Source: Minisyncoccota bacterium (GTDB lineage Bacteria; Patescibacteriota; Minisyncoccia; Phycocordibacterales; GWA1-40-21). From it: a DNA stretch of 64,000 nucleotides. The notes under the pieces are model-generated. The model searched no databases and had not been told where the DNA came from. It saw nothing but the letters and a program-made list of their open reading frames with translations. The stretch lies in contig JBBACS010000001.1 in NCBI GenBank assembly GCA_041656855.1, positions 3,454 to 67,453 of the forward strand. The letters are read 5' to 3'. The position numbers and the translations under genes are program-made. Positions within the stretch are counted from its first letter, which is position 1, and the number at the start of each line of letters is the position of its first letter. Of this stretch, positions 1 through 64,000 are shown in pieces.

Positions 1-518
1 CTTTTAAAAATGCGTCAGATATCTTAAAAATAATTGATAACACAGATACAGAAATAGAGATAAACTCAACAAAAAATCAAATATCTTTTGTTTTTAACGG
101 TATGTATTTGGTTTCAAGAGTAATTGATGGTGTTTTTCCTGATTATAAACAGATTTTACCAAAAGAAGAGAAGACAAAAGTGGTGCTTTTAAAGCAAGAT
201 CTTGTAAATTCATTAAAAATATCAAACATTTTTTCAGACAGCTTCAACCAAATGAATATAAGTGTTAAAAAAGGTGAAAAAATAATAAAAGTAAGAACAA
301 AAAACTCAAATGTTGGTGAAAACACTAATAAGATAGATGCAAACATAGAAGGGGAAGATATAGAGGTAAATTTTAATTATAAATATATTGTTGATTGTTT
401 GCCTTCTATAGTCTCTGATAGTGTATCTTTAATTTTTAACGGAATGAATAAAGCGCTGATTATTAGAGGAACTTCAGATAAGACATTCACATATCTTGTA
501 ATGCCTATGAATAGGTAA
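1..518 (+). CDS. dnaN: DNA polymerase III beta subunit (sliding clamp), C-terminal part; 5' end outside window
   Basis: Frame 3 is open from the window edge (FKNASDILKIIDNTDTEIEINSTKNQISFVFNG...) and runs into listed ORF 102..518; clamp C-terminal-domain-like sequence ending LIIRGTSDKTFTYLVMPMNR; stop TAA 516-518. Confidence 0.8.
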   Translation, partial: FKNASDILKIIDNTDTEIEINSTKNQISFVFNGMYLVSRVIDGVFPDYKQILPKEEKTKVVLLKQDLVNSLKISNIFSDSFNQMNISVKKGEKIIKVRTKNSNVGENTNKIDANIEGEDIEVNFNYKYIVDCLPSIVSDSVSLIFNGMNKALIIRGTSDKTFTYLVMPMNR

Positions 519-519
519 T

Positions 520-659
520 TCACCCGTTAAAGTTTTTGCCAATGTTTGTTAAAAATTCATTAAATAAACAAAATCATGGTTTTAGATAAAAGTAATTTGA
601 TAGTATTGGTTGTTATGTCAAAACAAACAATTTTTATTGGCAAAAATTTTCTCGGGTAA
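520..659 (+). repeat. CCCG/CGGG-clamped palindromic element, family A copy A1 (140 nt); 3' arm abuts ATG 660
   Basis: Left arm TTCACCCGTTAAAGTTTTTGCCAAT (520-544) and right arm ATTGGCAAAAATTTTCTCGGGTAA (636-659) are imperfect reverse complements; same termini at 4018-4157 (minus) and 28949-29181. Confidence 0.85.
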
Positions 660-914
660 ATGTTTGATATAGCAAAATATCTTGAAAAGTTTAAAGTGAT
701 GTCGCAGTCGCGAGGTTTTTTGAGAAATTCTGTAGTAGAAGCAATAAAAGAAGTTTGTAATATAGAAATAGAGCCAAATAAAATTGAAGTAAAAAATTAT
801 ATTGCCAGAATAAGCGAAAGACCAATAATAAAAACAGAGATTTTTCTAAAAAAAGTTAAGATATTGGAGATTTTAGATAAAAAAACTAGTGGAAAGGTAA
901 AGGAAATACTTTAA
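660..914 (+). CDS. small hypothetical protein downstream of dnaN (a position typical of DUF721/DciA-like genes; family not verifiable by eye)
   Basis: 84-aa ORF whose ATG directly follows element A1; no motif recognised. Confidence 0.5.
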   Translation: MFDIAKYLEKFKVMSQSRGFLRNSVVEAIKEVCNIEIEPNKIEVKNYIARISERPIIKTEIFLKKVKILEILDKKTSGKVKEIL

Positions 915-921
915 ACTAAAA

Positions 922-950
922 TTGACACCGCCGTTAAATTGTGGTAAAGT
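922..950 (+). promoter_or_regulatory. sigma70-type promoter for the lipoprotein gene
   Basis: TTGACA (922-927), 17-nt spacer, TGgTAAAGT (extended -10, 945-950). Confidence 0.55.
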
Positions 951-1012
951 TCAGAGCGAAAGAACTTTTAAAAATCTATTATCACTAAAGTGATAAAAAA
1001 CGGAGGATTAAA

Positions 1013-1378
1013 ATGAAGAGGACAATTGCTTTGGTAATTGTAATGTTTTTTGTGAGCAGTTTGTTTGGAGGTTGCAAGAAGGCTGTAGTGAATCCTGCAT
1101 ATATAATTCGTATAGATGTGGTAGGAGTTTCATCACCCGCTCCGGATATACAGATAACTGGTACATATGATGGAGGTACAACTGTGGCCACAAAAGTAAT
1201 AAGTGTGCCAGGTGGAATGGATTTGTATCTCAACGCTGGGCAAACGGTGCAGATACATGGACAAAATCTTTCCGTGGGGGAAGTTAAAATTTCGCTTTTT
1301 AAAGGAAACACGCCTTTGACAACACGCGACACAATAGGGGGAATTTTTGACTACACGGTAGATTATTATCAAAAGTAA
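1013..1378 (+). CDS. putative lipoprotein, function unknown
   Basis: Signal peptide with lipobox (MKRTIALVIVMFFVSSLFGG-C); strong SD GGAGGA 1002-1007; visibly GC-richer than neighbours. Confidence 0.7.
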   Translation: MKRTIALVIVMFFVSSLFGGCKKAVVNPAYIIRIDVVGVSSPAPDIQITGTYDGGTTVATKVISVPGGMDLYLNAGQTVQIHGQNLSVGEVKISLFKGNTPLTTRDTIGGIFDYTVDYYQK

Positions 1379-1385
1379 ACAAAAA

Positions 1386-1418
1386 AGGACTATTTGGAAT
1401 TTAATTCCAAATAGTCCT
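1386..1418. terminator. bidirectional intrinsic terminator between convergent genes
   Basis: 15-bp stem AGGACTATTTGGAAT/ATTCCAAATAGTCCT, 3-nt loop, A-run before and T-run after. Confidence 0.8.
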
Positions 1419-1425
1419 TTATTTT

Positions 1426-4017
1426 TTATTTAATTTTTATAGGGATTGTCGCCTCACCTTTATTATAGACACTATCATAAACTACCACCTTAAGTTCATT
1501 GATGCCTACAATAAAAGAATTAGTTCCTGATGGTACAAAATTTAATATATACGGATATGTCTCGGATGTTCCTATGAGCTCGTTATTTAAGTAAAAATTA
1601 GCTCTAGTAATGGGAAAACGTGCCATTGTAGAGAACACCACACCTAATCTATAATCCTTATCATATTCAAGATTTTGTAACGGAGCAAGAATTGTTACTT
1701 TTGGTTTATTTGCTTCGATGTGTATGTCATCATATGTGGTTGGTTTGCTAGTAGAAGCTTGCGGATGTGTTAGGAGCCAGTTTTGTACAGAAAATTCCCA
1801 AGCAAGAAATTGCGAATCATTCTCGGGGTTTATCGGGGCTGGACCTAAAGGATCATTTTTATCTACCCAATAAAGTATTGAGTGTATGTTTGGTATAGCC
1901 ACTTCTACTTTTGTTTCTTCCGGTGTCATATCCGTAGCAAGTTTACCTGATATTTTATCTATAAAATAAGTTTCATTTCCTTGCCATATTCCTCGGAGCA
2001 CTGGTTTGATTGTTTGATCAATTTCAGTGGGTTTTATAAAAGTTTCTCCTGTGGTACTTGCAAGAGCCGCTGCCATAACCTCATGCCACAATGGAGCCAA
2101 GATTGTTCCCGCAACTTTTTTTACCATAGGTTTGCCGCTATTGTTTCCAGCCCAAGCTCCTACAACTATTTCTGGTGTGTATCCAATAGTCCAAACATCT
2201 TTATAGTTATCCGTGGTTCCTGTTTTTGAGGCAACTTGTTTGCCATGAAAAAATAATGGAGAATTTATTCCATAAGCTGGAATTTTAGCAATGACATCAG
2301 ATAAAACATCGGAAATTGTTTCTGCAATGTTTGGATTAAGAACTGTTTGCGGATTTTGTGTGAAAGTTTCTAAAACATTTCCTTGTAAATCTTCCACAGA
2401 AAGAATTCCCGTATAAGGATTTCTGATTCCGTCGTTTGCAAAAACGCCATATGCACTCGTCATATCAAGCAAAGAAACTTCAGCGCCTCCAACAACTAAA
2501 GTTAAACCATATTGGTTTGAATCTTTAAGTCCTTTTACACCCATGGACGTTGCGGTTTCTATTGAATCTTTTATTCCAGCAAGATATAAAGTTTTTATAG
2601 CCGGAATGTTTCTAGATTGAGCCAAAGCATTTCTTAAAGATATGGGTCCTACATATTGGTTATCATAATCTTCGGGCATATAACATGCCGTAGAGGAAGA
2701 AATAACAGCAGTTGGATCTATAGGCAAACCTTCTGGAGTACAAGTGGTTTGAAATTCTGTTGGAAGATCGAAAACAACCGTGTCTGGCGTATATCCTTTT
2801 AGAAATGCAGTAGCATATACAAAAGGTTTAAATGTAGATCCTGGCTGTCTATTGCGTGCTATGGCCACATTAAAATTACCATCTATTTCTTTATCAAAAT
2901 AATCTCTAGAGCCGACCATGGCCAATATTTGTCCTGTTTTTGGATCTATTGCAACAACGGAAGCATTTTCTGCATCAAATTCTATTTTATTTTCAAGGGC
3001 TTTCCTTTTTGTTATTTCTTCAGCTTTTACTTGTAAATCATAATCAAGCGTGGTGATTATTTTAAATCCTTTTTGTTGTACTGCATCTTCACCGTATTTA
3101 TCTACTAAGTATTGTTTTATAAATTCTACAAAGTGTGGTGCCTTTATCCCGTATTTTTCTTGTGGAAGAAACGCTATTACTTCTTTTATTGCTTTGTCAT
3201 ATTCTTCTTGAGTGATGAATTTGTTTTCAAGCATCTTTGAAAGAATAAGTTTTTGTCTTGTATCTAACTGAACTTTATTTTGTCCATAAGGTGAATAATA
3301 AGTAGGTGCTTTTGGGATTGCAGCCAGATAGGCAGCCTCACCAAGAGTTACATCTAACGCTTTTTTACCAAAAAAAGTTTCACTTGCTTGTTCAACGCCA
3401 TAAATAGTTCCACCGTAGGGGTTTCCATTTAAATAAACAGATAATATTTCGTCTTTTGTCATTACTTTTTCAATTTCTATAGAAAGGACCCATTCTTTTA
3501 ATTTTCTAGAAATACTTTTTTCGGTTGTGAGCAATGAATTTTTGACTACTTGTTGTGTGATGGTGGAACCTCCTTGGCTAAAACTGCCAGAAAATATATT
3601 AGCAAACACAGCTCTTATGAAAGAAGAGATTTTTATTCCGCCATGTTGATAAAATTCAACATCTTCTATTGCTATCGTTGCATTTTTTATATCTTTAGAA
3701 ATATCTCCGAAAGGAACCACTGTTCTTTTTTTGCCCTCATGTATATCGTAAAGTAATATTTTCCCTGTGCGATCATATATTTTTGTAGACTGTGTTACGA
3801 TTCTTGTATCAAAAGATTGTAAGTCTGGCATTTGAAATGTGGAAATCCACAAAGCAATAAAACCACAAAAAACAAAAAATAAGGCAGATATTATAATAAA
3901 TATTTGCTTAGGATTCTTTTTTATAAAATGCAGAGTTTTTCTTGTTTTTGGTTTAATGTGGTGCTCAAAACTGTGCTTTATATGGTGTCTAGCTATCTCT
4001 AGCTTGTCTTTTAACAT
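1426..4017 (-). CDS. class A penicillin-binding protein (transglycosylase + transpeptidase) with C-terminal extension
   Basis: N-terminal TM; glycosyltransferase motifs EDVEFYQHGG, GGSTITQQ, RKLKEW; transpeptidase motifs STFKP, SRN, KTGTT. Confidence 0.9.
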   Translation of the reverse strand: MLKDKLEIARHHIKHSFEHHIKPKTRKTLHFIKKNPKQIFIIISALFFVFCGFIALWISTFQMPDLQSFDTRIVTQSTKIYDRTGKILLYDIHEGKKRTVVPFGDISKDIKNATIAIEDVEFYQHGGIKISSFIRAVFANIFSGSFSQGGSTITQQVVKNSLLTTEKSISRKLKEWVLSIEIEKVMTKDEILSVYLNGNPYGGTIYGVEQASETFFGKKALDVTLGEAAYLAAIPKAPTYYSPYGQNKVQLDTRQKLILSKMLENKFITQEEYDKAIKEVIAFLPQEKYGIKAPHFVEFIKQYLVDKYGEDAVQQKGFKIITTLDYDLQVKAEEITKRKALENKIEFDAENASVVAIDPKTGQILAMVGSRDYFDKEIDGNFNVAIARNRQPGSTFKPFVYATAFLKGYTPDTVVFDLPTEFQTTCTPEGLPIDPTAVISSSTACYMPEDYDNQYVGPISLRNALAQSRNIPAIKTLYLAGIKDSIETATSMGVKGLKDSNQYGLTLVVGGAEVSLLDMTSAYGVFANDGIRNPYTGILSVEDLQGNVLETFTQNPQTVLNPNIAETISDVLSDVIAKIPAYGINSPLFFHGKQVASKTGTTDNYKDVWTIGYTPEIVVGAWAGNNSGKPMVKKVAGTILAPLWHEVMAAALASTTGETFIKPTEIDQTIKPVLRGIWQGNETYFIDKISGKLATDMTPEETKVEVAIPNIHSILYWVDKNDPLGPAPINPENDSQFLAWEFSVQNWLLTHPQASTSKPTTYDDIHIEANKPKVTILAPLQNLEYDKDYRLGVVFSTMARFPITRANFYLNNELIGTSETYPYILNFVPSGTNSFIVGINELKVVVYDSVYNKGEATIPIKIK

Positions 4018-4157
4018 TTACCCGAGAAAATTTTTGTTGATGAAAATGTGTTGAGGTTATATGAGTAAGTAGTTTTTAAATAGATATACTCTTGTAAAAG
4101 AATACCTTCTATTTAACCCTCATTTTCAACACGTCAACAAAAACTTTAACGGGTGAA
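4018..4157 (-). repeat. family A palindromic element copy A2 (140 nt), minus orientation; 3' arm abuts PBP start codon
   Basis: Minus strand reads TTCACCCGTTAAAGTTTTTGTTGAC...CATCAACAAAAATTTTCTCGGGTAA-ATG; inner stem GTTGA/TCAAC differs from A1 but remains complementary. Confidence 0.85.
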
Positions 4158-4210
4158 TTATAGCATTTTGTCAGATAGAAAAAAACTATTTTTTATGATA
4201 GATTTGATGT

Positions 4211-5425
4211 ATGAAAATCAATACAGACCCAAAGAAAATTGAAGAAATTTTAAATAGGAGTGTTCAAAATATCTTACCTTCAAAGGATTTTTTCAGAAAA
4301 GAACTTTTGAGCGGTAGAAAATTAAAAATATATGTTGGGGCTGATGCTACCGGAACAAAACTTCATATAGGCCATGCTACAAACTTCATGATTATTGAAA
4401 GATTAAGACAGCTTGGACATGAAGTCATAATTCTTTTTGGTGATTTTACAGCGATGATAGGTGATCCTAGCGGAAAAGATTCAGCAAGAAAGGCACTTAC
4501 AAAAAATGATGTTAGTCAAAATCTAAAAAATTGGAAATCTCAAGTAAGTAAAGTTGTAAAAATCGGCGGAGTTGATAATGGAGCAAAGATAGTTACAAAT
4601 AGCACTTGGCTTTCAAAAATGAGCTTTGCAGATGTTGTAAAGCTTGCTTCAAATTTTACCGTACAGCAAATGCTTGAGAGAGATATGTTTCAAAAAAGGT
4701 TAGAAGAAAAGAAACCTATCTTTTTGCAGGAATTTTTATATCCATTAATGCAAGGATACGACAGTGTTGCTTTAGATGTTGATGTTGAAGTTGGAGGTAA
4801 TGATCAGACGTTTAATATGTTGGTGGGAAGAACTTTACAAAAAAATACAAGGAATAAAGAAAAATTTGTTGTTGCTACAACACTCTTAATTAATCCAAAA
4901 ACAGGAAGAAAATTAATGAGTAAAAGTGAAGGTAGTGTAATAGGTCTTGATGATGAATATCATGATATGTTTGGAAAGTGCATGTCACTTCCTGACGAAG
5001 CAATTATCTCAGTTTTCACAGACTGTACTTATGTTTCAATGGAGGAGATATCAGAAATTAAAAAACAGCTTGAAAATGGGGCCAATCCTCGTGATGCTAA
5101 ACTAAGATTGGGCAAAGAAATAGTAAAGATTTATTATAATCAAGAAAAAGCAGACAGTGCCGAAAAAGATTTTATAGAAACCTTTAAAAAAGGTGGTTTG
5201 CCAGAAAACATGGAAGAAATAAAAACAGAAAATGGGAAATCTCTCATGGAGCTTCTTGTTGAAAAGAAAATTGTTTCTTCAAAAACTGATTTTAGAAGGT
5301 TAATTTCTGAAAATGCAGTAAGTAATGCTGTAAATAGTGAAAAGATTACTGATGTAAATTTTAAAATACATAATGAAATAACATTAAAAATAGGGAAGAA
5401 GAGGTTTGTTAAAATTACTATATGA
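4211..5425 (+). CDS. tyrS: tyrosyl-tRNA synthetase
   Basis: HIGH motif (LHIGHATN), KMSKS motif (LMSKSEG), GDFTAMIGDPSGK, C-terminal S4-like domain. Confidence 0.9.
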   Translation: MKINTDPKKIEEILNRSVQNILPSKDFFRKELLSGRKLKIYVGADATGTKLHIGHATNFMIIERLRQLGHEVIILFGDFTAMIGDPSGKDSARKALTKNDVSQNLKNWKSQVSKVVKIGGVDNGAKIVTNSTWLSKMSFADVVKLASNFTVQQMLERDMFQKRLEEKKPIFLQEFLYPLMQGYDSVALDVDVEVGGNDQTFNMLVGRTLQKNTRNKEKFVVATTLLINPKTGRKLMSKSEGSVIGLDDEYHDMFGKCMSLPDEAIISVFTDCTYVSMEEISEIKKQLENGANPRDAKLRLGKEIVKIYYNQEKADSAEKDFIETFKKGGLPENMEEIKTENGKSLMELLVEKKIVSSKTDFRRLISENAVSNAVNSEKITDVNFKIHNEITLKIGKKRFVKITI

Positions 5426-5907
5426 AAGTTATAGCAATAGACCCAGGATATGAAAGAATGGGTGTAGCAGTAATAGAAAAAACTTCAAACAAAGAAGTTT
5501 TAGTTTTTTCTGAATGTTTTAAAACGAGTGCTATGATTCCGCATGAGGAACGTCTAAAATTAATTGGCCAGAAAATAGAAAGTTTAATTAAAAAACATAA
5601 GCCAGATGCAATGGCTATTGAGACATTGTTTTTTAAAAATAATCAAAAAACAGCTATGCATGTTTCTGAAGCGAGAGGTGTAATGCTTTATGTTGCTTCT
5701 GTTGCAGAAGTGGAAGTAAAAGAATTTTCTCCAATGGCGATAAAAATTGCCGTGACTGGATATGGAAGTAGCGAAAAAGGGCAAGTTACGGCTATGGTGC
5801 AAAAACTTATAAAAATAAATACCGATATAAAATATGATGACGAGTATGATGCAATAGCTGTAGGGCTAACTTTTTTTGCTTGTATAAAACAATTTTGTGA
5901 AAAATAG
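5422..5907 (+). CDS. ruvC: crossover junction endodeoxyribonuclease RuvC
   Basis: IAIDPGYERMGVAV, AIETLFF, DEYDAIAVG acidic motifs; ATGA overlap with tyrS. Confidence 0.85.
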   Translation: MKVIAIDPGYERMGVAVIEKTSNKEVLVFSECFKTSAMIPHEERLKLIGQKIESLIKKHKPDAMAIETLFFKNNQKTAMHVSEARGVMLYVASVAEVEVKEFSPMAIKIAVTGYGSSEKGQVTAMVQKLIKINTDIKYDDEYDAIAVGLTFFACIKQFCEK

Positions 5908-5911
5908 AAAA

Positions 5912-5929
5912 CGGGCCGTTTACGGCCCG
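5912..5929 (+). terminator. intrinsic terminator after ruvC
   Basis: CGGGCCG-TTTA-CGGCCCG hairpin followed by a T-rich tract. Confidence 0.65.
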
Positions 5930-5982
5930 CTTTCTGATTTGTATTTATGCTTTATTCTAAATCCTATCTTCTATATTCTAAT

Positions 5983-6249
5983 TTACCATTCATCATTAGC
6001 TTTGTAATCTCCAGAATCAATTTCATCTTCCTCCTCTTCTGCTAAGAGAGTTTCTTCTTCTAAAAGGGGATCTACGGGGGCCACTTCTTCAAAAGCATCT
6101 AGAACCCCATCTGATAAAGTTCCAGTTTCTTTTTCTGTCTCTTCTTCTCCTGCTACTTTTTTTATATCTTCCTTCTTCACTTTATCTTCTGTAATTTTTT
6201 TTGTTTTATGATTTTTAGGCATTGATTTTATGAAATCACGTAGCACCAC
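5983..6249 (-). CDS. small acidic hypothetical protein (listed ORF uses GTG 6249; ATG at 6222 more likely)
   Basis: Asp/Glu-rich ORF; ATG 6220-6222 is directly preceded on the minus strand by hairpin TGATTTCATAAAATCA, as for the gene at 25022. Confidence 0.5.
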   Translation of the reverse strand: MVLRDFIKSMPKNHKTKKITEDKVKKEDIKKVAGEEETEKETGTLSDGVLDAFEEVAPVDPLLEEETLLAEEEEDEIDSGDYKANDEW

Positions 6250-6468
6250 AGGGGTACTTCTTGTTTACTAAATCACTGAGTACAGCTCATAAGTAAACAA
6301 AGTTGCGCAACCATCTGATTAGCACTACAAATTTAAATTATTATTTTTTAATATACTGCTCTCTATGAGCTAGTAGGTACATTTTCCAAAATTTTCAGAA
6401 AAAAGCAACTGGTTTGACCTGTTGATAACTACCAAAATTCAAGAAACGAAGTTTCTATGAATTTTGAG

Positions 6469-6584
6469 TACCCCGTTAAAAGTCTTAACAAAATAATAAT
6501 TTATAATTAATATAGAGCCGAAGGCGGGTTTGTAAACAGCTTTTTCGTAAAAAATATACTCAATTTAGACTTTTTAATGGGGTC
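6469..6584. repeat. palindromic element related to families A/B (copy A4), intergenic
   Basis: TACCCCGTTAAAAGTCTTAA ... TTAGACTTTTTAATGGGGTC inverted arms about 75 nt apart. Confidence 0.7.
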
Positions 6585-6596
6585 TGAGATAATAAT

Positions 6597-6629
6597 AAAA
6601 GCCGTTTTTGTCTAGCAAAAACGGCTTTT
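6597..6629. terminator. bidirectional intrinsic terminator downstream of the 1409-aa gene
   Basis: 14-bp stem AAAAGCCGTTTTTG/CAAAAACGGCTTTT, 5-nt loop. Confidence 0.75.
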
Positions 6630-6652
6630 ATTTTCACAAAGATAATATGTGA

Positions 6653-9600
6653 TTAGACCACCAAATTCATATTTATAACTCCAGTCTTTATTTCTATAGC
6701 TTCTGTCTTGAACACTTCTGTATAAGTCCCATCATCCTTTTTCTTTTCTACTTTGATGGAATATTTTCCATTAGGTACAAGAGCATAATAAGCCCCAAAT
6801 TTGTCAGCAATTTTCTTTGTAAGCGGAGTATCTTCACCTTCTCTGAATATGGAGACGATAGCAAAGGATAGAGGAGCTTTTGTATGTTTTTCAGTAAGAG
6901 TACCTGATTTCTTAGTCTTGAGTACTACATAATTTAATATGTAAGCTACTATATAGAATCCTGCGATAATGAAGTTGTATGGTGCAGGTGCAAAGATAAC
7001 GGCAATGAAGGCAACTATGGCACCGATAAAGAAGATGACGCTTGATATCTTGGCCCAAGTAATATCTTTTTGCTTCATGAATTTATTTACATTCATCTTG
7101 GTCTTGGCAAATTCATTCCAATCAAATGATAGAGAGTCCATAGGAATATTTTTTGTAATAATTGCGCCTTCTGTTTCAACTGTCATCTCTTCACCAAAAT
7201 ATAAATCATTGTAGACTTCATCAAATGATCTACCTGCCATTTTCTTTGATGGCTGAATATAATTTGTTTTTGTTGCAACTATTTTGTATTTACCTGGTAA
7301 TACAAGGAATCCATATCTTCCATCTATATCTGTAATAGCTCCTGCTACTTCCTTTCCTGTCTCTATACTGATTAGAGATACATACACAGGGTCTAGAGGT
7401 CTCTTTGTGACTGAATCATAGACTGTACCCCATTGTCTTTGTTTTCTCTTTATACCAAGAGCACTGAGAAGCAAGGCAAGTATTCTTGCAGGAATCAACC
7501 ATATTTCAGAGAAAGATATTGGAGTAGCAAAGGCAATTGCTGATATAGATATTGTAGCTCCAGCAATTATACCTGTGGTTGAAATAACTTTTGTTACAGC
7601 AGATCCAGTAGGAGTATTTACTATTGCTCTTGTATTAGCGATTGCATTCTTGGCAATAGATATTACTTGGTCATAACCTTGTTTTGCAGATACACCTATA
7701 TCAGGAACAACGTTCTGATTTGTTTCTGTTCCTGCACTAGTTTCAGTTTGTTGTTCTTGAGTTGGAGTTTCTACTATATCGGTAATTACTTCTGGAATTG
7801 TATTTTCTGGAGCTTTTGGTGTTTCAACTTTTGGAATTACAGGAGCAGAAACTTCTGGAATTGTCTCACATCCTAAAATATCATTTGCTTTCTTTCTTGT
7901 AGCATTTCCAAAGTTTCCAGTTCCTTCTGCTAGACCAAATGGAGCTAATATATCATCTGCATAATATTCTTGGAATGAATGAACTGCAAGTATTGTTTTT
8001 GAACCATAGTAAGTTGTTTCTGAACCTTTTGTTGATGCATTAAATCCTTGGCTGTTTAGGAATATTTGTAGATTTTTTATATCTGAATCTGTTGTGTATT
8101 GATGAAGATTTTTAGTAAAGCAGAAGCCTGAAGGAAGATTAGGAGTTGATGTAACCCCCGGTGCTTCTTCTATTTCTTCAGTAGAAGAAGATGTTGCAAG
8201 TGCTAATGTTGTGGTTGTTGAAGGAACTGTAGAAACTTCTGTAGAGCCTGATGATGGAGAACGGTGTCCACTACTCAAAGCTAAAGTGGTGAATGTAGCA
8301 TCACTTGAATAAGTAGTACCTAAACGATCTGTGATGAAAGCTTGGTAGTGGTATGTGGTGCTAGCTGATAATCCCGTAATATCTGCAGAATATTCACCTG
8401 TAGAAAAAGATCCGGGTTCAGTATATACCGCGGCAACATTCATGCTTCCAATTTTATTTTTATTTACAGCAAATCCAGATGATTCTTTTGTGGTCATTGC
8501 ATATTCCGTGGTAGTACCATATCTGAAACCTCTTGCGGTTATTGTTTCTCCTGCTGTGCTTGTGATGTTTGCTTTCAATGTTGCTGATATATCAGCAACT
8601 ATAGGTGTTTCCAATTCCACATCACGAACAGAAATAATTGACCCGAAAACTGATGAAGAGAAATAACTAAAATTTCCCGCTGCATAAAGAGTGGACCCTG
8701 ATAAGGATAAAGTATATGCAGTAGTCATATGGTCACCTGATTGAGGATTCGGATTAAAACTTGTCGTGGTTGCGACGTCAAGATCATATGCCGCAAGACT
8801 ATTACGCGTTAGACCATTAAAAGTAGTAAAACTTCCTCCCACAAAAAGAATAGAGTCAAATATGGTCATCGTTCGTACAGAAGAACCTGTAGTTGGAATT
8901 ATATTTAAACTTGTCGTAGTTGCGTTTACAAGATCATATGATGCGATGCTTTTTCTAGGTAAACCACCGAAATTGGTAAAATATCCGCCAGCATAGAGAG
9001 TAGAGGTTGCTATTAATAAAGAATTTATTGTTGATGAGTCACCAGGATTTGGGATTGGACCAGGATTAAAATCTGTAGTGGTAGCGTTTGCAATATCATA
9101 TGCGGCAAGACGGTTACGATCGAGGTCTCCAAAAGTGGTAAAATTTCCTCCCACATAAAGAGTTGAACTTGATATGGTGAGAGCATTTACAACAGCAGGG
9201 GTACCTCCCACACCTGGATTAAAATCTGTCGTAGTAGCTGTGAGAATATTGTATGCAGCTATATTATTACGATTGAAACCACCAAAGGTATCAAATTGTC
9301 CTCCCGCGTATAAAATGTCATCTGATATCGCTATGGAATATACATAAGGGGAAAAGCCGGCTCTTGTTATTCCTGGATCAAAATCTGTAGTAGTGTCTGT
9401 GAGAAGATTATATGCCGCAAGGTCACTACGTGTCAGACCATCAAAAATATCAAACCAACCACCCACATAAAGTATATTGTCTGATATAGTCAAAGTGTAT
9501 ACGGCGTGTCCACTATACCATCCTACATTTGGATTAAAATCTGTTGTATTTCTATTTACAAGATCATATGCAGCTAGCCTGTTTCTTGTTTGGCTACCCA

Positions 9601-10882
9601 AAAGATCAAATGTACCCCCTATATAAAGAGTAGAATCTGATAAAGCTAATGTTTTAACTGCACTTCCCGCGTTCACAATCAAATCTGAAGTAGTAGCATT
9701 TGCAAGATCATAAATAGCAAAATTGGTGCGTGGCAGTCCTCCAAAAGTAGTAAATTCGCCACCAATATAAAGATAGGAATCTGATACAGCCAAAGTATAT
9801 ATGGCAGAATTAGCTCCTGCACCTGGATCAAAATCCGTAGTAGTAGCATTTACAAGATCATATGCGGCTATTTTAATACGATCTAATCCTTCAAAGGTAC
9901 TAAACTGACCCCCTACGTAAATAATACCATCTGATATAGTCAAAGCTTTTACGGCGTTGGCACCAATATTTAAACTAAAATCTGTAACGGTGTCTGTAAG
10001 GAGGTCATATGCTGCAAGATAATTACGTCCGAGTCCACCAAAGTTAGTAAAACCTCCACCAGCATAAAGAGTAGAGCTTGATACAGCCAAAGCATACACA
10101 GCAGCATTTGGGCTTGGATTAAAATCTGTAGTAGTCGCATTTATAAGATCGTATGCGGCAATATTGTTGCGTCCTAAATTACCGAAGTCAGAGAATTCAC
10201 CACCGACGTAAAGTGTAGAACTTGATACTACTAAAGAATATATTGACTGCCCTGTATAGGTACTATTTGGATTAAAGCTTGTTACTGTAGCATTTGTAAT
10301 ATCATATGCCGCTAAACTATTACGAGGCAGACCATAAAATGAAGGGAAAGCTCCACCAACATAAAGTATATTATCCGATATGGTCAAAGATCTCACGGCA
10401 TATTCTCCCATATCTGGATTAAAACTAGAATCTACGGTTCCATCAGCTAATATATGTGCCATACCATTTCTTGCTTGGTTATCAACATATGTAAAAGCTC
10501 CTCCTATATACCAGCCTCCTGCTCCATCGCTGACTGAAGCATAAACCTCACCTATAACCTGAGGATAAGAAGCCACCGCTTGTCCAGTAGAAACATTTAT
10601 AGGTACTCCCGCTCCCGTACATGCTCCAACTTCAGTGAAGCTTCCTCCGTAATATAAGATTGAGCCTTCTATTAATGATGTATATATGGATCCATTGGTA
10701 CAGACACCAAGTGATTCGGGTGAATCAAAAACTGCGGCGAGATTGTATGATTTAAGACTAAAAATCTTTTTCCAGTTTTCTTTTGGAACAGATATTAATG
10801 CTAAAGCAACAAGTATAAGTAGCAAAAAGAAAATCAGAAAAGAAGAGGATTTTGTTTTTGTTTGTGGTGTTTTATTTTCCAT
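6653..10882 (-). CDS. giant membrane-anchored surface protein: beta-propeller-type repeats, PG-binding-like domain, C-terminal CarboxypepD_reg-like domain and TM helices
   Basis: N-terminal TM; about 13 repeats of LYVGG.F..FGGL.RN.LAAYDL.NATTTDFNP (delta-60/DUF5122-like); NLQIFLNSQGF...YYGSKT (PG_binding_1-like); DIDGRYGFLVLPGKYKIVATK. Confidence 0.8.
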   Translation of the reverse strand: MENKTPQTKTKSSSFLIFFLLLILVALALISVPKENWKKIFSLKSYNLAAVFDSPESLGVCTNGSIYTSLIEGSILYYGGSFTEVGACTGAGVPINVSTGQAVASYPQVIGEVYASVSDGAGGWYIGGAFTYVDNQARNGMAHILADGTVDSSFNPDMGEYAVRSLTISDNILYVGGAFPSFYGLPRNSLAAYDITNATVTSFNPNSTYTGQSIYSLVVSSSTLYVGGEFSDFGNLGRNNIAAYDLINATTTDFNPSPNAAVYALAVSSSTLYAGGGFTNFGGLGRNYLAAYDLLTDTVTDFSLNIGANAVKALTISDGIIYVGGQFSTFEGLDRIKIAAYDLVNATTTDFDPGAGANSAIYTLAVSDSYLYIGGEFTTFGGLPRTNFAIYDLANATTSDLIVNAGSAVKTLALSDSTLYIGGTFDLLGSQTRNRLAAYDLVNRNTTDFNPNVGWYSGHAVYTLTISDNILYVGGWFDIFDGLTRSDLAAYNLLTDTTTDFDPGITRAGFSPYVYSIAISDDILYAGGQFDTFGGFNRNNIAAYNILTATTTDFNPGVGGTPAVVNALTISSSTLYVGGNFTTFGDLDRNRLAAYDIANATTTDFNPGPIPNPGDSSTINSLLIATSTLYAGGYFTNFGGLPRKSIASYDLVNATTTSLNIIPTTGSSVRTMTIFDSILFVGGSFTTFNGLTRNSLAAYDLDVATTTSFNPNPQSGDHMTTAYTLSLSGSTLYAAGNFSYFSSSVFGSIISVRDVELETPIVADISATLKANITSTAGETITARGFRYGTTTEYAMTTKESSGFAVNKNKIGSMNVAAVYTEPGSFSTGEYSADITGLSASTTYHYQAFITDRLGTTYSSDATFTTLALSSGHRSPSSGSTEVSTVPSTTTTLALATSSSTEEIEEAPGVTSTPNLPSGFCFTKNLHQYTTDSDIKNLQIFLNSQGFNASTKGSETTYYGSKTILAVHSFQEYYADDILAPFGLAEGTGNFGNATRKKANDILGCETIPEVSAPVIPKVETPKAPENTIPEVITDIVETPTQEQQTETSAGTETNQNVVPDIGVSAKQGYDQVISIAKNAIANTRAIVNTPTGSAVTKVISTTGIIAGATISISAIAFATPISFSEIWLIPARILALLLSALGIKRKQRQWGTVYDSVTKRPLDPVYVSLISIETGKEVAGAITDIDGRYGFLVLPGKYKIVATKTNYIQPSKKMAGRSFDEVYNDLYFGEEMTVETEGAIITKNIPMDSLSFDWNEFAKTKMNVNKFMKQKDITWAKISSVIFFIGAIVAFIAVIFAPAPYNFIIAGFYIVAYILNYVVLKTKKSGTLTEKHTKAPLSFAIVSIFREGEDTPLTKKIADKFGAYYALVPNGKYSIKVEKKKDDGTYTEVFKTEAIEIKTGVINMNLVV
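8695..10525 (-). repeat. in-frame tandem coding repeats (about 47 aa / 141 nt each) inside the 1409-aa gene
   Basis: Recurring ...STLYVGG.F..FGGL.RN.IAAYDL.NATTTDFNP... units in the translation; boundaries approximate. Confidence 0.75.
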
Positions 10883-11036
10883 AGTTTTGGTTTGCCAGAC
10901 ATTTTGTAATTGAAAATGTTTTAGGCTAAAAATTTATAAATATGACTAGACTCTTAATAGACCGAAATTAAGAGGCTATTTTTAATAATCTGGCTATATT
11001 GTATAACTTTTTTGAAATTAGAGCAAATAATATAAA

Positions 11037-11067
11037 ACGGGGATTTTGCCTTTGGCAAAATCCCCGT
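11037..11067 (-). terminator. intrinsic terminator after yebC
   Basis: ACGGGGATTTTGCC-TTT-GGCAAAATCCCCGT; minus strand hairpin followed by TTTTAT. Confidence 0.75.
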
Positions 11068-11082
11068 CTCTGAGTTTAATAT

Positions 11083-11613
11083 TTATTCAGCATTTGTATA
11101 AATCTCTTGTACTTCCTCGTTATTTTCCAAGTCCTCAATAAGTTTTTCAAGTTTTGAAACATCTTCTTCTGGAACTTGTATCATTGCTTTTGGCATCCAA
11201 CCTTCAGCTGTTTTTTCAAATGCCCAGGAAGCGCTTCCTTGAGTGGCTAAAGCCGAGTTATTTAAAGATAGAATATGCTTTACTTCTGCAGCCGCTTTAT
11301 TTCTATTTGATGTAAGAACATCAATAATCATCGCAACTCCGGCTGGTCCGTAGGCCTCATAAACAATTGTTTCCATATCAGCTTCGCCGGCACCCATAGC
11401 TTTTTTGATTGCTCTATCTATATTGTCATTTGGCATGTCTGCAGCTTTTGCTCTTTCAATTGCAGCTTTCAAACCTGGAGAAGTAATATTCCCTCCAGCT
11501 TTTTTTGCTTCCATTTGAAGCATTTTTGCCATTTTAGTAAAAACTGAACTCTTTTGTGCATCAGTCTTTGCTTTTAATCTTTTTATTTTTGAAAATTTAT
11601 TGTGGCCACTCAT
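11083..11613 (-). CDS. yebC: YebC/PmpR family protein, short form (176 aa)
   Basis: MSGHNKFSKIKRLKA..., DNIDRAIKKA, YEAYGPAGVAMIID, SNRNKAAAEVKH; about 60 aa shorter than typical family members. Confidence 0.8.
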   Translation of the reverse strand: MSGHNKFSKIKRLKAKTDAQKSSVFTKMAKMLQMEAKKAGGNITSPGLKAAIERAKAADMPNDNIDRAIKKAMGAGEADMETIVYEAYGPAGVAMIIDVLTSNRNKAAAEVKHILSLNNSALATQGSASWAFEKTAEGWMPKAMIQVPEEDVSKLEKLIEDLENNEEVQEIYTNAE

Positions 11614-11626
11614 ATTATTAAATTAA

Positions 11627-12766
11627 TTATAAACCCAATCCTTTCACTTTCTTTCCCAAATGCTTTCTTGCTCTGTCTGTTACTGTTCTTCCTCGTGGCG
11701 TTCTTTCTATAAGACCAAGTTTGAGAAGATAGGGTTCGTAAACATCTTCTATTGTTGCTTGTTCTTCTGAAAGGGCAGCTGCGAGTGTATTTAAACCAAC
11801 AGGACCACCATTAAACTTATCATCTATAATATTGAGCATCGCTCTATCTTCAGCGTTAAGGCCAAGTTCGTCGATATTAAGCATATTTAGAGCCTCTTTT
11901 ACTAGATTATTTGTAAGTGTTTGTTCTTTTACTTGAGCTAAATCACGCCCTCTTTTTAAAAGATAGTTTGCGGTTCTAGGTGTGCTTCTGCTTCTTTTTG
12001 CAATTTCAGATTTTGCTTCTTTATCAATTTCTACACCAAGAATTTTTGCAGAGCGTTCAATTATTTTTTCTATTTCTTCATCTGAATAAAATTCTAGTTT
12101 AAAAACACCGCCAGAAAAACGAGAGCGTAGTGGGGCAGAGAGCATTGCGATTCTTGTCGTAGCTGCTATCAAAGTAAATGGTGGAATATCAAGTTGTATT
12201 GTTCGAGCAGACGGACCTTTACCAATTATGATGTCTAATGAGCCGGATTCCATAGCAGGATAGAGAATTTCTTCAATTGTTTTGTTGAGTCTGTGAATCT
12301 CATCTATAAAAAGAATATCTCCAGGTGAAAGATTTGTAAGAATTGAAGCAAGATCACCAACTTTTTCTATTGCTGGACCCGAAGTTGATTTTAATTGTGC
12401 ACGAGTCTCTTTAGCGATAAGATTTGCCAAAGTAGTTTTTCCAAGTCCAGGCGGACCATAGAAAAGTAAATGTTCAGGAGGATGTTTTCTCTGTTCGGCA
12501 GCTTTAAGTAAAATTTTAAGATTATCTTTGATATTTTTTTGACCGATGTATTCTTCCCAAGAGTTTGGCCTTAGGGTTTGGTCTAGGAATTTTTCGTCAG
12601 TAGTTATATGGCCATTTTCTTTAGTATTCTGAGATTCAGTGGGTTTTTTATCATTTTTTCTTGACATAATGTTTTTCCATGATATACTCTTGGCAGAGCC
12701 TTGATGGGGCCTTTTTTGTTCCCCATTTTTATTTTGTTGCAGTTCTGAATATAAATCTCTAAACAA
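11627..12766 (-). CDS. ruvB: Holliday junction helicase RuvB (listed ORF starts at TTG 12766; ATG 12667, MSRKNDKK..., more plausible)
   Basis: RP..WEEYIGQ, Walker A GPPGLGKTT, DEIHRL, C-terminal winged helix; the first 33 codons overlap an inverted-repeat element. Confidence 0.9.
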   Translation of the reverse strand: MFRDLYSELQQNKNGEQKRPHQGSAKSISWKNIMSRKNDKKPTESQNTKENGHITTDEKFLDQTLRPNSWEEYIGQKNIKDNLKILLKAAEQRKHPPEHLLFYGPPGLGKTTLANLIAKETRAQLKSTSGPAIEKVGDLASILTNLSPGDILFIDEIHRLNKTIEEILYPAMESGSLDIIIGKGPSARTIQLDIPPFTLIAATTRIAMLSAPLRSRFSGGVFKLEFYSDEEIEKIIERSAKILGVEIDKEAKSEIAKRSRSTPRTANYLLKRGRDLAQVKEQTLTNNLVKEALNMLNIDELGLNAEDRAMLNIIDDKFNGGPVGLNTLAAALSEEQATIEDVYEPYLLKLGLIERTPRGRTVTDRARKHLGKKVKGLGL

Positions 12767-12901
12767 TTATGCTCGCAAGAGTTTACGGGTTCTTTTTCAA
12801 GGACATTTTGGTTTATTCCTCCGGGAATATTGCTGAGGTCATCCTTAAAGACTAATTTAACTTTTTACCGCCAGGTTTAAAGTATTGTTTAGAGATTTAT
12901 G
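12751..12901. repeat. 17-bp perfect inverted repeat pair ATAAATCTCTAAACAAT / ATTGTTTAGAGATTTAT flanking 117 nt
   Basis: 12751-12767 and 12885-12901 are exact reverse complements; related ATTGTTT(A/G)GA copies at about 12912 and 12955. Confidence 0.75.
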
Positions 12902-13170
12902 TTTTGAACATTGTTTGGAGTTTATTCCAAAACATCTCTTATGTTTTATATTAGTATTGTTTAGAACTTTTGCAAGCCCGCTTTTTTTTAAAACACGTTT
13001 AGGCTTGCTATTCAAGTAGGGTAGTGAATTTTGACACCGAAATTGTTTTTTCGTTTATATAGTTATCAGTTATTTTTTTAAATGAACTATCTATAAATAA
13101 AAAACATCATTTTGATTGATATCTCAAATAACGATGTCAAAATTTAATACCTTACAAAATATATTTAATA

Positions 13171-14940
13171 CTAGGCCTCTTGTTCAAGATCTATTACTCT
13201 GCCTAACTCATCCATGGAACTTATACCTTTTAATATTTTTATTATACCGTCTTGTTTCATATCAAGAATATTTTGTGATTCAGCGGCTTTTTTAATTTCT
13301 CTTTCACTGGAGTTATTTATAATTACTTCCTCCATCTCTTTTGTTGAAAGTATGGCTTCAACTATACATATTCTTCCTTTATATCCGGTGTTATTACATT
13401 TGTCACAACCTACAGCTTCAAATATTTTTGTTGTTTGTACTCCTTCCAAATATGTTTTATCGTGAATACTTTTTAAAGTATTATCAATTATTTTCTTTTC
13501 TCTTTCATTTACATCTCTTTCTTTTTTACAGAAAGGACACAGTTTTCTTAAAAGTCTTTGGGCAATCGCAACATTCATAGCAGACGGAATTGTTTTTGGA
13601 TTTACTTTTAAATCTATAAGTCTAGGAAAAGCGCCGGCGGCAGAGTTTGTGTGGAGTGTTGAAAAAACTAAGTGACCAGTAAGCGCAGCTTGAATGGCAG
13701 TCCCCGCGGTTTCTGCATCTCTAATTTCTCCTACCATTATTACATCAGGATCTTGTCTCATCGCAGCACGAAGTCCTGCAAGAAAAGTATATCCTTTATC
13801 GTCTTCAACTTGAGTTTGAACTATTCCATCCAAATGATATTCAATCGGATCTTCAATCGTAAGAATTTTCACTTCAGGAGAATAAATCTTTTTTATAAAG
13901 GCGTAAAGAGTTGTCGTTTTACCGCTACCTGTAGGACCAGTAATGAGAAGCATCCCATTTGGTCTATTGATTTGTTCAAGTAAAATATCAAGGGTTCTTT
14001 TTTCTATTCCAAGTTGTTCTAGCGATACAGATATAGATTTAGGATTTAAAAGTCTCATAACGACTGATTCATTGTATGCTCCAGGCAAAAGGGAAGTTCT
14101 GATTTCTATGTTGTTATCTTTAATTTTAATACTGAAACGTCCGTCTTGTGCCTCATCTTTTACATTTAATTTTAATCCTGAAAGAAGTTTTAACCTTGAA
14201 AGTATTAATGAATAAGTGGCTTTATCAAATTTAAATGCATCAAGAAGGACTCCATCAATTCTAAATCTCATTCTGACTTCAACTTCTTCTGGTTCAAGAT
14301 GAACGTCGGATGCGCCAAGAGCCAAAGCTCCGGCAAGCATGATTTCCATAATTTTTGAAATCCTGTAAGTTTGTTTTACTCCCAAAAGATCATTCGTGAG
14401 TTTTTCTATATCTGCGATGTGTTTGACTTGTTCCATCATTGCAAGAACTGCATCGCCTGCAATGTCAAAAGTTCCCGCTGTGCTTTCAGATGAATAAGAC
14501 AAATCTTTGTATCTGCTCCAAGCTTTTTCTAAACTTCTTTTAGATACCATATGTACAACAGGTATATAGCCTTGATCAGAAAGTCTGTTTATAACAGAAA
14601 TAGTTTTATCATCTTTAGGAGAAATTATAGCGACATCAATTTTTTTACTTACCATAGCAAATATAGCTACATTGGAAGCACGAGCCTCTTCCTCATTTAG
14701 TATACGAAGAGCATCGCTATTTATTGGAATAGCACTTAAATCTAAATAGTTGTAGCCATATCTTCCAGCTAGAATTCTAGAGACATCCTCCTCCTCGTTT
14801 TTACGCATTTCTTCTAGACGTTTATTTTGTTTTTCTTCATCAAAATCTACTGGCATATATCCACATGATAACATGATAATTCTTATAAATGAATAGAAAA
14901 CATCACGAAATAGGGGGTTTTGGGCTCTAGATACGATCAA
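13171..14940 (-). CDS. GspE/PilB-family secretion ATPase, paralogue 1 (start uncertain: TTG 14940 or ATG 14856)
   Basis: T2SSE N-domain, Walker A GPTGSGKTT, DPDVIMVGEIRD, GHLVFSTLHTN, tetracysteine CPFC...CDKC. Confidence 0.9.
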   Translation of the reverse strand: MIVSRAQNPLFRDVFYSFIRIIMLSCGYMPVDFDEEKQNKRLEEMRKNEEEDVSRILAGRYGYNYLDLSAIPINSDALRILNEEEARASNVAIFAMVSKKIDVAIISPKDDKTISVINRLSDQGYIPVVHMVSKRSLEKAWSRYKDLSYSSESTAGTFDIAGDAVLAMMEQVKHIADIEKLTNDLLGVKQTYRISKIMEIMLAGALALGASDVHLEPEEVEVRMRFRIDGVLLDAFKFDKATYSLILSRLKLLSGLKLNVKDEAQDGRFSIKIKDNNIEIRTSLLPGAYNESVVMRLLNPKSISVSLEQLGIEKRTLDILLEQINRPNGMLLITGPTGSGKTTTLYAFIKKIYSPEVKILTIEDPIEYHLDGIVQTQVEDDKGYTFLAGLRAAMRQDPDVIMVGEIRDAETAGTAIQAALTGHLVFSTLHTNSAAGAFPRLIDLKVNPKTIPSAMNVAIAQRLLRKLCPFCKKERDVNEREKKIIDNTLKSIHDKTYLEGVQTTKIFEAVGCDKCNNTGYKGRICIVEAILSTKEMEEVIINNSSEREIKKAAESQNILDMKQDGIIKILKGISSMDELGRVIDLEQEA

Positions 14941-14951
14941 TACCCAGGTAC

Positions 14952-14980
14952 TTGACTTTTTTTAGTATCTAGTATACAAT
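14952..14980 (+). promoter_or_regulatory. candidate promoter for the gene at 15062
   Basis: TTGACT, 17-nt spacer, TACAAT. Confidence 0.45.
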
Positions 14981-15061
14981 ATACCCAGCAATTATAAGTA
15001 CGTTTTAAATCCACATTTGGATAGATAGACGGATTTGTATTGGTAAAAATAAAAAACTTTT

Positions 15062-16045
15062 ATGGAAAAAATAATAAATACAACTAAATATATGAAAGCT
15101 ATAAAATTCGTTTTGATTGCGGTAGCTTTTGCTATAACTTCACCAGTAATGGTATTGGCAGATGAGTACACATACACAGATACTTATGTAAATGGTGAAA
15201 ATAATACTACTGATACTTACGTAAATGGAGAAACTTATACCTACACAGATACTTATATAGACGGTGAAAATTATACTTATGTTGATACATACGTAGATGG
15301 AGAAAATTATACTTATGCAGATACATATGTAGAGGGTGATTATGCTCAATCAACTTATTATCCAACTACTATGAGCCAAGTTTATTCTGGGGGTTATTCA
15401 TTGGGAACCTCTTATAGAACACCTTCAACATATTATTCTTATGGACAACCATCTACTGTTGTTTCAGGAGGTTTTTCAGCACCGCCAAGTTATTATGTAC
15501 AACCTCCAACATATTATGTACAACCATCTACTGTAACTTCAGGAAGTTTCAATGGAGCAAGTCCAACATACTACACTCAACCAGTTACACAGTATGTTCC
15601 AAATCAAGTTTTGGCTTACACAGACACAAACCCAAGCTTAGATTCAGTCTACTTGAGTGATATTCCAGCAACAGGTTTTGAGGATACACTTCCAATGATA
15701 ATTTTTATTTCATCTCTAGTACTTTGGAGTGCAATATTAGCCTATGTATTTTTGAAAAGAAAAATTGAGGCACAAACAATATTTGCTAGTGCTTATGTAA
15801 ATAAAGCCGAAGCAAAAGGTACTGACAATTCTGTAGTTTCAGAATTTATGAATCAAATTGCTTCTGACAATTCAGATATAAGCAAAGTTGAGGAATATGC
15901 AAGAACAAATAAAATATTACTTTCAGGAGATGCATCAGCTAAAATTGTAAAACTTTCAAGACTCGGACAAATCAATGCTTCTGACTATATAAGAGGTATT
16001 GCAACAGGTGAATGGATAGCAATAGGAGAAGCTCAAATCAAGTAA
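15062..16045 (+). CDS. secreted/membrane repeat protein, function unknown
   Basis: Signal peptide, YTY.DTYV.GEN tandem repeats, Y/P/S/T-rich segment (PPSYYVQPPTYYVQPSTV), one TM helix, cytoplasmic C-terminal domain. Confidence 0.7.
   Translation: MEKIINTTKYMKAIKFVLIAVAFAITSPVMVLADEYTYTDTYVNGENNTTDTYVNGETYTYTDTYIDGENYTYVDTYVDGENYTYADTYVEGDYAQSTYYPTTMSQVYSGGYSLGTSYRTPSTYYSYGQPSTVVSGGFSAPPSYYVQPPTYYVQPSTVTSGSFNGASPTYYTQPVTQYVPNQVLAYTDTNPSLDSVYLSDIPATGFEDTLPMIIFISSLVLWSAILAYVFLKRKIEAQTIFASAYVNKAEAKGTDNSVVSEFMNQIASDNSDISKVEEYARTNKILLSGDASAKIVKLSRLGQINASDYIRGIATGEWIAIGEAQIK
15166..15340 (+). repeat. in-frame tandem repeat of about 33-36 nt (YT(Y)xDTYVxGEN units)
   Basis: GATACTTATGTAAATGGTGAAAAT... 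recurs about five times with variation. Confidence 0.8.
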
Positions 16046-16050
16046 ATAGT

Positions 16051-16096
16051 ACGTCGCGCCTATAGGACGGTTGCGCGGCGTGACTCCGCAAAGTCA
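16051..16096 (+). repeat. GC-rich two-hairpin motif, family C copy C1
   Basis: ACGTCGCGCCTATAGGACGGTTGCGCGGCGTGACTCCGCAAAGTCA aligns with 24974-25021 and 33172-33217. Confidence 0.8.
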
Positions 16097-16126
16097 AAAA
16101 GCAGGCCTTAAATATGGCCTGCTTTT
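16097..16126 (+). terminator. intrinsic terminator
   Basis: AAAAGCAGGCC-TTAAATAT-GGCCTGCTTTT. Confidence 0.8.
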
Positions 16127-16130
16127 GTTA

Positions 16131-16159
16131 TTGACAAATATGCTTATTTGGTGTATACT
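16131..16159 (+). promoter_or_regulatory. sigma70-type promoter
   Basis: TTGACA (16131-16136), 17-nt spacer, TGTATACT extended -10 (16154-16159). Confidence 0.6.
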
Positions 16160-16197
16160 TTATTCAGAGTTTAAATTCTTGCGGGAGGTGAGACACA

Positions 16198-17061
16198 ATG
16201 GCTGATACAGCTTTTGAGCCTTACCTTCAAACAAAGGAAAGGCGTGAAAAGGAAGCAAAGGAAAAATTTAACGCCGAGCAAGAAGAAAAAGAAAAAATTA
16301 GAAAAGAAAGGGAGATAATTGAAGAGGAAGAAAGAAAAAAGGCTGAAAAAGCAAGAAAAATCCTTTTGAAAGAATCTCACTGGACGTCTGATTTTTTTGA
16401 AAAAGCAAAAGATGTACTTTCAAAAAAAAGCGCTGATTCCAGCGCAAAAAAACAGGAGGAAGATATGAAAAACTGGATTGTCTGGCTTATTGTTGCGGTA
16501 TTGGTAATTTTTATTGCAGTCGACAAAGGGTGCAACAAAAAAATGGGGAATGTAAACCCGACAGCGGCGGCAACAGTAACAGAAACAGTTATCCCCGTTC
16601 CTGAATCATCTACGATGATTAAGAATGGAGGATCTTCAGTTGAAGTGGACGTTAAGGTAAAAGTTTCTGGGATTTCTGGAAAATCTGCAGTTGTAAAATC
16701 AGCAGATGTTTCTGAAAAACCTGCAGTCGCAAAAGAAGTTGCTCCTGCACCGAAAGCAGTTTCCCGTCAGATTATAACGGGAAATGCAATCGCAGTATTT
16801 AATGATTACTCTTCCAATTTGACTGAAATCTGGGTATATGGAAAAGGAGGAGTGATTGCCAAGGTGCCCGCTAACGAAACTAATGTAATTCACTACAGGG
16901 GTGATACATTGGCGGTAAGAATCGAGCTTCACAAAGATCAGTGTTCTCCCAAAATCCTGTGGGAAAAGAAACTCACTGGAGGAGTATGCGTGATAAAATG
17001 CAGCGATGAAGGTTTTGTCGCATCAAACGATCAGAGCATTCTCCCCCTGAGAAAAGGATAA
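16198..17061 (+). CDS. hypothetical membrane protein (K/E-rich N-terminus, one TM, C-terminal domain)
   Basis: 287-aa ORF with strong SD GGGAGGTGA (16182-16190); visibly GC-richer. Confidence 0.65.
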   Translation: MADTAFEPYLQTKERREKEAKEKFNAEQEEKEKIRKEREIIEEEERKKAEKARKILLKESHWTSDFFEKAKDVLSKKSADSSAKKQEEDMKNWIVWLIVAVLVIFIAVDKGCNKKMGNVNPTAAATVTETVIPVPESSTMIKNGGSSVEVDVKVKVSGISGKSAVVKSADVSEKPAVAKEVAPAPKAVSRQIITGNAIAVFNDYSSNLTEIWVYGKGGVIAKVPANETNVIHYRGDTLAVRIELHKDQCSPKILWEKKLTGGVCVIKCSDEGFVASNDQSILPLRKG

Positions 17062-17079
17062 GGGATAATATCCCACAAA

Positions 17080-17105
17080 CCCCGCAAAGCGAAAGCAATG
17101 CGGGG
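17080..17105 (+). terminator. intrinsic terminator
   Basis: CCCCGCA...TGCGGGG followed by TTTTATTTTT. Confidence 0.75.
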
Positions 17106-17137
17106 TTTTATTTTTGTGTTAAAATTGAAATACTTGT

Positions 17138-17250
17138 CCCGTTATAAATAACGAGATGAATCAATAAATATATATTGGTTAGTAAAAAATATATAATTTA
17201 TAAAAAGAAGTAGATATGACATTAATAGGCATAAATAATTTATAACTGGG
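17138..17250 (+). repeat. leader inverted repeat whose 3' arm abuts the tsaE ATG
   Basis: CCCGTTATAAAT (17138-17149) pairs with ATTTATAACTGGG (17238-17250, one bulge); ATG at 17251. Confidence 0.65.
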
Positions 17251-17721
17251 ATGAAAATAGTTAGCAAAAGCCTTTCTGATACACAAAAAATAGCCGAGGA
17301 TTTCATAGGTAAAATATCTATGGAGGTTTATAATAATGCACTTGTTGTTGGGCTTTATGGAGATTTAGGTTCTGGAAAAACTACTTTTACTCAAGCTGTG
17401 GCAAAAATTTTTAGTATTAAAGAAGATATAACAAGTCCGACTTTTGTTATTGAAAAAATATATGATATTTCTCACCCCAGTCAAATAAAAAGCCAATTTG
17501 ACGGGGCAAGCAAAGATTTCAAAAAACTTATTCATATAGATGCATATCGTTTGGATTCTGCAAAAGAACTTTCTGCGCTTGATTGGGATAAAACATTAGC
17601 TGATTCAAGAAATATTATTTTTATAGAATGGCCAGAAAGAGTATTAGAAGTATTGCCAGAAAATCATGCAAAAATAAATTTTAAATTTTTGAGCGAGAAT
17701 GAAAGAGAAATTGAAATATAA
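17251..17721 (+). CDS. tsaE: tRNA t6A37 biosynthesis ATPase TsaE
   Basis: Walker A GDLGSGKTTF, SPTFVIEKIY, HIDAYRL. Confidence 0.85.
   Translation: MKIVSKSLSDTQKIAEDFIGKISMEVYNNALVVGLYGDLGSGKTTFTQAVAKIFSIKEDITSPTFVIEKIYDISHPSQIKSQFDGASKDFKKLIHIDAYRLDSAKELSALDWDKTLADSRNIIFIEWPERVLEVLPENHAKINFKFLSENEREIEI
17474..17506 (+). repeat. 33-nt family B palindromic element inserted in frame in tsaE
   Basis: ACCCCAGTCAAATAAAAAGCCAATTTGACGGGG; 32/33 identical to 50546-50578 in argS; encodes PSQIKSQFDGA. Confidence 0.9.
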
Positions 17722-17745
17722 ATAAAATATAATTATATCTTTATC

Positions 17746-17789
17746 ACTACTAACCTCATCTACGCCATGGCGTAGATGAGGTTAGTAGT
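17746..17789. repeat. 44-bp perfect palindrome P1 (core CATCTACGCCATGGCGTAGATG)
   Basis: ACTACTAACCTCATCTACGCCATGGCGTAGATGAGGTTAGTAGT; likely also the tsaE terminator hairpin. Confidence 0.9.
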
Positions 17790-17804
17790 ATATAATATTT
17801 ATAT

Positions 17805-18185
17805 ATGAATAAATCAAGAAGATATAAAGGTGTTCCAATAAATTCTTTTGGTATTCCAATACTTAATCCAACTAAAGAAAAAATAAAAGATAAGATTGAT
17901 AGAAGAATTTATCACGATAGTTTTTCAATAAATTTAACTAATTCTTCACCAAAGAATCTTATTGTTATGTATGATATTCCCCATGCACAGAAAAAGGAGA
18001 GAGATTGGTTTCGTAGACATTTAAAAAAGTTTGGTTACATAATGATTCAAAAAAGTGTTTGGGTCGGACCATCCCCGCTACAAAAAGATTTTTTGGAATA
18101 TGTTAAATCCATTGGTTTACTTGGCCAATTAAAATCTTTTAAATTAGCAAAATCATACACAGGTAAAGAAAACTTATTTAAATAA
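17805..18185 (+). CDS. orphan Cas2-fold (Cas2 / PaaX C-terminal-like) protein with about 50-aa N-terminal extension
   Basis: Ferredoxin-like pattern LIVMYDIP-(helix KKERDWFRRHLKKFG)-YIMIQKSVWVG typical of Cas2/PaaX_C; no cas1 or CRISPR array in window. Confidence 0.55.
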   Translation: MNKSRRYKGVPINSFGIPILNPTKEKIKDKIDRRIYHDSFSINLTNSSPKNLIVMYDIPHAQKKERDWFRRHLKKFGYIMIQKSVWVGPSPLQKDFLEYVKSIGLLGQLKSFKLAKSYTGKENLFK

Positions 18186-18204
18186 AAATATATACTATAT
18201 ATTT

Positions 18205-18230
18205 TACATCTACGCCATGGCGTAGATGTA
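18205..18230. repeat. 26-bp perfect palindrome P2 (same 22-bp core)
   Basis: TACATCTACGCCATGGCGTAGATGTA followed by GGGTGTGTTGTTTTTT. Confidence 0.9.
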
Positions 18231-18304
18231 GGGTGTGTTGTTTTTTACAAATTAGCCCTTAATCTTATTAAGAAAAATAAAGCTAAATTTGTTATAATGC
18301 ATAT

Positions 18305-20707
18305 ATGGCAAAAGAAAATAAAACTAAAACCCTGGTGTTGCTTGATGTTCATGCGATTATTCATCGTGCGTATCACGCACTTCCAGAATTTGCGACTTCA
18401 AAAGGGGAGCCGACTGGTGCACTTTACGGACTTTCAACAATGCTTTTGAAAATAATTTCTGATTTAAAACCTGATTATATTGCTGCATGTTACGATTTAC
18501 CAAAACCTACTTATAGGCACGAGGCATATAAGGACTATAAAGCTGGCAGAGCAAAAGCAGATGATGAACTTATTTCTCAATTGAAAAAATCTTATGATAT
18601 ATTCAAGGCGTTTAATATTCCAGTTTATTCAAAAGAGGGTTTTGAAGCCGATGACATGATAGGAACTATTGTAGAAAAAAATAGAAAAACAAAAGATTTA
18701 GATATTGTTATTGCTTCTGGAGATATGGACACACTTCAGCTTGTAGAAGGAGACAAGGTAAGAGTTTATACTTTGAAAAAAGGAATTAAAGATACAATTA
18801 TTTATGATGAGAAAGCTGTAAATGCACGATATGGTTTTGGTCCAAAACTTTTACCAGACTACAAAGGGCTTCGCGGAGACCCTTCAGATAATATTATTGG
18901 TATAAAAGGTATCGGAGAAAAAACAGCAACAGATTTGATAGTAAACTTTGGTTCCATTGAAGATATTTATAAAAAACTAGCTAAAGGCAAAAAACAATTT
19001 GAAGATGCAGGAATAAAAGAAAGAATAGTTGGATTACTAGAAGAAGGTGAAGAGGAAGCAAAGTTTTCTAAAATGCTTGGAACTATTCGCCGTGATGCAC
19101 CGATAGATTTTTCTATTCCAGATAAAACTTGGAAGGAAGCAGTAGATACAGAAAAAGTTATTGCAGTATGGAGTGATTTAGAGTTTAGAACCTTAGGAGC
19201 AAGACTCAAAGATGTTTTAGGACAAAAGCATAGCTTGGATTCAAGTGGAGAATTAACAAAAGAAGAAAAGACTGCAGATTTTAATGAAGGTTTGTTTGGA
19301 ACAAATATTGATCAAAATAAAGTTAAAGAGCTTTCTGTAATGCTTTGGCTTATAAACTCTAATCTTACGAACCCAACTCTTGAAGATATTTTTAATTTTA
19401 CAAAAGTAAAAAATATAGATGAGGCAGAAAAAATAATAATCGATGAATTAGAAAAGAGGGAACTTACAAAAGTTTGGGAGACAATAGAGAAGCCACTTAT
19501 TCCAATAATAGAAAAAATGCAGAAAGTTGGTGTGAAGATTGATAAGAAAGAGCTTGCGAAACTTTCAAAGATATATCATGAAAAGCTTTCTATTTTAGAA
19601 AAGAATATTTGGGATTTGGCAGGAGGGGAATTTAATATAAATTCACCAAAACAACTTGGAGAAATAATATTTGTGAAGCTCGGTTTAAAGCCAAAAAATC
19701 AGAAAAAGACTGGCTCTGGCGCTCTTTCAACAAAAGAATCAGAGTTAGAAAAAATGCGAGATATGCACCCAATAATTCCTTTTATTTTTGAATACAGAGA
19801 GTTTCAAAAACTTCTCTCTACTTATATAGATGTGATACCAACATTGCTTGATGATAATGATAGATTGCATGCGAAGTTTTTACAGGCTGGGACTACTACA
19901 GGGCGTCTTGCTTCTTCAGATCCAAACCTGCAAAATATTCCTAACTCAAGTGATTTAGGAAGAAATATTCGCGCAGCATTTATTGCAGAGAAAAATAATA
20001 TTCTTTTGTCATTGGACTATTCTCAAGTTGAACTTCGTATTGCAGCATTTCTTTCAGGTGATGAAAAACTTATAGATATTTTCAAAAATAAGGAAGATGT
20101 ACACACCGCAGTGGCCTCTGAAGTTTTTGGAGTTTCAAAAAATAAAGTTGATAAAGAAATGAGAAGAAAAGCTAAGGTAATAAACTTTGGAATTATGTAT
20201 GGAATGGGTGTGAACTCTTTGAAAGTTCAGCTTGGCTCTACTCGTGAAGAAGCACAAAAATATTTAGATGAGTATTTTAATAAGTTTAATGGTCTTGCCC
20301 GTTATCTTGAAAATGTAAAAGCTGAAACAGAACAAAGAGGATATACAGAAACATATTTTGGTAGAAGAAGATATTTTGAAGGTTTAAGAAGTAAGATTCC
20401 ATTTATAAGAGCAATGGCAGAAAGAATGGCTATCAATGCACCAATACAAGGAACAGAAGCAGACCTTATAAAACTTGCGATGGTAAAAATAGATGAGTTT
20501 ATTGTGAAAGAAAAACTTGAAGATAAAGTTAGGTTAATACTTAATGTTCATGATGAACTTGTTTATGAAGTTGCAGAAGATACTGTAGAAAAAATTGAAG
20601 ATAAACTTGAAAGTATAATGGAAAATATTATTCCAAAAGAAAAAATAAAAGGAATTGTTCTTGAATCAAAATATTCTGTAGGGAAGAATTGGAAGGAAAT
20701 GGAGTAA
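18305..20707 (+). CDS. polA: DNA polymerase I (5' nuclease + polymerase domains)
   Basis: 5'-3' exonuclease N-terminus, motif A DYSQVELR, motif B RRKAKVINFGIMYG, motif C VHDE; TGTTATAAT ends 6 nt before ATG. Confidence 0.9.
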   Translation: MAKENKTKTLVLLDVHAIIHRAYHALPEFATSKGEPTGALYGLSTMLLKIISDLKPDYIAACYDLPKPTYRHEAYKDYKAGRAKADDELISQLKKSYDIFKAFNIPVYSKEGFEADDMIGTIVEKNRKTKDLDIVIASGDMDTLQLVEGDKVRVYTLKKGIKDTIIYDEKAVNARYGFGPKLLPDYKGLRGDPSDNIIGIKGIGEKTATDLIVNFGSIEDIYKKLAKGKKQFEDAGIKERIVGLLEEGEEEAKFSKMLGTIRRDAPIDFSIPDKTWKEAVDTEKVIAVWSDLEFRTLGARLKDVLGQKHSLDSSGELTKEEKTADFNEGLFGTNIDQNKVKELSVMLWLINSNLTNPTLEDIFNFTKVKNIDEAEKIIIDELEKRELTKVWETIEKPLIPIIEKMQKVGVKIDKKELAKLSKIYHEKLSILEKNIWDLAGGEFNINSPKQLGEIIFVKLGLKPKNQKKTGSGALSTKESELEKMRDMHPIIPFIFEYREFQKLLSTYIDVIPTLLDDNDRLHAKFLQAGTTTGRLASSDPNLQNIPNSSDLGRNIRAAFIAEKNNILLSLDYSQVELRIAAFLSGDEKLIDIFKNKEDVHTAVASEVFGVSKNKVDKEMRRKAKVINFGIMYGMGVNSLKVQLGSTREEAQKYLDEYFNKFNGLARYLENVKAETEQRGYTETYFGRRRYFEGLRSKIPFIRAMAERMAINAPIQGTEADLIKLAMVKIDEFIVKEKLEDKVRLILNVHDELVYEVAEDTVEKIEDKLESIMENIIPKEKIKGIVLESKYSVGKNWKEME

Positions 20708-20717
20708 GCAAAGTAAA

Positions 20718-20745
20718 TTGACAGGTTGTTATATTTTGTTAGCAT
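20718..20745 (+). promoter_or_regulatory. sigma70-type promoter for the small-ORF pair
   Basis: TTGACA (20718-20723), 16-nt spacer, TGTTAGCAT extended -10. Confidence 0.55.
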
Positions 20746-20785
20746 TTAAATAAGTAGTTCTTAAATTAAAAAAGGGAGGTGTTTT

Positions 20786-20998
20786 ATGAAAAACCTAAGA
20801 CAGCATATAGATTTGGCTGTATTGGTTTTAAGCAAGGGAAATCTAAAATCAATAGTAGTTACCAATTTTCAAATGTGTCACGGGCATGGGGAGACAGTTT
20901 CTGAAATGATGAATCTGCTCAATGTTGAAGAGAAGAATATAGTGGAGGATAATTTTTTCATTAAGGTAAAAGAAAACAAGATATTGAAAAAAGAATAA
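20786..20998 (+). CDS. small hypothetical protein (70 aa)
   Basis: Strong SD GGGAGGTG 20774-20781; N-terminus MKNLRQHI resembles the next ORF. Confidence 0.55.
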   Translation: MKNLRQHIDLAVLVLSKGNLKSIVVTNFQMCHGHGETVSEMMNLLNVEEKNIVEDNFFIKVKENKILKKE

Positions 20999-21013
20999 AA
21001 AGGAGGTGGGCTC

Positions 21014-21217
21014 ATGAACATCAGGCAGTATATTGGCGCTCTTGAACAAAGTGGATATGGCAGGTCAAAATCAGTCGTCTATGCCATTGAAATTTTTCGC
21101 GAAGCTCTTCAGACACCGGTCAAAAATTTGTGGAAATTTTTGACCAAGGCAAGAAAGAGGATCGTTAAGAAATATTACGTTGTGAACGTAAAAAACAACG
21201 TCCTCGAAAAGAAATAA
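21014..21217 (+). CDS. small basic hypothetical protein (67 aa)
   Basis: Strong SD AGGAGGTGGG; N-terminus MNIRQYI. Confidence 0.55.
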   Translation: MNIRQYIGALEQSGYGRSKSVVYAIEIFREALQTPVKNLWKFLTKARKRIVKKYYVVNVKNNVLEKK

Positions 21218-21234
21218 GAGAGACAAATAAAAAA

Positions 21235-21253
21235 GGCGGGATAAACTCCCGCC
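21235..21253. terminator. bidirectional intrinsic terminator
   Basis: GGCGGGA-TAAAC-TCCCGCC flanked by A-run and T-run. Confidence 0.8.
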
Positions 21254-21258
21254 TTTTT

Positions 21259-22356
21259 CTATTTTTGTGATTCCAAGAATTTAATCACAGCATCATTTAT
21301 TAGAACCATTTCAACATAAGCTTTCACTCTTTCTGGATCGGCACCTTTATATTGTTCTATAAGATGTTTAATTTCTTTTTCCATCTGTTCTTTGTTTGGT
21401 TCTATTTTTTCTTCCAAAGATATTTTTTGCAAGATAAGCTGAGTTTTAGCTCTCTTTTCTGCATCAGGGTGCCACTCCTTTCTCAAGTCCTCCCAAGTCT
21501 TTTTGATATGTTTTAAATATTCTTCTGGTTGAAGTCCCATTTGTGCTATATCAGCTTTAAATTGTCCCTCCATTTTATCAAGCTCACTTTCAATGACGAC
21601 TTTTGGCATTTCTATTTTTGTTTCTGTAACAAGTTTTTCTAGCATCTTGCCTCTCTTCAGATCTTTTGCGTGAATTTCTTTTTCTTTCCCAATATTTATT
21701 TTTAGTTTTGCTCTAAAATCTGCTACGTCTTTAAAATCACCAAGTTTTTTTACAAACTCATCATTAATTTCAGGAAGTTCTATTTCATCATGCTTACAGT
21801 CAGGTCCATGGGTGTGACTTGCCCCGTGAAGTTCTGAATTCTCAGAACTTTTTACGGGGTTTTGTTCCGCGTACATTTTTCTTATCTGTTCAATCGTTTC
21901 CTCAACTTGTTTTTCAGTAACTTCCTCTACTTTTTCTTCCACAGAATTTTCTTTTTTAGCAATTTTTTTATAGTCAGGAAGTTTTACTTCTGGCATTATT
22001 GTCACTTTGATTTTGAATTCAATAGGGGAGCCAAGTGCAATCTTACTTATTGCAATACCCGGTCTTCCAAGAAAATTTACTTTTGATTCTACAAGTATTT
22101 CTATAACACAATCATTGATAGCCATTTCCCCAGCATCTTCAAGGATTCCCATTTCTCCAAATTTTTCTTTTAAAGTAGCATCAGGAACATGTCCTTTTCT
22201 AAAACCAGGAAGTTCTGCGACCTCTTTTATTTTTTTGAAAGCTTTTATTTTATAATCTTCCAAAGCCTTAGTTGTTATCTCTGCTGTTATTTCCACTTCA
22301 CAATCAGGAAGTTTCTTTGTGTCTTTTATTTTATATATTTTATCTTCATTTTTCAT
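21259..22356 (-). CDS. tig: trigger factor, short form apparently lacking the PPIase domain
   Basis: N-terminal ribosome-binding domain with PGFRKGHVP; C-terminal arm domain; 365 aa, no FKBP-like segment seen. Confidence 0.85.
   Translation of the reverse strand: MKNEDKIYKIKDTKKLPDCEVEITAEITTKALEDYKIKAFKKIKEVAELPGFRKGHVPDATLKEKFGEMGILEDAGEMAINDCVIEILVESKVNFLGRPGIAISKIALGSPIEFKIKVTIMPEVKLPDYKKIAKKENSVEEKVEEVTEKQVEETIEQIRKMYAEQNPVKSSENSELHGASHTHGPDCKHDEIELPEINDEFVKKLGDFKDVADFRAKLKINIGKEKEIHAKDLKRGKMLEKLVTETKIEMPKVVIESELDKMEGQFKADIAQMGLQPEEYLKHIKKTWEDLRKEWHPDAEKRAKTQLILQKISLEEKIEPNKEQMEKEIKHLIEQYKGADPERVKAYVEMVLINDAVIKFLESQK
21822..21859. repeat. palindromic element inserted in frame in tig
   Basis: CCCCGTGAAGTTCTGAATTCTCAGAACTTTTTACGGGG; minus-strand translation NPVKSSENSELHGAS parallels NPSQMKSQFDGAS in argS. 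Confidence 0.8.
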
Positions 22357-22393
22357 ATAAATGGCAGTTTATATTAAAAGTTAGAAAAAAGCA

Positions 22394-22428
22394 AAAGCCA
22401 AATTTTCGCTCTGAGAAAATTTGGCTTT
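22394..22428 (-). terminator. intrinsic terminator
   Basis: 14-bp stem AAAGCCAAATTTTC/GAAAATTTGGCTTT. Confidence 0.7.
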
Positions 22429-22441
22429 CTGATTTAGTCTT

Positions 22442-22714
22442 CTATAGATTATCTATTCCATTCCCTAGATTATCAAAATTCATAGAAGTAGCTGTATTTT
22501 CTATATCTACAATCTCATCTGAAAGCGTAGAGCTACTTTGTTCCATCGCAGCTTTAAATTCTCTGCTTTTTTCTATTCTTTGATTAATAAAATAAAAAGC
22601 TCCGACAAGAAGTACTATGACCACGAGAATGATTCCTATTATTGCTCCAAGGTCTTCTGTTTTTTTGTCTGTCATGTTTTTATTAATTATTTGTGCTTGT
22701 TGAAACTGTATCAC
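22442..22714 (-). CDS. small membrane protein (likely start ATG 22675, MTDKKTEDLG...)
   Basis: One TM helix; the listed start overlaps the upstream gene by 32 nt. Confidence 0.55.
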   Translation of the reverse strand: MIQFQQAQIINKNMTDKKTEDLGAIIGIILVVIVLLVGAFYFINQRIEKSREFKAAMEQSSSTLSDEIVDIENTATSMNFDNLGNGIDNL

Positions 22715-23366
22715 TTGTTGAGGCTGCTTCTTTTTCTTTTAATAATCCAACTTTTAGGGATGCAACAGTTTCAATTATTGATTTATGCGCTGTTTTTATT
22801 GCAGATTTTGTTTTTTCACTTTGTGAATTTATATTTTTTAATATAATTCTTCTTTCTGTGTTTTTTATGGTGCTTGTTGAAAATGAAGGAACTTCTTGCA
22901 CTAAAAGTTTTGCTAGATTTGTAAGTTCTGTTTCTGCAAGTGTAACGTTTATTTTGGCTATGTCTAGAAGATTTTTTGAAGCTGAAACATCAATATTGCT
23001 CGCCTCCATTTTTGATATTCTAGATTCTATTCTTGAAATTAAATCTTTTAAGTTTTGTATTGAATTTTCAAAAACATTGGCTATTTTTAATTTTTGCGTA
23101 TCTAATTTTTTACCAATTCTTATTTCTATTGAACTTTTTAGTTCTTGTTGTGTGTTTGCAGTTCCAGATGCTATCTGTTCTTTCAATATTTCTTTTTGTT
23201 CTGTGGCTTGTTGTTTAATATTTATAATTGTCTGTTTGATTGCATCAATTGTAGTAGTTGAATAAATTTCTGCAGAGGCCACCCTAGAAAGAAGAATTGT
23301 TAGAATTATTATAGAGGATAATAGATAAGTTTTTTTCATTGATTTTTGAGAATTGGTTGATAACAC
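22683..23366 (-). CDS. secreted coiled-coil hypothetical protein (likely start ATG 23339)
   Basis: Signal peptide MKKTYLLSSIIILTILLSRVASA; helical heptad-like sequence. Confidence 0.55.
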   Translation of the reverse strand: MLSTNSQKSMKKTYLLSSIIILTILLSRVASAEIYSTTTIDAIKQTIINIKQQATEQKEILKEQIASGTANTQQELKSSIEIRIGKKLDTQKLKIANVFENSIQNLKDLISRIESRISKMEASNIDVSASKNLLDIAKINVTLAETELTNLAKLLVQEVPSFSTSTIKNTERRIILKNINSQSEKTKSAIKTAHKSIIETVASLKVGLLKEKEAASTSDTVSTSTNN

Positions 23367-23401
23367 TTGTATTATATAATTGATTGATATTTATGCAAAC
23401 A

Positions 23402-23423
23402 AAAACCGCTCAAAAGCGGTTTT
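23402..23423 (-). terminator. intrinsic terminator after nusA
   Basis: AAAACCGCT-CAAA-AGCGGTTTT. Confidence 0.75.
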
Positions 23424-23431
23424 TGTTTTAA

Positions 23432-24625
23432 TTATTTTGTTTCTCCGGTCTCTTCAGCTTCGACATATTCTCCCTCTACTGAAATTATATCTATTTTCCA
23501 TCCTGTAAGTTTTGCTGCAAGTCTCACATTTTGACCACCTTTTCCTATAGCCAGTGATTGCTGATCTACAGCTACTTCTACTTCCGCTTTTTTCTCTGTT
23601 TCATCTACTGTAACAGAAAGTATTCTGGCAGGAGAAAGTGCTTCCTCAATAAACTTTTTAGGATCTGCTGACCATTCTATAATATCTATTTTTTCTCCAC
23701 CGAGTTCAGACATTACTGTAGAAACTCTTACTCCTCTTTGTCCGACTAGTGAGCCAACTGGATCTATGTGTTCATCTTTTGAAGCAACCGCGATTTTTGA
23801 TCTTGAGCCAGCTTCTCTTGCGATAGATTTTATTTCTATTGTTCCCGCTCCGAGTTCAGGTGATTCTATTCTAAATAACTCTTCTAAAAATTTTGGATGA
23901 GACCTTGAAAGTCTTAAAAATATTCCTTTTGGAGTTTCTTCAACTCTGTAAAGATAGCCTCTGATTCTTTCTCCTGGTTTATATTTTTCTCCTGGAATTT
24001 GTTCTTCAAATGGAAGTATGGCTGTTGCTCTTCCCATATCTACAAAAAGATTTCCTCTCTCAAGTCTTTGTACAATACCTGTGACGATAGTTCCTTCTTT
24101 TTCTCCATATTCATTGAACACAGAAACTTTTTCTGCCTCTCTAATTTTTTGAACAATGACTTGTTTTGCTGTTTGTGCAGCGATTCTTCCATAGTCTGAC
24201 TTTTCTTCAAGAGGGAATACAAGTTCATCTCCAACTTTTGCATCTTTTTTAATTCTTTTTGCATCTTCAAGAAAAATATGATGTTCAGGATTGTAATAGA
24301 CAATTTTTTCTCCATTCTCGTTTACTTCTACTTTTTCTTCTTCTATTCTTCTTGATCTTTTGAATCTTTCTTCAGCTTCAGTGTCTTCTTTTTCTTCACG
24401 AACAACAACGCTGTCTTTGTCCACAACAGTTTTTACTTGGATGAATTCCATTTTACCAGAAGCTAAATCTACTTTTGCTTTAATTATTTGGCCTCTTTTT
24501 CCGTATTCTTTTTTGTAGGCGGTGGCAAGAGCCATTTCAATAGCCTCAAGCATTTTGGCTTTAGGTATTCCTCTTTCTTGTTCCATTTGTTCTACCACAG
24601 AGTTTATTACTTTTAGGTCTATCAT
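23432..24625 (-). CDS. nusA: transcription termination/antitermination factor NusA
   Basis: S1 domain (IVTGIVQRLERGNLFVDMG), two KH domains (VGQRGVRV, IGKGGQNVRLA). Confidence 0.9.
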   Translation of the reverse strand: MIDLKVINSVVEQMEQERGIPKAKMLEAIEMALATAYKKEYGKRGQIIKAKVDLASGKMEFIQVKTVVDKDSVVVREEKEDTEAEERFKRSRRIEEEKVEVNENGEKIVYYNPEHHIFLEDAKRIKKDAKVGDELVFPLEEKSDYGRIAAQTAKQVIVQKIREAEKVSVFNEYGEKEGTIVTGIVQRLERGNLFVDMGRATAILPFEEQIPGEKYKPGERIRGYLYRVEETPKGIFLRLSRSHPKFLEELFRIESPELGAGTIEIKSIAREAGSRSKIAVASKDEHIDPVGSLVGQRGVRVSTVMSELGGEKIDIIEWSADPKKFIEEALSPARILSVTVDETEKKAEVEVAVDQQSLAIGKGGQNVRLAAKLTGWKIDIISVEGEYVEAEETGETK

Positions 24626-24667
24626 GATGATTTTCTTAGCGAACGATAGTGAGGTTAGAAAATCATC

Positions 24668-24702
24668 ACCCCGTCAAATTGTATTTTCATTTGACTGGGG
24701 TG
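24668..24702 (-). repeat. family B palindromic element (short form)
   Basis: CACCCCGTCAAATTGTATTTTCATTTGACTGGGGTG on plus strand = family B motif in reverse orientation. Confidence 0.85.
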
Positions 24703-24742
24703 GCTCCATATTCTTACCACCGTTCAATTAATTAATAATGTG

Positions 24743-24800
24743 ACCCCAGTCAAATACTTGCTACGCAAGTTTTTCGCTATACGCGAAAATTTGACGGGGT
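24743..24800 (+). repeat. family B palindromic element (58 nt, with nested hairpins)
   Basis: ACCCCAGTCAAAT...ATTTGACGGGGT; loop carries ACTTGC-TAC-GCAAGT and TTTTCGC-TATAC-GCGAAAA. Confidence 0.85.
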
Positions 24801-24898
24801 TTAGAAAAATATAGTCGCTATACTCCTTATTTTTCTAAAAAAACGAGCCCGCCTTTCGGGCGAACTTCAATAAACACATATTATCAGTATTTAGTCTT

Positions 24899-24927
24899 TT
24901 GTCAATTGTCTATATCTTTGGTACAAT
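24899..24927 (+). promoter_or_regulatory. candidate promoter for the 1271-aa gene
   Basis: TTGTCA, 17-nt spacer, TGGTACAAT extended -10. Confidence 0.5.
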
Positions 24928-24973
24928 ATTCGGTATAACTTGTCGTTATTTAATAACTTTATCAATTTAATTT

Positions 24974-25021
24974 ACGTCGCGCTTAATGAACGGCTGCGCT
25001 TGACGTGATTTTGCAAAATCA
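24974..25021 (+). repeat. family C two-hairpin motif, copy C2; second hairpin abuts ATG 25022
   Basis: ACGTCGCGCTTAATGAACGGCTGCGCTTGACGTGATTTTGCAAAATCA-ATG. Confidence 0.8.
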
Positions 25022-28000
25022 ATGAAAAAAATATTTATATCACTCCTTTCTGTATTTGTTCTCGGTGCAGTTTTTTGTAATGTTGCATCTGCACAAACGG
25101 TAGAGTCTATATCATATACTGTGGCTACAGTAAATATATATAATTCAAAAATAGTCTCAAGTAATGACAGGAACTACAAAATATCTTTTGACTTATCAAA
25201 TGATAGCGGCGTCCAATCTCAGATACGATATTCTGTACAACTTACAAAAACAGTATCAAGTTCATCGGATGTAGTAGTAGATGAGAAAATATATGACCCA
25301 ATATTCTCTATAGACGAAAAAACAACTATTCCCCAATCTGTAGTTTATTCAATACCAAGTTCGCTAGGGAAGGGTGATTACAAACTTTGGGTTTATAGTA
25401 AAAACAATAACGGTCTTATTTTAGCTGCTGCCTATGTTGGTGAAATAAAACTTACCACTGATCTTCCAAATACAGTAGAAATAATTCCAGAGTCTTGTTA
25501 TGTCACAATAAAAAATAATGCTAATTCAAGCAAGTATTATCTTGGAGATTTGGCAAGTATTGTTTCAAAAGATAGTTTGGTAATGAATTGTTCTGTTTCT
25601 AACAGATATACATCAGATGTATCACTTGTACCTTTGTTTGAAACAAGAGTTCGTTCTATGTATGGAGAAACAGTGTCACAGATAGAAGGAACACAGGGGA
25701 CAATTACTATAAAAAAAGGTAAAAATAATATCGAAGTAGCTTTGCCAAAAGCTTTAGTCCCACAAACATACGTAAATGTTTTTTCTTTGGTATCAGATGA
25801 CAAAAAAATATCTACAAACAATATTATTACAACTTATTCTTTGGAAGGAGAAAGTGGTTCTATAATGAATGCGGTTTTTGACAAAACTTCATACAAAAAG
25901 GGAGAAATCGCTAATGTTAAGATATTCTCAATGCTTGAATTGAGCGGAAGTACTTCCACTGCATCAACCGCTTCAATATCTGTCTCGGTCACCAATCAAG
26001 AAAACAGACTTTGTTCAGAAGTAATTAAAAAAGATGCATCTACTGCGCCGGTGGTAGAAATACCTGTTCCTGTGATAGAAGATTGTGTAAATCCAAAAGC
26101 TAACATTATTCTTTCTTCCACAAATACAAACGGAGAAAATCTCGCTCTAGATACCCAAAGTTTTGATGTCACTACACCAAAGAAAGATATTCCTATTGAT
26201 TATAAACAAATTGCCATTGCTTCTGTTATATTTATTTTATTAATTATTATTTTAACAATTATATACAGGAGGAAAAATGTTTCTGTAATAAAAGTTCTTG
26301 CACTATTTATCATTTGTGCCGGATTTATGCTAGGTATGACAAATAAGGCGGAAGCTTTAACGGAGTACATAAAATATCAGACGTCTAATAAATCCGACGA
26401 TAATTGTTATTATAATATGGCTGATTGTTACATGAATTTTACTTATAATTTAAATAAAGCTAGCACAGATTTTTATTTACCTGGTGAATCTATTATTGTT
26501 ACAGGTATAGTGGGGGGAGGTAAAGCGGATACCCCATCCTTGAATCCAGCCGGACGTCAATACCATACTGTGTACATGAAGGATTTAAAAATAGATAGTT
26601 CAAGTGATCAAAGAATATTAGTGCAAAGTGATGTCCAGGGGCCTTGGGATAAGTGTTCCGATAATTGGAACAGATCCTTTCCAAACAAAACAGGTACACA
26701 AACTTTCACAGCACCTTCTACTCCGGGGGTTCATAATATGAATGTTACATATTATAATAATTTTAGTTGGTTATCTTATGGATTGTTTTGTATAACGGGA
26801 CAAACCCAAAATTCTACTAATATCTTTGCTACAAGATCTTTGCCTTTTACAGTTAAAGATATTATTACTCCCACTTATTCATTAGATTTTCATCTTTCTA
26901 AGGACCCTTCTTATATTGGTGAAGTAGAAGGAAATACTGTGACCGTTTCTTTGTATACAACAAATGTTAGTAATGGAACTTTAGTTCCTTATACTATTAC
27001 TGGTGTGAGCCAAGCTGATATCGGAGTACCTCTCTCTGGACATTTTACCGCTGTTACCAACAATTATTATTCAGAACTACAAATACCAATTCTTACAGAT
27101 AATATAACTGAGGGCCAAGAGAAACTTGTTTTGTCAGTAGGAAATACTCAAGGAGGTTTCACTATTCTTGATAAGATTGTTGTTTCTGCCGATATATCAG
27201 CAAATCCGAACCCTGTTTTGGCAGGTAGTTCATCAACTATTTCTTGGACTTCAACAGGATTTGATTCCTGTACCATGACAAATGAGAATACTGGTTCTTT
27301 ATTAAATAATTTATCTTGGACTTCAATTCCAAACGCAGTTGGTTATGTATCAAAGGCGATAACTTATGGAAATGGTTTATTTGTTGCTGTGGAGGATAAT
27401 CACTATATAAATCCAATTCGAGGGGCAATTATGACTTCTCCTGACGGTCTAACGTGGACAGCACGTACCTCACCAACAACAAATGTTTTGTATTCTGTTG
27501 CTTATGGTAATGGAAGATTTGTTGCAGTTGGAGTCGGTAATAAAATTATTACATCTACAAATGGAATAGACTGGGTGGCAACCCCTGGTCCAATTGAACA
27601 AACCTCAACAACATGGGTATCCGTAACATATGGTCCACTTTTGTGGGTAGCTATTGGTGGTGCGGGTCAATCAATGACTTCTAGTGATGGATTAACTTGG
27701 AAATCACAGGGGAATGGAATGCGTTATGGACTGGAAGCAGTTATCTATGGCGCAGGATTTGTTGCTGTGGGAGAAGGGGGGGTACAAACTTCACTCAACG
27801 GTCTTAATTGGACTACTCAAACTCCAGCTGTTTCAGCACATTGGAATTCGGTAGCCTATAGCCCAACTGGAACCGTACGATATGTTGCTGTTTCCTATGG
27901 CGGTAAGATAATGACAGCCCCTGTTAGTGGAAATGTTTGGACACTAAGAAACACTCCAGTTACTTTTGATCCTAGTGATCTCGGTACTAATTATTTGAGT

Positions 28001-28837
28001 TCGGTTATTTATGCCGGTGGCAAATTTATTGCTTCTGGGCAAATCTCATCTGGCGATAGTATAACTTTGGTTTCAACAGATGGTATAAATTGGTCAAATT
28101 TTCCGGGTTTAACACCAGATCACTGTTTTAATCAACTCGCTTACGGAAATAATTCAATTGTTGGTGTTGGATGTAATACATTAACTACAGGAGTAGCTAC
28201 CACTAAATTTGGCTCAATTTCTTCAGGTAATCTCACCATCCCTACCACATTTTCTATTCACTGTACGAATAGTACAGGCGGGGTTCGAGATGATTCCGTA
28301 GAGGTTGGAATTTCTGGACCAGAATCACCTATTATTGGTTCAGAAGGTCGCACTATTGCTACTACAACTGAGGGAAATGAGATTGCCTGGACAGCTCTAC
28401 CAGATGATAAATGTACTTTATCAAAAAATGACGGTGCTTCAATAGACTTGCCTGGAGCTGCTGGTGGAACAATAGATGTGTTAGATACAGAAAGAGCAAC
28501 TGGTATGAAATATGACATGGTATGTATGAATGATTCTATTCCTTACGGGGTACAATTGATTGTACCTGGAATCTGCGCCCATTCTCAAGGAGGAGATACT
28601 GCTAATGTTTATGTAAATAGAAACACTATATGGACAAACTTGGGAATGTCAGGAAGTACTGTGTGGAGTGGTACAAATATAGCAGGCACCCCAAATGTAA
28701 ATCCATTAAATAAAATCTATACAACGGTGGGCCCAAAATCTATTCATGCTGAAACTACTGTTGGTGGAAAAGTTGTTTCAAGATGTGATGCCAATTTTAC
28801 TGTAAAGTTGGATAAGGGAACGAATACGGAGATATAA
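25022..28837 (+). CDS. giant surface protein (Ig-like N-terminal part, internal TM, C-terminal propeller-like repeats)
   Basis: Signal peptide; TM at about aa 395-415 followed by a second signal-peptide-like segment; repeats AYGNG.FVAVG / W..; single continuous ORF. Confidence 0.7.
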   Translation: MKKIFISLLSVFVLGAVFCNVASAQTVESISYTVATVNIYNSKIVSSNDRNYKISFDLSNDSGVQSQIRYSVQLTKTVSSSSDVVVDEKIYDPIFSIDEKTTIPQSVVYSIPSSLGKGDYKLWVYSKNNNGLILAAAYVGEIKLTTDLPNTVEIIPESCYVTIKNNANSSKYYLGDLASIVSKDSLVMNCSVSNRYTSDVSLVPLFETRVRSMYGETVSQIEGTQGTITIKKGKNNIEVALPKALVPQTYVNVFSLVSDDKKISTNNIITTYSLEGESGSIMNAVFDKTSYKKGEIANVKIFSMLELSGSTSTASTASISVSVTNQENRLCSEVIKKDASTAPVVEIPVPVIEDCVNPKANIILSSTNTNGENLALDTQSFDVTTPKKDIPIDYKQIAIASVIFILLIIILTIIYRRKNVSVIKVLALFIICAGFMLGMTNKAEALTEYIKYQTSNKSDDNCYYNMADCYMNFTYNLNKASTDFYLPGESIIVTGIVGGGKADTPSLNPAGRQYHTVYMKDLKIDSSSDQRILVQSDVQGPWDKCSDNWNRSFPNKTGTQTFTAPSTPGVHNMNVTYYNNFSWLSYGLFCITGQTQNSTNIFATRSLPFTVKDIITPTYSLDFHLSKDPSYIGEVEGNTVTVSLYTTNVSNGTLVPYTITGVSQADIGVPLSGHFTAVTNNYYSELQIPILTDNITEGQEKLVLSVGNTQGGFTILDKIVVSADISANPNPVLAGSSSTISWTSTGFDSCTMTNENTGSLLNNLSWTSIPNAVGYVSKAITYGNGLFVAVEDNHYINPIRGAIMTSPDGLTWTARTSPTTNVLYSVAYGNGRFVAVGVGNKIITSTNGIDWVATPGPIEQTSTTWVSVTYGPLLWVAIGGAGQSMTSSDGLTWKSQGNGMRYGLEAVIYGAGFVAVGEGGVQTSLNGLNWTTQTPAVSAHWNSVAYSPTGTVRYVAVSYGGKIMTAPVSGNVWTLRNTPVTFDPSDLGTNYLSSVIYAGGKFIASGQISSGDSITLVSTDGINWSNFPGLTPDHCFNQLAYGNNSIVGVGCNTLTTGVATTKFGSISSGNLTIPTTFSIHCTNSTGGVRDDSVEVGISGPESPIIGSEGRTIATTTEGNEIAWTALPDDKCTLSKNDGASIDLPGAAGGTIDVLDTERATGMKYDMVCMNDSIPYGVQLIVPGICAHSQGGDTANVYVNRNTIWTNLGMSGSTVWSGTNIAGTPNVNPLNKIYTTVGPKSIHAETTVGGKVVSRCDANFTVKLDKGTNTEI

Positions 28838-28890
28838 GAAACAGTATTTAGAATATAGTATATAGTATGTAGAAAATACTAAAACAAAAA

Positions 28891-28913
28891 GCGGGGCGAC
28901 TTCGTCGCCCCGC
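28891..28913 (+). terminator. intrinsic terminator
   Basis: GCGGGGCGAC-TTC-GTCGCCCCGC then TTTTT. Confidence 0.85.
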
Positions 28914-28948
28914 TTTTTGTTGTTTGGTTTTTTTGTATAAAAAAGATA

Positions 28949-29181
28949 TTCACCCGTTAAAGTTTTTACTAACGCATTATGCACGATACACCTGTTTTTA
29001 TAGTGTTTATTTTAATTTATATACCATTTTTATATATAAAACGAAACCGACTTATCGCATAATGCAAAAAAGTTATTTTTAGGTTAAAATATAGAGTAGT
29101 TATATGAATATGGTCTCTTCAAAAAATAGTATACAAAAAGTCGCCCATAACTTTTTTATTAGTAAAAATTTTCTCGGGTAA
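28949..29181 (+). repeat. family A palindromic element copy A3 (233 nt); 3' arm abuts pilB ATG
   Basis: TTCACCCGTTAAAGTTTTTACTAA ... TTAGTAAAAATTTTCTCGGGTAA-ATG; inner hairpin CGCATTATGC/GCATAATGCG-like. Confidence 0.85.
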
Positions 29182-30948
29182 ATGATATTAGAAAGCAAAC
29201 AGCTCAAAGATTTTTTAATAGATACAGGTCTTGTAACTAAGACCGAGTATGATGATATAGAAAATTTTATAAAAAAAGGCAAAAAAAAAGATTCTCCTGA
29301 AAAAGTTTTGGTAAGTCAAGGAAAAATTTCTGAAGATGATTTGCGCAGAGCACAAGCTTATGTGTTTGGTATACCTTTTGTAGATTTAAGAAATCAGAAA
29401 ATTGATTTTGCTGTTTTATCTCTAATTCCTGAACCTCTCGCTCGTAAAAACAATATAATTGCATTTAAGAAAAATGCCGATTCTCTTGAAGTTGCGATGC
29501 TAGATATTAATGATTTGCCGGCTATTGAATTTATAAAAAAGAAAGTTGGATTAAAAATTTTACCAAGGCTTACTGATTCAGTATCTATAAAAGGAGCTAT
29601 GCTTCAATATCAAAAAAGTTTGAAAGCAGAGTTTGGTGATTTGATACAAAAAGACGTCCAAGCTCTTAAAAATTCTGGCCATCTAGAAATAGGAATAAAA
29701 GATGAGACAATAGAGGAGTCATTGAAGAAAATGGCAGAAGACCTTCCAGTTGTTCGTATTGTGGAAACACTTCTTAAACATGCTGCATTACAAAATGCTT
29801 CTGATATTCACATAGAGGTTATGGAAAATGACGTACTCATTAGATATAGAATTGATGGAATCCTACATGATGCCATGGTTCTACCAAAAAATGCGGCAAC
29901 AAGCATTACCGCTAGAATAAAAGTTCTTTCAAATCTAAAGCTTGATGAAAAAAGATTGCCTCAAGATGGAAGATTCAAGATTGATATAAATGGAGAAAAG
30001 GTTTCATTTAGAGTTTCTGTCATTCCTACATATTTTGGGGAGAAAACCGTCATGAGATTGCTTCGAGAAAATGTTGGATCATATTCTTTGGAATCTATGG
30101 GTTTCCACGGGACAAATTTAGAAAGAATTCACGAGGCGATTAAAAAGGCAAATGGAATGATTCTCACAACTGGTCCTACGGGTTCTGGTAAAACAACAAC
30201 TCTTTATACAATTTTGGAATTATTAAATTCTGCTGATGTAAATATCGCCACCATTGAAGACCCTATTGAATATCAGGTAGCTAGAATAAATCAAACCCAA
30301 GTAAAGCCCGAAATTGGTTTCACTTTTGCAAATGGTCTGCGTTCTTTAGTCAGGCAGGATCCAGATATAATAATGGTAGGAGAAATTAGAGATAATGAAA
30401 CAGCATCTCTAGCGGTTAACGCAGCTCTTACAGGGCACATGGTGCTTTCAACTTTGCACACAAATTCTTCTGCGGGTGCTATTCCAAGACTTATGGATAT
30501 GAAAATAGAGCCGTTTCTTCTTGTTTCTACTATTAATATTATTTTGGCCCAGAGACTTATTAGAAAACTTACAAAAGAAAAAGAAAAATATCTTTTATCT
30601 AAAGCGGAATTATTATCCTTGGGGAGAATTGTAGATTTAAATAAAGTTTTAGAGACATTGAAAGCAGAAAATATAGTAGGAAAAGATGATACTTGGGAAA
30701 ATATTTATTTTTATAAAGCGAAAGAATCTATAGAATCAAAAGATGGTTATTCAAGCAGAATTGGTATTCACGAAATACTTAAGATGACCCCATCAATAAG
30801 AGACCTTGTCATGAAAGGCTCTACATCACAAGAGATAGAAGCACAGGCAAAAAAAGAAGGTATGCTGTCTATGATTGAAGATGGAATATTTAAATGTGTT
30901 ACAGGCATGACAACAATAGAAGAAGTGTTAAGGGTTGTTTCAGAATAA
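29182..30948 (+). CDS. pilB: type IV pilus assembly ATPase PilB/GspE family, paralogue 2
   Basis: T2SSE N-domain, Walker A GPTGSGKTT, DPDIIMVGEIRD, GHMVLSTLHTN; no tetracysteine motif. Confidence 0.9.
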   Translation: MILESKQLKDFLIDTGLVTKTEYDDIENFIKKGKKKDSPEKVLVSQGKISEDDLRRAQAYVFGIPFVDLRNQKIDFAVLSLIPEPLARKNNIIAFKKNADSLEVAMLDINDLPAIEFIKKKVGLKILPRLTDSVSIKGAMLQYQKSLKAEFGDLIQKDVQALKNSGHLEIGIKDETIEESLKKMAEDLPVVRIVETLLKHAALQNASDIHIEVMENDVLIRYRIDGILHDAMVLPKNAATSITARIKVLSNLKLDEKRLPQDGRFKIDINGEKVSFRVSVIPTYFGEKTVMRLLRENVGSYSLESMGFHGTNLERIHEAIKKANGMILTTGPTGSGKTTTLYTILELLNSADVNIATIEDPIEYQVARINQTQVKPEIGFTFANGLRSLVRQDPDIIMVGEIRDNETASLAVNAALTGHMVLSTLHTNSSAGAIPRLMDMKIEPFLLVSTINIILAQRLIRKLTKEKEKYLLSKAELLSLGRIVDLNKVLETLKAENIVGKDDTWENIYFYKAKESIESKDGYSSRIGIHEILKMTPSIRDLVMKGSTSQEIEAQAKKEGMLSMIEDGIFKCVTGMTTIEEVLRVVSE

Positions 30949-31463
30949 CATACGAATAATACACGAATGATACGAATGGATTACGAATAATCTTAATTTT
31001 TAGATGCAAAATAAAAAAGTTGGAGAAAAAGTTATATTTCCAGAATTATCTTATATTGTTAATGGTATTTTATTCTCTGTGCACAATGAGCTTGGTAGAT
31101 TTGCTAGAGAAAAACAGTACAGTGATCTTTTAGAAGGTAAATTAAAAGAAATTAAGTTGCCATATAAACGGGAATTATCTGTATCAGATTCAGGTAATAT
31201 AATAGATTTTATTATTGACAACAAAATTGTAATAGAAATTAAAGCTATCAGATTTCTGACAAAAGATTCTTATAGACAGATACAAAATTATTTGCAACAA
31301 ACAGGTTTTAAACTTGGTTTTCTCGTTAATTTTAGAAGTGAATTTCTGAAAATAGTTAGGATTATTAATATAAGTGAATAGTTTTTATTTGGGTGTTTGT
31401 AGTGTATAATTTGTTGTATTATTCGTAATCATTCGTAATATTCGCATAACATTCGCATCGTAT
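30949..31463 (+). mobile_element. candidate inserted cassette: GxxExxY gene bracketed by inverted arrays of ACGAAT-containing units
   Basis: 30949-30992 has 4x ACGAAT; 31418-31463 has 4x ATTCG (reverse complement); sits between pilB and pilC. Confidence 0.45.
31004..31381 (+). CDS. GxxExxY family protein (PD-(D/E)xK nuclease-like fold)
   Basis: 125 aa; ...FAREKQYSDLLEGKL..., IDFIIDNKIVIEIKA, QIQNYLQQTGFKLGFLVNF match the family pattern as I recall it. Confidence 0.7.
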   Translation: MQNKKVGEKVIFPELSYIVNGILFSVHNELGRFAREKQYSDLLEGKLKEIKLPYKRELSVSDSGNIIDFIIDNKIVIEIKAIRFLTKDSYRQIQNYLQQTGFKLGFLVNFRSEFLKIVRIINISE

Positions 31464-32669
31464 ATGAAGTTTAAATTTAAAGCAATAAAAAAGAATGGTG
31501 ATAAATATATTGGGACAAAAGAATCCAATGATAAATTTTCTTTATATGAAGAGCTGAAATCTGAAGGCAATACACTAATCTCCGCTTCTGAAATAACAAA
31601 GTCAAGATTTGAAATCGATCTTCCTTTTATAAATTCTGTTCCAGAACATCAAAAAATAATTTTTGCTAAAAATTTGGGCTTAATGATAAAAGCGGGTCTT
31701 CCACTCGCTAAAGGATTGGACATTTTAGAAAAACAGATTACTAATAAAAGATTTAAAAAAATCATTGAATTATTACAGGCGGAAATTAGGAAAGGTAATC
31801 CTCTGAGTGAAGCCTGCTCTGCATATCCAGAAGTTTTTCCAAAATTATTTGTATCTATGGTCAGGGCTGGAGAAGAATCTGGTAAACTTTCTGAATCATT
31901 ACAGATTGTTGCAAATCAAATGGATGGAAGTTACAAACTTAAGGAAAAAATAAAGGGTGCGATGGTATATCCTGGAGTTATTGTTTCTATCATGATTATT
32001 ATAGGTGTACTTATGCTAGTCTATGTTGTTCCTGGCATTACAGCCACTTTCAAAGATTTAAAAGTAGAGTTGCCGTTACTTACTAGAATTTTAATCAATA
32101 CAAGTGATTTCTTAAAAAATAATATTCTTTTGTGTTTATTTGCGGTTATTTTAATTATTATTTCTTTTTATTTCTTTATTCGTTCAAAACCGGGTAAAAG
32201 AGTTTTTGATTTGGTCGTTTTAAAACTTCCTGTTATCGGCGATCTTGTAAGAGAAACAAATTCTGCCAGGATTACAAGGACAATCTCCTCACTTTTGTCT
32301 TCAGGAGTTGCTTATGCAGAAGCTATATCTATTACCAGAGATGTCGTTCAAAATGAATATTTTAAAGATGTCTTAACTACTGCAATAAGTACTGTAGAAA
32401 AAGGAGGAACTATATCTAGTGTATTTATGAAAAATGTAAAATTATGCCCTATATTTGTAACCGAAATGATGGTAGTAGGAGAGGAAACAGGAAGTCTCCC
32501 TTCTACGCTTATGGAAGTGGCCACTTTTTATGAGGAATCTATTGATCAAAAGACAAAAAATATGTCCACAATAATTGAGCCGGTGCTTATGGTAATCATT
32601 GGAGTTGCTGTAGGATTTTTTGCACTGGCTATGATTAAGCCGATTTATTCTTTAATGGATTCAATATAG
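31464..32669 (+). CDS. pilC: type IV pilus platform protein PilC/GspF family
   Basis: 401 aa, two T2SSF repeats, three TM helices. Confidence 0.85.
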   Translation: MKFKFKAIKKNGDKYIGTKESNDKFSLYEELKSEGNTLISASEITKSRFEIDLPFINSVPEHQKIIFAKNLGLMIKAGLPLAKGLDILEKQITNKRFKKIIELLQAEIRKGNPLSEACSAYPEVFPKLFVSMVRAGEESGKLSESLQIVANQMDGSYKLKEKIKGAMVYPGVIVSIMIIIGVLMLVYVVPGITATFKDLKVELPLLTRILINTSDFLKNNILLCLFAVILIIISFYFFIRSKPGKRVFDLVVLKLPVIGDLVRETNSARITRTISSLLSSGVAYAEAISITRDVVQNEYFKDVLTTAISTVEKGGTISSVFMKNVKLCPIFVTEMMVVGEETGSLPSTLMEVATFYEESIDQKTKNMSTIIEPVLMVIIGVAVGFFALAMIKPIYSLMDSI

Positions 32670-32704
32670 AAAATTCAAAATATAAAATTAAATTAATCTA
32701 TAAA

Positions 32705-33169
32705 ATGTGGAGGAACTCAAAAAAACAAACTTACAATCAAGGATTTTCTATTTTAGAATTGGTAATTGTCTTAGCAGTAATTTCTATATTAGTTTCAATG
32801 ATTGTTCCATCTTTCGGCAAAGTCGGAGGCAGTGAAGCTTTGGATACAACAACCGTGTCTATAATTGCTGTTTTGAATGAAGCAAAGTCACAGGCGGTTT
32901 CTTCTCAAAATGCTACATCATCTGGCGTTAGGATTTTTAATAACAAATTAGTTTCCTTCAAAGGTAATTATGGAAATTTAAATAAAGAGACTAGTTTATC
33001 AAATCTTATAGGTATCAGTACTTCAACCGGGTTAGGAGCTGATATAATTTTTTCAAATGTGACTGGTGAATCAAACGCTAGTGGCACGATTACTATTACT
33101 GTTTTGAGAGAACCAACAAAAACTAATACGATAAGAATATATTCTACAGGAGTAATAGAAAAAAATTAA
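32705..33169 (+). CDS. prepilin-type N-terminal cleavage/methylation domain protein (pilin)
   Basis: NQG-FSILELVIVLAVISIL: Gly-1, Phe+1, Glu+5. Confidence 0.85.
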   Translation: MWRNSKKQTYNQGFSILELVIVLAVISILVSMIVPSFGKVGGSEALDTTTVSIIAVLNEAKSQAVSSQNATSSGVRIFNNKLVSFKGNYGNLNKETSLSNLIGISTSTGLGADIIFSNVTGESNASGTITITVLREPTKTNTIRIYSTGVIEKN

Positions 33170-33171
33170 TC

Positions 33172-33217
33172 TCGTCGCGCTTAAATGACGGTTGCGCGAC
33201 GTGATTTCGCAAAATCA
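33172..33217 (+). repeat. family C two-hairpin motif, copy C3
   Basis: TCGTCGCGCTTAAATGACGGTTGCGCGACGTGATTTCGCAAAATCA; perfect 8-bp stem CGTCGCGC/GCGCGACG. Confidence 0.85.
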
Positions 33218-33223
33218 ACCTGT

Positions 33224-33324
33224 CCCGTGTGAAATTCATCGGATGTAATATAAAGTTTCGTAAGAATAAGAATAAAAAATATAAAATGTTAAAAAGTATC
33301 AATAATTTAAAATTTCTTTGCGGG
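33224..33324 (+). repeat. leader inverted repeat (family A' subtype, 101 nt); 3' arm abuts ATG 33325
   Basis: CCCGTGTGAAATTC ... AAAATTTCTTTGCGGG-ATG; near-identical arms at 45892-45991 (minus). Confidence 0.8.
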
Positions 33325-33822
33325 ATGAAAATCAATTTTAAAAAAGGTTCAGGACTGGTTGAGATTCTTGTTGCCGTTTTTGTATTTTCTATAGTTTTGG
33401 GTTCACTCATTACAGCTAGCAGCATGTATCTTTCAGGAGCTTCAGATAATCTAAAATCTGCTAAAGGCGCATATCTTGCACAGGAGGGGATAGAAGCTGT
33501 AAAAATAATACGAGACAGAAGCTGGACTAATATAAGCAGTCTTTCAACTAGCACGGATTATTATTTATATTGGAATACGTCTTCATCTACCAATAATACC
33601 TGGTCAACAACCACAACAGTTTCTGTTATTGATAATATTTTTTTTAGAACATTTAAAGTATATCCAGTTTATAGAAATTCAGATGGAGATTCTACAACAA
33701 CTCCAACTGTAAATTTTAATTTAGATAATCATACTAAAAAGGTCACAGTATCAGTTTCTTGGAAGTCAAAAACAGCAACTACAACAAAAAAATTATCAAC
33801 ATATATTGCTGACATTATTTAA
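33325..33822 (+). CDS. prepilin-type pseudopilin (listed ORF starts at GTG 33229; ATG 33325 preferred)
   Basis: MKINFKKG-SGLVEILVAVFVFSIVLG (Glu+5); the start is supported by the leader element ending at 33324. Confidence 0.75.
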   Translation: MKINFKKGSGLVEILVAVFVFSIVLGSLITASSMYLSGASDNLKSAKGAYLAQEGIEAVKIIRDRSWTNISSLSTSTDYYLYWNTSSSTNNTWSTTTTVSVIDNIFFRTFKVYPVYRNSDGDSTTTPTVNFNLDNHTKKVTVSVSWKSKTATTTKKLSTYIADII

Positions 33823-34341
33823 ATGAATAATAAAATTATAAAACAGAATAATAATTTAGGTTTTACCCTCGTTGAGATGATGATATACGTGGCTCTTATG
33901 ACAATTATTACTCTTGTTGTAGTTCAGTCATTAATCGTCGTTTTAAAATCAAACAGAACTTCTTTTGCTGAAATAAATCTTAGAAATGCTGGATATTCTG
34001 CAATGGAGAGTATGCTTAGAGAAATATATGCATCAGATAGTATAACTACAGCTTCTGGCATACTGCAGATGAATCAAGGAACAAACATAGTTAAGTTTGC
34101 CACATCAACTTTATCTTCTGCTAGCACAACCTTATATTTTTATGAAGGAGTTGGAACTCCAGTTCCAACAATAGGCCCGCTTACTTCTAAAAGTGTTTTA
34201 GTAAAAAGTTTAACTTTTACAAAAATCAGTACAGGAAAGTCATATGCAGTAAAAATTCAAATGGGATTAGAAACTACTGTGAATGGGATAACAAAAAGCG
34301 AGACATTCCAATCAACAGCAATATTAAGAGGTTCTTATTAA
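33823..34341 (+). CDS. prepilin-type pseudopilin
   Basis: NLG-FTLVEMMIYVALMTII, canonical G/F...E motif. Confidence 0.8.
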   Translation: MNNKIIKQNNNLGFTLVEMMIYVALMTIITLVVVQSLIVVLKSNRTSFAEINLRNAGYSAMESMLREIYASDSITTASGILQMNQGTNIVKFATSTLSSASTTLYFYEGVGTPVPTIGPLTSKSVLVKSLTFTKISTGKSYAVKIQMGLETTVNGITKSETFQSTAILRGSY

Positions 34342-34347
34342 AACAAA

Positions 34348-36147
34348 ATGAATTTTAAAAAATTTAAAAATGGATTTGTAATGCTTTTGACCACAATGGT
34401 ATTTATGATGGTTTCTCTTATTATTATTTTTGGTCTTACTACTCCTATAATTAAACAACTTCTTGTATCAAGAGATATTTGGAGTGCTAAACAAAGCTAT
34501 TATCTATCAGAGGCTGGGGCAGAAGATGTAATGTATAGATTGAAAGATAGTAATTTCAGTTCAAAATTAAGTGATGCAGTACCAGAAATTTTAATTATAG
34601 ATGGCTATCAAGCTGTTACTGAGATTAGTGGAGATATTTATTCTGGAAGAACAATAATTACACAATCAAATCAAGATGGATATAAAAAAACAATAGAAAC
34701 ATCTGTCATTCAAGGTGCCGGTACCTCTTTTAATTATGGGATACTTACAGGAGAAGGAGGCTTCGTTCTTACGGGAGGTTCTAGCGTAGTAGGAAATATT
34801 TATTCTAACGGGAACATTTTTGGAGGTTCAGGAGTACATATCACTGGTTCTGCTATAGCAGCTTCTGCCGGGGAAATTTTTAAAGATGAGACAAATGAAA
34901 CACCGACAACTCCTCCAAATGGTATTGTTTTTAATAATACTAAAGATACAAGTAGAGATTTTGCTCAAAGCTTTCAACCGGGGACTACCTCAGCTGTTCA
35001 AAGAATAAGTATTTATATTAAAAAAACAAATTCTCCAGGTAATTTTGTTGTAAATTTAATGTCTAACAGTTCTGGTAATCCTGGTTCTGTATTAACAACA
35101 GGTACTCTTTTAGCAAATCAGGTTACAACTAATTATGGGTGGGTAGATTTAACTTTTGCACAGAACATAACTTTAACTAAAGACACTACTTATTGGTTGG
35201 TTATTCAGGGTACAGCTAATAATAATTCTTCTGATACATATACAATTGCAGCAAATAATACATATTCAAAAGGTATGGCAAAAGTTGGAAAAGTAGGAAG
35301 TACTTGGTATAACACAAACCCGACGGGACTTGATGGATATTTTTCTGTTTATCTCGGTTCAACCCCATCAAGAATTTTTGGAAATGAAGGAGACTATTTT
35401 TATATTGGTTCAAGTTCTACGGACATAGCTTGGGCATATGATGTAAGCCACGTGAGCATGACGGGAAGTTTAAGGTGCAAGATAGGAACAAATAATGCAA
35501 ATGGAAAAGTTTGCAATACAAGTTATGATATTCCAGACACTTTGCCAATGCCAGTCTCCCAAGCAAATATAGATCAGTGGAAAGCTGAAGCTGTTGCTGG
35601 AGGAGCGCCTTATAATGGAAATTTTGTAGTTGATTGGGACGGAGATATTCTTGGTCCAAGAAAAATTACTGGAAATCTTACAGTAAATGGCGGAGGAACT
35701 CTTCTGGTAACTGGTACTTTGTGGGTACAAGGATATATTATTGTAACTGGTGGAGGAAAAATAAAATTGTCACCATCTCTTGGTGGGAATAGTGTGATAA
35801 TTTTATCCGATAAATATGTGCAGGTTGATGGAGGGGGACAGTTTGAAGGTTCGGGTACAGTAGGCAGTTATCCAGTAATAGTATCAACTTCTATTTGTCC
35901 GAATACGACACCGTGTTCAAATGGTTCGGCAGTTTCTCTTTCTGGTGGAGCCGGTGCCGTAGTTTTGAATGCTCCTTTTGGAAAAGTAAGTATTAATGGT
36001 GGATCTGGTGCACGTTCAGTAAGTGGAAATTCAATATATATAAGTGGTGGAGGCTCAGTGACTTATGAGACAGGTCTTGCCAATTTATCATTCACTAGTG
36101 GTCCATCTGGAGGTTGGGAGATATCAGGATGGGGAGAAACATATTAA
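34348..36147 (+). CDS. large pilus-associated protein (PilX/GspK-like hydrophobic N-terminus, no Glu+5)
   Basis: KNG-FVMLLTTMVFMMVSLIIIFGL; Gly-rich beta-helix-like C-terminal part. Confidence 0.6.
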   Translation: MNFKKFKNGFVMLLTTMVFMMVSLIIIFGLTTPIIKQLLVSRDIWSAKQSYYLSEAGAEDVMYRLKDSNFSSKLSDAVPEILIIDGYQAVTEISGDIYSGRTIITQSNQDGYKKTIETSVIQGAGTSFNYGILTGEGGFVLTGGSSVVGNIYSNGNIFGGSGVHITGSAIAASAGEIFKDETNETPTTPPNGIVFNNTKDTSRDFAQSFQPGTTSAVQRISIYIKKTNSPGNFVVNLMSNSSGNPGSVLTTGTLLANQVTTNYGWVDLTFAQNITLTKDTTYWLVIQGTANNNSSDTYTIAANNTYSKGMAKVGKVGSTWYNTNPTGLDGYFSVYLGSTPSRIFGNEGDYFYIGSSSTDIAWAYDVSHVSMTGSLRCKIGTNNANGKVCNTSYDIPDTLPMPVSQANIDQWKAEAVAGGAPYNGNFVVDWDGDILGPRKITGNLTVNGGGTLLVTGTLWVQGYIIVTGGGKIKLSPSLGGNSVIILSDKYVQVDGGGQFEGSGTVGSYPVIVSTSICPNTTPCSNGSAVSLSGGAGAVVLNAPFGKVSINGGSGARSVSGNSIYISGGGSVTYETGLANLSFTSGPSGGWEISGWGETY

Positions 36148-36205
36148 AATAGGTGGACCAAGCCCCTTCTTTTAAAAAACATTATTAAGTGCTATCATTT
36201 ATTTT

Positions 36206-37371
36206 ATGGAAAAGGAAACTAAAGCGATAAATATAAATATTACTCCAGAATCTATTTTTCAAGGAATAGGACTCATTTTGTTGATTTGGTTTTTATACTT
36301 TATAAAAGATTTGGTTTTAGTAGTTTTGGTAGCAGTTGTTATAGCTTCTGGAATGGAGCCTTTAATTTCTTGGTTTAATAAATATAAGATAAGCCGACTC
36401 CCTGCATCAATTATCTCTTATCTAGGAATATTTGGTGTTTTTGCAGGCCTTATATTTTTCTTTGTACCACCAGTATTGGATGAAGCTGCATCTTTGCTCA
36501 CAGAGTTACCAAAATATTTGGAATCAACAACCCTTTGGAATCCATTAAACATCAATAGTGAGAGCGTTTCAGTATCTCAAAAAGTAGTCAGTACTTTATC
36601 TGATAGCATAAATAATCCAAGCCAATTAGTTCGTGATGCTCAAAGTCAAATAAAAACAAATATTCCTAGCACCAATTTTGGATTAGGCGACCTCGTACAA
36701 AGTCTCCAAGAGATTTCTTCAAATGTTTCTAATGGTTTTATAAAAATAGTTAGCTCAATTTTCGGAGGACTCTTATCTTTTATCTTGATAGTCGTTTTAT
36801 CTTTTTATCTTCTTGTTCAAGAAGATGGAGTCGCTAATTTTCTACGTTTGGTTACACCAATGAAATATGAAAAGTATATTGTAGATTTGTGGAAGAGATC
36901 ACAAAGAAAAATCGGACAATGGATGCAAGGACAGTTTTTGCTCGGGATTATTGTTGGTGTTTTAGTATATTTAGGTCTTATGATACTTGGTGTAAAAAAT
37001 GCTTTGCTTTTTGCAGTGTTAGCTGGATGTCTTGAGATTATTCCAGTATTCGGTCCTATTTTGTCAGCTATTCCTGCTATACTCATGGCTTTTGTAAGTG
37101 GAGGTTTTACTTCAGCAATTCTTGTTTTGGGACTTTATATAATTATTCAGCAGTTTGAAAACCACCTAATATATCCTTTAGTTGTAAAAAAGGTGGTTGG
37201 AGTTTCTCCTGTCATAGTGATACTTGCTCTATTGTCGGAGCAAAATTAGCTGGATTTTTGGGTGTAGTCTTGTCAGTACCTATGGTCTCTGCTCTAATGG
37301 AATTTGTTGATGATATAGGGAAAAGCAAATCACTTTTATGGAAAAAAGCAGAAGGTCTAGAAAAAGTTTAG
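36206..37371 (+). pseudogene. AI-2E family (PerM/UPF0118) transporter interrupted by a frameshift near 37230
   Basis: ORF 36206..37249 ends ...VIVILALLSEQN*; the other frame continues IVGAKLAGFLGVVLSVPMVSALMEFVDD...EKV* to stop 37369-37371, the expected conserved C-terminus. Confidence 0.7.
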
Positions 37372-37378
37372 TAAAATA

Positions 37379-38833
37379 ATGTCTGATTCACTCTCAAAAA
37401 AATTCTATATAACGACAACCTTGCCGTATGTGAATTCTGATCCACATATTGGTTTTGCTATGGAAATTATTCGTGCGGACATGATAGCTCGTTATAAAAA
37501 GATTCAAGGATTTGATGTATTTTTTAATACTGGTACAGATGAACATGGTTTAAAAATTTTTAGAAATTCAGAAGTGAGAGGGATAAGCCCACAAAAATAT
37601 GTTGATGAGTATGCTGACAAATTTAAAGTGCTGATTCCTCTTCTTGGAATATCCAAAGATGTTGTTTTTACAAGAACTACAGATGAACACCATATAAAAT
37701 CAGCTCAGGCATTTTGGAAAGTTTGTAATGATAACGGTTTTATATACAAAAAGAATTACACTATAAATTATTGTGTAGGTTGTGAGCTTGAAAAAGCAAA
37801 TTCAGAACTAGTAAACGGATGCTGTCCTCTTCATCCAAATACAGAAATCGAACATATAAATGAAGAAAATTATTTCTTTAAGTTTTCATCTTTTCAATTC
37901 AAACTTTCAGAATTATATAAAAATCATCCAGAGTTTGTCATACCAAAACATAGACTAAATGAAATAGATGCATTTGTTGAAAGAGGATTGCAAGATTTTA
38001 GTATTTCACGATTAAAGTCAAAAATGCCGTGGGGAATAGAAGTGCCTGGGGACTCAACTCAAGTAATGTATGTTTGGTTTGATGCGCTTGTAAATTACAT
38101 TTCTGCTATTGGCTGGCCGGATGATTTGAAAAAATTTGATAAATGGCAGAGAGAAACAGGTGGAATGGTTCAATATTGCGGAAAGGACAATCTTCGTCAA
38201 CAAGCGGGAATGTGGCAAGCAATGCTTATGGCTGCAGATTTGCCTCATTCAAAAACAATCATCATCGATGGTTTTGTTACGGGTGCTGGGGGAATAAAAA
38301 TGAGTAAAAGTCTTGGAAATACGATAGATCCAAATGAAATTGTTGCCGAATATGGTACAGATGCTTTGAGATATTACGTTGCACGCGAGATTGCTCCTTT
38401 TGAAGATTCTCCATTTACAAAAGAAATGTTTAAGGATGCTTATAATGCAAACTTGGCAAATGGTCTTGGAAATTTAGTTTCAAGAGTGATGACGATGGCA
38501 CAGAATAATCTAGAAAAAGCAGTAAAAGTTGAAAAAAATCTTTTGGCAGAAGTCTTTAAATTTGAAATAGAAAAATATAATTTACAAAAAGCCACAGACA
38601 TAGTTTTTGAAAAAGTTAAAGAACTGGATGCAAAAATCCAAACAACCCAGCCTTTCAAACTTATAAAGACAGACAAAGAAAGAGCAATTGAAATAATAAA
38701 AGAATTGGTACAGGGAGTTTATGAAATAGCTGTTCACTTAGAAGCTATTCTCCCAGAGACCTCAGAGAAAATTAAACAACTTGTAAAAGAAAATAAAAAA
38801 CCAGATATTCCTTTGTTTGTAAGAAAAGACTAG
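37379..38833 (+). CDS. metG: methionyl-tRNA synthetase
   Basis: PYVNSDPHIGF (HIGH-type), KMSKSLGN, Cys-rich zinc knuckle. Confidence 0.9.
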   Translation: MSDSLSKKFYITTTLPYVNSDPHIGFAMEIIRADMIARYKKIQGFDVFFNTGTDEHGLKIFRNSEVRGISPQKYVDEYADKFKVLIPLLGISKDVVFTRTTDEHHIKSAQAFWKVCNDNGFIYKKNYTINYCVGCELEKANSELVNGCCPLHPNTEIEHINEENYFFKFSSFQFKLSELYKNHPEFVIPKHRLNEIDAFVERGLQDFSISRLKSKMPWGIEVPGDSTQVMYVWFDALVNYISAIGWPDDLKKFDKWQRETGGMVQYCGKDNLRQQAGMWQAMLMAADLPHSKTIIIDGFVTGAGGIKMSKSLGNTIDPNEIVAEYGTDALRYYVAREIAPFEDSPFTKEMFKDAYNANLANGLGNLVSRVMTMAQNNLEKAVKVEKNLLAEVFKFEIEKYNLQKATDIVFEKVKELDAKIQTTQPFKLIKTDKERAIEIIKELVQGVYEIAVHLEAILPETSEKIKQLVKENKKPDIPLFVRKD

Positions 38834-38835
38834 CT

Positions 38836-39648
38836 ATGGATATTAAATACATAGATATTCATTCTCATTTAGGTTTTGGTGATTATCAAAATGATTTTTC
38901 TGATGTTCTAAAAAGAATGGAAGACGCAGAAGTTGAAACTATCACTGTTGGTACAGATTTGGAAAGTTCAAAAGAAGCGATAAAAATTGCTGATGAAAAT
39001 GAAAATGTTTGGGCTTGTATCGGTTCTCACCCAGCTGATAAAAGAGATTTTATATTTGAAGAAAAAGATTTTGAAAGTCTAGTAAAAAATCCGAAAGTCG
39101 TAGCAATAGGTGAATGCGGTTTGGATTATTTTCATATTGAAAAAGAATTTGGAGACGGGGAAGTTTCTGAAAATAATATCAATAAAGAAAAAGAACGCCA
39201 AAAAAAAGAATTTATTAAACAGATTGAATTTTCAATAAAACACAATAAACCACTAATGTTGCATCTACGCCATGGCGTAGATGATGTTTTTGCTGATGCT
39301 TATAATATACTAAATAAATATAAAGGAAAAGTAAGAGCAAATATGCATTTTTTTGCAGGAAGCTTGGATTGGGCGAAAAAGTTCATAGAGCTAGGTTTTA
39401 ATATTTCTTTCACTGGTGTCATTACATTTGCAAGACAATATGATGAAATTATTAAAAATATTTCTTTAGATAAAATACAAGCAGAAACAGATTCTCCTTA
39501 TGTAGCGCCAATTCCTTATAGAGGAGAGAGAAATGAACCATCTTATGTTATAGAAGTTGTTAAAAAGATTGCAGAAATACGCGGGGAAAATTTTGAAACA
39601 GTACGAAAACAACTTTTACAAAATTCTAAAGACTTTTTTGGCGTTTAA
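38836..39648 (+). CDS. tatD: TatD family metal-dependent hydrolase
   Basis: DIHSHL, GECGLDY, MLHLRH, ETDSPY. Confidence 0.85.
   Translation: MDIKYIDIHSHLGFGDYQNDFSDVLKRMEDAEVETITVGTDLESSKEAIKIADENENVWACIGSHPADKRDFIFEEKDFESLVKNPKVVAIGECGLDYFHIEKEFGDGEVSENNINKEKERQKKEFIKQIEFSIKHNKPLMLHLRHGVDDVFADAYNILNKYKGKVRANMHFFAGSLDWAKKFIELGFNISFTGVITFARQYDEIIKNISLDKIQAETDSPYVAPIPYRGERNEPSYVIEVVKKIAEIRGENFETVRKQLLQNSKDFFGV
39262..39283. repeat. 22-bp perfect palindrome P3 inside tatD (same core as P1/P2)
   Basis: CATCTACGCCATGGCGTAGATG, encodes HLRHGVDD. Confidence 0.9.
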
Positions 39649-39695
39649 TTAATTCTTTGTGCTTTTTCGCTTAAATTGATATAGTTATTTTTATT

Positions 39696-40568
39696 ATGGA
39701 ACCAAAAATTCTAACAACTAAACCAAGCGCGGATTATGAGCTCATAGATAGTGGAAACGAAGAAAAGCTTGAACGCTATGGTAAATATATTGTGAGAAGA
39801 CCAGATCCACAAGCTTTGTGGAAAAAATCCCAATCTGAAACTGAATGGAAAAATGCTGATGCTATTTTTGATGCAGACAGAAAAGTTTGGAAAAAGAAAA
39901 ATGAAAGTATGCAAAATGAATGGCAGATTTCATTTGATAATCTTAAATTTAATATTAAGCCGACAGCATTCAAACACACTGGAGTTTTCCCTGAACAAGA
40001 ACCAAATTGGCAATTTATAAAATCTAAAATTAAAGATGCAAAAAGACCGGTAAAAGTTTTGAATCTTTTTGGTTATACTGGCGGAGCAACAATGGCTGCT
40101 CTTTCTGCTGGAGCTGAAGTTACTCATGTTGATGGTTCAAAATCTGCAATCACTTGGGCAAAAGAAAATGCGCAGCTTAGTGGATTGATAAATAAATCAG
40201 TTAGATGGATTATTGATGACGCTAGAAAATTTGTAATGAGAGAAATAAAAAGAGGAGGAAAATATGATGGAATAATAATGGACCCGCCATCTTTTGGAAG
40301 AGGAGGAAAAGGTGAAATATGGAAAATTGAATCTGACTTTATAAAGCTATTAGATGAATGTCAGAAAATTCTTTCTAATAAACCTTTACTTTTTATAGTA
40401 AACGGCTACGCTGCAGGATATTCTTCAAATGCTTATTATAATGCGTTGAAACCTATAGTTCTAAAATACGGAGGAATATTTGAAATAGGGGAACTTACAA
40501 TATTAGAATCAAAGGGTAAAAGACTTTTACCTTGCGGTATTTTTGCAAGATGGAGTGCTGTGATATAA
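39696..40568 (+). CDS. class I SAM-dependent methyltransferase (RlmI/RlmK-like, PF10672-type)
   Basis: LNLFGYTGGATMAALSAGA, DPPSFGRG. Confidence 0.7.
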   Translation: MEPKILTTKPSADYELIDSGNEEKLERYGKYIVRRPDPQALWKKSQSETEWKNADAIFDADRKVWKKKNESMQNEWQISFDNLKFNIKPTAFKHTGVFPEQEPNWQFIKSKIKDAKRPVKVLNLFGYTGGATMAALSAGAEVTHVDGSKSAITWAKENAQLSGLINKSVRWIIDDARKFVMREIKRGGKYDGIIMDPPSFGRGGKGEIWKIESDFIKLLDECQKILSNKPLLFIVNGYAAGYSSNAYYNALKPIVLKYGGIFEIGELTILESKGKRLLPCGIFARWSAVI

Positions 40569-40607
40569 TATAGTTCGTTTATTAGTTTTAATTAATCAAA
40601 TAAAAAA

Positions 40608-41408
40608 ATGGAAGATAAAAATATGTGTGGTGGAGATATGGGAATGATGAAACATCATATGTGCAAAAAAATAATTTTTGTTGTGATTGTAATCGCATTA
40701 ATTTTTGTATGTGGTAAAACTTTGTTTAATGACAACAATGATATCCAGAAAGATACAATAGTAGTAAGTGGAAAAGGTGAACTTACAGTTAAGCCAGATA
40801 TAGCAACAGTTTCTTTTTCAGTAATGGAAGAAAATATGGATGTGTCAAAAGCTACTGATGCTGTAAATAAACAGATTACGAATGTCATCACTGCTTTGAA
40901 AGCTGATGGAGTTGAGGAAAAAGATATTAAGACAACAGGATATAGTGTTTATCCAAGATACGATTATATAAATACTCCAGTATCTTCAGCATATCCATAT
41001 GGTGGTGGAGGAAAACAAGTGTTAGCTGGATATGATGTTACTCAAAGTATAGAAGTAAAAATTAGAGATTTATCTAAAGCTGGTAAAGTTGTAACAGATC
41101 TTGGAACTTTGAAAGTCACAAATATCAGTGGATTAAATTTTACAAATGATAAGTATGATGATTTGGTAAAACAAGCGAGAGATGAAGCTATAACTAATGC
41201 AAGAGCTGAAGCAACGAAACTTGCAAAGGCGCTTGGAGTGAGGTTGGTTAAAATAATTGGATATTCAGAGGGCGGAAGTTACCCTTATCCTGTTAAGTAT
41301 GATAGCAGAACTGTCTCTATGGGTTCTTCAATGAAATCAGAAGCAGTATTGCCAACAGGGGAAAACAAGATTACGTCTAATGTAAGCATTACTTACGAAA
41401 TAAAGTAA
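40608..41408 (+). CDS. SIMPL (DUF541) domain protein
   Basis: TM anchor; GELTVKPDIATVSFSV, GYDVTQSIEVKIRDL, ARAEATKLAKALG. Confidence 0.75.
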   Translation: MEDKNMCGGDMGMMKHHMCKKIIFVVIVIALIFVCGKTLFNDNNDIQKDTIVVSGKGELTVKPDIATVSFSVMEENMDVSKATDAVNKQITNVITALKADGVEEKDIKTTGYSVYPRYDYINTPVSSAYPYGGGGKQVLAGYDVTQSIEVKIRDLSKAGKVVTDLGTLKVTNISGLNFTNDKYDDLVKQARDEAITNARAEATKLAKALGVRLVKIIGYSEGGSYPYPVKYDSRTVSMGSSMKSEAVLPTGENKITSNVSITYEIK

Positions 41409-41431
41409 GTTTTCCTAAATAAATACTAAAA

Positions 41432-41468
41432 AGCAATGGACGGGCTCTAAAAGAGCCCGTCCATTGCT
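41432..41468 (+). terminator. intrinsic terminator
   Basis: 17-bp stem AGCAATGGACGGGCTCT/AGAGCCCGTCCATTGCT then TTTTT. Confidence 0.85.
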
Positions 41469-41567
41469 TTTTGTTTGTATTTTATGGTACTATATTTTAG
41501 TAGCCCCCTCGGGGGTTTTTAAATACAAATTTAATAAATTCACGAGCGAAGCGACTATAATTTATTA

Positions 41568-41621
41568 ATCCATCCCCACTTTTATTTTTAAATGTTTTTA
41601 AAAATAAAAGTGGGGATGGAT
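41568..41621 (+). promoter_or_regulatory. 54-nt perfect hairpin upstream of secE
   Basis: 23-nt arms ATCCATCCCCACTTTTATTTTTA / TAAAAATAAAAGTGGGGATGGAT, 8-nt loop; 3' arm overlaps ATG 41620. Confidence 0.7.
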
Positions 41622-41661
41622 GATGATTTTAAAATTCACTTCGTTCATAATAAAATCAATC

Positions 41662-41841
41662 ATGTCAAAACTATCAAATTATATTTCAGAGACAAAGGAA
41701 GAGATGAAACACGTCAGCTGGCCAACAAAAAAACAAACTTTAATGTTTACTATACTTGTGATTTTTATTTCAATCGGAGTAGCAGCATACTTGGGAGTTT
41801 TTGACTTTTTATTCCAGTTAGGACTTAAGAGCATTATATAA
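41662..41841 (+). CDS. secE: preprotein translocase subunit SecE (listed ORF starts at 41620)
   Basis: MSKLSNYISETKEEMKHVSWPTKKQ + one TM; precedes nusG. Confidence 0.8.
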   Translation: MSKLSNYISETKEEMKHVSWPTKKQTLMFTILVIFISIGVAAYLGVFDFLFQLGLKSII

Positions 41842-41850
41842 AATTATAAT

Positions 41851-42396
41851 ATGGCAAAACAAACAATAGAAAGTGGAAGACATTGGTATGCTATCCATAC
41901 ATATGCAGGTTATGAAAATGCAGTTGCAAGAAATCTAAAACAAAGAATAGATTCTTTGAACATGAACGACAAAATTTTCAATGTCGTTGTTCCTGTTGAG
42001 AAGAAAATAAAAATAAAAGGAAATAAAAGAGTTGAGGAAGAGGAAAAGATATATCCAGGTTATATTTTAGTAGATATGATAGTCACAGATGAATCATGGT
42101 TCGTAGTTAGAAATACACCAAGAGTTACAGGATTTGTTGGGACAGGAGTTCACCCAGTACCACTTTCACAAAAAGAGGTAGATTTTTTCCTAGGAAATAT
42201 GGATGTGAACAAAGTGTCTCATGCTGTAGATTTCGTTACTGGAGATACAGTAAAAATAGTAGATGGACCATTCAAAGATCTTGAGGGTAAAATAAGTGAA
42301 ATAGATGGAGAAAAAGGTAAAGCAAGAGTAATGGTGCTTATGTTTGGAAGAGAAACATCAGTAGAATTAGACCTTTTACAGATTCGCAAAGCGTAG
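41851..42396 (+). CDS. nusG: transcription antitermination factor NusG
   Basis: NGN domain (HWYAIHTYAGYEN), KOW motif GDTVKIVDGPFKDLEGKI. Confidence 0.9.
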   Translation: MAKQTIESGRHWYAIHTYAGYENAVARNLKQRIDSLNMNDKIFNVVVPVEKKIKIKGNKRVEEEEKIYPGYILVDMIVTDESWFVVRNTPRVTGFVGTGVHPVPLSQKEVDFFLGNMDVNKVSHAVDFVTGDTVKIVDGPFKDLEGKISEIDGEKGKARVMVLMFGRETSVELDLLQIRKA

Positions 42397-42466
42397 TTTG
42401 TTTCTTTACTTTTCAGATTATATTTGATAAGTTAGACAAGCCTCTGATTAACTAAATAACAAAAAA

Positions 42467-42889
42467 ATGGCAAAGAAAATACTAAAAAAATTAAAACTTC
42501 AAATTCCAGCAGGAAAAGCTACACCAGCTCCACCTATTGGACCAGCTCTTGGACAGGCAGGTATAAACATTGGTGATTTCGTCAACAAGTTTAATACTGC
42601 TACAAAATCACAAATAGGAGATACATTACCTGTAGTTATTACAGTTTATGAAGATAGATCTTATGATTTTATCTTAAAGACTCCGCCAACCGCTGGAATG
42701 ATATTGAAAGCTATTGGAAAGGAGAAAGGTTCTGGAAAGCCAAATACAGATAAAGTTGGAACCATAACAAAGGCCCAAATCAAAGCGATTGCTGAAAAGA
42801 AAATGGTAGATATGAACGCAAATGATATAAATGCAGCAATGAAAATGGTAGAAGGAGCAGCAAGAAGTATGGGTGTTGATGTAAAATAG
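42467..42889 (+). CDS. rplK: 50S ribosomal protein L11
   Basis: [22 protein letters not shown]. Confidence 0.95.
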
Positions 42890-42911
42890 TTAAAATATAA
42901 AAATACAAAAA

Positions 42912-42932
42912 GGCGGGCCGTAAAGGCCCGCC
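42912..42932 (+). terminator. intrinsic terminator after rplK
   Basis: GGCGGGCC-GTAAA-GGCCCGCC then TTTTT. Confidence 0.85.
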
Positions 42933-42974
42933 TTTTTGATTGTATTTCTTTTTAAAAGTTATAAAATTGTAGTT

Positions 42975-43469
42975 ATGGAAAATGCCAAACACACAAGGCC
43001 AAGTTGGGATGAATATTTTATGAATATTGCTCATACAGTTGGAGAGCGTGCAACTTGTGATCGTGGCAGGACGGGCTGTGTGATAGTAAAAGATAAACAT
43101 ATTATTTCTACCGGATATGTTGGAGCACCCGCTGGGTGTGAGAGTTGTGATGATTCAGGCCATGAGATGAATACTGTTATTCATGAAGATGAATCTCAAA
43201 CTAGACACTGCATAAGAACCACTCATAATGAACAAAATGCTATTTGTCAGGCAGCCAGATTTGGTGTTAGTACTGATGGCTCAACTTTATATTGTATGAT
43301 GACTCCTTGTTATACATGCGCAAAATTAATAATAAATGCGGGCATAAAGAGAGTAGTAGCTGAGAAAGATTATCATGCGGGAACACGAAGCAAAGAAATT
43401 CTTAAAGAAGCTGGGGTGAAATATGAATTGTTAAATGAAGAAACAATTACTTATTCTGATATGAAATAA
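42975..43469 (+). CDS. dCMP deaminase (listed ORF starts at 42936)
   Basis: Cytidine/deoxycytidylate deaminase zinc motifs HNEQNA and PCYTCAKLI. Confidence 0.85.
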   Translation: MENAKHTRPSWDEYFMNIAHTVGERATCDRGRTGCVIVKDKHIISTGYVGAPAGCESCDDSGHEMNTVIHEDESQTRHCIRTTHNEQNAICQAARFGVSTDGSTLYCMMTPCYTCAKLIINAGIKRVVAEKDYHAGTRSKEILKEAGVKYELLNEETITYSDMK

Positions 43470-43471
43470 AT

Positions 43472-44032
43472 ATGTCAAAAATAATTATTGGTCTTGTTGG
43501 ACAAGTTGCGTGTGGGAAAGAAGCTGTAAAAAAATATATAGCTCAAAAATACAATACAGAAGATTGTAAATTTTCCAATCCGTTAAGAGATGTTGTAAGA
43601 AGATTGGATATTACTGAAAGTAGAGAAAACCTTCAGAAACTCTCTACAATATTGCGTGGAAGTTTTGGCGAAGATATACTAGCGAAAGTTATTGCCATTG
43701 ATGCATCAAAATTAAAAGCAGAAATTGTGATAATAGATGGGGTAAGAAGAATGGCAGATATAAAATTTCTGAAAGATTTACCAAACTTCTACCTTATAAA
43801 AGTTGATGCAGATGAAAAAACTAGATACGAAAGAATGAAAGCAAGGAATGAAAATGCGGGAGATTCTGGAAAAACATTTGAACAATTTTTAACTGATCAG
43901 AATAATGAAGCTGAAAAAGAAATACCCATTGTTATGGATTTTGCAAAAATAAGTATAGATAATAATGGCACCTTGGAAGAATTATATTCTAAAGCTGATA
44001 GAATAATTGCTGAAATTTTGTCTAAATATTAA
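43472..44032 (+). CDS. P-loop kinase-like protein (dNMP kinase-like; low confidence)
   Basis: IIGLVGQVACGKE Walker A-like; sits within the pyrimidine nucleotide cluster. Confidence 0.45.
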   Translation: MSKIIIGLVGQVACGKEAVKKYIAQKYNTEDCKFSNPLRDVVRRLDITESRENLQKLSTILRGSFGEDILAKVIAIDASKLKAEIVIIDGVRRMADIKFLKDLPNFYLIKVDADEKTRYERMKARNENAGDSGKTFEQFLTDQNNEAEKEIPIVMDFAKISIDNNGTLEELYSKADRIIAEILSKY

Positions 44033-44110
44033 TAATTTTCTTCTTGCTTTTTACCTTGATAAGAATTATCCTTAAGCTAGGAAAGTTCTCAAAAAATATG
44101 GAGGTGATAT

Positions 44111-44758
44111 ATGCAGTCCAGTAAAAAATGGATTTTTATCGCGTTAGAAGGGGTAGACAAATCGGGTAAATCTACTGTGTGGAAAAAGCTCAAGGAGGAG
44201 TATGGAGATTCTTTTGTTTTCACTAAAGAACCAGGAGGTTCTGATTGCGGAAAAGAAATAAGAAGAATGGTTTTAGAGCTACCATACACAGATCAGATGG
44301 ATGAAACAGCACGTATGTTTCTTTTTTGGGCCGACCGCAGGATTCATATGTTGAATGTAATTATTCCGGCCCTTGATGCTGGTAAAATTGTAATTACAGA
44401 CAGATTTGATGGTTCAACATATGCATACCAGGTTTTCAAAAAGGGGGATGAAGAACTCAAAAAACATTTTTGGTTGAGCCGAGATTTGACTGTCGGTGAT
44501 TATAAACCAAATTTGTATCTTTTGTTTGATACTCTTCCTCAAACGTCTATTGCAAGGAGTAATAAACCAGGAGAGAAACAGAATCATTATGACAAAAGCA
44601 AGTTGGACGAACTTGAAAAAAGGCGTGATGGATTCTGGGAATTTACAAAGCATGTTCCACACGAAGTCATTATTACGGAACAGCCAGAATCACAGGTTTA
44701 TTTTGAAGCAAAAACGATAATAGATAAATATATTGCCAAAAGAAGAGGCTCGGAGTAA
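44111..44758 (+). CDS. tmk: thymidylate kinase
   Basis: FIALEGVDKSGKST, DRF; strong SD GGAGGTGA 44100-44107. Confidence 0.85.
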   Translation: MQSSKKWIFIALEGVDKSGKSTVWKKLKEEYGDSFVFTKEPGGSDCGKEIRRMVLELPYTDQMDETARMFLFWADRRIHMLNVIIPALDAGKIVITDRFDGSTYAYQVFKKGDEELKKHFWLSRDLTVGDYKPNLYLLFDTLPQTSIARSNKPGEKQNHYDKSKLDELEKRRDGFWEFTKHVPHEVIITEQPESQVYFEAKTIIDKYIAKRRGSE

Positions 44759-44767
44759 TCCGAGCCT
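44746..44767 (+). terminator. intrinsic terminator overlapping the tmk stop
   Basis: AGGCTCGGA-GTAA-TCCGAGCCT then TTTTTT. Confidence 0.8.
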
Positions 44768-44797
44768 TTTTTATTTAAAATATAGTAGAATAGATAT

Positions 44798-45220
44798 ATG
44801 AAACTTAAAATTAAGAAACTTCACACAGATGCAAAAGTTCCAAACTATGCCCATTATGATGATGCAGGGTTTGATTTGTTTTCTGTAGAAAATATTATTT
44901 TAAAAGCTGGAATGCGAGCTATGATACCAACAGGAATAGCTATGGAAATTCCTGAAGGTTACGTTGGTCTTGTTTGGGATAAGAGCGGGCTTGCAATGAA
45001 ACACGGAATAAAAACTATTGGTGGGGTTGTTGACTCAGCATACCGTGGCGAGGTAATAATTGGTGTGATGAATCTTGGAAAAGAAGATTATACATTTGAA
45101 AAAGGTCATAAAGTTGCGCAGATGATAATTCAGAAAAAAGAATTTGTAGATTTTCTTGAGGTGAGTGAATTGTCTGAGACAAAAAGGGGATCGGGAGGAT
45201 TTGGAAGTACAGGGAGGTAG
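44798..45220 (+). CDS. dut: dUTP diphosphatase
   Basis: AGFDLFS, GGVVDSAYRGEV, RGSGGFGSTG. Confidence 0.9.
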   Translation: MKLKIKKLHTDAKVPNYAHYDDAGFDLFSVENIILKAGMRAMIPTGIAMEIPEGYVGLVWDKSGLAMKHGIKTIGGVVDSAYRGEVIIGVMNLGKEDYTFEKGHKVAQMIIQKKEFVDFLEVSELSETKRGSGGFGSTGR

Positions 45221-45261
45221 CAAAAGATAATATATAGTAGATAATAGAAAATAATAATATA

Positions 45262-45290
45262 AAGGACGGTTTGCGAAGCAAACCGTCCTT
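45262..45290. terminator. bidirectional intrinsic terminator
   Basis: 13-bp stem AAGGACGGTTTGC/GCAAACCGTCCTT, GAA loop. Confidence 0.85.
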
Positions 45291-45303
45291 TAATATCTAT
45301 TCA

Positions 45304-45891
45304 CTAATTTCTTTTTCCTATTATTATATCAATTTCTTTCCAAGATTTTACCCTTATAACATTTGGTGGAAGTTTGTCAGTTTGATTCCATGGATAATCT
45401 ATTAAGAATGCTTTTCTATTTGACCCAATACATTCTAAAATATTATTTATATCATCTTCTATAAAGATATCTATATCAAGATCGTCGCAAACCTTTTTCT
45501 TTGTGATTGTTTGTGTCTTATCTTTTGCAAACTGACTTGTAAAATAAATTCCAGAGAAAATGTTTGGAAAATGTTTATTAATCCAATCCTCAGTTTCTTT
45601 TTTGATATCATATGCTCTAGCTGTGATTATAAAAAGCTCATTATTTTTTTTAAGTTTTTTTAAGACCTCTTGTGAGTATGGAAGTGGTTTTGCTTCTTTT
45701 GCATAATCTGACCTATGAAATTCATGGACTTCTTTAACCCTATCTTCTCTGGTCTGACCAAGAATTTCCCAGATATTAAAATGTTTTATATCTTTTACAT
45801 TAAAATTCGTATGATGTATATCATTGTGAAATCTAATTACCTGTTGCATCGATTGGCTTATTGTATCATCTAAATCTATTCCTATTTTCAT
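45304..45891 (-). CDS. HAD-family 5'(3')-deoxyribonucleotidase-like protein
   Basis: DxDxT motif (IDLDDTIS), NT5C-like layout. Confidence 0.6.
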   Translation of the reverse strand: MKIGIDLDDTISQSMQQVIRFHNDIHHTNFNVKDIKHFNIWEILGQTREDRVKEVHEFHRSDYAKEAKPLPYSQEVLKKLKKNNELFIITARAYDIKKETEDWINKHFPNIFSGIYFTSQFAKDKTQTITKKKVCDDLDIDIFIEDDINNILECIGSNRKAFLIDYPWNQTDKLPPNVIRVKSWKEIDIIIGKRN

Positions 45892-45991
45892 CCCGTAAAG
45901 AAATTTTAATGTTTTGATAATGTCGACAACTTGATCAATTGATTCTACACTTATTCAGTAATATTTTAATTTAGGTTGAATTTCACACGGG
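45892..45991 (-). repeat. leader inverted repeat (family A' subtype, 100 nt); 3' arm abuts ATG 45891
   Basis: Minus strand CCCGTGTGAAATTC ... AAAATTTCTTTACGGG-ATG, same arms as 33224-33324. Confidence 0.8.
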
Positions 45992-46078
45992 ACAAGTATT
46001 CTTAGAGTTTATCAAAAAATAATATAAAAACTAGTTAAAATTCGCTTTTTATTGAATTTTGCTCTAATATGTGTGGTA

Positions 46079-47434
46079 ATGAAAAAGAAAGAGATAAAAC
46101 CAAGTATTTGGGATGTCGCTGTTATCGGAGGTGGCCCTGCAGGGCTTATTTCTGCTGGAATTGCTGCTCAAAATGGTACAAAGGTGATTCTCATTGAGAA
46201 GAATGAAACCATGGGAAATAAGCTACTTTTGACTGGTGGAGGACGCTGTAATCTTACAAATGTTGAACCAGACGAAAGAAGTTTTGTTTCAAAATATGGA
46301 AAGAAGGGAAGTTTTCTTTTTTCTCCACTTTCTGTTTTTGGAGTGCAAGATACGATAAGATTTTTTGAAAAAATTGGTTTAAAAACAAAAGTTGAAGCCG
46401 GGTATAGAGTCTTTCCAGAAAGTGGTAGTGCTATGGATGTACTTGGTGTACTTACAAAATTTGGAATGAATAATAAAGTTGAATACATGACGGGAGCAAA
46501 TGTTATTGGTATAAAAAAAAATCGAGGTAAGATTATTTCAGTTGTTGTTGAAGATGGTTCACCCGAAAAAATTTTGCCTGACGCATTTGCTAAGGCAAAT
46601 GCAAGAAAAATCTCAGATTTTTCATCAGGCAAAACTTTAGCGGGTAAAGAAATAAAAGCTAAAAATTTTATTCTTGCTACTGGTGGAAAGTCATATCCAG
46701 AAACTGGTTCAACAGGAGATGGTTTTAAGTGGTTGAGAGAAATTGGACACAAAGTTGCAGAACCGAACCCTTCCCTTGTTCCTATTAAAGTAAAAGAAAA
46801 TTGGATTAGTGATTTTGCAGGAATATCTTTAGATAATGTTGGTATATCTATCTGGCAAAATGATAAAAAAGTATTTGGAAAAGTTGGAAGAGTTTTGATT
46901 ACTCATGATGGTTTTTCTGGCCCAACAATCTTGAATATGAGCAAAGACATCGGCGAATTACTTGCAAATGGTGAAGTTAAAATTGCTATAGATTTTTTCC
47001 CAGGAGTAGGACTTGATATTATGAATCAAATGATGATAAAAGCTTTTGAAGGGAATGCTACTAAAAAAATAAAAAATCTTGTTTTTAAAGAAGTCCCAGA
47101 AAAAATTTATTTTAAAATATTAGATATTATGGGAATGGATGGAGAATGGCTTGCAAATGAAGTTAAAAAAGCAGAAAGAATGGCAATCATGGATGAATTT
47201 AAAAAGTTTGATTTTGTAGTTGAAGGTCTTCATGGATTTGAAAAATCAATTGTTTCAAGTGGTGGTGTAGATTTGTCTGAAGTTGATTTCAAAACAATGC
47301 AGTCAAAACTTTATGACAACTTGTATTTGGTAGGGGATATTTTAGATTTTGATAGAAATTCTGGTGGTTACTCATTGCAACTCTGTTGGACGAGTGGTTA
47401 TATTGCAGGTAAATCGGCTGCTAAAAATATCTAA
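46079..47434 (+). CDS. BaiN/HI0933-family FAD-dependent oxidoreductase (listed ORF starts at 46052)
   Basis: VIGGGPAG dinucleotide-binding motif, GGGRCN, ILATGGKSYPETGSTGDGF. Confidence 0.8.
   Translation: MKKKEIKPSIWDVAVIGGGPAGLISAGIAAQNGTKVILIEKNETMGNKLLLTGGGRCNLTNVEPDERSFVSKYGKKGSFLFSPLSVFGVQDTIRFFEKIGLKTKVEAGYRVFPESGSAMDVLGVLTKFGMNNKVEYMTGANVIGIKKNRGKIISVVVEDGSPEKILPDAFAKANARKISDFSSGKTLAGKEIKAKNFILATGGKSYPETGSTGDGFKWLREIGHKVAEPNPSLVPIKVKENWISDFAGISLDNVGISIWQNDKKVFGKVGRVLITHDGFSGPTILNMSKDIGELLANGEVKIAIDFFPGVGLDIMNQMMIKAFEGNATKKIKNLVFKEVPEKIYFKILDIMGMDGEWLANEVKKAERMAIMDEFKKFDFVVEGLHGFEKSIVSSGGVDLSEVDFKTMQSKLYDNLYLVGDILDFDRNSGGYSLQLCWTSGYIAGKSAAKNI
46560..46647. repeat. family A-type palindromic element (about 88 nt) inserted in frame in the flavoprotein gene
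   Basis: CACCCGAAAAAATTTTGCCTGA ... TCAGGCAAAACTTTAGCGGGTAA, nested hairpins GCATTTGC/GCAAATGC and GAAAAATC/GATTTTTC; encodes SPEKILPDAFAKANARKISDFSSGKTLAGK. Confidence 0.85.
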
Positions 47435-47465
47435 AAGTCGATATCTAGTTATAAATTAGTGTGCT

Positions 47466-47777
47466 ATGCTTTCTTTAAGTATGAAACCATATTTAATGAA
47501 CTATTTTTTGTGCGTTATATTTGCGATAGCTTTCTTTTCTATTTTGGGTGCTTTAAAGTGGGTAACACCTAGTTTTTTTTATGTGCCAACGAATATAATC
47601 ACTATTCTTTCTATACTTTTATTTCCAGGAATTACTAGATTTTTTCTAGATAAGGCGAGAGAGGTTGGAAAATATTCTAAAAATAAAGCTCTAGCATTAA
47701 GAATGCTTTCTTATGTTTTTTTTGTTCCTTTTATTTTATATTTTACTTATATTTTAATTAGTAAATGGAGTTTTTAA
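47466..47777 (+). CDS. small integral membrane protein, unknown function
   Basis: 103 aa, about three hydrophobic helices. Confidence 0.5.
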   Translation: MLSLSMKPYLMNYFLCVIFAIAFFSILGALKWVTPSFFYVPTNIITILSILLFPGITRFFLDKAREVGKYSKNKALALRMLSYVFFVPFILYFTYILISKWSF

Positions 47778-47785
47778 ATATGTGT

Positions 47786-47813
47786 TTGACAATATCTTTG
47801 CTAGAGGTAGTAT
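47786..47813 (+). promoter_or_regulatory. sigma70-type promoter
   Basis: TTGACA, 16-nt spacer, TAGTAT. Confidence 0.55.
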
Positions 47814-47857
47814 CTGATATAGAGAAAGCACACTAATATAAAGGAGGAAAATATTTT

Positions 47858-48058
47858 ATGGTATTTCCAAATTTAATTGAAGCAGTAAGTTCATTTTTCA
47901 AGAAAAAGTGTATTTGTCCTAAGACATGTGACTGCCAGAATCCGCCACCGAATAACTGGAATGGCAAATCGGGAGTTTATCACATCAGTAATGGATGCCC
48001 CGTGCATAATGTTTCCCCCGATCCTGATCCCGATTGCGAAGCGACAGTTCATGGGTGA
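47858..48058 (+). CDS. small Cys/Pro-rich hypothetical protein (66 aa)
   Basis: Strong SD AGGAGG 47842-47847; KKCICPKTCDCQNPPP...GCPVHN...DCE; own promoter and terminator. Confidence 0.6.
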   Translation: MVFPNLIEAVSSFFKKKCICPKTCDCQNPPPNNWNGKSGVYHISNGCPVHNVSPDPDPDCEATVHG

Positions 48059-48061
48059 ATA

Positions 48062-48088
48062 AAAACCGGAGATTTGATCTCCGGTTTT
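48062..48088. terminator. bidirectional intrinsic terminator
   Basis: AAAACCGGAGAT-TTG-ATCTCCGGTTTT. Confidence 0.85.
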
Positions 48089-48098
48089 TAATTGTGTT

Positions 48099-49049
48099 TT
48101 AGAATTTATTGTTTACACCTCCTATTGGATAAAGTTTTTCATCTATTACTCTTATAAAACAAGTTGTTGTAGCTTTGTGGAACCAATTTTCATTATCTGA
48201 ACCATATGGATATGGAGTAGAAACCCTTTTGCCTGTTATAGAATTTAATGTAGTAGTTGCTACTGTTTTAAAATCTGCACAAAGTTGGAAACTATTTTTT
48301 GAAATTTTCTTGTATCCATAATTGGCTTGTGTTTCAGGATCTGTTGGTAATGTAAAGCCACTGATAGGATCTTTTAGGGCCTCTAAACTTGTAGGTACTG
48401 TACCTTTGTTTTGCCATTGTGAATAAACTATCTGACTTTGAATATTATTCAAGTCGTTTACTCTTTGGTCGTCAAGTTGTTTTGCTTTTTGTTTTGCTGG
48501 AGAACCGATTATTACTATCCCGTAAATTACAGCAGAAAGTATCACCACAGAAATTATTCCTATAGAGATTTTCATCCATTTTGCAATTTCAAAAGAAGTT
48601 CTTTTTAGGTCTGCAAAAGTAAACTTGAATATTGTGACAGCCACAGCTAGGACGAACAAGACTTTCAAGAAAAATCTTAATGTTAAATCTTCAGCACCTA
48701 GGAGTCTATATAAAAGAGTTGAAAGGTCTATTGCTACTGTTAGTCCAGAAATAAAAAGGGTTAGATAAATCATCCATCTTCTGACCCACATATCTTTTTT
48801 CTCTGGGTTTGCTTTCAAATCTTTATTTGCAATAAGCCCAATATAAATAAAAGCAGGGAAGAATATTATAAGTGCAGCCAAACTTCCACGGATTGAATAA
48901 TCAATATTTCCGGCGTATTCTCCGGCTAGTGGAAATAGTTTTTCAATAATTTGAAATATGAGCATTAAGAAACTGACTGAACTCACATAAAGTCCTATGA
49001 TTACTCCTAGATATAGGAAGAAATCTTTTGCTGTTGTTTTTTGATTCAT
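48099..49049 (-). CDS. multi-pass membrane protein (DUF5671-like N-terminus) with pilin-like C-terminal domain
   Basis: Several TM helices; C-terminus ...LPTDPETQANYGYKK...FQLCADF resembles pseudopilin globular domains. Confidence 0.5.
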   Translation of the reverse strand: MNQKTTAKDFFLYLGVIIGLYVSSVSFLMLIFQIIEKLFPLAGEYAGNIDYSIRGSLAALIIFFPAFIYIGLIANKDLKANPEKKDMWVRRWMIYLTLFISGLTVAIDLSTLLYRLLGAEDLTLRFFLKVLFVLAVAVTIFKFTFADLKRTSFEIAKWMKISIGIISVVILSAVIYGIVIIGSPAKQKAKQLDDQRVNDLNNIQSQIVYSQWQNKGTVPTSLEALKDPISGFTLPTDPETQANYGYKKISKNSFQLCADFKTVATTTLNSITGKRVSTPYPYGSDNENWFHKATTTCFIRVIDEKLYPIGGVNNKF

Positions 49050-49131
49050 TCTTAATATTGTTAAATTGATAATGGATTTATTATACCACGACTGGCTTTA
49101 TGTTGATACTTGCTTATGTTAATATTACTTT

Positions 49132-50838
49132 GTGATTAAAAACATACTAGAAAATTCAATAAAGACCGCGCTTTGGTCTCTCAAGATAGATGAAAAGAAA
49201 GTTTCTAAGATAAATTTGGAACATCCAGAGGAACTATCTCATGGAGATTATTCTTGTAATATCGCGATGATTCTTGCAAAACAAGTTGCTCAAAATCCGC
49301 GAGAACTTGCAGAAAAGATTGTTGCAGAAATAAATGAAAGAAAACCAGAAGAGATTTCAAGAGTAGAAGTTGCCGGTCCCGGATTTATAAACTTTTATTT
49401 GTCTTCTGAATTTTTTGTTAATGAAAGTAAAGAAATACTTTGTGACTGTAATGATTTTGGTAGAAGCAAGATTGGAGAAGGAAAGAAGGTAGTTGTTGAA
49501 TATTCTTCTCCGAACATCGCAAAGCCATTTACTATTGGGCACTTGCGCTCAACTGTTATAGGCGATGCCATTGCAAACATTTTAGATTACTCAGGATATA
49601 AAGTAATCCGTGACAATCACTTGGGAGATTGGGGAACACAGTTTGGTAAGCTTATTGTAGCTATAAAAACTTGGTCATCACTTGATAAAATAAAAAAATC
49701 AAAACAACCTATAAAAGATTTGGTAGATTTGTATGTAAAATTTCATGATGAAGCAGAAAAAGATTTAGCTTTAGATAATGAGGCTCGAGATTGGTTTACA
49801 AAGCTTGAAAAAAATAATAAAGAAGCAAAAAATATATGGAATGTATGTGTAAAGCTTTCAATGAAAGAATTTGAAAAAATATATAAACGCCTTGGGGTAA
49901 AATTTGATACTGCATATGGTGAAAGTTACTTTGAAAAGAAAATGCAAGAGGTTTTGAAAGATATAAATAAACTAAATCTTGCAAAGGAGAGTGAAGGAGC
50001 ATACCTGGTATTTTTCAAAGATGATAAATATCCTCCGATGATGCTTTTGAAAAAAGATGGCTCAACAATATATGCTCTTCGTGATTTAGCTACGGATAAA
50101 TTTAGAAAGGAGAAGTATGGAAAAGATGTCGTAATCATAAATGAAGTTGGAATGGAACAGAGTTTGCACTTCGAACAGATTTTTGAGACGGAAAGATTGC
50201 TTGGATATTCAAATGGTGCAGACAGAATACATGTTAAACATGGTTTTTATCGTTTTCCAGAAGGTAAGATGAGTACGAGAAAGGGAAATGGTATCTGGCT
50301 AGATGAAGTTCTTGATGAAGCAGTCGTAAAAGCTGCAGCGTTTGATAAAAATACAGCAGAGGTAGTTGGAATCGGTGCAATAAAGTTTAACGATCTAAAA
50401 AGAGAAAGTTCAAAAGATATAATTTTTAATTGGGATGAGATATTAAACTTGAAAGGGGATTCAGGACCATATTTACAATATTCATATGCCCGTGCGAAAT
50501 CTATTTTGAGAAAAGCTAAAGAGGATGGTGTAAAAGCTAAAGTTAACCCCAGTCAAATGAAAAGCCAATTTGACGGGGCGAGTATTACAATACTCGAAAA
50601 ATTACTTTATAGATTTCCTGAGGTTGTGGAAAGGGCAGGAGCTGAATATTCACCACACTACATTGCAACTTATCTTATTGAGCTTGCCTCATCATTTAAT
50701 AATTTTTACGGACAAGGAAAGATTGTAGATAAAACAGATGCAAATTCCCCATACAAAGTTGCACTTACAGAAGCTTTCTCAATTGTTTTGAAAAATGGAC
50801 TTAATCTTTTGGGTATTTCCGCTCCAGAAAAAATGTGA
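49132..50838 (+). CDS. argS: arginyl-tRNA synthetase (GTG start)
   Basis: SSPNIAKPFTIGHLRS, MSTRKG, DALR anticodon-binding C-terminus. Confidence 0.9.
   Translation: MIKNILENSIKTALWSLKIDEKKVSKINLEHPEELSHGDYSCNIAMILAKQVAQNPRELAEKIVAEINERKPEEISRVEVAGPGFINFYLSSEFFVNESKEILCDCNDFGRSKIGEGKKVVVEYSSPNIAKPFTIGHLRSTVIGDAIANILDYSGYKVIRDNHLGDWGTQFGKLIVAIKTWSSLDKIKKSKQPIKDLVDLYVKFHDEAEKDLALDNEARDWFTKLEKNNKEAKNIWNVCVKLSMKEFEKIYKRLGVKFDTAYGESYFEKKMQEVLKDINKLNLAKESEGAYLVFFKDDKYPPMMLLKKDGSTIYALRDLATDKFRKEKYGKDVVIINEVGMEQSLHFEQIFETERLLGYSNGADRIHVKHGFYRFPEGKMSTRKGNGIWLDEVLDEAVVKAAAFDKNTAEVVGIGAIKFNDLKRESSKDIIFNWDEILNLKGDSGPYLQYSYARAKSILRKAKEDGVKAKVNPSQMKSQFDGASITILEKLLYRFPEVVERAGAEYSPHYIATYLIELASSFNNFYGQGKIVDKTDANSPYKVALTEAFSIVLKNGLNLLGISAPEKM
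50546..50578 (+). repeat. 33-nt family B palindromic element inserted in frame in argS
   Basis: ACCCCAGTCAAATGAAAAGCCAATTTGACGGGG; encodes PSQMKSQFDGA. Confidence 0.9.
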
Positions 50839-50873
50839 TATATTGATAGAAGAAAATAAAAGGAGGTCATGTT

Positions 50874-50969
50874 ATGGGTATGAAAAGAAAAGAAATTGTT
50901 CTTTCGTGCGATGAGTGCTCGGGATGTGGTGGATGCTGCAAAAGAGGCGGAAGACATGGGCCGAAATAG
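50874..50969 (+). CDS. 31-aa Cys-rich micro-ORF (not in the supplied ORF track)
   Basis: AAGGAGGT SD 7 nt upstream; ATG GGT ATG AAA ... = MGMKRKEIVLSCDECSGCGGCCKRGGRHGPK*; a terminator follows at once. Confidence 0.5.
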   Translation: MGMKRKEIVLSCDECSGCGGCCKRGGRHGPK

Positions 50970-50974
50970 TTATT

Positions 50975-50997
50975 GGGCGGATGTGAAGCATCCGCCC
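50975..50997 (+). terminator. intrinsic terminator
   Basis: GGGCGGATG-TGAAG-CATCCGCCC then T-rich tract. Confidence 0.75.
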
Positions 50998-51033
50998 TTC
51001 CCTTTTTCCATTTAATTGATAACATATAATAAT

Positions 51034-54000
51034 ATGACTGAAAATAGTAAAGAAAAGCTTGTACTAAAAAATAAAGTTGCCGAAAGAGAAGAAGAAATAT
51101 TAAAATTTTGGCAAGAAAAAGAAATTTTCAAAAAAACTTTAGAAAAACCAGCTCCAAATGGTGAATTTGTATTTTATGATGGGCCTCCTTTTGCAACAGG
51201 GCTTCCACACTTTGGTCATATTTTGCCCGGAACAATGAAAGATTATATGGGTAGATATGAGACCATGAAAGGTAAGCATGTCTCTAGGAGATGGGGTTGG
51301 GATACACACGGTCTTCCTATAGAAAATATTGTTGAAAAAGAGATGGGTTTCAAATCTAAGAAAGACATTGAGGATTTTGGTCTTGAAGAATTTAATGATA
51401 TTGCAAGAAGCAAGGTTTTTACATATGTAGATGAATGGAAAAAAATAGTTCCAAGGCTTGGACGCTTTGTTGATATGGAAAATGATTACAGAACTCTAAA
51501 CCCATCTTATACAGAAACTGTTTGGTGGATTTTCAAGGAATTACATAAAAAAGGTTTAGTTTATGAAGGTTTTAAATCTATGCATCTTTGTCCTCATTGT
51601 GGAACAACCCTTTCCAATTTTGAAGTTGGACAAGGATATAAAGATATCACTGATATTTCTGTTACGGTCAAATTTGAGCTTGTAGATGAGCCAGGAACAT
51701 ATTTCCTTGCTTGGACCACAACACCATGGACACTTCCTGGAAACGTGGCTCTTGCAGTAAATCCAGATATTGATTATGTAAAAATAAAAGTAGGTAATAT
51801 TAAATTAATTTTAGCTGAATTAAGACTTTCAGTAATTAAAGAGCCTTATGATATTGTAGAAAAAGTAGAAGGTAATGCTTTGGTTGGTTTGTCATATAAA
51901 CCTATCTTTGATTATTATAATAATGATGATTTAAAGAATAAAGAGAACGGTTTTAAAGTTTATGACGCAGCTTTTGTAACAACAGAAGATGGTACGGGTA
52001 TAGTTCATATTGCCCCTGCATTTGGAGAAGATGATATGAATCTTGGCAAAGAAAAAAAGTTGCCATTTATACAACATGTAACAGTTGATGGAAGATTTAA
52101 AACCGAAGTCGAAGATTTTGCTGGTCAAAAAGTAAAGCCGATAGAAAATTCGCAACTTGCAGATATTGAAATAATAAAATATTTAGCTGGAAAAGGAACA
52201 CTTTATGCAAAAGAAAAATTTATACACTCATACCCACATTGTTATAGGTGTGACACTCCACTTTTAAACTACGCAGCAAGTTCCTGGTTTGTAGAAGTAA
52301 CAAAATTTAAGGATAAACTTGTAGAAGCAAATAAAAAAATAAAGTGGGTTCCAAAAGAAGTTGGAGAAGGGAGATTTGGTAAGTTGCTTGAAGGAGCTCC
52401 AGATTGGGCTATTTCAAGAAGCAGATTTTGGGGTGCACCTCTTCCAGTATGGAAATGTTCTTGTTGTCCAGTAAAAGAATTTATTGGTTCAATAGATGAA
52501 ATAAAAGAAAGAACAAAAAGCACAAATAAATTTTTGGTAGTTAGACATGGAGAAGCCAAAAGTAATGTATTGGATATTCTCAGTTCAAATCCAAAGACTG
52601 TGAATCATCTTACAGAAAAAGGAAGAGAACAAGCTGTGGAAGCTTCAAAAAATCTTAAAGATAAAGTGGATATTATTTACTGTTCTCCTTTTATGAGAAC
52701 AAAAGAAACTGCAGATATAATTGCTGAAAATATTGGATATCCTAAAGACAAAATTCTTTATGATGATAGACTTCATGAAATAAATGGAGGAGAAATGGAT
52801 GGAAGACCTGATCCGGAATATCAAGCATTTTTTACGAATAGGAAAGAAAAATTCTTTAGATCTCCAAAAGGCGGAGAAACATATACAGATGCAAAAAAGA
52901 GAATGACAGATTTTTTGTATGATATAGATAAAAAATATGAAGGAAAAAATATTTTGATTGTTTCCCATAATACTCCAATATGGCTAATGTTTTCAGGCGC
53001 ACTCGGGCTTAATAGAGAACAAACGCTTGCGACAAGAGTAGCTGGTACCCCTTTTATTCACAATTCGGAAATAAAAGAAATTCCTTTTGCACCAATTCCG
53101 CATAACAGAGAATATGAACTTGATATGCATAGACCTTTCATTGATGAAATTACTTTGAAATGTCCTTGTGGGGGAGATATGAAAAGAATTCCTGAAGTAT
53201 TTGATTGCTGGTTTGAGTCAGGTTCTATGCCTTACGCTCAAGTTCATTATCCTTTTGAAAATTTAGACAAATTTAATCCAGAAAAAGGAATTGGTTTTCC
53301 AGCAGATTTTATTGCAGAAGGGGTTGATCAGACAAGAGGCTGGTTTAATTCATTGTTAATTATTGGAATAGCACTATTTGATAAATCTCCATATAAAAGC
53401 GTTGCAACAAACGGCATACTTCTTGCTGAGGATGGACAAAAAATGTCAAAACATTTGAAGAATTATTCCGATCCTATGGGGGTTGTTGATATGTATAGTG
53501 CTGATGCAATGAGATATTATCTTTTATCTTCTTCAGCGACTAGAGCAGAAGACCTAAAATTTTCAAATAAGGGCGTTGATGAAGTTTTGAAGAAAATAAT
53601 TATGAGATTACAAAATGTTTATACATTCTTTGAAATGTATGGAGGTTTTGATTTAGATTTGACAAAAAAGGATGAATACAAAAAACCAAAAAATATTTTG
53701 GATAAATGGATTCTCGCAAGATTGAAAGAGACTGCAACTCAAATAACAAAAGCTACTGATGGGCATGAGTTTGATCGTGCAACTAGACCTATTGGAGACT
53801 TTGTTGATGACCTTTCCACATGGTATTTGAGAAGATCTCGCGATAGATTCAAGTCTGAAGATGTCCCCGATAGAAATTCTGCGATGTTCACTACGAGGAC
53901 TGTAATATTAGAGTTTTCAAAACTTTTGGCACCGGGAATGCCTTTCTTGGCTGAAGATTTATATTTAAAAATCACTGGAGGAATGGAAAAGGAGAGTGTA

Positions 54001-54540
54001 CATTTGGAAAATTGGACAGAAGAATTTGTTGGAGAACTTTCTGCTGAAGAAACTGAAGTTTTAGAAAAAATGAGAGAAACGAGAATCATAGTTTCTGTCG
54101 GACTTGAGGCTCGCGCAAAAGCAGGTATAAAAGTCAGACAGCCTCTTGCTAGCTTGAAAGTTAAAAGTGTGAAGCTTATGGGCAGTGAAGAATATTTGGA
54201 ACCCATTAAAGATGAAGTAAATGTTAAAGAAGTAATTTTTGAAGAAATGATTGCTGGAGATGTGGAACTCGATACTGTTCTTACAGAAAGATTGAAAGAT
54301 GAAGGTGCAAGCAGAGATATTATAAGGGCAATACAGGAAATGAGAAAAAATAAAAAACTAAATCCGTCTGATCAAGTTGAACTTTTTGTTGAAACGAGCG
54401 ATGATGGAAAAGAATTGATAAATAAGTTCTATAATGAAATTTCAAAAGTTGCTGGACTAAAATCGATATCTTTCAAAGAGTTTAAAGAAGGGGAAGTAGT
54501 TGAATTGGAAACTATGAAGTTTAAAATTCATATAAAATAA
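51034..54540 (+). CDS. ileS: isoleucyl-tRNA synthetase (type 2-like) with an embedded histidine-phosphatase domain (listed ORF starts at TTG 51016)
   Basis: PHFGH (HIGH), editing CP1 region, DMHRPFID, CWFESGSMPYA, KMSKH. Confidence 0.9.
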   Translation: MTENSKEKLVLKNKVAEREEEILKFWQEKEIFKKTLEKPAPNGEFVFYDGPPFATGLPHFGHILPGTMKDYMGRYETMKGKHVSRRWGWDTHGLPIENIVEKEMGFKSKKDIEDFGLEEFNDIARSKVFTYVDEWKKIVPRLGRFVDMENDYRTLNPSYTETVWWIFKELHKKGLVYEGFKSMHLCPHCGTTLSNFEVGQGYKDITDISVTVKFELVDEPGTYFLAWTTTPWTLPGNVALAVNPDIDYVKIKVGNIKLILAELRLSVIKEPYDIVEKVEGNALVGLSYKPIFDYYNNDDLKNKENGFKVYDAAFVTTEDGTGIVHIAPAFGEDDMNLGKEKKLPFIQHVTVDGRFKTEVEDFAGQKVKPIENSQLADIEIIKYLAGKGTLYAKEKFIHSYPHCYRCDTPLLNYAASSWFVEVTKFKDKLVEANKKIKWVPKEVGEGRFGKLLEGAPDWAISRSRFWGAPLPVWKCSCCPVKEFIGSIDEIKERTKSTNKFLVVRHGEAKSNVLDILSSNPKTVNHLTEKGREQAVEASKNLKDKVDIIYCSPFMRTKETADIIAENIGYPKDKILYDDRLHEINGGEMDGRPDPEYQAFFTNRKEKFFRSPKGGETYTDAKKRMTDFLYDIDKKYEGKNILIVSHNTPIWLMFSGALGLNREQTLATRVAGTPFIHNSEIKEIPFAPIPHNREYELDMHRPFIDEITLKCPCGGDMKRIPEVFDCWFESGSMPYAQVHYPFENLDKFNPEKGIGFPADFIAEGVDQTRGWFNSLLIIGIALFDKSPYKSVATNGILLAEDGQKMSKHLKNYSDPMGVVDMYSADAMRYYLLSSSATRAEDLKFSNKGVDEVLKKIIMRLQNVYTFFEMYGGFDLDLTKKDEYKKPKNILDKWILARLKETATQITKATDGHEFDRATRPIGDFVDDLSTWYLRRSRDRFKSEDVPDRNSAMFTTRTVILEFSKLLAPGMPFLAEDLYLKITGGMEKESVHLENWTEEFVGELSAEETEVLEKMRETRIIVSVGLEARAKAGIKVRQPLASLKVKSVKLMGSEEYLEPIKDEVNVKEVIFEEMIAGDVELDTVLTERLKDEGASRDIIRAIQEMRKNKKLNPSDQVELFVETSDDGKELINKFYNEISKVAGLKSISFKEFKEGEVVELETMKFKIHIK
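52531..53040 (+). other. inserted histidine phosphatase (PGAM-like, branch 1) domain within ileS
   Basis: Ordered motifs VVRHGEAKSN (RHG 52543-52551), CSPFMRTKETA, HEINGGEMDG, LIVSHNTPI (His 52966-52968). Confidence 0.75.
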
Positions 54541-54547
54541 AAGAAAA

Positions 54548-54572
54548 AGAGCGGCGCCGTAGGCGCCGCTCT
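54548..54572 (+). terminator. intrinsic terminator after ileS
   Basis: AGAGCGGCGCC-GTA-GGCGCCGCTCT then TTTTT. Confidence 0.9.
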
Positions 54573-54579
54573 TTTTCTT

Positions 54580-54608
54580 TTGACAATATTTGCTTCCGAC
54601 TCTAGACT
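54580..54608 (+). promoter_or_regulatory. promoter predicted to give a leaderless recO mRNA
   Basis: TTGACA, 17-nt spacer, TAGACT, then 6 nt to ATG 54615. Confidence 0.6.
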
Positions 54609-54614
54609 AGTTGT

Positions 54615-55199
54615 ATGCATCACATTTATACTACCAAAGCTATAATCATAAAAAGTGTTCCTATTGGAGAGGCAAATAAATATTACTTTTTACTTACAGA
54701 AGATTTAGGCTTTGTAAGGGCTAGTGCACAGAGTGTTCGCTTGGAAAAATCAAAGTTGAAAGGGCACTTGCAGGATTTTTGTTTTATTGAAGTATCTCTG
54801 GTAAAAGGAAAAGATATTTGGCGTATTATAGGTGTTGAAACTATACAGTCTGGGTATTTTATAAATAATATAAATAAACTTGTCGCAATTAAAAATATAT
54901 TTTCTTTGCTTCTCAGATTGCTTCATGGGGAGGAAAAAAATGAGCTTCTTTTTAATAGTATTAAGTCTTTTTATGATTTTTTGCTAAAGGATGAATTGTC
55001 ACAAAATAATATAAAAAATCTAGAAACAATCACGGTACTCAGAATCTTATATCATCTAGGCTATTTTAAAAAGTCTTTTGATTTGTCTGATTATGTTATG
55101 GACGATAAATTATCAATAGAGATATTAGATTTATTTGAATCAAAGAATAAAATTGCAATTTTGGATATAAATAATGCGCTTAATGAAACCCATTTGTAA
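54615..55199 (+). CDS. recO: DNA repair protein RecO (short form)
   Basis: N-terminal OB-fold pattern (TKAIIIKSVPIGEANKYYFLLTEDLGFVRASAQSVR). Confidence 0.7.
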   Translation: MHHIYTTKAIIIKSVPIGEANKYYFLLTEDLGFVRASAQSVRLEKSKLKGHLQDFCFIEVSLVKGKDIWRIIGVETIQSGYFINNINKLVAIKNIFSLLLRLLHGEEKNELLFNSIKSFYDFLLKDELSQNNIKNLETITVLRILYHLGYFKKSFDLSDYVMDDKLSIEILDLFESKNKIAILDINNALNETHL

Positions 55200-55231
55200 T
55201 AGTATTTCTACCGCAATAACAATATGATATA

Positions 55232-57169
55232 ATGTTATTCACATTTATGTATAATCCAAACGAGAAAAAAGACAATATAGATAAAATACAAGAATCTCTT
55301 TATTCTAAAACTACGGATGGAATCTTTCTAAAAAGGAGACATTCTTTACAAGATAAAACTAGTACAGGTACGCCTACTGCTTGGAATGTGGAAGAAGAAA
55401 AAGCAGAAAGTTCTTTCCAACTTCCTTACACTAAAATATTTTTAGGAGCTTTTATATTTTTTATTTTAGCTCTTGGTTTTGCTTTTTCAAAATTCTTTTT
55501 TGGAGCTAACGTCGTGTCTGGTGATAATATAAATATATTGGTTAGTGGTCCTGTTTCTATAGCCGGTGGGGAAGAATTACCTTTAGACATAGAAGTAAAA
55601 AACAATAATAATATAGATTTAAAAGTTGTGGATTTGCGCATAGAATTTCCAGACGGTACAAAAAGTGCGACTGACCAATCTGTTGACATGAAAAGGTTCA
55701 ATGAAGTTTTAGGAGACATAAGTATAGGTAAAAGTGTTAAGCGTTTAGTAAAAGCGGTTCTTTATGGAGAAGAAAATTCTCAAAAGACTATAAAAATAAC
55801 TGTGGAGTATAGGGTTACTGGTTCCAGCGCAGTTTTTAGTAAAGTAAAAGATTTTAATGTTCTAATTTCTTCTTCACCTGTAAATATAAAAGTGAGCGGA
55901 CCAACTGAAATAAATTCAAATCAGCTGGTTGATTTTTCAGTAGATATTAACTCAAATTCAGTGAATATTGTTAAAAATCTAATATTGAAAGTAGATTATC
56001 CTTTTGGTTTTACTTTATCTTCTTCTAATCCAAAGTCATCAGGTTCTTTTGGTAGCGTTTTTGCTATCGGAGATTTGGCTCCGGGTGCAAAGAGAACCGT
56101 AAGAATTTCAGGTACTATTCAGGGACAAGATGGAGAACAGCGAGTATTTAAATTTACAGTTGGTACTCCAAGCAAGGATGACAACACTGTTGTTGGAACA
56201 CCGCTAGCTTTATATCTGTCCACAGTTTCTATAAGAAAATCTGCTATTGGTCTTGATTTGTCTGTGAATGACCAGTTTGATAAGGAGGTGGCTATTGATA
56301 CAGGAAGTAAAAATAGAGCAAATATTCTTTGGAAAAATAATTTGACTGAAAAAATTTACGATGTAACCGTAAAGATAAAGATTAGCGGACAAATCTTAAA
56401 CAAAGAGTCTGTAAATGTTGAAAAAGGTTTTTATAGTTCCTTTGATAACACAATCATTTTTGATAAGAGTACCAACCCATTGCTAAGCATTACAAACCCC
56501 GGAGATGAAGGAGATATGCAATTTGATTTTAATGCATTATCACCTTCTACAAAGTCGTCAATTTCTTTTGGCAACTCTGTTATAAAACTTGATATAACTG
56601 TTTTAGGTAATAGGGCTGGACTTGATGGAACAGCTGCTCAAGAAATTTTATATTCTGATACAAAAACATTAAAAATATCTTCTGGTCTAAAACTTTTGTC
56701 TAGAGGATTCAGAACAGTGGGACCTTTTGAGAACAGTGGACCATTTCCACCTCAAGTCGATAATGAAACGACATATACTATTACTTGGACAGCATCTGAC
56801 TCATTTAATAATATAAATTCAGCAAGAGTTTCAGCTTTTCTTCCTCCAAATGTAAAATGGACGGGATATACAAGCCCTGATACAGAAAAAATAACTTATG
56901 ATAAGGGAACAGGAGAAGTCGTGTGGAATATCGGAGATATGAGAGCTGGAGTAGGAGGTAGTTCTCCTTCTAGAGATGTGTCTTTCCAGATTGCTATCAC
57001 ACCATCTATTACACAGTTAGGATCAGAAATAAATTTATTAAATGAAGCTACAATAAGTGGAATAGACGCTTTTTCAGGAGCAAGAGTCGGTGAAGTTAAA
57101 AATCCTGTAACGACAAACATTACTTCAGATCCAGAATATGTTGATGATATAGGGATAGTTACTAGATAA
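55232..57169 (+). CDS. large membrane-anchored hypothetical protein (Ig/CARDB-like repeats)
   Basis: One N-terminal TM, beta-rich extracellular sequence; start uncertain. Confidence 0.55.
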   Translation: MLFTFMYNPNEKKDNIDKIQESLYSKTTDGIFLKRRHSLQDKTSTGTPTAWNVEEEKAESSFQLPYTKIFLGAFIFFILALGFAFSKFFFGANVVSGDNINILVSGPVSIAGGEELPLDIEVKNNNNIDLKVVDLRIEFPDGTKSATDQSVDMKRFNEVLGDISIGKSVKRLVKAVLYGEENSQKTIKITVEYRVTGSSAVFSKVKDFNVLISSSPVNIKVSGPTEINSNQLVDFSVDINSNSVNIVKNLILKVDYPFGFTLSSSNPKSSGSFGSVFAIGDLAPGAKRTVRISGTIQGQDGEQRVFKFTVGTPSKDDNTVVGTPLALYLSTVSIRKSAIGLDLSVNDQFDKEVAIDTGSKNRANILWKNNLTEKIYDVTVKIKISGQILNKESVNVEKGFYSSFDNTIIFDKSTNPLLSITNPGDEGDMQFDFNALSPSTKSSISFGNSVIKLDITVLGNRAGLDGTAAQEILYSDTKTLKISSGLKLLSRGFRTVGPFENSGPFPPQVDNETTYTITWTASDSFNNINSARVSAFLPPNVKWTGYTSPDTEKITYDKGTGEVVWNIGDMRAGVGGSSPSRDVSFQIAITPSITQLGSEINLLNEATISGIDAFSGARVGEVKNPVTTNITSDPEYVDDIGIVTR

Positions 57170-57218
57170 AAACTGAGGACTAGCCAAAAAATTAGTTTTA
57201 AAGTAGATTAGAATAATA

Positions 57219-58538
57219 ATGAAAAAGGAATCAAACCAAAAAATGGAGAATATAATCTCTCTTTGCAAGAGAAGAGGTTTTATTTTTCAAGGTTCTGAAA
57301 TATATGGAGGACTAGCTGGTACCTGGGACTATGGTCATTTTGGTGTGGCTCTAAAAAACAATATTAAGGCACTTTGGTGGAGAAAGTTTGTCACAGACCG
57401 CGATGATATGTATGGAGTTGATGCAGATATTTTGATGAATCAAAAAGTTTGGCAAGCTACTGGTCATGCTGAAAATTTTTCTGATCCTTTGATAGAATGT
57501 AAGAAATGTAAAAAAAGATTTAGAGCTGATAAAATTACTGATGCAAAAAAGTGTCCTGATTGTGGTGGGGTAATGGGTGAACCGAAACAATTTAATATGA
57601 TGTTTAAAACTCATGTTGGAGCAATAGAGAATACAACATCTATCTCATATCTCAGACCAGAAACTGCTCAAGGTATGTTTGTGAACTACAAAAATGTTAT
57701 TGATGCTTATCATCCAAAACTTTCCTTTGGTATGGCTCAAGTAGGTAAAGCTTTTAGAAACGAAATTTCACCTGGGGATTTTACTTTTCGTTCAAGAGAG
57801 TTTGAACAAATGGAAATTGAATATCTTATTAAACCAGATTCTTGGAAAGAAACTTTTGAACATTTTAGAAAAGAAATGCTTGATTGGACCAAATTGATAG
57901 GTTTGAATCAAAAACATGTTCATGAACACGAGATATCAGATGAAGATAGAGCATTTTATTCTAAAAGAACAATAGATTTTGAATTTGATTTTCCTTTTGG
58001 ACAAGAAGAACTTTACGGTTTAGCTTATAGAACGGATTATGACTTGAAGAGACATTCAGATTTTAGTGGAATCGATTTGAGTTATTTGGATGAAGAAACA
58101 AAAGAGAAATTTATTCCTCATTGTATAGAACCATCTTTTGGTTTGGATAGGTCAGCTCTTGCAGTTCTTTCAGATGCTTACACAGAAGATGAGCTTGGAG
58201 GAGAAAAAAGAATATATATGAAGTTTGCTCCAATAGTTGCTCCAGTAAAAATTGCAGTATTTCCACTTTTAAAAAATAAACCAAATCTTGTAGAAAAGGC
58301 AAAAGAAGTTTACAAAAATTTGAAAAAAGAGTTTGATGCAGTGATGTTTGATGATAATGGAAACATTGGAAAGAGATACAGAAGACAAGATGAAATAGGA
58401 ACTCCATATTGTGTTACTGTAGATTTTGAAACAATAGAGAAAGATAATATGGTTACAGTAAGAGATAGAGATTCAGGAAACCAAGAAAGAGTAAAAATAG
58501 AGGATTTGAATGAGTATTTTGGTAAAAAATTGAAATAA
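57219..58538 (+). CDS. glyQS: glycyl-tRNA synthetase (dimeric class II type)
   Basis: CKRRGFIFQGSEIYGG, class II motifs, Zn-like CKKC...CPDCG, anticodon-binding C-terminus. Confidence 0.9.
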   Translation: MKKESNQKMENIISLCKRRGFIFQGSEIYGGLAGTWDYGHFGVALKNNIKALWWRKFVTDRDDMYGVDADILMNQKVWQATGHAENFSDPLIECKKCKKRFRADKITDAKKCPDCGGVMGEPKQFNMMFKTHVGAIENTTSISYLRPETAQGMFVNYKNVIDAYHPKLSFGMAQVGKAFRNEISPGDFTFRSREFEQMEIEYLIKPDSWKETFEHFRKEMLDWTKLIGLNQKHVHEHEISDEDRAFYSKRTIDFEFDFPFGQEELYGLAYRTDYDLKRHSDFSGIDLSYLDEETKEKFIPHCIEPSFGLDRSALAVLSDAYTEDELGGEKRIYMKFAPIVAPVKIAVFPLLKNKPNLVEKAKEVYKNLKKEFDAVMFDDNGNIGKRYRRQDEIGTPYCVTVDFETIEKDNMVTVRDRDSGNQERVKIEDLNEYFGKKLK

Positions 58539-58543
58539 CAAAA

Positions 58544-58574
58544 AGACGAGCAGCACCAAAGGTGCTGCTCGTCT
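58544..58574 (+). terminator. intrinsic terminator
   Basis: AGACGAGCAGCACC-AAA-GGTGCTGCTCGTCT then TTTTTTT. Confidence 0.9.
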
Positions 58575-58596
58575 TTTTTTATGATAAAATTGTCAT

Positions 58597-59865
58597 ATGA
58601 ATTACACTAGAAAGAAATTAAAAAACGGAATAAGAATAATCACGGTTCCAATGAAAGATAATCCAACTGTGACGGTGCTTGTACTCATTGAAACAGGCTC
58701 TAGCTATGAAAATAAAGAGAACAATGGAATTTCTCATTTTCTTGAGCATATGTGTTTTAAGGGCACTGCAAGAAGACCAAGTTCAGCGGAAATTTCAAAA
58801 GAATTAGACAGTATCGGTTCACATTACAATGCGTTTACAAGCATGGAATACACAGGATATTATGCAAAAGCTGAACACAAGAGTTTTGATAAGATTTTGG
58901 ATGTTGTTTCAGACCTATATTTAAATCCTATTTTTCCGGAAAAAGATATAGAAAAAGAGAAAGGAGTCATAATAGAGGAAATAAATATGTATCAGGATTT
59001 GCCTCAAAGCCTTGTTGTGTATGATTTTTTTAATCTACTTTATGGAAATCAGCCAGCGGGCTGGAAGATTATTGGGACAAAAGAAAATGTTCAAAAAATA
59101 AACAGAACGGACCTTATTGATTATCGCAGTAAGCATTATGTAGCGTCTGCCACAACAATAATCGTTGCAGGGAAGATTGATGAAAAGTCAGTAACAAAAA
59201 AAATAGTAAAAACTTTCAAAGATGTTGGAACTTGGAAAAAAGATTTTAAAGAAAAAGTTGTTGAACATCAAAAAATACCACAAGTATCTTTATCCAATAA
59301 ATTCCCAGATCAAACCCATATGATTTTGGGTGTTCGCACATTTAATACCTACAATAAATATAATTCTATAATAAGAGTTATGAATTCTGTATTGTCTGGC
59401 GGAATGAGTTCAAGATTGTTCCAAAAAATGAGAGATGAACTAGGACTTTGTTATTATGTAGGTTCAGACAACGACACTTTTACTGACCATGGATTTTTTG
59501 CAGTTTCTGCCGGAGTAGATACAAAAAGAATAAAAGAGGCCATTTCAGCAATTTTGAAAGAAATGAACAAACTTAAAACTACTTTAGTAAAACCTGAAGA
59601 ATTAAATAAGGCAAAACAATATCTGATAGGTAATTTAAATCTTGGATTAGAATCTTCCGATTCTCTAGCAAGTTTCTTAGGAGAGCAGGAAATTTTAAGG
59701 AAAGATTTAAAAACAGACGCGGATATAATAAAAGAAATTAAAGCTGTTACTGCAGAAGAAATAAAATTTGTAGCTGAAAGAATCTTTAAGGATTCTGGCC
59801 TAAATTTGGCCATAGTGGGGAAGTTCAAAGATGAAAAAGAATTTAGAGATATTCTACACTTCTAA
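58597..59865 (+). CDS. M16 family (pitrilysin-like) zinc peptidase
   Basis: HFLEHMCFKG (HxxEH); TAAAAT ends 6 nt before ATG. Confidence 0.85.
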   Translation: MNYTRKKLKNGIRIITVPMKDNPTVTVLVLIETGSSYENKENNGISHFLEHMCFKGTARRPSSAEISKELDSIGSHYNAFTSMEYTGYYAKAEHKSFDKILDVVSDLYLNPIFPEKDIEKEKGVIIEEINMYQDLPQSLVVYDFFNLLYGNQPAGWKIIGTKENVQKINRTDLIDYRSKHYVASATTIIVAGKIDEKSVTKKIVKTFKDVGTWKKDFKEKVVEHQKIPQVSLSNKFPDQTHMILGVRTFNTYNKYNSIIRVMNSVLSGGMSSRLFQKMRDELGLCYYVGSDNDTFTDHGFFAVSAGVDTKRIKEAISAILKEMNKLKTTLVKPEELNKAKQYLIGNLNLGLESSDSLASFLGEQEILRKDLKTDADIIKEIKAVTAEEIKFVAERIFKDSGLNLAIVGKFKDEKEFRDILHF

Positions 59866-59916
59866 ATTAGGCTGTTTTTGTTGCAATAAGGCTAGTATTA
59901 TGATAGGATTTCGCCT

Positions 59917-60426
59917 ATGAGTAAAAAGGCAAAAGTTGCAAAAAATAGCGAAGAAAAGATATACGAAGTCGGATATCATATTGTTTCCTCTGTATCAGAA
60001 GAGAATATTCCATCTGAAGTAGAGAAAATCAAAGGATATTTAGCTAAAGAAAAAGCAATTATTATTTCTGAAGAAGCTCCAAAGCTTAGACCTTTGGCAT
60101 ATTCTATTAAAAAAGCTTCTGGCGGTTCATACAAAGTATATGACAAAGCTTATTTTGGTTTTATAAAATTTGAACTTGGTGAAGATGGAGATATCAGAAA
60201 TATTGATTTGTCTATGAAGAATAATGAATCAGTATTAAGATATTTGGTTATCAAAACTGTCAGAGAGAACACTATGTATTCTCCAAAGATTACTATTTTC
60301 TCAGATAAAGATGCAAAAATAAAAACAACATTTAAAGAAGACAAAATTATAAAAGGAGAAAAGACAGCAACTGCAGAAGAAATCGATAAATCAATCGATG
60401 CACTCGTTGCAGATGAAGTAATATAA
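59917..60426 (+). CDS. rpsF: 30S ribosomal protein S6 with terminal extensions
   Basis: YEVGYHIVSS...LRPLAYSIKK; followed by ssb and rpsR. Confidence 0.75.
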   Translation: MSKKAKVAKNSEEKIYEVGYHIVSSVSEENIPSEVEKIKGYLAKEKAIIISEEAPKLRPLAYSIKKASGGSYKVYDKAYFGFIKFELGEDGDIRNIDLSMKNNESVLRYLVIKTVRENTMYSPKITIFSDKDAKIKTTFKEDKIIKGEKTATAEEIDKSIDALVADEVI

Positions 60427-60434
60427 TATCAACT

Positions 60435-60890
60435 ATGTATTTAAACAAAGCATTTTTATTTGGAAATTTAACAAGAGACCCAGAATTGAAGTCTCTTCCG
60501 TCTGGTATTAAAGTTGTTTCATTTGGTCTTGCTACAAACAGGACATGGAAAGATAAAAATGGGGTCAAACAAGAGAGCACAAGTTTTCATAACATAGTGG
60601 CTTTTGGTAGAACAGCAGAAGTAATGGCTCAATATTTAAAAAAGGGAAGCAGTGTTTTTGTAGAAGGAAGAATTGAAACAAGAAGCTGGGATGACAAAAA
60701 TGATGGAACAAAGAAATATAGAACAGAGATAATAGTTGATAATTTTCAGTTTGGACCAAGTACAGGAGGACCAAGAACTGAGGGTTCACCAAAGACTCAT
60801 AAAGAGGAAGCACCAGTAGCAAAAGGAAAGCAGATGGACACAATAGAATATCCAACAGAAGAAATTAATCCAGAAGACATACCATTCTAA
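60435..60890 (+). CDS. ssb: single-stranded DNA-binding protein
   Basis: OB fold (LFGNLTRDPELK, FHNIVAFGRTAE, VFVEGRIETRSW), acidic tail EDIPF. Confidence 0.9.
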   Translation: MYLNKAFLFGNLTRDPELKSLPSGIKVVSFGLATNRTWKDKNGVKQESTSFHNIVAFGRTAEVMAQYLKKGSSVFVEGRIETRSWDDKNDGTKKYRTEIIVDNFQFGPSTGGPRTEGSPKTHKEEAPVAKGKQMDTIEYPTEEINPEDIPF

Positions 60891-60951
60891 AAAGTCTAAA
60901 AGTTGAAAGTCAAAAGTTATAAAGTAAATACAATTTAAATACAATAAAATT

Positions 60952-61152
60952 ATGAAACAATGTTTTTTTTCACAAAATAATATAAAGTATGTAGATTACA
61001 AAGATATAGAGCTCTTGAAGAAATTTTTGAATCCACACGCAAGAGTACAAGGCAAGAAAAAGACCTGTGTAAGAGCAAGAAGCCAAAGACAGCTTGCAGA
61101 AGCTATCAAGAGAGCAAGATTTATGGCACTTTTGCCGTTTGTTGCTAGGTAA
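60952..61152 (+). CDS. rpsR: 30S ribosomal protein S18
   Basis: VDYKDIELLKKFL, QRQLAEAIKRARFMALLPF. Confidence 0.9.
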   Translation: MKQCFFSQNNIKYVDYKDIELLKKFLNPHARVQGKKKTCVRARSQRQLAEAIKRARFMALLPFVAR

Positions 61153-61156
61153 TTTT

Positions 61157-61735
61157 ATGGCTATATTAGACTACAGTGAAGCAGTAGAAAGAAAAATCAT
61201 TCTTTATGAGGGTGCACCTTATGAAGTTTTGCATTCCCATGTTTTTAGAAAACAACAGAGAAAGCCGGTAAATGCTACAAAACTAAAGAACCTTATTACA
61301 GGTAAAATTACCGAAGTTTCTTTTCACCAGTCAGAAAAGATTGAAGAAGCAGATATTGCATACAAAGATGCAAAGTTTCTTTACAAAAGCAAAGGTGAGC
61401 TTTGGTTTTGTGAACCAACTAATCCAGCAAATAGATTTAAGCTTGATGGGGAAATGATTGGCAACCCAGCAAACTTTATGAAAGCTAATTCTCTTGTTGA
61501 GACAATGATTTTTAATGAAAAAGTTATAGGAGTAAAACTTCCAATCAAAGTAGATTTGAAAGTAACAGAAGCTCCACCGGCAGTAAAGGGAGATACATCA
61601 AGTGGTGGACAGAAACAAATCACTCTTGAGACAGGAGCAATTATAAATGCACCCTTATTTATTACAGACGGAGAAATAATTACAGTAAACACAGAAACAG
61701 GGGATTATGTAGGAAGAGCTGGTAAAAATAATTAA
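61157..61735 (+). CDS. efp: elongation factor P (listed ORF starts at 61094)
   Basis: Three-domain EF-P pattern (KLKNLITGK, VKLPIKVDLKVTEAPPAVKGDT, GDYVGRA). Confidence 0.85.
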   Translation: MAILDYSEAVERKIILYEGAPYEVLHSHVFRKQQRKPVNATKLKNLITGKITEVSFHQSEKIEEADIAYKDAKFLYKSKGELWFCEPTNPANRFKLDGEMIGNPANFMKANSLVETMIFNEKVIGVKLPIKVDLKVTEAPPAVKGDTSSGGQKQITLETGAIINAPLFITDGEIITVNTETGDYVGRAGKNN

Positions 61736-61746
61736 AATAATAAAAA

Positions 61747-61765
61747 GCGGCGCCTATGGCGCCGC
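61747..61765. terminator. bidirectional intrinsic terminator
   Basis: GCGGCGCC-TAT-GGCGCCGC flanked by A5 and T5. Confidence 0.9.
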
Positions 61766-61778
61766 TTTTTATTATTGT

Positions 61779-62855
61779 TTATATTTCTTTTAGCTTAGCT
61801 CTAATTACTTTCAATATCTCATTTGAAACTTTTGTATTCTCCTTCAAGAAAGTTCTTGCAGAGTCATATCCACGGCCGATTTTTTCTCCATTGTATTCAT
61901 ATGAAGAACCTGATTTTTTAATAATTTCCATTTTTTCTCCGAGAGCCAATATTTCTCCTTCCTTTGAGATACCTTCATTGTACATAAGATCAAACTCAGT
62001 TTGTTTGAATGGGGCAGCGACTTTATTTTTTACAACCTTCACTCTGATACGTCCGCCCATTATTTCGTCACCTTTCTTTATTTGAGCGATTCTTCTTATA
62101 TCAAGTCTGACAGAGGTGTAGAACTTTAAAGCTTTTCCTCCAGGAGTTGTTTCTGGGTTACCAAACATCATTCCAATCTGCATTCTGATTTGGTTGATGA
62201 AGATAACTATCGTTTTTGACTTAGCGACTATTGCTGTGAGTTTTCGAAGCGCCTGTGACATGAGACGCGCCTGTTTACCTACGTGATATGCACCCATATC
62301 GCCCTCAATTTCGTCTTTGGGTGTAAGCGCAGCGACAGAGTCTACTACTATGATGTCTATTTTTCCTGAGCGAACTAAGCTGTCTACAATGTCTAAAGCT
62401 TGCTCTCCATTGTCTGGTTGAGATATTAAAAGCTGGTCAATTTTTACTCCAAGCTTTTTTGCATATTCAGGATCCATGGCATGTTCAGCATCAATGTATG
62501 CACAAACTCCACACATTTTTTGTGCTTCAGCTACTGCATGAAGGGCGAGAGTGGTCTTTCCAGAAGATTCGGGACCAAAGATTTCAATTATTCTTCCACG
62601 AGGAAGTCCTCCGACTCCAAGTGCGGCATCAAGACCAATAGAGCCAGTAGGAATGACATTTATGTTGAGACGAGGTTTATCTCCGAGCATCATAATAGAA
62701 TCATCACCGAATTTGGTTTTGATTTCATCAATAGCATCTTCTATTTTGCTTTCTCTTTTTTCAGCTTTTGACTTCGTTGTTTCTTCTGTAGTTTCCTCAC
62801 ATGAGATTTCTGCCTCTTCACCTGTCACTTTCTTCTCCTTTGTCTTTTTTACCAT
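61779..62855 (-). CDS. recA: recombinase RecA with acidic/basic N-terminal extension
   Basis: Walker [26 protein letters not shown]. Confidence 0.95.
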
Positions 62856-62941
62856 TGTTTAATTTATTAAAACTTATAAAATATATTTCATTAAAATTAT
62901 ATCATATCTGTTGCTTTTATTGTATTTTGCATTTTCACTAA

Positions 62942-63047
62942 CGAGCGAGGTTATACATTTTCAAAATATTGCGCAGGCTGACGAGCCGAGCGTAGTAAAT
63001 TTTCAGCAGAAAATTATACGTGTTTTGAAAAGGCATAACCGAGCGAG
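62942..63047. mobile_element. MITE-like element: 90 bp with 17-bp imperfect terminal inverted repeats and 8-bp direct flanking duplication
   Basis: CGAGCGAG (62942-62949) | GTTATACATTTTCAAAA ... TTTTGAAAAGGCATAAC (62950-63039) | CGAGCGAG (63040-63047). Confidence 0.6.
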
Positions 63048-63050
63048 TCT

Positions 63051-63404
63051 TTATTTATAAATAACTTCAATTATTTTTTCTGTATTTCTGCCGAATTTAT
63101 CACTTGCCTTTATTGTAATTACATTATATCCGTATGAAAGCAACACCTCTTCCTTAAAATTTCCTTGTTCATCTATAAAGATTTTTCTGTCATTTAAGCT
63201 GATACTGTTTATATTCTTGGCAATTCCCGATACCTCAGTTAATGAATTTGATATCAATGACCCATTTTGGGGGGAGAGAACTTCTATTCTTGGTCCAAAT
63301 ATTATTCTTTGTATTTCATAAGCAGTATAACCAAAAATAAATAATATAATTGCAGAGATAAGAATTATTTGCAGTAATTTCCTTGTTGTGTGCCGGTCAG
63401 TCAT
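63051..63404 (-). CDS. membrane-anchored Ig-like domain protein, unknown function
   Basis: N-terminal TM, beta-rich domain (RIEVLSPQNGS...VITIKASDKFG). Confidence 0.55.
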   Translation of the reverse strand: MTDRHTTRKLLQIILISAIILFIFGYTAYEIQRIIFGPRIEVLSPQNGSLISNSLTEVSGIAKNINSISLNDRKIFIDEQGNFKEEVLLSYGYNVITIKASDKFGRNTEKIIEVIYK

Positions 63405-63442
63405 GGCTGATTTTTAATGAACGAAGTGAATGTAAAAATCGC

Positions 63443-63585
63443 CACCCAGTCAAATAAGGTTTGAGTGCTTTTTGAAAATTTGTGTTAATTGCTGATTTTA
63501 TGTTATTCATAATTTTGGTCTATTCTTCACCTGCTCAAACCTTAGAATTAATTTTTATTAAAAAATTAATTCTATTTGACGGGGT
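63443..63585 (+). repeat. family B palindromic element, long form (143 nt)
   Basis: CACCCAGTCAAAT ... ATTTGACGGGGT; nested stems AAGGTTTGAG/CTCAAACCTT and AGAATTAATTTTT/AAAAATTAATTCT; followed by the 46-nt module also seen at 24790-24835. Confidence 0.8.
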
Positions 63586-63617
63586 ATGTAAAAATATAGT
63601 CACTTTGTTCCTTATTT

Positions 63618-64000
63618 TTATATATAGTCTCCATCTTTATGCATTTCATCCACCTTTTCTTCTTCTTCAGATTTTTCTATATTTTCTCCATTTCCAATAA
63701 CTTCTCTTGCTTTTGCTCCGTCGCCTGGCCCTATAACCCCTCTCTGTTCTAACAAATCTATTAGCCTAGCTGCACGTGAGTATCCAACTCTAAGTTTTCT
63801 TTGTATATATGAAGTTGATGCTTTTCCTGCTTGTATAACTTCTGCTTTTGCTTGTTCATATAATTCATCTCCACCATCATCTTCTAAATCATTGAATATT
63901 CCAACTCCTCCACTTTCATCACTTCCACCTTTAGCTACTTCAGCTAGGTCTATCTCACCTCCAATGAGTTCATCTCTATATGCATCTGCTAGATATTTAA
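63618..64000 (-). CDS. ftsK: DNA translocase FtsK/SpoIIIE, C-terminal (gamma, winged-helix) part; 5' end outside window
   Basis: My minus-strand translation is open to the window edge: ...DELYEQAKAEVIQAGKASTSYIQRKLRVGYSRAARLIDLLEQRGVIGPGDGAKAREVI...DYI*; stop complement 63618-63620; absent from the ORF track (no Met in window). Confidence 0.8.
   Translation of the reverse strand, partial: KYLADAYRDELIGGEIDLAEVAKGGSDESGGVGIFNDLEDDGGDELYEQAKAEVIQAGKASTSYIQRKLRVGYSRAARLIDLLEQRGVIGPGDGAKAREVIGNGENIEKSEEEEKVDEMHKDGDYI

Follow-up and report, generated by a model that had tools for sequence, protein, structure and literature searches.

Genomes of CPR/Patescibacteria are tiny and streamlined, and selfish DNA within their essential genes is therefore unexpected. 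In a 64-kb stretch of DNA from a Minisyncoccota bacterium (the window; 64,000 nt), a gene for an HI0933-like FAD flavoprotein contains an in-frame palindrome, which raises two questions: is this segment a native loop of the protein or a repeat that came from elsewhere, and how does the gene accommodate it? Our main reading, to which we assign a probability of roughly 0.8, is that a small, noncoding, palindromic, MITE-like family is present in Patescibacteria/CPR, that one of its copies lies in frame in the flavoprotein gene, and that the palindrome of this copy is maintained at the DNA level.

A palindrome in an intact flavoprotein gene

The palindrome (Table 1) is real and far beyond chance. 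It is imperfect, its inverted arms (24 nt each) being 83% complementary; between them, positions 46583-46590 pair with 46595-46602 in the first inner hairpin, and 46605-46613 pair with 46615-46623 in the second. As RNA, the 91-nt element folds into a three-way junction at −39.7 kcal/mol (z = −7.8); shuffled versions average −17.3 kcal/mol, and none of 200 folded as well. Nowhere else in the window does the 22-nt left arm recur, even with three mismatches allowed (chance matches expected, 0). An earlier note, made from the letters alone, had recognized the palindrome but put its length at 88 nt (46560-46647); measured between the terminal repeats, it is 91 nt. A copy of the family has two conserved, slightly different terminal arms of 20 to 24 nt around two short hairpins, which lets one strand fold into the shape of a T.

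Table 1. Positions in the window of the flavoprotein element, its host gene, its intergenic relatives, and an empty site
Feature	Position	Strand	Remarks
Host gene, HI0933-like FAD flavoprotein, 451 aa, intact	46079..47434	+	ORF list, Pfam, homologues, dN/dS
Whole palindromic element, terminal repeat to terminal repeat (TTCACCCG...CGGGTAAA)	46558..46648	+	91 nt
Left arm (TTCACCCGAAAAAATTTTGCCTGA), encodes SPEKILPD	46558..46581	+	family-invariant except inner-stem bases
Right arm (TCAGGCAAAACTTTAGCGGGTAAA), encodes SGKTLAGK	46625..46648	+	pairs with left arm but for three family-conserved mismatches
First inner hairpin (GCATTTGC-TAAG-GCAAATGC)	46583..46602	+	variable family hairpin H2, second in most copies
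Second inner hairpin (GAAAAATCT-C-AGATTTTTC)	46605..46623	+	reverse complement of conserved H1, first in most copies
Net insert relative to empty allele (SPEKILPDAFAKANARKISDFSSGKTLAG), 87 nt / 29 codons	46559..46645, equally 46556-46642	+	protein and DNA alignment with L001/P0002
Long-form relative, same arms, unrelated 92-nt interior	518..661	-	R1 36.8 bits
Long-form relative between PBP1 and TyrRS genes	4016..4158	+	R1 49.3 bits; neighbours by Pfam
Long-form relative, 238 nt, upstream of and overlapping ATG of T2SSE/PilB-like gene 29182..30948	28948..29185	-	
Empty target site in the window's own TatD gene (…AAT|CCGAAA…)	39088..39093	+	comparison with L011 orthologue

The product of the host gene matches PF03486 (4e-71) and PF22780 (1e-27) and has about 7,800 homologues; its reading frame stays open across the element (ORF 46052/46079..47434). 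A dN/dS of 0.12, measured against an orthologue with an empty site (L001), indicates that the gene is under purifying selection. In the HI0933-family alignment, the four nearest orthologues (70 to 79% identity) lack the insert, and the empty-site DNA of L001 sets it at 87 nt; the insertion proposed in the earlier note thus stood, while its size of about 28 residues becomes a net 29. With GGT beside both junctions, the boundaries can shift by 3 nt. As had been noticed beforehand, the insert is in frame and lies directly ahead of the conserved ILATGG strand. A JGI contig (L014) matches positions 46305-49086 at 99.93% identity without gaps, across the element, which rules out an assembly error as the source of the open frame; the frameshift that the earlier note had raised as a possible mark of a pseudogene is absent from this independent assembly.

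Structural comparison locates the insert at the turn of a β-hairpin: the alignment with PDB 2i0z is interrupted exactly there, at turn G175. An AlphaFold2 model (450-aa query translated from 46082), which is moderate overall with a mean pLDDT of 71.5 from an alignment of 30 sequences, leaves the insert disordered, with pLDDT <50 at residues 160-186, between strands 150-156 and 189-198. We infer a hydrophilic, floppy surface loop of 29 residues that the fold would tolerate; other copies of the family lie between Pfam domains or at domain edges of their hosts.

In the mechanism we propose, a copy would have landed in the turn of this surface β-hairpin. Since it lies on the coding strand in the stop-free sense phase, the ribosome would read through it as an unstructured hydrophilic peptide, and the flavoprotein would keep its enzyme function; the peptide itself is probably not selected. 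The palindrome would be preserved as DNA, since spreading would be open only to copies still able to fold or to be recognized.

Copies, reading frame, and constraint on pairing

Four copies of the family lie in the window. The three intergenic ones (Table 1) have the arms of the flavoprotein copy (CCCGAGAAAATTTTT... / ...AAAAACTTTAACGGG), in agreement with its earlier assignment to a palindrome family ("family A"), and covariance model R1 detects two of these three. Their inner-stem bases differ from those of the flavoprotein copy, with pairing kept; the stem of the latter (GCCTGA/TCAGGC) had rightly been described as unlike those of the other window copies yet still complementary, and elsewhere in the family pairing is kept via compensatory changes. 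The CGGGTAAAT end of the copy at 518 is followed directly by G, forming the ATG of ORF 660..914, and the copy at 4016 adjoins, with its left end, the start codon (ATG, 4017) of a PBP gene on the minus strand. Position 40046 has a solitary match resembling the right arm; it lies inside an ORF and was set aside as chance.

Scanning with exact arms, we recovered three complete copies from reference genomes, and metagenome contigs added about 14 distinct elements; an exact left-arm scan of GTDB genomes gave only five loci. Two of these five, from Bacteroidota (L009 and L010), match in the arm alone and are probably chance. With R1, copies found by the scans all score 67 to 111 bits. All copies conserve the arms TTYACCCGARAAAATTTT… and …AAAACTTTARCGGGTRAA and measure 81 to 95 nt in a short form and 141 to 238 nt in a long form, with no autonomous ORF. 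Cores are identical between two copies in one MAG (L004/L007) and between two in contig L020, arguing for recent copying within a genome. The peptide is less suited to counting copies: a phmmer search of 1.8 billion proteins with the 35-aa peptide gave a sole match passing E = 0.001 (alanine racemase), which is no census because the query is too short to reach significance in a set of that size, and a 62-aa concatenation of two peptide variants had no match in a 5.8-billion-protein index, whose word-based search is ill-suited to short motifs. The literature that we searched held nothing relevant describing the element in CPR/Patescibacteria.

Genic copies follow a rule of strand and frame. By Pfam, the in-frame hosts are RNase H, PseudoU_synth_2 (RluA-type), TatD, Mg_chelatase/YifB, and alanine racemase; the flavoprotein gene has copies at three different sites, and at least six host protein families contain the peptide (S/L)PEKIL…KTL(A/T)G, always in the same frame. 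Only one sense and one antisense frame of the element are free of stops, and all 10 genic copies lie on the coding strand, in the stop-free sense frame, with a length that is a multiple of three. Gene callers report only intact ORFs, which renders out-of-frame, gene-killing insertions invisible among protein matches; there were none in the DNA scans, a sample of only about 25 copies.

This distribution points to a mobile repeat rather than a native loop. We give next to no credence to a native, lineage-specific loop with a coincidental palindrome, to an artefact of assembly, or to a pseudogene. A native loop would fit the hydrophilic character of the insert and the varying length of this loop among orthologues, but the same DNA recurs in intergenic DNA and unrelated genes, chance is far from accounting for the palindrome, the independent contig is identical across the element, and the ORF is intact, with the low dN/dS given above. 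Orthologues that have the peptide also have the palindrome in their DNA; the earlier note had regarded the peptide without the palindrome as evidence against its reading.

As to how the repeat moves, neither a transposase or other mobilizing gene nor an autonomous element sharing these ends came to light; in the DNA examined, the arms always form closely spaced L…R pairs, none of which encloses a gene. Viral contigs, phage records, and plasmid records contained no copy. We found no consistent target-site duplication, the ends of the element being ambiguous by 2 to 4 nt: the flavoprotein site has an ambiguity of 2 to 3 nt (GG or GGT), and the TatD site has a CCGAAA microhomology.

Pairing is strongly conserved. 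Among 17 copies from other loci, pairing holds in 92.8% of cells, and both sides have changed in 16 pairs, values reached by none of 500 shuffles; two-sided compensatory changes are many in the inner stem and the second hairpin, and H2, which is hypervariable across the family, covaries at eight of nine pairs. Mismatches of the G·T type (11) and the A·C type (10) are equally common, so the constraint looks DNA-level rather than specific to one RNA strand; a strand-specific RNA signal was ruled out on this count (G·U 11 versus A·C 10). Rfam 15 gave no match at gathering score anywhere in the window; matches near the element were at 20 bits or less (E ≥0.45), with no family even at E = 10.

These same data bear on the proposal that a structured RNA in the coding region is what selection maintains (a cis-regulator, a small antisense RNA, or a segment excised like an intron), the peptide being incidental. 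The fold is very stable and conserved, covariation is abundant, and many intergenic copies lie directly beside start or stop codons, but we consider it very unlikely, given the lack of any Rfam family, the absence of strand preference among wobble pairs, and the presence of copies in both orientations relative to neighbouring genes; moreover, no genic copy has a stop in frame or departs from a multiple of three nucleotides, constraints that would be needless if the copies were removed from the mRNA. We know of no bacterial splicing system for an 87-nt hairpin.

Filled and empty sites

Presence/absence polymorphism occurs at two orthologous loci: the flavoprotein site is filled in the window and empty in L001, and the TatD site, empty in the window, is filled in L011, whose TatD orthologue has a 90-nt in-frame copy. 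On a tree of 120 flavoprotein orthologues, the carriers at one site (site A) are six scattered singletons whose sisters are insert-free. Their inserts are 87 to 97% identical, versus 66 to 73% for the host genes (46 to 56% at third codon positions). Scattered carriers whose inserts are far more alike than their hosts indicate recent, recurrent gain: by this measure the inserts are young relative to the host genes, and repeated gain at the same flavoprotein codon in several lineages is in part borne out. Allele transfer was rejected as the source of the common inserts, since there is no recombination tract and flank identity is ordinary.

Alternatively, a single ancient insertion in the flavoprotein gene might have been lost precisely in most lineages and kept constant in the remainder by a host-level function of the DNA or RNA, such as translational pausing, mRNA stability, or a protein-binding site; many precise losses are possible if something stops the insert from diverging. 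All six carriers share the exact codon boundary, and GGT or GG direct repeats flank the insert; short direct repeats around a palindrome make its exact removal through replication slippage more likely. The structure is also strongly conserved, and compensatory changes distinguish even two copies that occupy one orthologous site (L002 versus L005). We nevertheless regard an ancient insertion as unlikely, because carriers scattered as singletons among insert-free sisters would require many independent precise losses. The hypervariable H2 is identical in L002 and L004 even though their host genes differ by 27%, near-identical elements occur in unrelated genes and intergenic DNA of other genomes, and G·U does not exceed A·C as an RNA function would predict.

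If the element was instead gained repeatedly, as we favour, recurrence at one site could reflect a preferred target, the two examined empty sites resembling the CCCG(A/T) ends of the element; it could equally reflect the small number of protein positions that tolerate an insert. A simple target motif was considered and rejected, the flanks of about 25 copies showing none, with CCG(A/T) microhomology hinted at by the two empty sites. A more specific proposal, tentative and in our view rather doubtful, is a horizontally spreading, site-selective hairpin element with CCCG(A/T)-like targets, a T-shaped single-stranded DNA intermediate, an HUH-type or other enzyme, and alternative in-frame peptides arising from inversion of the core; the same codon of conserved housekeeping genes would then be re-entered in different CPR lineages. 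Were this true, intragenic mobile DNA would include a class that moves by a new mechanism, and the smallest bacterial genomes would regularly acquire new protein loops from it.

Core orientation and relation to known elements

In the flavoprotein copy in the window, the core lies in reverse orientation between its arms ("flop"). R1 scores this element at 74.7 bits on the plus strand and 83.7 bits on the minus strand; L023 and L026, too, score better on the strand opposite to that of their arms, in contrast to "flip" copies, with about 100 bits on the arm strand and about 50 on the other. The junction bases of flop copies match the reverse-complemented flip core. Among the distinct elements tabulated, flip and flop stand at about 19 to 3 (about 3/22 flop). 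Most likely, the flop core arose by recombination, or by template switching during replication, across the 10 perfectly complementary base pairs at the inner end of the arms.

A programmed switch, in which the 43- to 46-nt core flips and a surface loop varies in phase between two peptides, seems extremely unlikely to us. Three copies (window, L023, and L026) do have the opposite core with unchanged arms, and none of the 10 genic copies would meet a stop in either core orientation; however, since every hairpin equals its own reverse complement, the inverted frame should be open anyway, and we judged this a by-product of hairpin symmetry rather than a sign of a selected switch. Both independent assemblies of this organism contain only flop, no invertase was identified, the proportion of flip to flop makes inversion look occasional rather than routine, and a loop of a cytoplasmic flavoprotein would be an improbable target for phase variation.

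The closest known counterparts are the Rickettsia palindromic elements RPE-1 to RPE-10 (Ogata et al. 2000, 2002, as summarised in PMC10969869), described in that summary as about 100 to 150 nt long, with no known transposase, in an alphaproteobacterial endosymbiont. As far as they are described there, RPEs resemble our element in being short dispersed palindromes, often in frame in unrelated housekeeping genes, each family encoding a conserved peptide at positions where the fold tolerates an insert; we found just such a conserved in-frame peptide in unrelated genes, at fold-tolerated positions. Relative to that description, the Patescibacteria/CPR element is shorter (87 to 94 nt), T-shaped with two inner hairpins, and distinguished by two core orientations, evidence of recent spread between genomes, and reuse of one site. 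Membership in an RPE family is not expected because the hosts here are Patescibacteria. We class it as a new family of a known kind, an RPE-like in-frame MITE in a different phylum. Such elements may account for many of the lineage-specific loop insertions in CPR proteins, which complicate annotation, alignment, and structure prediction; repeated occupation of a codon, together with two core orientations, may offer a handle on how they move, including for RPEs.

Like bacterial MITEs, for example, Correia/CREE of Neisseria, ERIC, and Nezha (reviewed in PMC10969869), the element is small and noncoding, with conserved terminal inverted repeats, multiple dispersed and near-identical copies, presence/absence polymorphism, and occasional in-frame fusion to host genes. 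Neither a consistent target-site duplication nor a parent insertion sequence with matching ends was found in the DNA examined here; the element differs in its interior of two hairpins, one hypervariable but always paired. Correia elements combine their end types in more than one way, which loosely parallels the arm/core isomers of our family.

REPs are extragenic repeats of 20 to 40 nt with a GTAG-type head, two of which in inverted orientation make a REPIN; they are associated with RAYT (HUH/Y1) transposases, and their mobilization is thought to act on single-stranded hairpins. Our element shares with them hairpin formation and conserved stem imperfections; REPs lack target duplications, and we saw no consistent one here. 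In contrast, its arms begin with ACCCG, its two inner hairpins are unrelated to each other, and its copies are often intragenic; no RAYT gene was noticed.

By analogy only, the inverted terminal repeats of AAV (a parvovirus) have a similar architecture: a long stem with two small internal palindromes makes a T shape, and two forms differ only in the order of the small hairpins. At the ends of that linear single-stranded genome, flip and flop arise in equal amounts at each replication, whereas our element is chromosomal and internal, and flop is the minority form.

The 64-kb window contains in-frame palindromes of at least three families, in flavoprotein, ArgRS, TsaE, and TatD genes.

The palindrome in the flavoprotein gene

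The palindrome lying within the flavoprotein gene is an in-frame mobile element of a new family, similar to the Rickettsia palindromic elements (RPE). We give the explanation as a whole, in which we infer a mobilizing enzyme, the exact ends, and translation of the insert, a probability of about 0.8; what the earlier note observed and how it interpreted this are both supported. The element reads TTCACCCGAAAAAATTTTGCCTGA-C-GCATTTGCTAAGGCAAATGC-AA-GAAAAATCTCAGATTTTTC-A-TCAGGCAAAACTTTAGCGGGTAAA, in which a repeat finder identified 24-nt arms (83% complementarity) enclosing two perfect hairpins of 8 and 9 bp. Its single-strand fold is a three-way junction of −39.7 kcal/mol, compared with −17.3 ± 2.9 kcal/mol for shuffles (z = −7.8; 0 of 200 as stable). 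The window contains no second left-arm match with up to 3 mismatches, nor would one be expected by chance.

The host product is an HI0933-like FAD flavoprotein (Pfam PF03486, 4e-71; PF22780, 1e-27) whose reading frame stays open, as the earlier note had claimed for a palindrome in frame. This is no assembly accident, because an independent JGI contig (L014) matches the window at 99.93% identity over 2,782 nt without a gap and keeps the frame. Of the ∼7,800 homologues, the nearest four of full length (P0002-P0005; 70 to 79% identity) are ∼25 residues shorter and run from …ILEN straight into GEEIK…; in the window, this stretch reads …VEDG-SPEKILPDAFAKANARKISDFSSGKTLAG-KEIK…. The empty allele in L001 (82% DNA identity to the window gene) likewise lacks the insert. 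Relative to L001, the predicted addition before the ILATGG strand is confirmed, but its size is 87 nt, or 29 codons, rather than about 28 residues; GGT at either junction leaves a 3-nt ambiguity of position. The dN/dS of the window gene versus L001 is 0.12, and the gene family is thus under purifying selection.

Structure 2i0z matches in two stretches (query 10-159 to chain 27-175; query 188-449 to chain 175-442), which places the insert in a tight inter-strand turn, before the strand leading to the ATGG motif. In the AlphaFold2 model (mean pLDDT, 71.5), residues 160-186 fall below pLDDT 50 and look disordered, having no secondary structure, between strands 150-156 and 189-198.

The dispersed family and its inverted cores

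Three intergenic elements of the window carry the same arms (TTYACCCGAGAAAATTTTT… and …AAAAACTTTAACGGGTGAA), as anticipated; they have longer, unrelated interiors, and their stems are extended by different yet complementary bases. Scanning one genome per species for the exact arm revealed complete copies in two Patescibacteria metagenome-assembled genomes (MAGs), and a two-arm pattern matched 17 metagenome contigs. All copies share one plan: an outer stem, then hairpin H1 (GGAAAATC-nnn-GATTTTCC, conserved across copies), then H2, which is hypervariable in sequence and paired in every copy. Among 17 aligned copies, 92.8% of cells are paired versus 85.6% in shuffles, and two-sided changes occur in 16 of 38 pairs (reached by 0 of 500 shuffles), including 8 of the 9 H2 pairs; sliding the partners by 1 to 3 columns reduces pairing to 21 to 51%. 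R1, a covariance model derived from these 17 copies, scores every copy at 67 to 111 bits, and also recovers a long form in L002 as well as two in the window (49 and 37 bits). Exact 20-nt left-arm matches in a Chitinophagaceae MAG (L009) and a Bacteroidetes MAG (L010), without right arm or hairpins, are probably chance, because 596 Gb would be expected to contain a few such matches; L010 nevertheless also shares the TTCA that precedes the arm.

Several features suggest that the palindrome belongs to DNA. In paired columns, the counts of G·T and A·C mismatches are nearly equal (11 and 10); of the two, an RNA made from one strand would tolerate only G·T, so this parity speaks for a DNA element. 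Copies occur in both orientations relative to neighboring genes. No Rfam family matches at its gathering score in the window, with at most 20 bits around the element; the same search over positions 1-64000 returned no tRNA, rRNA, or riboswitch. Since the outer stem has three mismatches (A·A, A·R, and A·C) that never vary, and the left-right arrangement of the two arm types is the same in all copies, the arms appear to be recognized as specific sequences, beyond mere stem formation. From these patterns we conclude that the palindrome is probably a property of the DNA element, and it would be preserved because only intact copies propagate.

In most copies, H1 follows the left arm and precedes H2 (flip). 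The core of the window copy instead starts with an H2-like hairpin, after which an H1-like hairpin stands in reverse complement (flop); its single junction bases are complemented too, and both arms retain their usual identity and mismatches. Flip copies score ∼100 bits with R1 on the arm-defined strand and ∼50 bits on the opposite one, whereas three copies score higher on the opposite strand (window, 74.7 versus 83.7; L023, 67.2 versus 93.3; L026, 67.9 versus 69.8 bits); therefore, their cores are inverted between the arms. Inversion presumably takes place in the innermost 10 bp of the arms, which are perfectly complementary (TTTTGCCTGA/TCAGGCAAAA), and inverted-repeat recombination or a replication template switch, both established behaviors of quasi-palindromes, are its likely mechanisms. 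When re-inverted in silico, the window core encodes …PDEKSEIFLAF…, resembling the …PDEKSEIFRAL… insert of P0011. Both core orientations are stop-free in 10 of 10 genic copies, which we regard as a by-product, because each hairpin is its own reverse complement. Flop is seen in a minority of distinct elements, about 3 of 22, and it is the form present in both assemblies of the window organism, so nothing points to an active switch.

Genic copies and the age of inserts at site A

Genic copies have just one sense and one antisense frame free of stops, and all 10 lie on the coding strand in the stop-free sense frame, encoding (S/L)PEKIL…KTL(A/T)G. Most intergenic copies have stops in that frame, and a gene end is usually no more than a few dozen bases away from them. 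At the L011 site, the window TatD gene represents the empty allele, and the net gain in L011 is 90 nt (window, …AAT|CCGAAAGTC…; L011, …AAT|TTACCCGAAAAAA…CGGGTGAA|AAGGTG…).

Positions of palindromic elements and other repeats (window coordinates unless a locus is named)
Feature	Position	Gene or context
Family A element, flop	46558-46648	Flavoprotein ORF 46052/46079..47434
Net insert versus L001	46559-46645	Site A
Intergenic family A elements	518-661; 4016-4158; 28948-29185	
Long-form ends	655-662; 4015-4024; 29178-29184; L002 2375-2379	Predicted start codons
Left-arm matches	L009 5385-5404; L010 4812-4831	Bacteroidetes MAGs
In-frame copy	L007	RNase H
In-frame copy	L008	RluA-type pseudouridine synthase
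In-frame copy	L011	TatD
In-frame copy	L022	YifB/Mg-chelatase
In-frame copy	P0121	Alanine racemase
In-frame copy	Six orthologues	Flavoprotein site A, before ILATGG
In-frame copy	P0085, P0101; DNA in L028	Flavoprotein site B
In-frame copy	P0075, P0110; DNA in L029	Flavoprotein N-terminus
Empty TatD allele	38836..39648	
Second palindrome	50546-50582	ArgRS ORF 49132..50838
Second palindrome	17474-17510	TsaE ORF 17251..17721
Third palindrome	39262-39288	TatD ORF 38836..39648
Third palindrome	17757-17783; 18207-18233	Intergenic
Two-copy repeat CGTCGCGC…GCGCGGCGTGAC…	16052-16097; 33173-33218	Near gene ends
Two-copy repeat ATTTGACGGGGT…AAAAATATAGTC…	24789-24837; 63574-63622	Near gene ends
Tandem units	8660-10400	Minus-strand ORF 6653..10882 (1409 aa)

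The inserts of the site-A carriers L002, L004, and L005 are mutually 87 to 97% identical (third codon positions, 77 to 93%), in genes that are 66 to 73% identical and essentially saturated at third positions (46 to 56%). A transferred tract around the insert is ruled out because identity in the adjoining 30-nt windows is ordinary (e.g., 19/30 and 23/30 for L002 versus L004). Across the family H2 varies freely, yet L002 and L004 have the same H2, and the RluA copy from a different organism comes close to it. In a neighbor-joining tree of the best 120 flavoprotein orthologues, the six site-A carriers are separate singletons, each beside insert-free relatives. The simplest reading of these sequence comparisons would be repeated, recent gain at one codon; a single old insertion would be much less economical, as it needs numerous exact losses together with something unexplained that slows divergence. 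Repeated gain could reflect the site-A turn, in which only 2 to 4 positions may tolerate 30 extra residues. Both empty sites examined contain a stretch resembling an element end (AACGGAGAAG in the flavoprotein gene, CCGAAAG in TatD), two cases being too few for a firm conclusion, and GA(A/T)GATGG flanks both the RluA and the flavoprotein copies on the left. Young copies repeatedly occupying one codon and the core inversion merit follow-up.

Likeness to known systems and other repeats

RPE are dispersed palindromes that often lie inside unrelated housekeeping genes and keep their frame; the peptide of each family is conserved and sits where the fold allows, and no transposase is known (PMC10969869). 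The family in the window matches this behavior. It also fits a broad definition of bacterial MITEs, except that no target-site duplication and no parent insertion sequence could be found for it; it does not fit REP/REPIN or any Rfam family. Parvovirus terminal repeats occur in flip and flop forms, which the T shape and two isomers of the element recall, an analogy that implies no relationship. We found no account of such elements in CPR/Patescibacteria in literature of incomplete coverage, and they are apparently unreported in this phylum.

The long-form family A copies end in …CTCGGGT(A/G)AAT, which in 4 of 4, always with the same arm, abuts or supplies a predicted start codon (window, TAAATG; L002, GTG). 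One possible cause is that ORFs are called from behind the TAA of the element; another is that expression signals reside in the element. In the adjoining genes, the Pfam domains start only at residues 62 and 90.

A second palindrome family, ACCCCAGTCAAAT[AG]AAAAGCCAATTTGACGGGGC, has two copies, 95% identical, in frame in the ArgRS and TsaE genes; they encode PSQ(I/M)KSQFDGAS, a peptide that flavoprotein orthologues P0025 and P0030 also contain, though at different positions. The third palindrome, CATCTACGCCATGGCGTAGATG, has an in-frame copy that encodes HLRHGVDD in TatD, where the L011 orthologue is 4 residues shorter. Flavoprotein alignment A1 contains further recurrent in-frame insert peptides, GLSL(K/R)RSKATGKGE(S/T)SG, …LDSRLHGND…, and LDCFASLAKT, in a loop that precedes site A by ∼15 residues, as well as elsewhere (P0012, P0021, P0027, P0049, and P0101; P0075, P0106, and P0110), which look like translations of additional repeat families. 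The copies of the two-copy repeats are 85% (CGTCGCGC…) and 84% (ATTTGACGGGGT…) identical. A very large minus-strand ORF, which presumably encodes a repeat-domain protein, contains about 10 tandem units that are each roughly 150 nt long and have diverged to 60 to 74% identity.

Follow-up and report, generated by a model that had tools for sequence, protein, structure and literature searches.

A hairpin inserted in frame into argS, probably a copy of a short dispersed palindromic repeat of Patescibacteria

The argS gene of a Minisyncoccota bacterium contains an in-frame hairpin which we regard, with slightly better than even confidence, as a member of a dispersed family of short hairpin-forming repeats in Patescibacteria, comparable to REPs and to the in-frame palindromic elements of Rickettsia. 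The whole stretch of DNA analysed here (64,000 nt) is referred to as the window. The host gene and the copy within it are:

49132..50838, + strand: host gene argS, arginyl-tRNA synthetase, 568 aa (Pfam PF03485, PF00750, PF05746)
50547..50582, + strand: argS copy, 36-nt in-frame unit (covariance model 61.7 bits, E ~1e-11; unit length from the empty and filled tsaE sites)

The sequence ACCCCAGTCAAATGAAAAGCCAATTTGACGGGG lies at 50546-50578 on the + strand inside the ArgRS ORF, and sequence search confirmed the first-pass annotation, which had recognized an in-frame member of a repeat family at this place. The extent of 33 nt given there covers the hairpin (50547-50578) and the usual A preceding it at 50546, while the clean empty and filled sites of tsaE refine the inserted unit to 36 nt, including the CGAG that follows the hairpin. 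The arms CCCC-A-GTCAAAT and ATTTGAC-GGGG enclose the loop GAAAAGCCA. The 12 codons of the unit read PSQMKSQFDGAS, and the protein continues through the copy as ...KAKVN-PSQMKSQFDGA-SITILEKLLYRFPEVV. Folded as RNA, the hairpin has a 9-nt loop on an 11-bp stem from which a single A bulges out; its energy is -14.3 kcal/mol, with z = -3.4 relative to shuffled sequences. This agrees with the earlier statement that a hairpin resides in an essential mRNA.

In the protein the insert comprises residues 473-484, behind the catalytic core and ahead of the DALR anticodon-binding domain. The location in a variable linker in front of this domain, already proposed in the first-pass annotation, is supported by both the comparison of orthologues and an AlphaFold2 model. 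The model has a mean pLDDT of 89.4, and its only stretch below 50 (residues 477-482) falls within the insert, which is predicted to add a disordered (floppy) loop of 12 residues.

The presence/absence test suggested in the first-pass annotation is positive among the orthologues: the insert is missing from most close ArgRS and TsaE proteins and present, at precisely the corresponding position, in a minority. Empty TsaE proteins (144 aa) read ...YDIxH directly followed by KNFKKL..., and filled ones (156 aa) have exactly PSQIKSQFDGAS in addition at this point. At the DNA level 36 nt are added within the His codon (CA^Y), with no direct repeat. The ArgRS insert is present in three of the 60 closest proteins and in one of 78 metagenome relatives, always at the identical site, and no family copies were found in 79 related ArgRS loci, which together span 335 kb. 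Judged from these alignments, the argS element evidently entered the inter-domain linker as an insertion. In other lineages the ArgRS linker and the TsaE loop hold unrelated hairpin inserts; these, together with the patchy distribution and the likeness of loops within a genome, resemble the behaviour of a mobile repeat. The idea that empty ArgRS linkers are decayed relics of the element (KKIDGEVMT versus QFDGASIT) was rejected, as local DNA alignments were not significant against shuffles (p = 0.3-0.4 for L087 and L090). Also rejected was a recombination tract, or a wider zone of conservation, about the argS insert: insert-bearing alleles resemble one another only a little more than others do, in each of the three regions tested and not specifically in the flanks.

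The same-site argS copy occurs in at least nine lineages (the window, L085, L086, L088, L077, L015, L018, L030 and L011), the flanking synonymous sites of which have diverged, with only 61% of the codons for identical residues matching. The insertion is therefore old. The argS and tsaE copies do differ by a single base, G versus A at the first loop position, as reported before. However, the first-pass annotation took this as a sign of recent spread or gene conversion, which does not hold: the arms are invariant family-wide in many genomes, and the near-identity therefore reflects a constraint on the hairpin throughout the family. Copying within genomes receives partial support, since loops differ at 1.88 positions within a genome versus 2.74 between genomes (permutation p < 0.0005), but recency does not. 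The argS copy is best read as tolerated and old, not recent, and its hairpin is probably a tolerated passenger.

In total the window holds five family copies, three short ones and two long forms sharing the arms, where none are expected; for the short copies dinucleotide shuffles of the window give an expectation of 0.00. Besides the argS copy these are, together with one related element:

17475..17510, + strand: tsaE copy, 36-nt unit in the argS frame, encoding PSQIKSQFDGAS (sequence match at 17474-17506; empty and filled sites of orthologues)
24669..24701, - strand: short intergenic copy, sense, upstream of nusA, two mismatches (sequence match, fold)
24744..24799, + strand: long form, in which the family arms close a perfect three-way junction with two small unrelated hairpins (fold -34.5 kcal/mol, z = -7.1)
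63445..63584, + strand: long form with a 118-nt interior of two hairpins on the family closing stem (repeat family D15, fold)
21818..21860, - strand: related in-frame element in tig (trigger factor), with termini ACCCC...GGGGCAAG and a different internal hairpin, encoding NPVKSSENSELHGAS

The tsaE copy has the loop AAAAAGCCA, one base off that of argS, and is followed by CAAG. The short copy upstream of nusA abuts a second hairpin (24625-24668, - strand), which ends with the A of the nusA start codon (ATG); this double arrangement is also found upstream of nusA in L044, L001 and L010. Directly after the long form at 24744-24799 there is a hairpin with the loop TATAGTCGCT (24800-24839), and the same conserved hairpin follows the other long form at 63585-63624. 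This latter long form, whose 5' arm is short by one C, has the end of ftsK on one side and a small gene on the other, and both of these genes are on the - strand. Other copies of the interior hairpins of the long forms are absent from the window, and the idea that they represent another repeat family was abandoned. The pattern ACCCC-N18-48-GGGGCRAG matches three times in the window against 0.00 expected, and there are hints of several sister families. Every arm 11-mer in the window belongs to a paired hairpin and no lone arms exist; on this ground a role as DNA-uptake sequence was discarded.

Outside the window about 85 copies with exact arms (CCCCAGTCAAAT/ATTTGACGGGG) were found in Patescibacteria MAGs, up to 15 per draft MAG, and identical arms also occur in at least one Desulfovermiculus genome. 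The unit of 36 nt consists of CCCC-A-GTCAAAT, an A-rich 9-nt loop, ATTTGAC-GGGG and CRAG, i.e. a stem of 12 + 11 nt with a bulged A. It is preceded by a conserved A, and its 3' flank is CRAG, TAAA or TGAT. The 9-nt spacer is fixed in about 70 copies. In variants the arms are 10-118 nt apart with the intervening sequence folded into hairpins, and an extended form in L042 and L073 ends in a GAAA tetraloop. At the orthologous site between nusA and the adjacent gene the stem base is kept while the apex changes from the 9-nt loop to two hairpins.

Of about 95 copies, 45 are inside long ORFs and about half are intergenic. The genic copies reside in some 20 housekeeping genes, nearly always in the same frame (xPSQIKSQFDGA), and the element peptide in this frame is found in about 40 proteins. 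The hosts include GatA, RsmE, RecJ, AsnB, Pol I, SpoU, RNase H and ComEC, as well as HtpX, a Xer-type recombinase, RNase R, Alr, SecA, a Mur ligase and RF2, and the insert often falls between Pfam domains. Within genes 42 copies are in sense and three in antisense orientation; in co-directional intergenic regions the ratio is 18:9. Of the three sense frames only one is free of stop codons, encoding the hydrophilic peptide PSQ-I/M-KSQFDGAS, and the other two contain TGA or TAA, while the antisense strand has two open frames, both for hydrophobic peptides. The constant frame and the sense bias would be explained by this property of the frames combined with the requirement for a surface loop that tolerates the insert. 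Copies with a different loop length use other reading frames (L073, L026, L031). The intergenic copies in Patescibacteria lie between divergent genes in 15 cases and between convergent genes in none, and many of them end 39-43 nt before a start codon. In the class of copies adjacent to a start codon, a TATAGT/TATAAT-like hexamer follows 13 nt after the element. A role of the TTGAC in the 3' arm as -35 box was rejected, because the constant 13-nt spacing to TATAGT is too short for a sigma-70-type promoter.

What is conserved in these copies is evidently the nucleic-acid hairpin and not the peptide. In the ArgRS copies 222 of 222 pairs of arm codons match, compared with the 61% of other codons for the same residue, and in TsaE 27 of 27 match against a background of 60-67%. 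The arm codons are rare here (CCC 4% of Pro, GGG 10% of Gly, GAC 16% of Asp). Loop changes in the ArgRS and TsaE copies are non-synonymous, and the residues K, S and Q vary freely. In diverged copies compensatory double changes affect five of the 11 stem pairs, versus 0.3 in shuffles. Only two one-sided stem changes keep the pairing; both are U.G wobbles when read in sense and would be A.C mismatches on the opposite strand. It is the combination of fixed synonymous arm bases, amino-acid-changing loops and compensatory arm changes that points to the hairpin. Estimates of conservation are biased by the fact that most copies come from the exact-arm search, the unbiased set being small (L085, L086, L088, L011, L168, L169 and L170).

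If the hairpin is a mobile repeat, it would be copied within genomes and kept intact by way of a factor that recognizes the folded single strand. Most probably this factor would be a DNA-hairpin-specific enzyme of the kind that moves REPs and IS200/IS605-type elements without target duplication. Against this reading, no transposase or RAYT-like gene recurred when about 565 ORFs located up to 1.5 kb from the copies were compared all-against-all by BLASTP; every recurrence found reflects an orthologous neighbourhood, namely argS-ileS, nusA or a pilin/GspF cluster that includes a small GIY-YIG protein. Furthermore, a purely selfish element gives no reason for perfect arms in old fixed copies. Perfect arms in the orthologous ArgRS and TsaE copies call for selection or repeated homogenisation, and a host function is therefore possible. 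The preference for 5' regions, with the excess of divergent over convergent locations and the start-codon spacing described above, is unexpected for junk DNA, and the long forms, which keep the three-way junction despite unrelated interiors, look like the outcome of selection on structure. In a tree of the short C-terminal DNA the insert-bearing ArgRS alleles are polyphyletic, which requires recombination, repeated loss or strongly site-specific insertion. The bias of the exact-arm search likewise weakens the case for a mobile repeat.

The most serious alternative is possible but clearly less probable than the mobile repeat: the hairpin could be a functional RNA signal whose bulged-A stem is read in 5' leaders and coding regions by a specific RNA-binding protein or ribonuclease. 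It would control stability, processing or translation, e.g. by ribosome pausing at inter-domain linkers, and the argS copy would be kept for this purpose. The arms conserved at synonymous sites in orthologous coding copies, the compensatory changes, the two sense-strand wobbles, the stem base retained beside nusA, the GAAA tetraloop of L042 and L073 and the location in 5' regions with a constant spacing to the ATG all speak for it. The strong sense bias in genes does so too, but is explicable by tolerance of the peptide alone, and the co-directional intergenic bias is modest. Two wobbles are too few to tell which strand matters. Most close relatives lack the element, which would be odd for a general signal on essential genes. 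Moreover, a scan of the window against Rfam at gathering thresholds gave no match, and around the argS copy and those upstream of nusA even a permissive limit of E up to 5 brought no meaningful hit; with ARAGORN no tRNA or tmRNA was found.

A further reading, to which we give slightly less credit still, is that the family hairpin is a tag selected for its structure and kept by certain Patescibacteria in dozens of housekeeping genes, in 5' leaders as well as in coding regions, and read by a putative factor either as RNA or as single-stranded DNA. If so, essential genes such as argS and tsaE would be constrained to keep the hairpin, and the copies would form a dispersed hairpin regulon or a chromosome-marking system.

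It is unlikely that a dimeric regulator or a nucleoid protein binds the palindrome as double-stranded DNA (half-sites of 12 and 11 bp, spacer of 9 bp), with the coding copies being sites that chance to fall in genes. The fixed and A-rich spacer would suit such a site, and if the hexamer 13 nt downstream is a -10 box, the centre of the palindrome would be positioned at about -41.5. However, compensatory changes in both arms indicate base pairing and not protein read-out of a fixed sequence, and the functional-looking variants with 10-118 nt folded between the arms are incompatible with a fixed spacing of half-sites. A symmetric dimer would not be expected to go with the conserved one-base asymmetry (the bulged A), and copies arise as whole 36-nt insertions.

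That the peptide PSQIKSQFDGAS is a selected short motif grafted into many proteins, the hairpin being incidental, we consider very improbable. The identical peptide and frame in about 40 proteins would fit, but the codon analysis already largely refutes this explanation: synonymous positions of the arms are invariant and use rare codons, and the loop residues are the ones that vary. About half of the copies are intergenic, the insert is a low-confidence loop in the AlphaFold2 model, and other frames are used when the loop length is altered. A chance match or an assembly artefact is practically negligible, given the expectation of 0.00 in shuffles and the presence of the same argS-site element in independent assemblies from several sources. 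A phage origin was dropped because there were no matches among IMG/VR viral contigs.

Bacteria of the Candidate Phyla Radiation have tiny, streamlined genomes which are usually thought to be poor in repetitive DNA, and their gene regulation is almost unknown. A description of such elements in Patescibacteria was not found in a full-text literature search. The family places 36-nt hairpin repeats in frame in essential genes, among them those for aminoacyl-tRNA synthetases, TsaE, SecA, Pol I and RF2. Odd short insertions and "variable linkers" in annotated host proteins are thereby explained, and the repeat can serve to trace lineages and to mark recombination. It is also a compact natural case of a coding sequence under a nucleic-acid-structure constraint. 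If a host factor reads the hairpin, it would be a new cis-signal in these bacteria; if it is selfish DNA, it would be among the smallest in-frame mobile repeats described, and the mobilising enzyme would be worth finding.

The copies do not resemble intrinsic terminators, GC-rich hairpins at the 3' ends of genes with a U-tract directly behind them: the argS and tsaE copies, both within ORFs, are followed by CGAG and CAAG, and the intergenic placement (divergent versus convergent 15 to 0) disfavours this reading too. With attC sites the family shares a conserved stem base with an extrahelical base that closes a variable apex, ranging from a small loop to branched hairpins, and, as proposed here, the folded single strand would be the recognized form in both. 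The attC core sites are RYYYAAC and GTTRRRY, and cassettes form arrays beside an integrase gene (intI), whereas the family has no such core sites and its copies are single and scattered.

MITEs measure 50-500 bp, and classical MITEs require a target duplication. The family resembles them in its terminal inverted repeats or hairpin, its non-autonomy and its filled versus empty sites, but it is far smaller and lacks a target-site duplication in tsaE. Derivatives of IS200/IS605 agree with it in the absence of target-site duplication; these elements require insertion 3' of a fixed target of 4-5 nt and the presence of a TnpA (Y1) gene, while here only the preceding A is common and a parent IS was not found near the copies.

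REPs are extragenic by definition, have a conserved 5' GTAG and reach hundreds of copies per genome, and the RAYT gene is usually flanked by REPs. As imperfect palindromes of 20-40 nt in many copies they are close to the family, with its imperfect palindromes of about 35 nt, many copies and no target duplication, and inverted pairs and mosaics with small hairpins are common to both, as upstream of nusA at 24625-24839. In contrast, about half of the family copies are inside genes, a GTAG-type tetranucleotide at the 5' foot is replaced by a single conserved A, with CRAG on the 3' side, and copy numbers are in the tens per genome. No RAYT gene recurs among the approximately 565 ORFs near the copies.

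The Rickettsia palindromic elements (RPE; Ogata et al. 2000, as presented in PMC3184786) are palindromes of ~105-146 bp. Like them, the family consists of dispersed palindromes found both intergenically and, in frame, in many unrelated housekeeping genes of a small-genome bacterium, where they add a short peptide at positions tolerated by the protein. By the RPE length given in PMC3184786 the two are set apart (36 nt versus ~105-146 bp), as they are by the phylum of the host; similarity of sequence to RPEs was not apparent, and the arms of the family are demonstrably conserved at synonymous sites, with compensatory changes.

The 33-nt string of the argS copy of family B, a short in-frame hairpin repeat, lies inside the ORF 49132..50838, which encodes an arginyl-tRNA synthetase (ArgRS; 568 aa; Pfam Arg_tRNA_synt_N, tRNA-synt_1d and DALR_1) whose nearest relatives belong to Candidatus Paceibacterota and Taylorbacteria MAGs. 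It translates as N-PSQMKSQFDGA-S and folds as RNA into an 11-bp stem (CCCC-A-GUCAAAU / AUUUGAC-GGGG) that has a single bulged A and closes a 9-nt loop (-14.3 kcal/mol; z = -3.4 against shuffles). Allowing up to three mismatches, three short copies are found in the window where shuffles predict 0.00, and two long forms, which have a bigger interior, are built on the same pair of arms:

50546-50578, + strand: family B copy in argS, 33-nt string
50547-50582, + strand: 36-nt family B unit in argS, its extent taken from the comparison of tsaE alleles with and without the unit
17474, + strand: family B copy in the TsaE gene, one mismatch to the argS string
24669, - strand: short family B copy, two mismatches to the argS string
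24744-24799: family B long form
63445-63584: family B long form

What the first-pass annotation had stated as fact about this hairpin is correct throughout.

The extent of the unit is given by tsaE. About 100 of the 120 closest TsaE proteins have 144 aa and read ...IEKIYDIxH-KNFKKL..., and the window protein (156 aa) together with six others reads ...YDIxH-PSQIKSQFDGAS-KNFKKL..., with an insert of 12 residues. Compared as DNA, filled alleles are longer than empty ones by exactly 36 bases (CCCCAGTCAAAT-N9-ATTTGACGGGGCAAG), placed within the His codon (CA^Y), and no direct repeat is seen where the insert joins the gene. This makes the mobile unit a 32-nt hairpin plus CRAG, equal to 12 codons, inserted without target duplication. 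Two of the three sense frames contain stops (ATT TGA C in the 3' arm; AAA TAA or AAA TGA at the stem-loop junction), which is why the frame is constant: only the PSQ...FDG frame is open. On the antisense strand two frames are open, encoding the hydrophobic peptides PRQIGFLFDWG and PVKLAFYLTG.

Comparing the nine insert-bearing ArgRS genes reveals that codons for the same residue match in 61% of pairwise comparisons across the C-terminal region, while for the seven arm codons that are degenerate (CCC, AGT, CAA, CAA, TTT, GAC, GGG) all 222 of 222 pairs agree. In the window genome CCC, GGG and GAC are rare, making up 4%, 10% and 16% of the codons for their amino acids. The arm codons of TsaE behave likewise (27/27, versus 60-67% elsewhere). 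Changes in the ArgRS and TsaE inserts are confined to the loop and alter the peptide (KSQ to KNQ, KNA, KIQ or ESQ). The ArgRS estimate is biased, as five of the nine copies were obtained by exact DNA match, but the four copies from other genomes that were identified without recourse to the arms (loci L085, L086 and L088 by protein-based searches, and L011) agree with it. L011 has one arm change, GGG to TGG, which puts it out of reach of the exact-arm scan at that position; the change pairs the usually bulged A. A covariance model built from 44 copies picked up diverged copies among the fetched loci, with compensatory changes (TCCC/GGGA; GTGAAAT/ATTTCAC in three loci; GTTAAAT/ATTTAAC; several combined in L034). 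In an alignment of 22 sequences, assembled to include diverged copies so that its counts are illustrative and give no unbiased rate, double changes occur at five of eleven stem pairs (0.3 in shuffles), 99.2% of cells are paired, and the two one-sided changes that retain pairing are both U.G on the sense strand. What is maintained is the paired stem and largely its sequence, not the peptide; the constraint acts at the nucleotide level.

Among argS orthologues the insert is found in few: three of the 60 closest proteins (P0001, which is the window protein, P0002 and P0007) and, for the C-terminal domain, one of 78 metagenome relatives (L088). Its position is identical in the window, L085, L086, L088, L077, L015, L018, L030 and L011. 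In a tree built on 231 nt of the C-terminal domain, insert-bearing alleles are scattered among those that lack it, which requires repeated loss, recombination or site-specific gain. The argS genes of L011, L015, L018 and L030 share 75-90% nucleotide identity with the window gene in the N- and C-terminal (DALR) domains and about 45% in the catalytic core. Such an identity profile implies domain-level recombination between divergent argS lineages, and these mosaic genes indicate that ArgRS recombination does occur. The first-pass annotation had taken the likeness of the argS and tsaE copies as a sign of recent spread or gene conversion; recent spread does not follow, as the likeness reflects a constraint on the whole family and the insertion in argS is an old one.

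An AlphaFold2 model of the window ArgRS with 50 aligned homologues (mean pLDDT 89.4, pTM 0.90) places the insert (residues 473-484) in a loop between helices 445-465 and 487-492; pLDDT falls below 50 at residues 477-482 alone, within the insert. The prediction fits a tolerated, flexible surface loop, and the loop is a permissive one. In other Patescibacteria lineages the same linker carries unrelated hairpin-forming inserts: AAGGTCGGACCTT...AAGGTCCGACCTT in L114, L124, L148 and L110 (peptide 'RSDLK.SKRSDL'), AAAGCCAGGCTTT... in L128, two hairpins in L165 and a tandem pair in L103. The TsaE loop likewise hosts several other inserts, with unrelated hairpin-forming or repeated ones in the related proteins P0126, P0135, P0136, P0145, P0149, P0193, P0201 and P0217; peptides of the 'TWTSDVQV' type are an example from these two sites. 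ArgRS linker and TsaE loop are recurrent landing sites, and these Patescibacteria genomes seem generally prone to in-frame inserts that form hairpins.

The family is more general than could be seen from the window sequence alone. A single scan of 185,579 species-representative genomes for exact arms with a 9-39 nt interior yielded 84 loci, nearly all from Patescibacteria MAGs, with up to 15 copies per MAG; they are labelled, among others, as Paceibacterota, Taylorbacteria, Moranbacteria, Doudnabacteria and Saccharibacteria, and some of these labels may be generic placeholders. About 70 copies have a 9-nt loop (consensus RAAAARYCA), and nearly all are preceded by an A. Three contexts can be told apart by the 3' flank. 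Copies followed by CRAG or CAGG lie within long ORFs, on the sense strand and in one common frame. The second class (TGATGATTTTTA-TAGTCGCTnCGCTCAT-TAAAAATCAATCA-TG) has a second hairpin directly 3' of the element, with a stem that covaries among loci, a TATAGT/TATAAT-like hexamer in the loop and a final base that is the A of the start codon of varied genes (nusA, serS-like, fpg, recO, ftsE, yebC). In the third, TAAA is followed by a Shine-Dalgarno-like sequence. Pfam-confirmed host proteins are GatA, RsmE, RecJ (two different sites), AsnB, DNA polymerase I, SpoU methylase, a DNA-alkylation repair protein, RNase H, ComEC, HtpX, a HI0933-like flavoprotein, a Xer-type recombinase, RNase R, alanine racemase, SecA, Mur ligase and RF2, and the insert often lies between Pfam domains (e.g. 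Pol I, SpoU, Mur ligase, ArgRS). By a simple ORF-based gene map, 42 copies in genes are sense and 3 antisense, against 18 and 9 in co-directional intergenic regions; 15 lie between divergent genes and, in Patescibacteria, none between convergent ones. A deltaproteobacterial Desulfovermiculus sp. MAG has three intergenic copies (L051, L063, L066; one between nadC-like and nadB-like genes) with arms identical to family B, a bulged A or G, a CAAG or TAAA tail and a 20-nt interior. The family, or its recogniser, may reach beyond Patescibacteria.

Eleven distinct long forms have a common closing stem and two stacked hairpins of unrelated sequence in a perfect three-way junction; in intermediate forms a single small hairpin lengthens the stem. 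The interiors of the long form at 24744 have no second occurrence within the window. Between nusA and the neighbouring gene, the intergenic copy facing away from nusA follows this pattern, retaining the stem base and differing in its apex among genomes: the window has two hairpins there, L044 a 9-nt loop, and L001 an interior of 42 nt together with GTGAAAT arms. Long or intermediate forms also occur in-frame within ORFs, using other frames (L026, L031, L073). Two further kinds of hairpin were noted:

24625-24668, - strand: second module, a hairpin with variable, covarying stem and conserved loop TATAGTCGCT(N)CGCTC
24800-24839, + strand: second module
63585-63624, + strand: second module
41540-41575, - strand: second module, preceded by a different hairpin, no gene downstream
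21818-21860, - strand: in-frame hairpin of 42 nt in tig (trigger factor), with family B termini ACCCC...GGGGCAAG

The second module is also present at many start-codon-proximal ('class-b') loci; it usually lies directly 3' of the family B hairpin, and in many loci its 3' end adjoins the ATG of the gene that follows. Yet another conserved module, ...CTTTGCGAACAWAGTGAAGCAATCCAGGTAA, stands 5' of several start-proximal copies (L019, L021, L035, L041, L049), so that these leaders combine several small hairpins into mosaics; the mini-hairpin motifs GCGAAGC/GCTTCGC are repeated both there and in long-form interiors. The inner stem of the tig hairpin (AGTTCTGA/TCAGAACT) differs from that of family B, and the common termini suggest that both may form a superfamily.

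Other features of the window are the isoleucyl-tRNA synthetase gene, further repeats and two ORFs:

51016-54540, + strand: isoleucyl-tRNA synthetase with a histidine-phosphatase domain (His_Phos_1, residues 507-674) inserted centrally within the class I catalytic domain; the L015, L018 and L030 genes group with it by BLASTP
17757-17778, 18207-18228, 39262-39283: second palindromic repeat family CATCTACGCCATGGCGTAGATG, probably the 'family A' of the first-pass annotation
17805-18185: small ORF between two CATCTACGCCATGGCGTAGATG copies, matching Cas2/PaaX_M fold families
16052-16097, 33173-33218: intergenic short repeat CGTCGCGC...GCGCGACG
630-664, 4013-4047, 29150-29192: intergenic short repeat AAAATTTTCTCGGGTAAATG
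6653-10882, - strand: 1409-aa ORF made up largely of diverged tandem repeats, about 10 in number and each roughly 150 nt long (families D1-D3)

The distribution of family B is patchy, with genome-specific loop variants. Run over 335 kb of sequence from 79 related ArgRS loci, the covariance model found no copy, compared with five in the 64-kb window, and the insert-bearing loci L086, L011 and L030 have a second copy a few kb away. Loops differ by a mean of 1.88 within and 2.74 between MAGs (permutation p below 0.0005). Neither viral contigs with the element nor a recurrent transposase-like neighbour of its copies were found.

Family B exists as a repeat family, and a REP/RPE-like dispersed palindromic repeat is the best-supported reading; it would be copied as a folded single strand by a putative enzyme, and the argS copy would be a passenger. 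To the main alternative, a hairpin that functions as an RNA signal, we give a modest but real probability: old copies are conserved in situ, 5' regions are preferred at a fixed distance to start codons, the stem is kept beneath a variable apex, and two wobbles are on the sense strand. A double-stranded DNA operator is unlikely in view of the covariation of the arms and the existence of long forms. A function of the inserted peptide is contradicted by the codon data, and chance or artefact as the source of the match is excluded. We consider the finding of moderate to high interest, since these streamlined genomes keep one specific hairpin within coding sequences that are essential.

No Rfam family was matched, and no description of such elements in Patescibacteria was found in the literature. 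Family B is without the target duplication typical of MITEs and without the core sites and arrays of attC. REPs are extragenic, have a GTAG foot and are accompanied by a RAYT gene. Family B lacks the first two of these defining features, and no RAYT-like gene recurs among the neighbours of its copies. REPs are nevertheless near in behaviour, being small imperfect palindromes in mosaics with other hairpins. The 36-nt unit also falls short of the 105-146 bp which define Rickettsia palindromic elements (PMC3184786). Together with the REPs, these elements are the nearest in behaviour, as they too insert in-frame into many genes.

What the first reader, a model, noticed from the sequence alone, without database searches (positions are those of the whole stretch)
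52531..53040. Complete histidine-phosphatase (PGAM-like) domain embedded inside isoleucyl-tRNA synthetase
The ileS ORF is continuous (HFGH ... KMSKH). It carries about 190 extra residues (about 506-675 of the listed ORF) between ...CCPVKEFIGSIDEIKERTK and ...YELDMHRPFIDEI. As I recall, type 2 IleRS has only a short linker before the D.HRP motif at that point. The insert has all hallmark motifs of the histidine phosphatase superfamily, in the right order: VVRHGEAKSN (catalytic RHG), CSPFMRTKETA (second Arg), HEINGGEMDG (acidic residue) and LIVSHNTPI (second His). It therefore looks catalytically competent rather than a relic. I know of no aminoacyl-tRNA synthetase with such an embedded domain. 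Possible roles (pure inference): acting on a phosphorylated nucleotide or tRNA end, or on a synthetase side product.
Basis: partly seen in the sequence, partly recalled or inferred. Interest (0 to 1): 0.85.

Follow-up and report, generated by a model that had tools for sequence, protein, structure and literature searches.

The report
Active phosphatase domain inside isoleucyl-tRNA synthetase
The isoleucyl-tRNA synthetase of this tiny-genome (Patescibacteria) bacterium really does carry a complete, apparently working phosphatase enzyme spliced into a surface loop; hundreds of related species share this, it has been mentioned only once in passing, and what the phosphatase does is unknown.

Summary
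The ileS ORF (51016/51034-54540, +) is continuous. It holds a Pfam His_Phos_1 domain (aa 507-674, E=7e-34) in the loop between the two Cys knuckles of a type-2 IleRS. The catalytic residues R510, H511, R561, E588 and H651 are invariant in 61/61 full-length proteins. dN/dS is 0.06-0.15, like the synthetase body. The AF2 domain model has pLDDT 94.8 and resembles small-metabolite phosphatases (PspA, PhoE, CobC). New here: in related Parcubacteria without the insert, the same phosphatase is a free gene 1-4 nt upstream of ileS (57 of 80 loci), and the two states exclude each other. Other CPR lineages carry the domain at three other IleRS sites, in ValRS (up to 4 copies) and on TsaC. An SR1 IleRS split by PGM domains was noted in one sentence in 2013, so it is not unheard of, but it is uncharacterised. 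The substrate is inferred only. I favour a small phospho-compound tied to adenylate chemistry (0.35). The main rival is an unrelated metabolic phosphatase riding on IleRS (0.3).

The parts
51034..54540 (+). ileS gene encoding a type-2 isoleucyl-tRNA synthetase with an embedded phosphatase. The mechanical ORF starts at TTG 51016; the likely start is ATG 51034.
   Evidence: P0033 is the identical 1168-aa protein. Foldseek best hits are type-2 IleRS 8C9D/8C8V, yeast IleRS and 1ILE.
51208..51219 (+). HIGH-type signature (HFGH, aa 65-68) of the class I active site.
   Evidence: invariant in alignment A4.
51712..51732 (+). WTTTPWT motif (aa 233-239) of the CP1 editing domain, intact.
   Evidence: invariant in A4. 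That this motif marks the editing site is from my knowledge of IleRS.
52456..52467 (+). First Cys knuckle (CSCC, aa 481-484), which bounds the insertion loop.
52468..52533 (+). N-terminal linker (PVKEFIGSIDEIKERTKSTNKF), partly native IleRS loop.
   Evidence: Alignment with insert-less IleRS of L083 and L089.
52534..53037 (+). Histidine phosphatase (His_Phos_1, PF00300) domain, aa 507-674. Catalytic residues: R510-H511-G512 at 52543-52551, R561 at 52696-52698, E588 at 52777-52779, H651 at 52966-52968.
53038..53127 (+). C-terminal end of the insert and linker, with the conserved junction ...EIPFAPIPHNREYELD.
53128..53175 (+). HRPFIDEITLK followed by the second Cys knuckle (CPCGG, aa 716-720), where the IleRS chain resumes.
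53440..53454 (+). KMSKS-type signature (KMSKH, aa 809-813).
53701..54534 (+). Anticodon-binding domain (PF08264, aa 896-1044) and C-terminal DUF5915 domain (aa 1083-1173).
49132..50838 (+). argS, the conserved upstream neighbour. In insert-less relatives the free phosphatase gene lies between argS and ileS.
54615..55199 (+). recO, the conserved downstream neighbour in the same syntenic block.

Best explanation
SHOWN. The gene encodes one polypeptide in which a complete PhoE/PspA-like histidine phosphatase of about 190 residues is inserted into the loop between the two Cys knuckles of a type-2 IleRS. The domain has an intact catalytic set and is under purifying selection. It is the fused form of a conserved two-gene unit of Parcubacteria: a basic free-standing phosphatase gene encoded immediately upstream of ileS. 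The same kind of domain was recruited again at other loops of IleRS, into ValRS and onto TsaC in other CPR lineages. INFERRED (my preferred mechanism). The protein is bifunctional. The IleRS part charges tRNA-Ile normally (HIGH, KMSKS, editing and anticodon modules are all intact). The tethered phosphatase forms a phospho-histidine on H511 and hydrolyses a small phosphorylated compound that is made or bound at the adenylation site. The three hosts all run ATP + substrate -> acyl-AMP + PPi, so the most economical candidates are products or by-products of that chemistry (PPi, AMP or a related nucleotide). Removing them locally would pull or protect the adenylation step. Tethering, not a fixed geometry, is what matters, because several alternative insertion sites, tandem copies and a separate subunit all occur. 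The confidence of 0.35 applies to this inferred mechanism only; I would put about 0.8 on the shown part, an active phosphatase functionally coupled to IleRS.
For: Domain identity and intactness: (R510, H511, R561, E588, H651 invariant in 61/61; about 226-231 domains in long proteins keep them). Selection: dN/dS 0.06-0.15 for the insert against 0.07-0.11 for the rest, and mean pairwise identity 45%, between that of other IleRS domains. Discrete fold: pLDDT 88-94 inside the full-length model and 94.8 alone. Small-metabolite phosphatase neighbours (PspA, PhoE, CobC, GpgP, TIGAR, HFP), with no protein phosphatase among the 50 best listed matches. Coupling to IleRS: the free gene lies 1-4 nt upstream of insert-less ileS; 57 of 80 metagenome loci have ileS immediately downstream and 6 more within 2.5 kb; 0 of 81 fused loci also have a free copy. 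Independent recruitment: four IleRS sites, ValRS with up to 4 copies, and TsaC in 4 clusters. All copies keep the catalytic residues. Common denominator of the hosts: adenylate-forming, PPi-releasing enzymes (established biochemistry of IleRS, ValRS and TsaC).
Against: No member of His_Phos_1 is known to me as a dedicated pyrophosphatase or AMP nucleotidase. No NCBIfam equivalog cut-off is reached, so the substrate class is open. Only IleRS, ValRS and TsaC were seen as hosts, not the other PPi-releasing synthetases, although only the best 150 representatives were visible. RAAC4_OD1, which has the fusion, is reported to encode a membrane pyrophosphatase. Patescibacterial TsaC is fused to many unrelated small enzymes (MGMT, TruB, 2H phosphoesterase, MPG, GNAT, Nudix), so fusion alone is weak evidence of a biochemical link in these genomes. 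Conserved adjacency could partly be inherited synteny. No model coordinates were available, so the distance between the two active sites is unknown.
Confidence: 0.35

Rival explanations
1. Piggy-back metabolic enzyme. The domain is an ordinary housekeeping phosphatase or mutase of central metabolism (for example the phosphoglycerate mutase or phosphoserine phosphatase that seems missing in some Parcubacteria). It first sat in an operon with ileS and was then swallowed by the gene. It works independently of IleRS, and fusion only guarantees co-expression in a streamlined genome.
For: The best NCBIfam hit is archaeal-type dPGM, and the nearest structure is PspA phosphoserine phosphatase. Jaffe et al. 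2020 report recognisable PGM absent from several shallow Parcubacteria clades. Patescibacterial TsaC is fused to a wide range of unrelated enzymes, so promiscuous fusion is a habit of these genomes. IleRS also hosts GNAT and an IS200-like domain. No PGM or other His_Phos gene is present in the 64-kb window.
Against: Scores are far below every equivalog cut-off (dPGM_arch 100 against 225; PspA 65 against 350). The nearest folds are phosphatases, not mutases. The gene is never seen with glycolytic genes in the loci examined, but is tightly coupled to ileS. There are independent insertions at four or more sites in IleRS and in ValRS, and 2-4 copies per protein, which is odd for a single glycolytic step.
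Confidence: 0.3
2. tRNA 3'-end healing. The phosphatase removes a 2'- or 3'-phosphate (left by RNase toxins, or by cyclic-phosphate opening, or added by tRNA-pyrophosphorylating toxins) from the CCA end, so that the tRNA bound to the synthetase can be charged.
For: All hosts belong to tRNA charging or modification. Free-standing forms are strongly basic (pI 9.2-10.0), as expected for binding RNA or an acidic partner, while inserted forms are neutral. TsaC in the same phylum is also fused to 2H cyclic phosphodiesterases, the natural partner of an end-healing phosphatase. The insertion sites lie in the second half of the catalytic domain. That toxSAS enzymes pyrophosphorylate tRNA CCA ends is from my memory of Kurata et al. 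2021.
Against: No histidine phosphatase is known to me to act on RNA ends. The nearest structures are small-metabolite enzymes. A general repair function would fit the CCA-adding enzyme better than IleRS or ValRS alone. TsaC does not itself bind tRNA. High pI is common in small proteins of AT-rich genomes.
Confidence: 0.15
3. Built-in immunity. Together with the GNAT and Nudix domains found in other CPR IleRS, the phosphatase inactivates a natural inhibitor (an aminoacyl-nucleotide mimic or other phosphorylated antibiotic) at the very enzyme it targets.
For: GNAT domains are co-inserted with the phosphatase in P0152 and P0288. The SR1 IleRS carries Nudix plus PGM domains. GNATs are a prevalent immunity mechanism against aaRS-targeting Trojan-horse antibiotics. 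IleRS is a classic antibiotic target (established knowledge).
Against: Known adenylate mimics carry no terminal phosphomonoester for a histidine phosphatase to remove. There is no PADLOC match. The domain is ancient and vertically conserved, not patchy like resistance genes. There is no producer or immunity gene context.
Confidence: 0.1
4. Protein phosphatase. The domain reverses inhibitory phosphorylation of IleRS (as HipA-type kinases do to GltX or TrpS) or of a partner.
For: The superfamily contains protein phosphatases such as SixA, Sts and PGAM5 (established knowledge). There is a weak SixA hit (29-33 bits).
Against: The SixA cut-off is not reached. No protein phosphatase appears among the 50 best listed structural neighbours. 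No kinase was seen in the neighbourhood.
Confidence: 0.05
5. Artefact or relic. The insert is a chimeric assembly join, an intron- or intein-like element that is removed, or a decayed domain used only as a spacer.
For: One syntenic relative (L001) has ileS broken by about nine frameshifts.
Against: The same in-frame insert occurs in 60 full-length ORFs from independent assemblies and in the 120 best database homologs. There are no Rfam hits. The catalytic residues are invariant and dN/dS is about 0.1. The fold prediction is confident.
Confidence: 0.02

Closest known systems
SR1 (Absconditabacteria) and ACD80 'interrupted' IleRS noted by Kantor et al. 2013 (mBio 4:e00708-13, PMC3812714)
   Same: A CPR isoleucyl-tRNA synthetase with phosphoglycerate-mutase-family (His_Phos_1) domains embedded in the chain. 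No function was assigned.
   Different: The SR1 protein was described as split into four regions by one Nudix and two PGM domains. The window's protein has a single domain at one site (between the Cys knuckles), has no Nudix domain, and belongs to the Parcubacteria/Paceibacteria group. I did not retrieve the SR1 protein itself.
PhoE/YhfR broad-specificity phosphatase (1H2E, 1EBB) and PspA phosphoserine phosphatase (4IJ5, 4IJ6)
   Same: The same ~200-residue minimal His_Phos_1 fold (TM about 0.8, rmsd 2.1-2.4 A) with the RHG, Arg, Glu and His catalytic set.
   Different: Only 24-25% identity. Those are free-standing enzymes. The residue after the second His is N, E or D here instead of the usual G. 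The PspA model cut-off is not reached.
Type-2 (eukaryote-like, mupirocin-resistant) IleRS, e.g. Priestia megaterium IleRS2 (8C9D, 8C8V) and Thermus thermophilus IleRS (1ILE)
   Same: The scaffold matches: domain order, HIGH and KMSKS signatures, CP1 editing motif, Cys knuckles, and C-terminal DUF5915-type domain.
   Different: Those enzymes have a short linker between the knuckles, like the insert-less L083 relative. The MupA and MupB resistance models are not reached.
NCBIfam NF040702 'isoleucine--tRNA ligase, N-acetyltransferase domain-containing' and the Patescibacteria IleRS with GNAT inserts (P0152, P0288)
   Same: A precedent for an IleRS carrying an extra enzymatic domain. P0152 and P0288 carry GNAT together with the same phosphatase insert.
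   Different: The window's protein has no GNAT domain and scores 305 against a cut-off of 1999 for NF040702.
Bifunctional RNase H / acid phosphatase (PRK07238; Rv2228c- and SCO2299-type)
   Same: A nucleic-acid enzyme joined to a CobC-like His_Phos_1 domain whose physiological substrate is unclear. It is the second-best NCBIfam hit for the insert.
   Different: That is an end-to-end fusion, not an insertion, and the partner is different. The score is 84 against a cut-off of 326.

Membership tests
Histidine phosphatase superfamily, branch 1 (Pfam PF00300) | HMM match above the gathering threshold | tested here: met
   117.6 bits against 21.7, E=7e-34, profile positions 2-170 of 194.
Histidine phosphatase superfamily, branch 1 (Pfam PF00300) | RHG motif with nucleophilic His, second Arg, acid Glu and second His, in the right order and aligned | tested here: met
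   R510, H511, G512, R561, E588 and H651 are invariant in 61/61 proteins. They align to the PhoE motifs.
Histidine phosphatase superfamily, branch 1 (Pfam PF00300) | Alpha/beta fold of the family | tested here: met
   AF2 pLDDT 94.8 and pTM 0.91. Foldseek TM about 0.8 and rmsd 2.1 A to 4IJ6 and 1H2E. This is a prediction, not an experiment.
Histidine phosphatase superfamily, branch 1 (Pfam PF00300) | Phosphatase activity through a phospho-histidine intermediate | not testable with these tools
   Needs an enzyme assay.
Cofactor-dependent phosphoglycerate mutase (dPGM; NF038349, TIGR01258 and related) | Score above the equivalog cut-off | tested here: not met
   dPGM_arch scores 100-104 against 225. 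Bacterial dPGM models score 17-43 against 305-421. Free-standing relatives also fall below.
Alpha-ribazole phosphatase CobC (TIGR03162) | Score above the equivalog cut-off | tested here: not met
   71-76 bits against 162.9.
Phosphoserine phosphatase PspA (NF045917) | Score above the equivalog cut-off | tested here: not met
   65-69 bits against 350, although it is the closest fold.
Phosphohistidine phosphatase SixA (TIGR00249) | Score above the equivalog cut-off | tested here: not met
   29-33 bits against 74.5.
Isoleucyl-tRNA synthetase (TIGR00392), type 2 | Equivalog score, class I signatures, editing motif, type-2 structural similarity | tested here: met
   874.5 bits against 621.4. HFGH, KMSKH and WTTTPWT are present. 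The best folds are type-2 IleRS 8C9D/8C8V and 1ILE, with type-1 IleRS weaker.
CPR IleRS interrupted by PGM-family domains (Kantor et al. 2013) | His_Phos_1 domain embedded in-frame in IleRS of a CPR bacterium | tested here: met
   The closest relatives are Patescibacteria/Paceibacteria MAGs.
CPR IleRS interrupted by PGM-family domains (Kantor et al. 2013) | Nudix domain and two PGM domains (four IleRS segments) | tested here: not met
   There is one His_Phos_1 stretch and no Nudix hit in the window's protein.
IleRS with GNAT domain (NF040702) | Score above the exception-model cut-off; GNAT domain present | tested here: not met
   305 bits against 1999; no GNAT Pfam hit.

The most novel reading that the evidence does not exclude
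The phosphatase is an integral, previously unrecognised part of tRNA charging in CPR bacteria. It would be an on-board phosphohydrolase that either repairs phosphorylated or pyrophosphorylated tRNA 3' ends (counter-defence against RNase or toxSAS-type toxins) or destroys a phosphorylated inhibitor at the synthetase. In that case IleRS/ValRS plus phosphatase (with GNAT and Nudix in some lineages) would form a new class of self-protecting or self-repairing aminoacyl-tRNA synthetases.
Probability: 0.2. Interest if true: 0.9.

Novelty: new variant of a known kind. Interest (0 to 1): 0.68.

Why it matters
Aminoacyl-tRNA synthetases are among the best-studied enzymes, and I found none with a characterised embedded phosphatase. 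Here an intact phosphatase has stayed coupled to IleRS across hundreds of species, as a neighbouring gene, as a single insert, or as multiple inserts. It was also recruited separately by ValRS and TsaC. That pattern argues for a selected, still unknown link between phosphate-ester hydrolysis and adenylate-forming steps of translation in the CPR, a radiation comparable in scale to all other bacteria. The question is directly testable with recombinant protein. Whatever the answer (product clearing, tRNA-end repair, antibiotic defence, or a 'missing' glycolytic enzyme hiding inside a synthetase), it would change how CPR genomes are annotated. These proteins are now labelled only 'isoleucyl-tRNA synthetase' or 'class I tRNA ligase family protein', and metabolic reconstructions may overlook the domain. 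The permissive loops mapped here are also candidate sites for engineering domain insertions into class Ia synthetases.

Tried and rejected
1. Assembly chimera: rejected, because the insert recurs in independent assemblies.
2. Intron or other RNA element: no Rfam family anywhere in the window.
3. Known defence protein: no PADLOC match for the insert or for the free-standing relatives.
4. Assignment to a specific phosphatase family: no NCBIfam equivalog reaches its cut-off. PDB sequence and fold searches give only generic small-metabolite phosphatases.
5. Domain phylogeny to count insertion events: the neighbour-joining tree was too poorly resolved to use beyond a rough grouping.
6. Inter-domain geometry: model coordinates are not exposed, so the distance and orientation between H511 and the adenylation site could not be measured.
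7. Literature: searches pairing IleRS with histidine phosphatase, or tRNA synthetase, PGM, fusion and Parcubacteria, returned nothing. Searches on CPR pyrophosphatase gave nothing useful. The only relevant text is one sentence in Kantor 2013.
8. Search for a canonical PGM, pyrophosphatase or second His_Phos in the window: none found, but 64 kb is not a genome.
9. Remnant of a free phosphatase gene in the 195-nt argS-ileS spacer: none.
10. The broken ileS of L001: not resolved between assembly error and decay.
Full report
**Observation.** The window carries one uninterrupted ORF at 51016..54540 on the + strand (1174 aa). The identical database protein starts at the ATG at 51034 (1168 aa, P0033). 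Pfam splits tRNA-synt_1 into two stretches (E=2e-131) around a His_Phos_1 match at aa 507-674 (117.6 bits against a 21.7 cut-off, E=7e-34). Anticodon_1 and DUF5915 follow. NCBIfam's ileS equivalog is passed (874.5 against 621.4). They align with the catalytic Arg-His, second Arg, acid Glu and second His of the family. An insert-less relative that is 52% identical outside the insert has about 22 residues between the two Cys knuckles (WRCDKC...ECSCG). The window has about 220 there (CSCC at aa 481-484, CPCGG at 716-720).

**Not an artefact.**
The best 80 all span the domain and the C-terminal junction.
- tblastn of the whole protein gives a single in-frame match across aa ~18-1170 in nearly all of them. 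Sixty are complete single ORFs.
- The 120 best hits in the 5.8-billion-protein collection all carry PF00133 plus PF00300. Their sources name them only 'isoleucyl-tRNA synthetase' or 'class I tRNA ligase family protein'.
- The organisms are Patescibacteria of the Parcubacteria/Paceibacteria group: Nomura-, Taylor-, Wolfe-, Zambryski-, Lloyd- and Vogelbacteria, and RAAC4_OD1_1.
- GC content of the insert (0.29-0.30) lies within the local range. No Rfam family is present in the window.

**Intact and selected.**
- In 61 full-length proteins, R510, H511, G512, R561, E588, E621 and H651 are invariant.
- Across 307 domains the catalytic residues are kept in essentially all long proteins.
- Mean pairwise identity of the insert is 45%. 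That lies between the catalytic core (58-60%) and the C-terminal domain (39%). Insert length stays at 188-200 aa.
- Nei-Gojobori dN/dS for the eight closest pairs is 0.06-0.15 in the insert and 0.07-0.11 elsewhere.
- In the AF2 full-length model the insert is the most confident part (pLDDT 88-94). Alone it reaches pLDDT 94.8 and pTM 0.91.
- Its nearest solved structures are ~200-residue small-metabolite phosphatases: PspA, PhoE, CobC, GpgP Rv2419c, TIGAR and the riboflavin-pathway HFP. TM is about 0.8 at 21-26% identity, and no protein phosphatase appears among the 50 best listed matches.
- No NCBIfam phosphatase or mutase equivalog reaches its cut-off. The domain is a member of the superfamily but of no characterised subfamily.
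- The scaffold is a type-2 IleRS (best folds 8C9D/8C8V, yeast IleRS, 1ILE).

**What comparison adds.**
1. The closest free-standing relatives (190-196 aa, 40-47% identical) are encoded immediately upstream of an insert-less ileS. The gaps are 4 nt and 1 nt. The synteny is the same as in the window: argS, phosphatase, ileS, recO.
2. A metagenome scan seeded with free-standing proteins returned 80 loci. In 57, ileS follows directly. In 6 it lies 0.8-2.5 kb downstream. Five are the inserted form, 5 are cut by the contig end, and 7 show no ileS in the available flank. argS is upstream in nearly all.
3. None of the 80 fused loci, nor the window, has a second phosphatase region nearby. Free gene and insert are therefore alternative states of one unit, a Rosetta-stone relationship.
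4. Among the best 150 representatives of 1.84 billion clusters, about 87 are IleRS with the domain at the window's site A (aa ~503/691). Other lineages, including Peregrinibacteria, carry it elsewhere: site B (~716-722), site C (~745-760) and site D (~879-892), in combinations of two or three per protein.
5. ValRS also carries it. One case is at the equivalent of site C. Another has four copies, three of them in tandem at the equivalent of site A.
6. A TsaC (threonylcarbamoyl-AMP synthase) fusion recurs in four clusters.
7. Every copy retains the catalytic residues.
8. Free-standing forms are strongly basic (pI 9.2-10.0), while inserted ones are near neutral (median 6.6).

**Caution.** Fusion is common in these genomes. 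Patescibacterial TsaC is also fused to MGMT (the majority), TruB, 2H phosphoesterase, MPG glycosylase, GNAT and Nudix. Some IleRS also carry GNAT or an IS200-like domain. Fusion by itself is therefore weaker evidence of a biochemical link here than in other bacteria.

**Prior knowledge.** Kantor et al. [quoted passage not shown] I found no other mention and no functional study. The architecture has therefore been seen but not characterised. As far as the searchable literature shows, the following are new: the single-insert Parcubacteria form, the gene-neighbour state, the multiple sites, and the ValRS and TsaC hosts.

**Mechanism.**
- Shown: an intact, selected PhoE/PspA-like phosphatase, physically or genetically coupled to IleRS.
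- Inferred: its substrate.
- My preference (0.35) is a small phosphorylated compound linked to adenylate chemistry (PPi, AMP or a related nucleotide). The three hosts share only the reaction ATP -> acyl-AMP + PPi. The nearest folds act on small metabolites. The variety of sites, copy numbers and the separate-subunit state suggests that proximity, not a fixed geometry, is what is selected.
- The main rival (0.3) is an unrelated metabolic phosphatase or mutase riding on IleRS. It is kept alive by the general fusion habit and by the report that recognisable PGM is absent from several shallow Parcubacteria clades.
- tRNA 3'-end healing (0.15) fits the basic free form and the TsaC-2H phosphoesterase fusions.
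- Built-in antibiotic immunity (0.1) fits the co-inserted GNAT domains and the tiarin and microcin C precedent.
- A protein-phosphatase role (0.05) and artefact or relic (0.02) are unlikely.
- None of these can be settled without enzyme assays and whole-genome phyletic profiles.

**Verdict.** The finding is real and correctly read. It is widespread in CPR bacteria rather than unique, and it has been noted once in the literature without explanation. It is a well-defined, testable puzzle at the heart of translation.

Noticed in passing
L001:4300-7900 (733-kb contig, syntenic with window 48-59 kb): In this close relative (78% nt identity) ileS is broken by about nine out-of-frame indels. All lie in the C-terminal 2 kb, beginning at the first Cys knuckle. 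The N-terminal 489 aa and the neighbouring argS, recO and other genes are intact. This is either local long-read assembly error or real decay of the gene.
   Followed up: partly
P0152 (1325 aa) and P0288 (1066 aa), Patescibacteria IleRS: These IleRS carry further inserted domains besides the phosphatase. P0152 has a RimJ/RimL-type GNAT in the CP1 region. P0288 has an IS200-like Y1 transposase domain at aa 340-461 and a GNAT after the phosphatase region.
   Followed up: partly
P0168, P0272 and P0300 (ValRS); P0169, P0241, P0243, P0290 and P0298 (IleRS; P0298 and its full-length cluster member P0306 are annotated Peregrinibacteria): His_Phos_1 domains occur in ValRS (up to four copies, three in tandem) and at three other IleRS sites in other CPR lineages. 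All copies have intact catalytic residues. The P0241 form occurs on contigs up to 1.06 Mb.
   Followed up: yes
P0242 and P0307-P0423: Patescibacterial TsaC (YrdC domain) is fused to a remarkable range of small enzymes: MGMT DNA-binding domain (the majority), TruB, 2H cyclic phosphodiesterase, MPG glycosylase, GNAT, Nudix and His_Phos.
   Followed up: no
Free-standing phosphatases P0010-P0017 compared with inserts in L003-L082: Free-standing ileS-adjacent phosphatases are strongly basic (pI 9.2-10.0), while the inserted domains are near neutral (median pI 6.6). The residue after the second catalytic His is mostly G in free forms but N, E or D in inserted forms.
   Followed up: partly
window 1-64000: No Rfam family (tRNA, rRNA, riboswitch or other) reaches its gathering score anywhere in the 64 kb. 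The window nevertheless encodes five aminoacyl-tRNA synthetases: TyrRS 4211-5425, MetRS 37379-38833, ArgRS 49132-50838, IleRS, and a class II enzyme at 57219-58538.
   Followed up: no
window 25022-28837 (+), 15062-16045 (+), 16198-17061 (+), 22683-23366 (-): A 1271-aa ORF and several mid-sized ORFs have no Pfam match at E<=1e-4. The 22683-23366 (-) ORF overlaps a 190-aa ORF on the opposite strand (22693-23265).
   Followed up: no
window 13171-14940 (-), 29182-30948 (+), 31464-34341 (+): There are two PilB-like T2SSE ATPases, a PilC-like T2SSF protein and two proteins with the pilin N-methylation motif (32705-33169, 33823-34341), flanking an ORF without a Pfam match (33229-33822). This is a type IV pilus set typical of episymbiotic CPR bacteria.
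   Followed up: no
window 52269-52559 (-), 52645-52968 (-), 53739-54206 (-): Antisense ORFs of 96-155 aa lie inside ileS. They are low-complexity and most likely spurious products of the AT-rich sequence.
   Followed up: no
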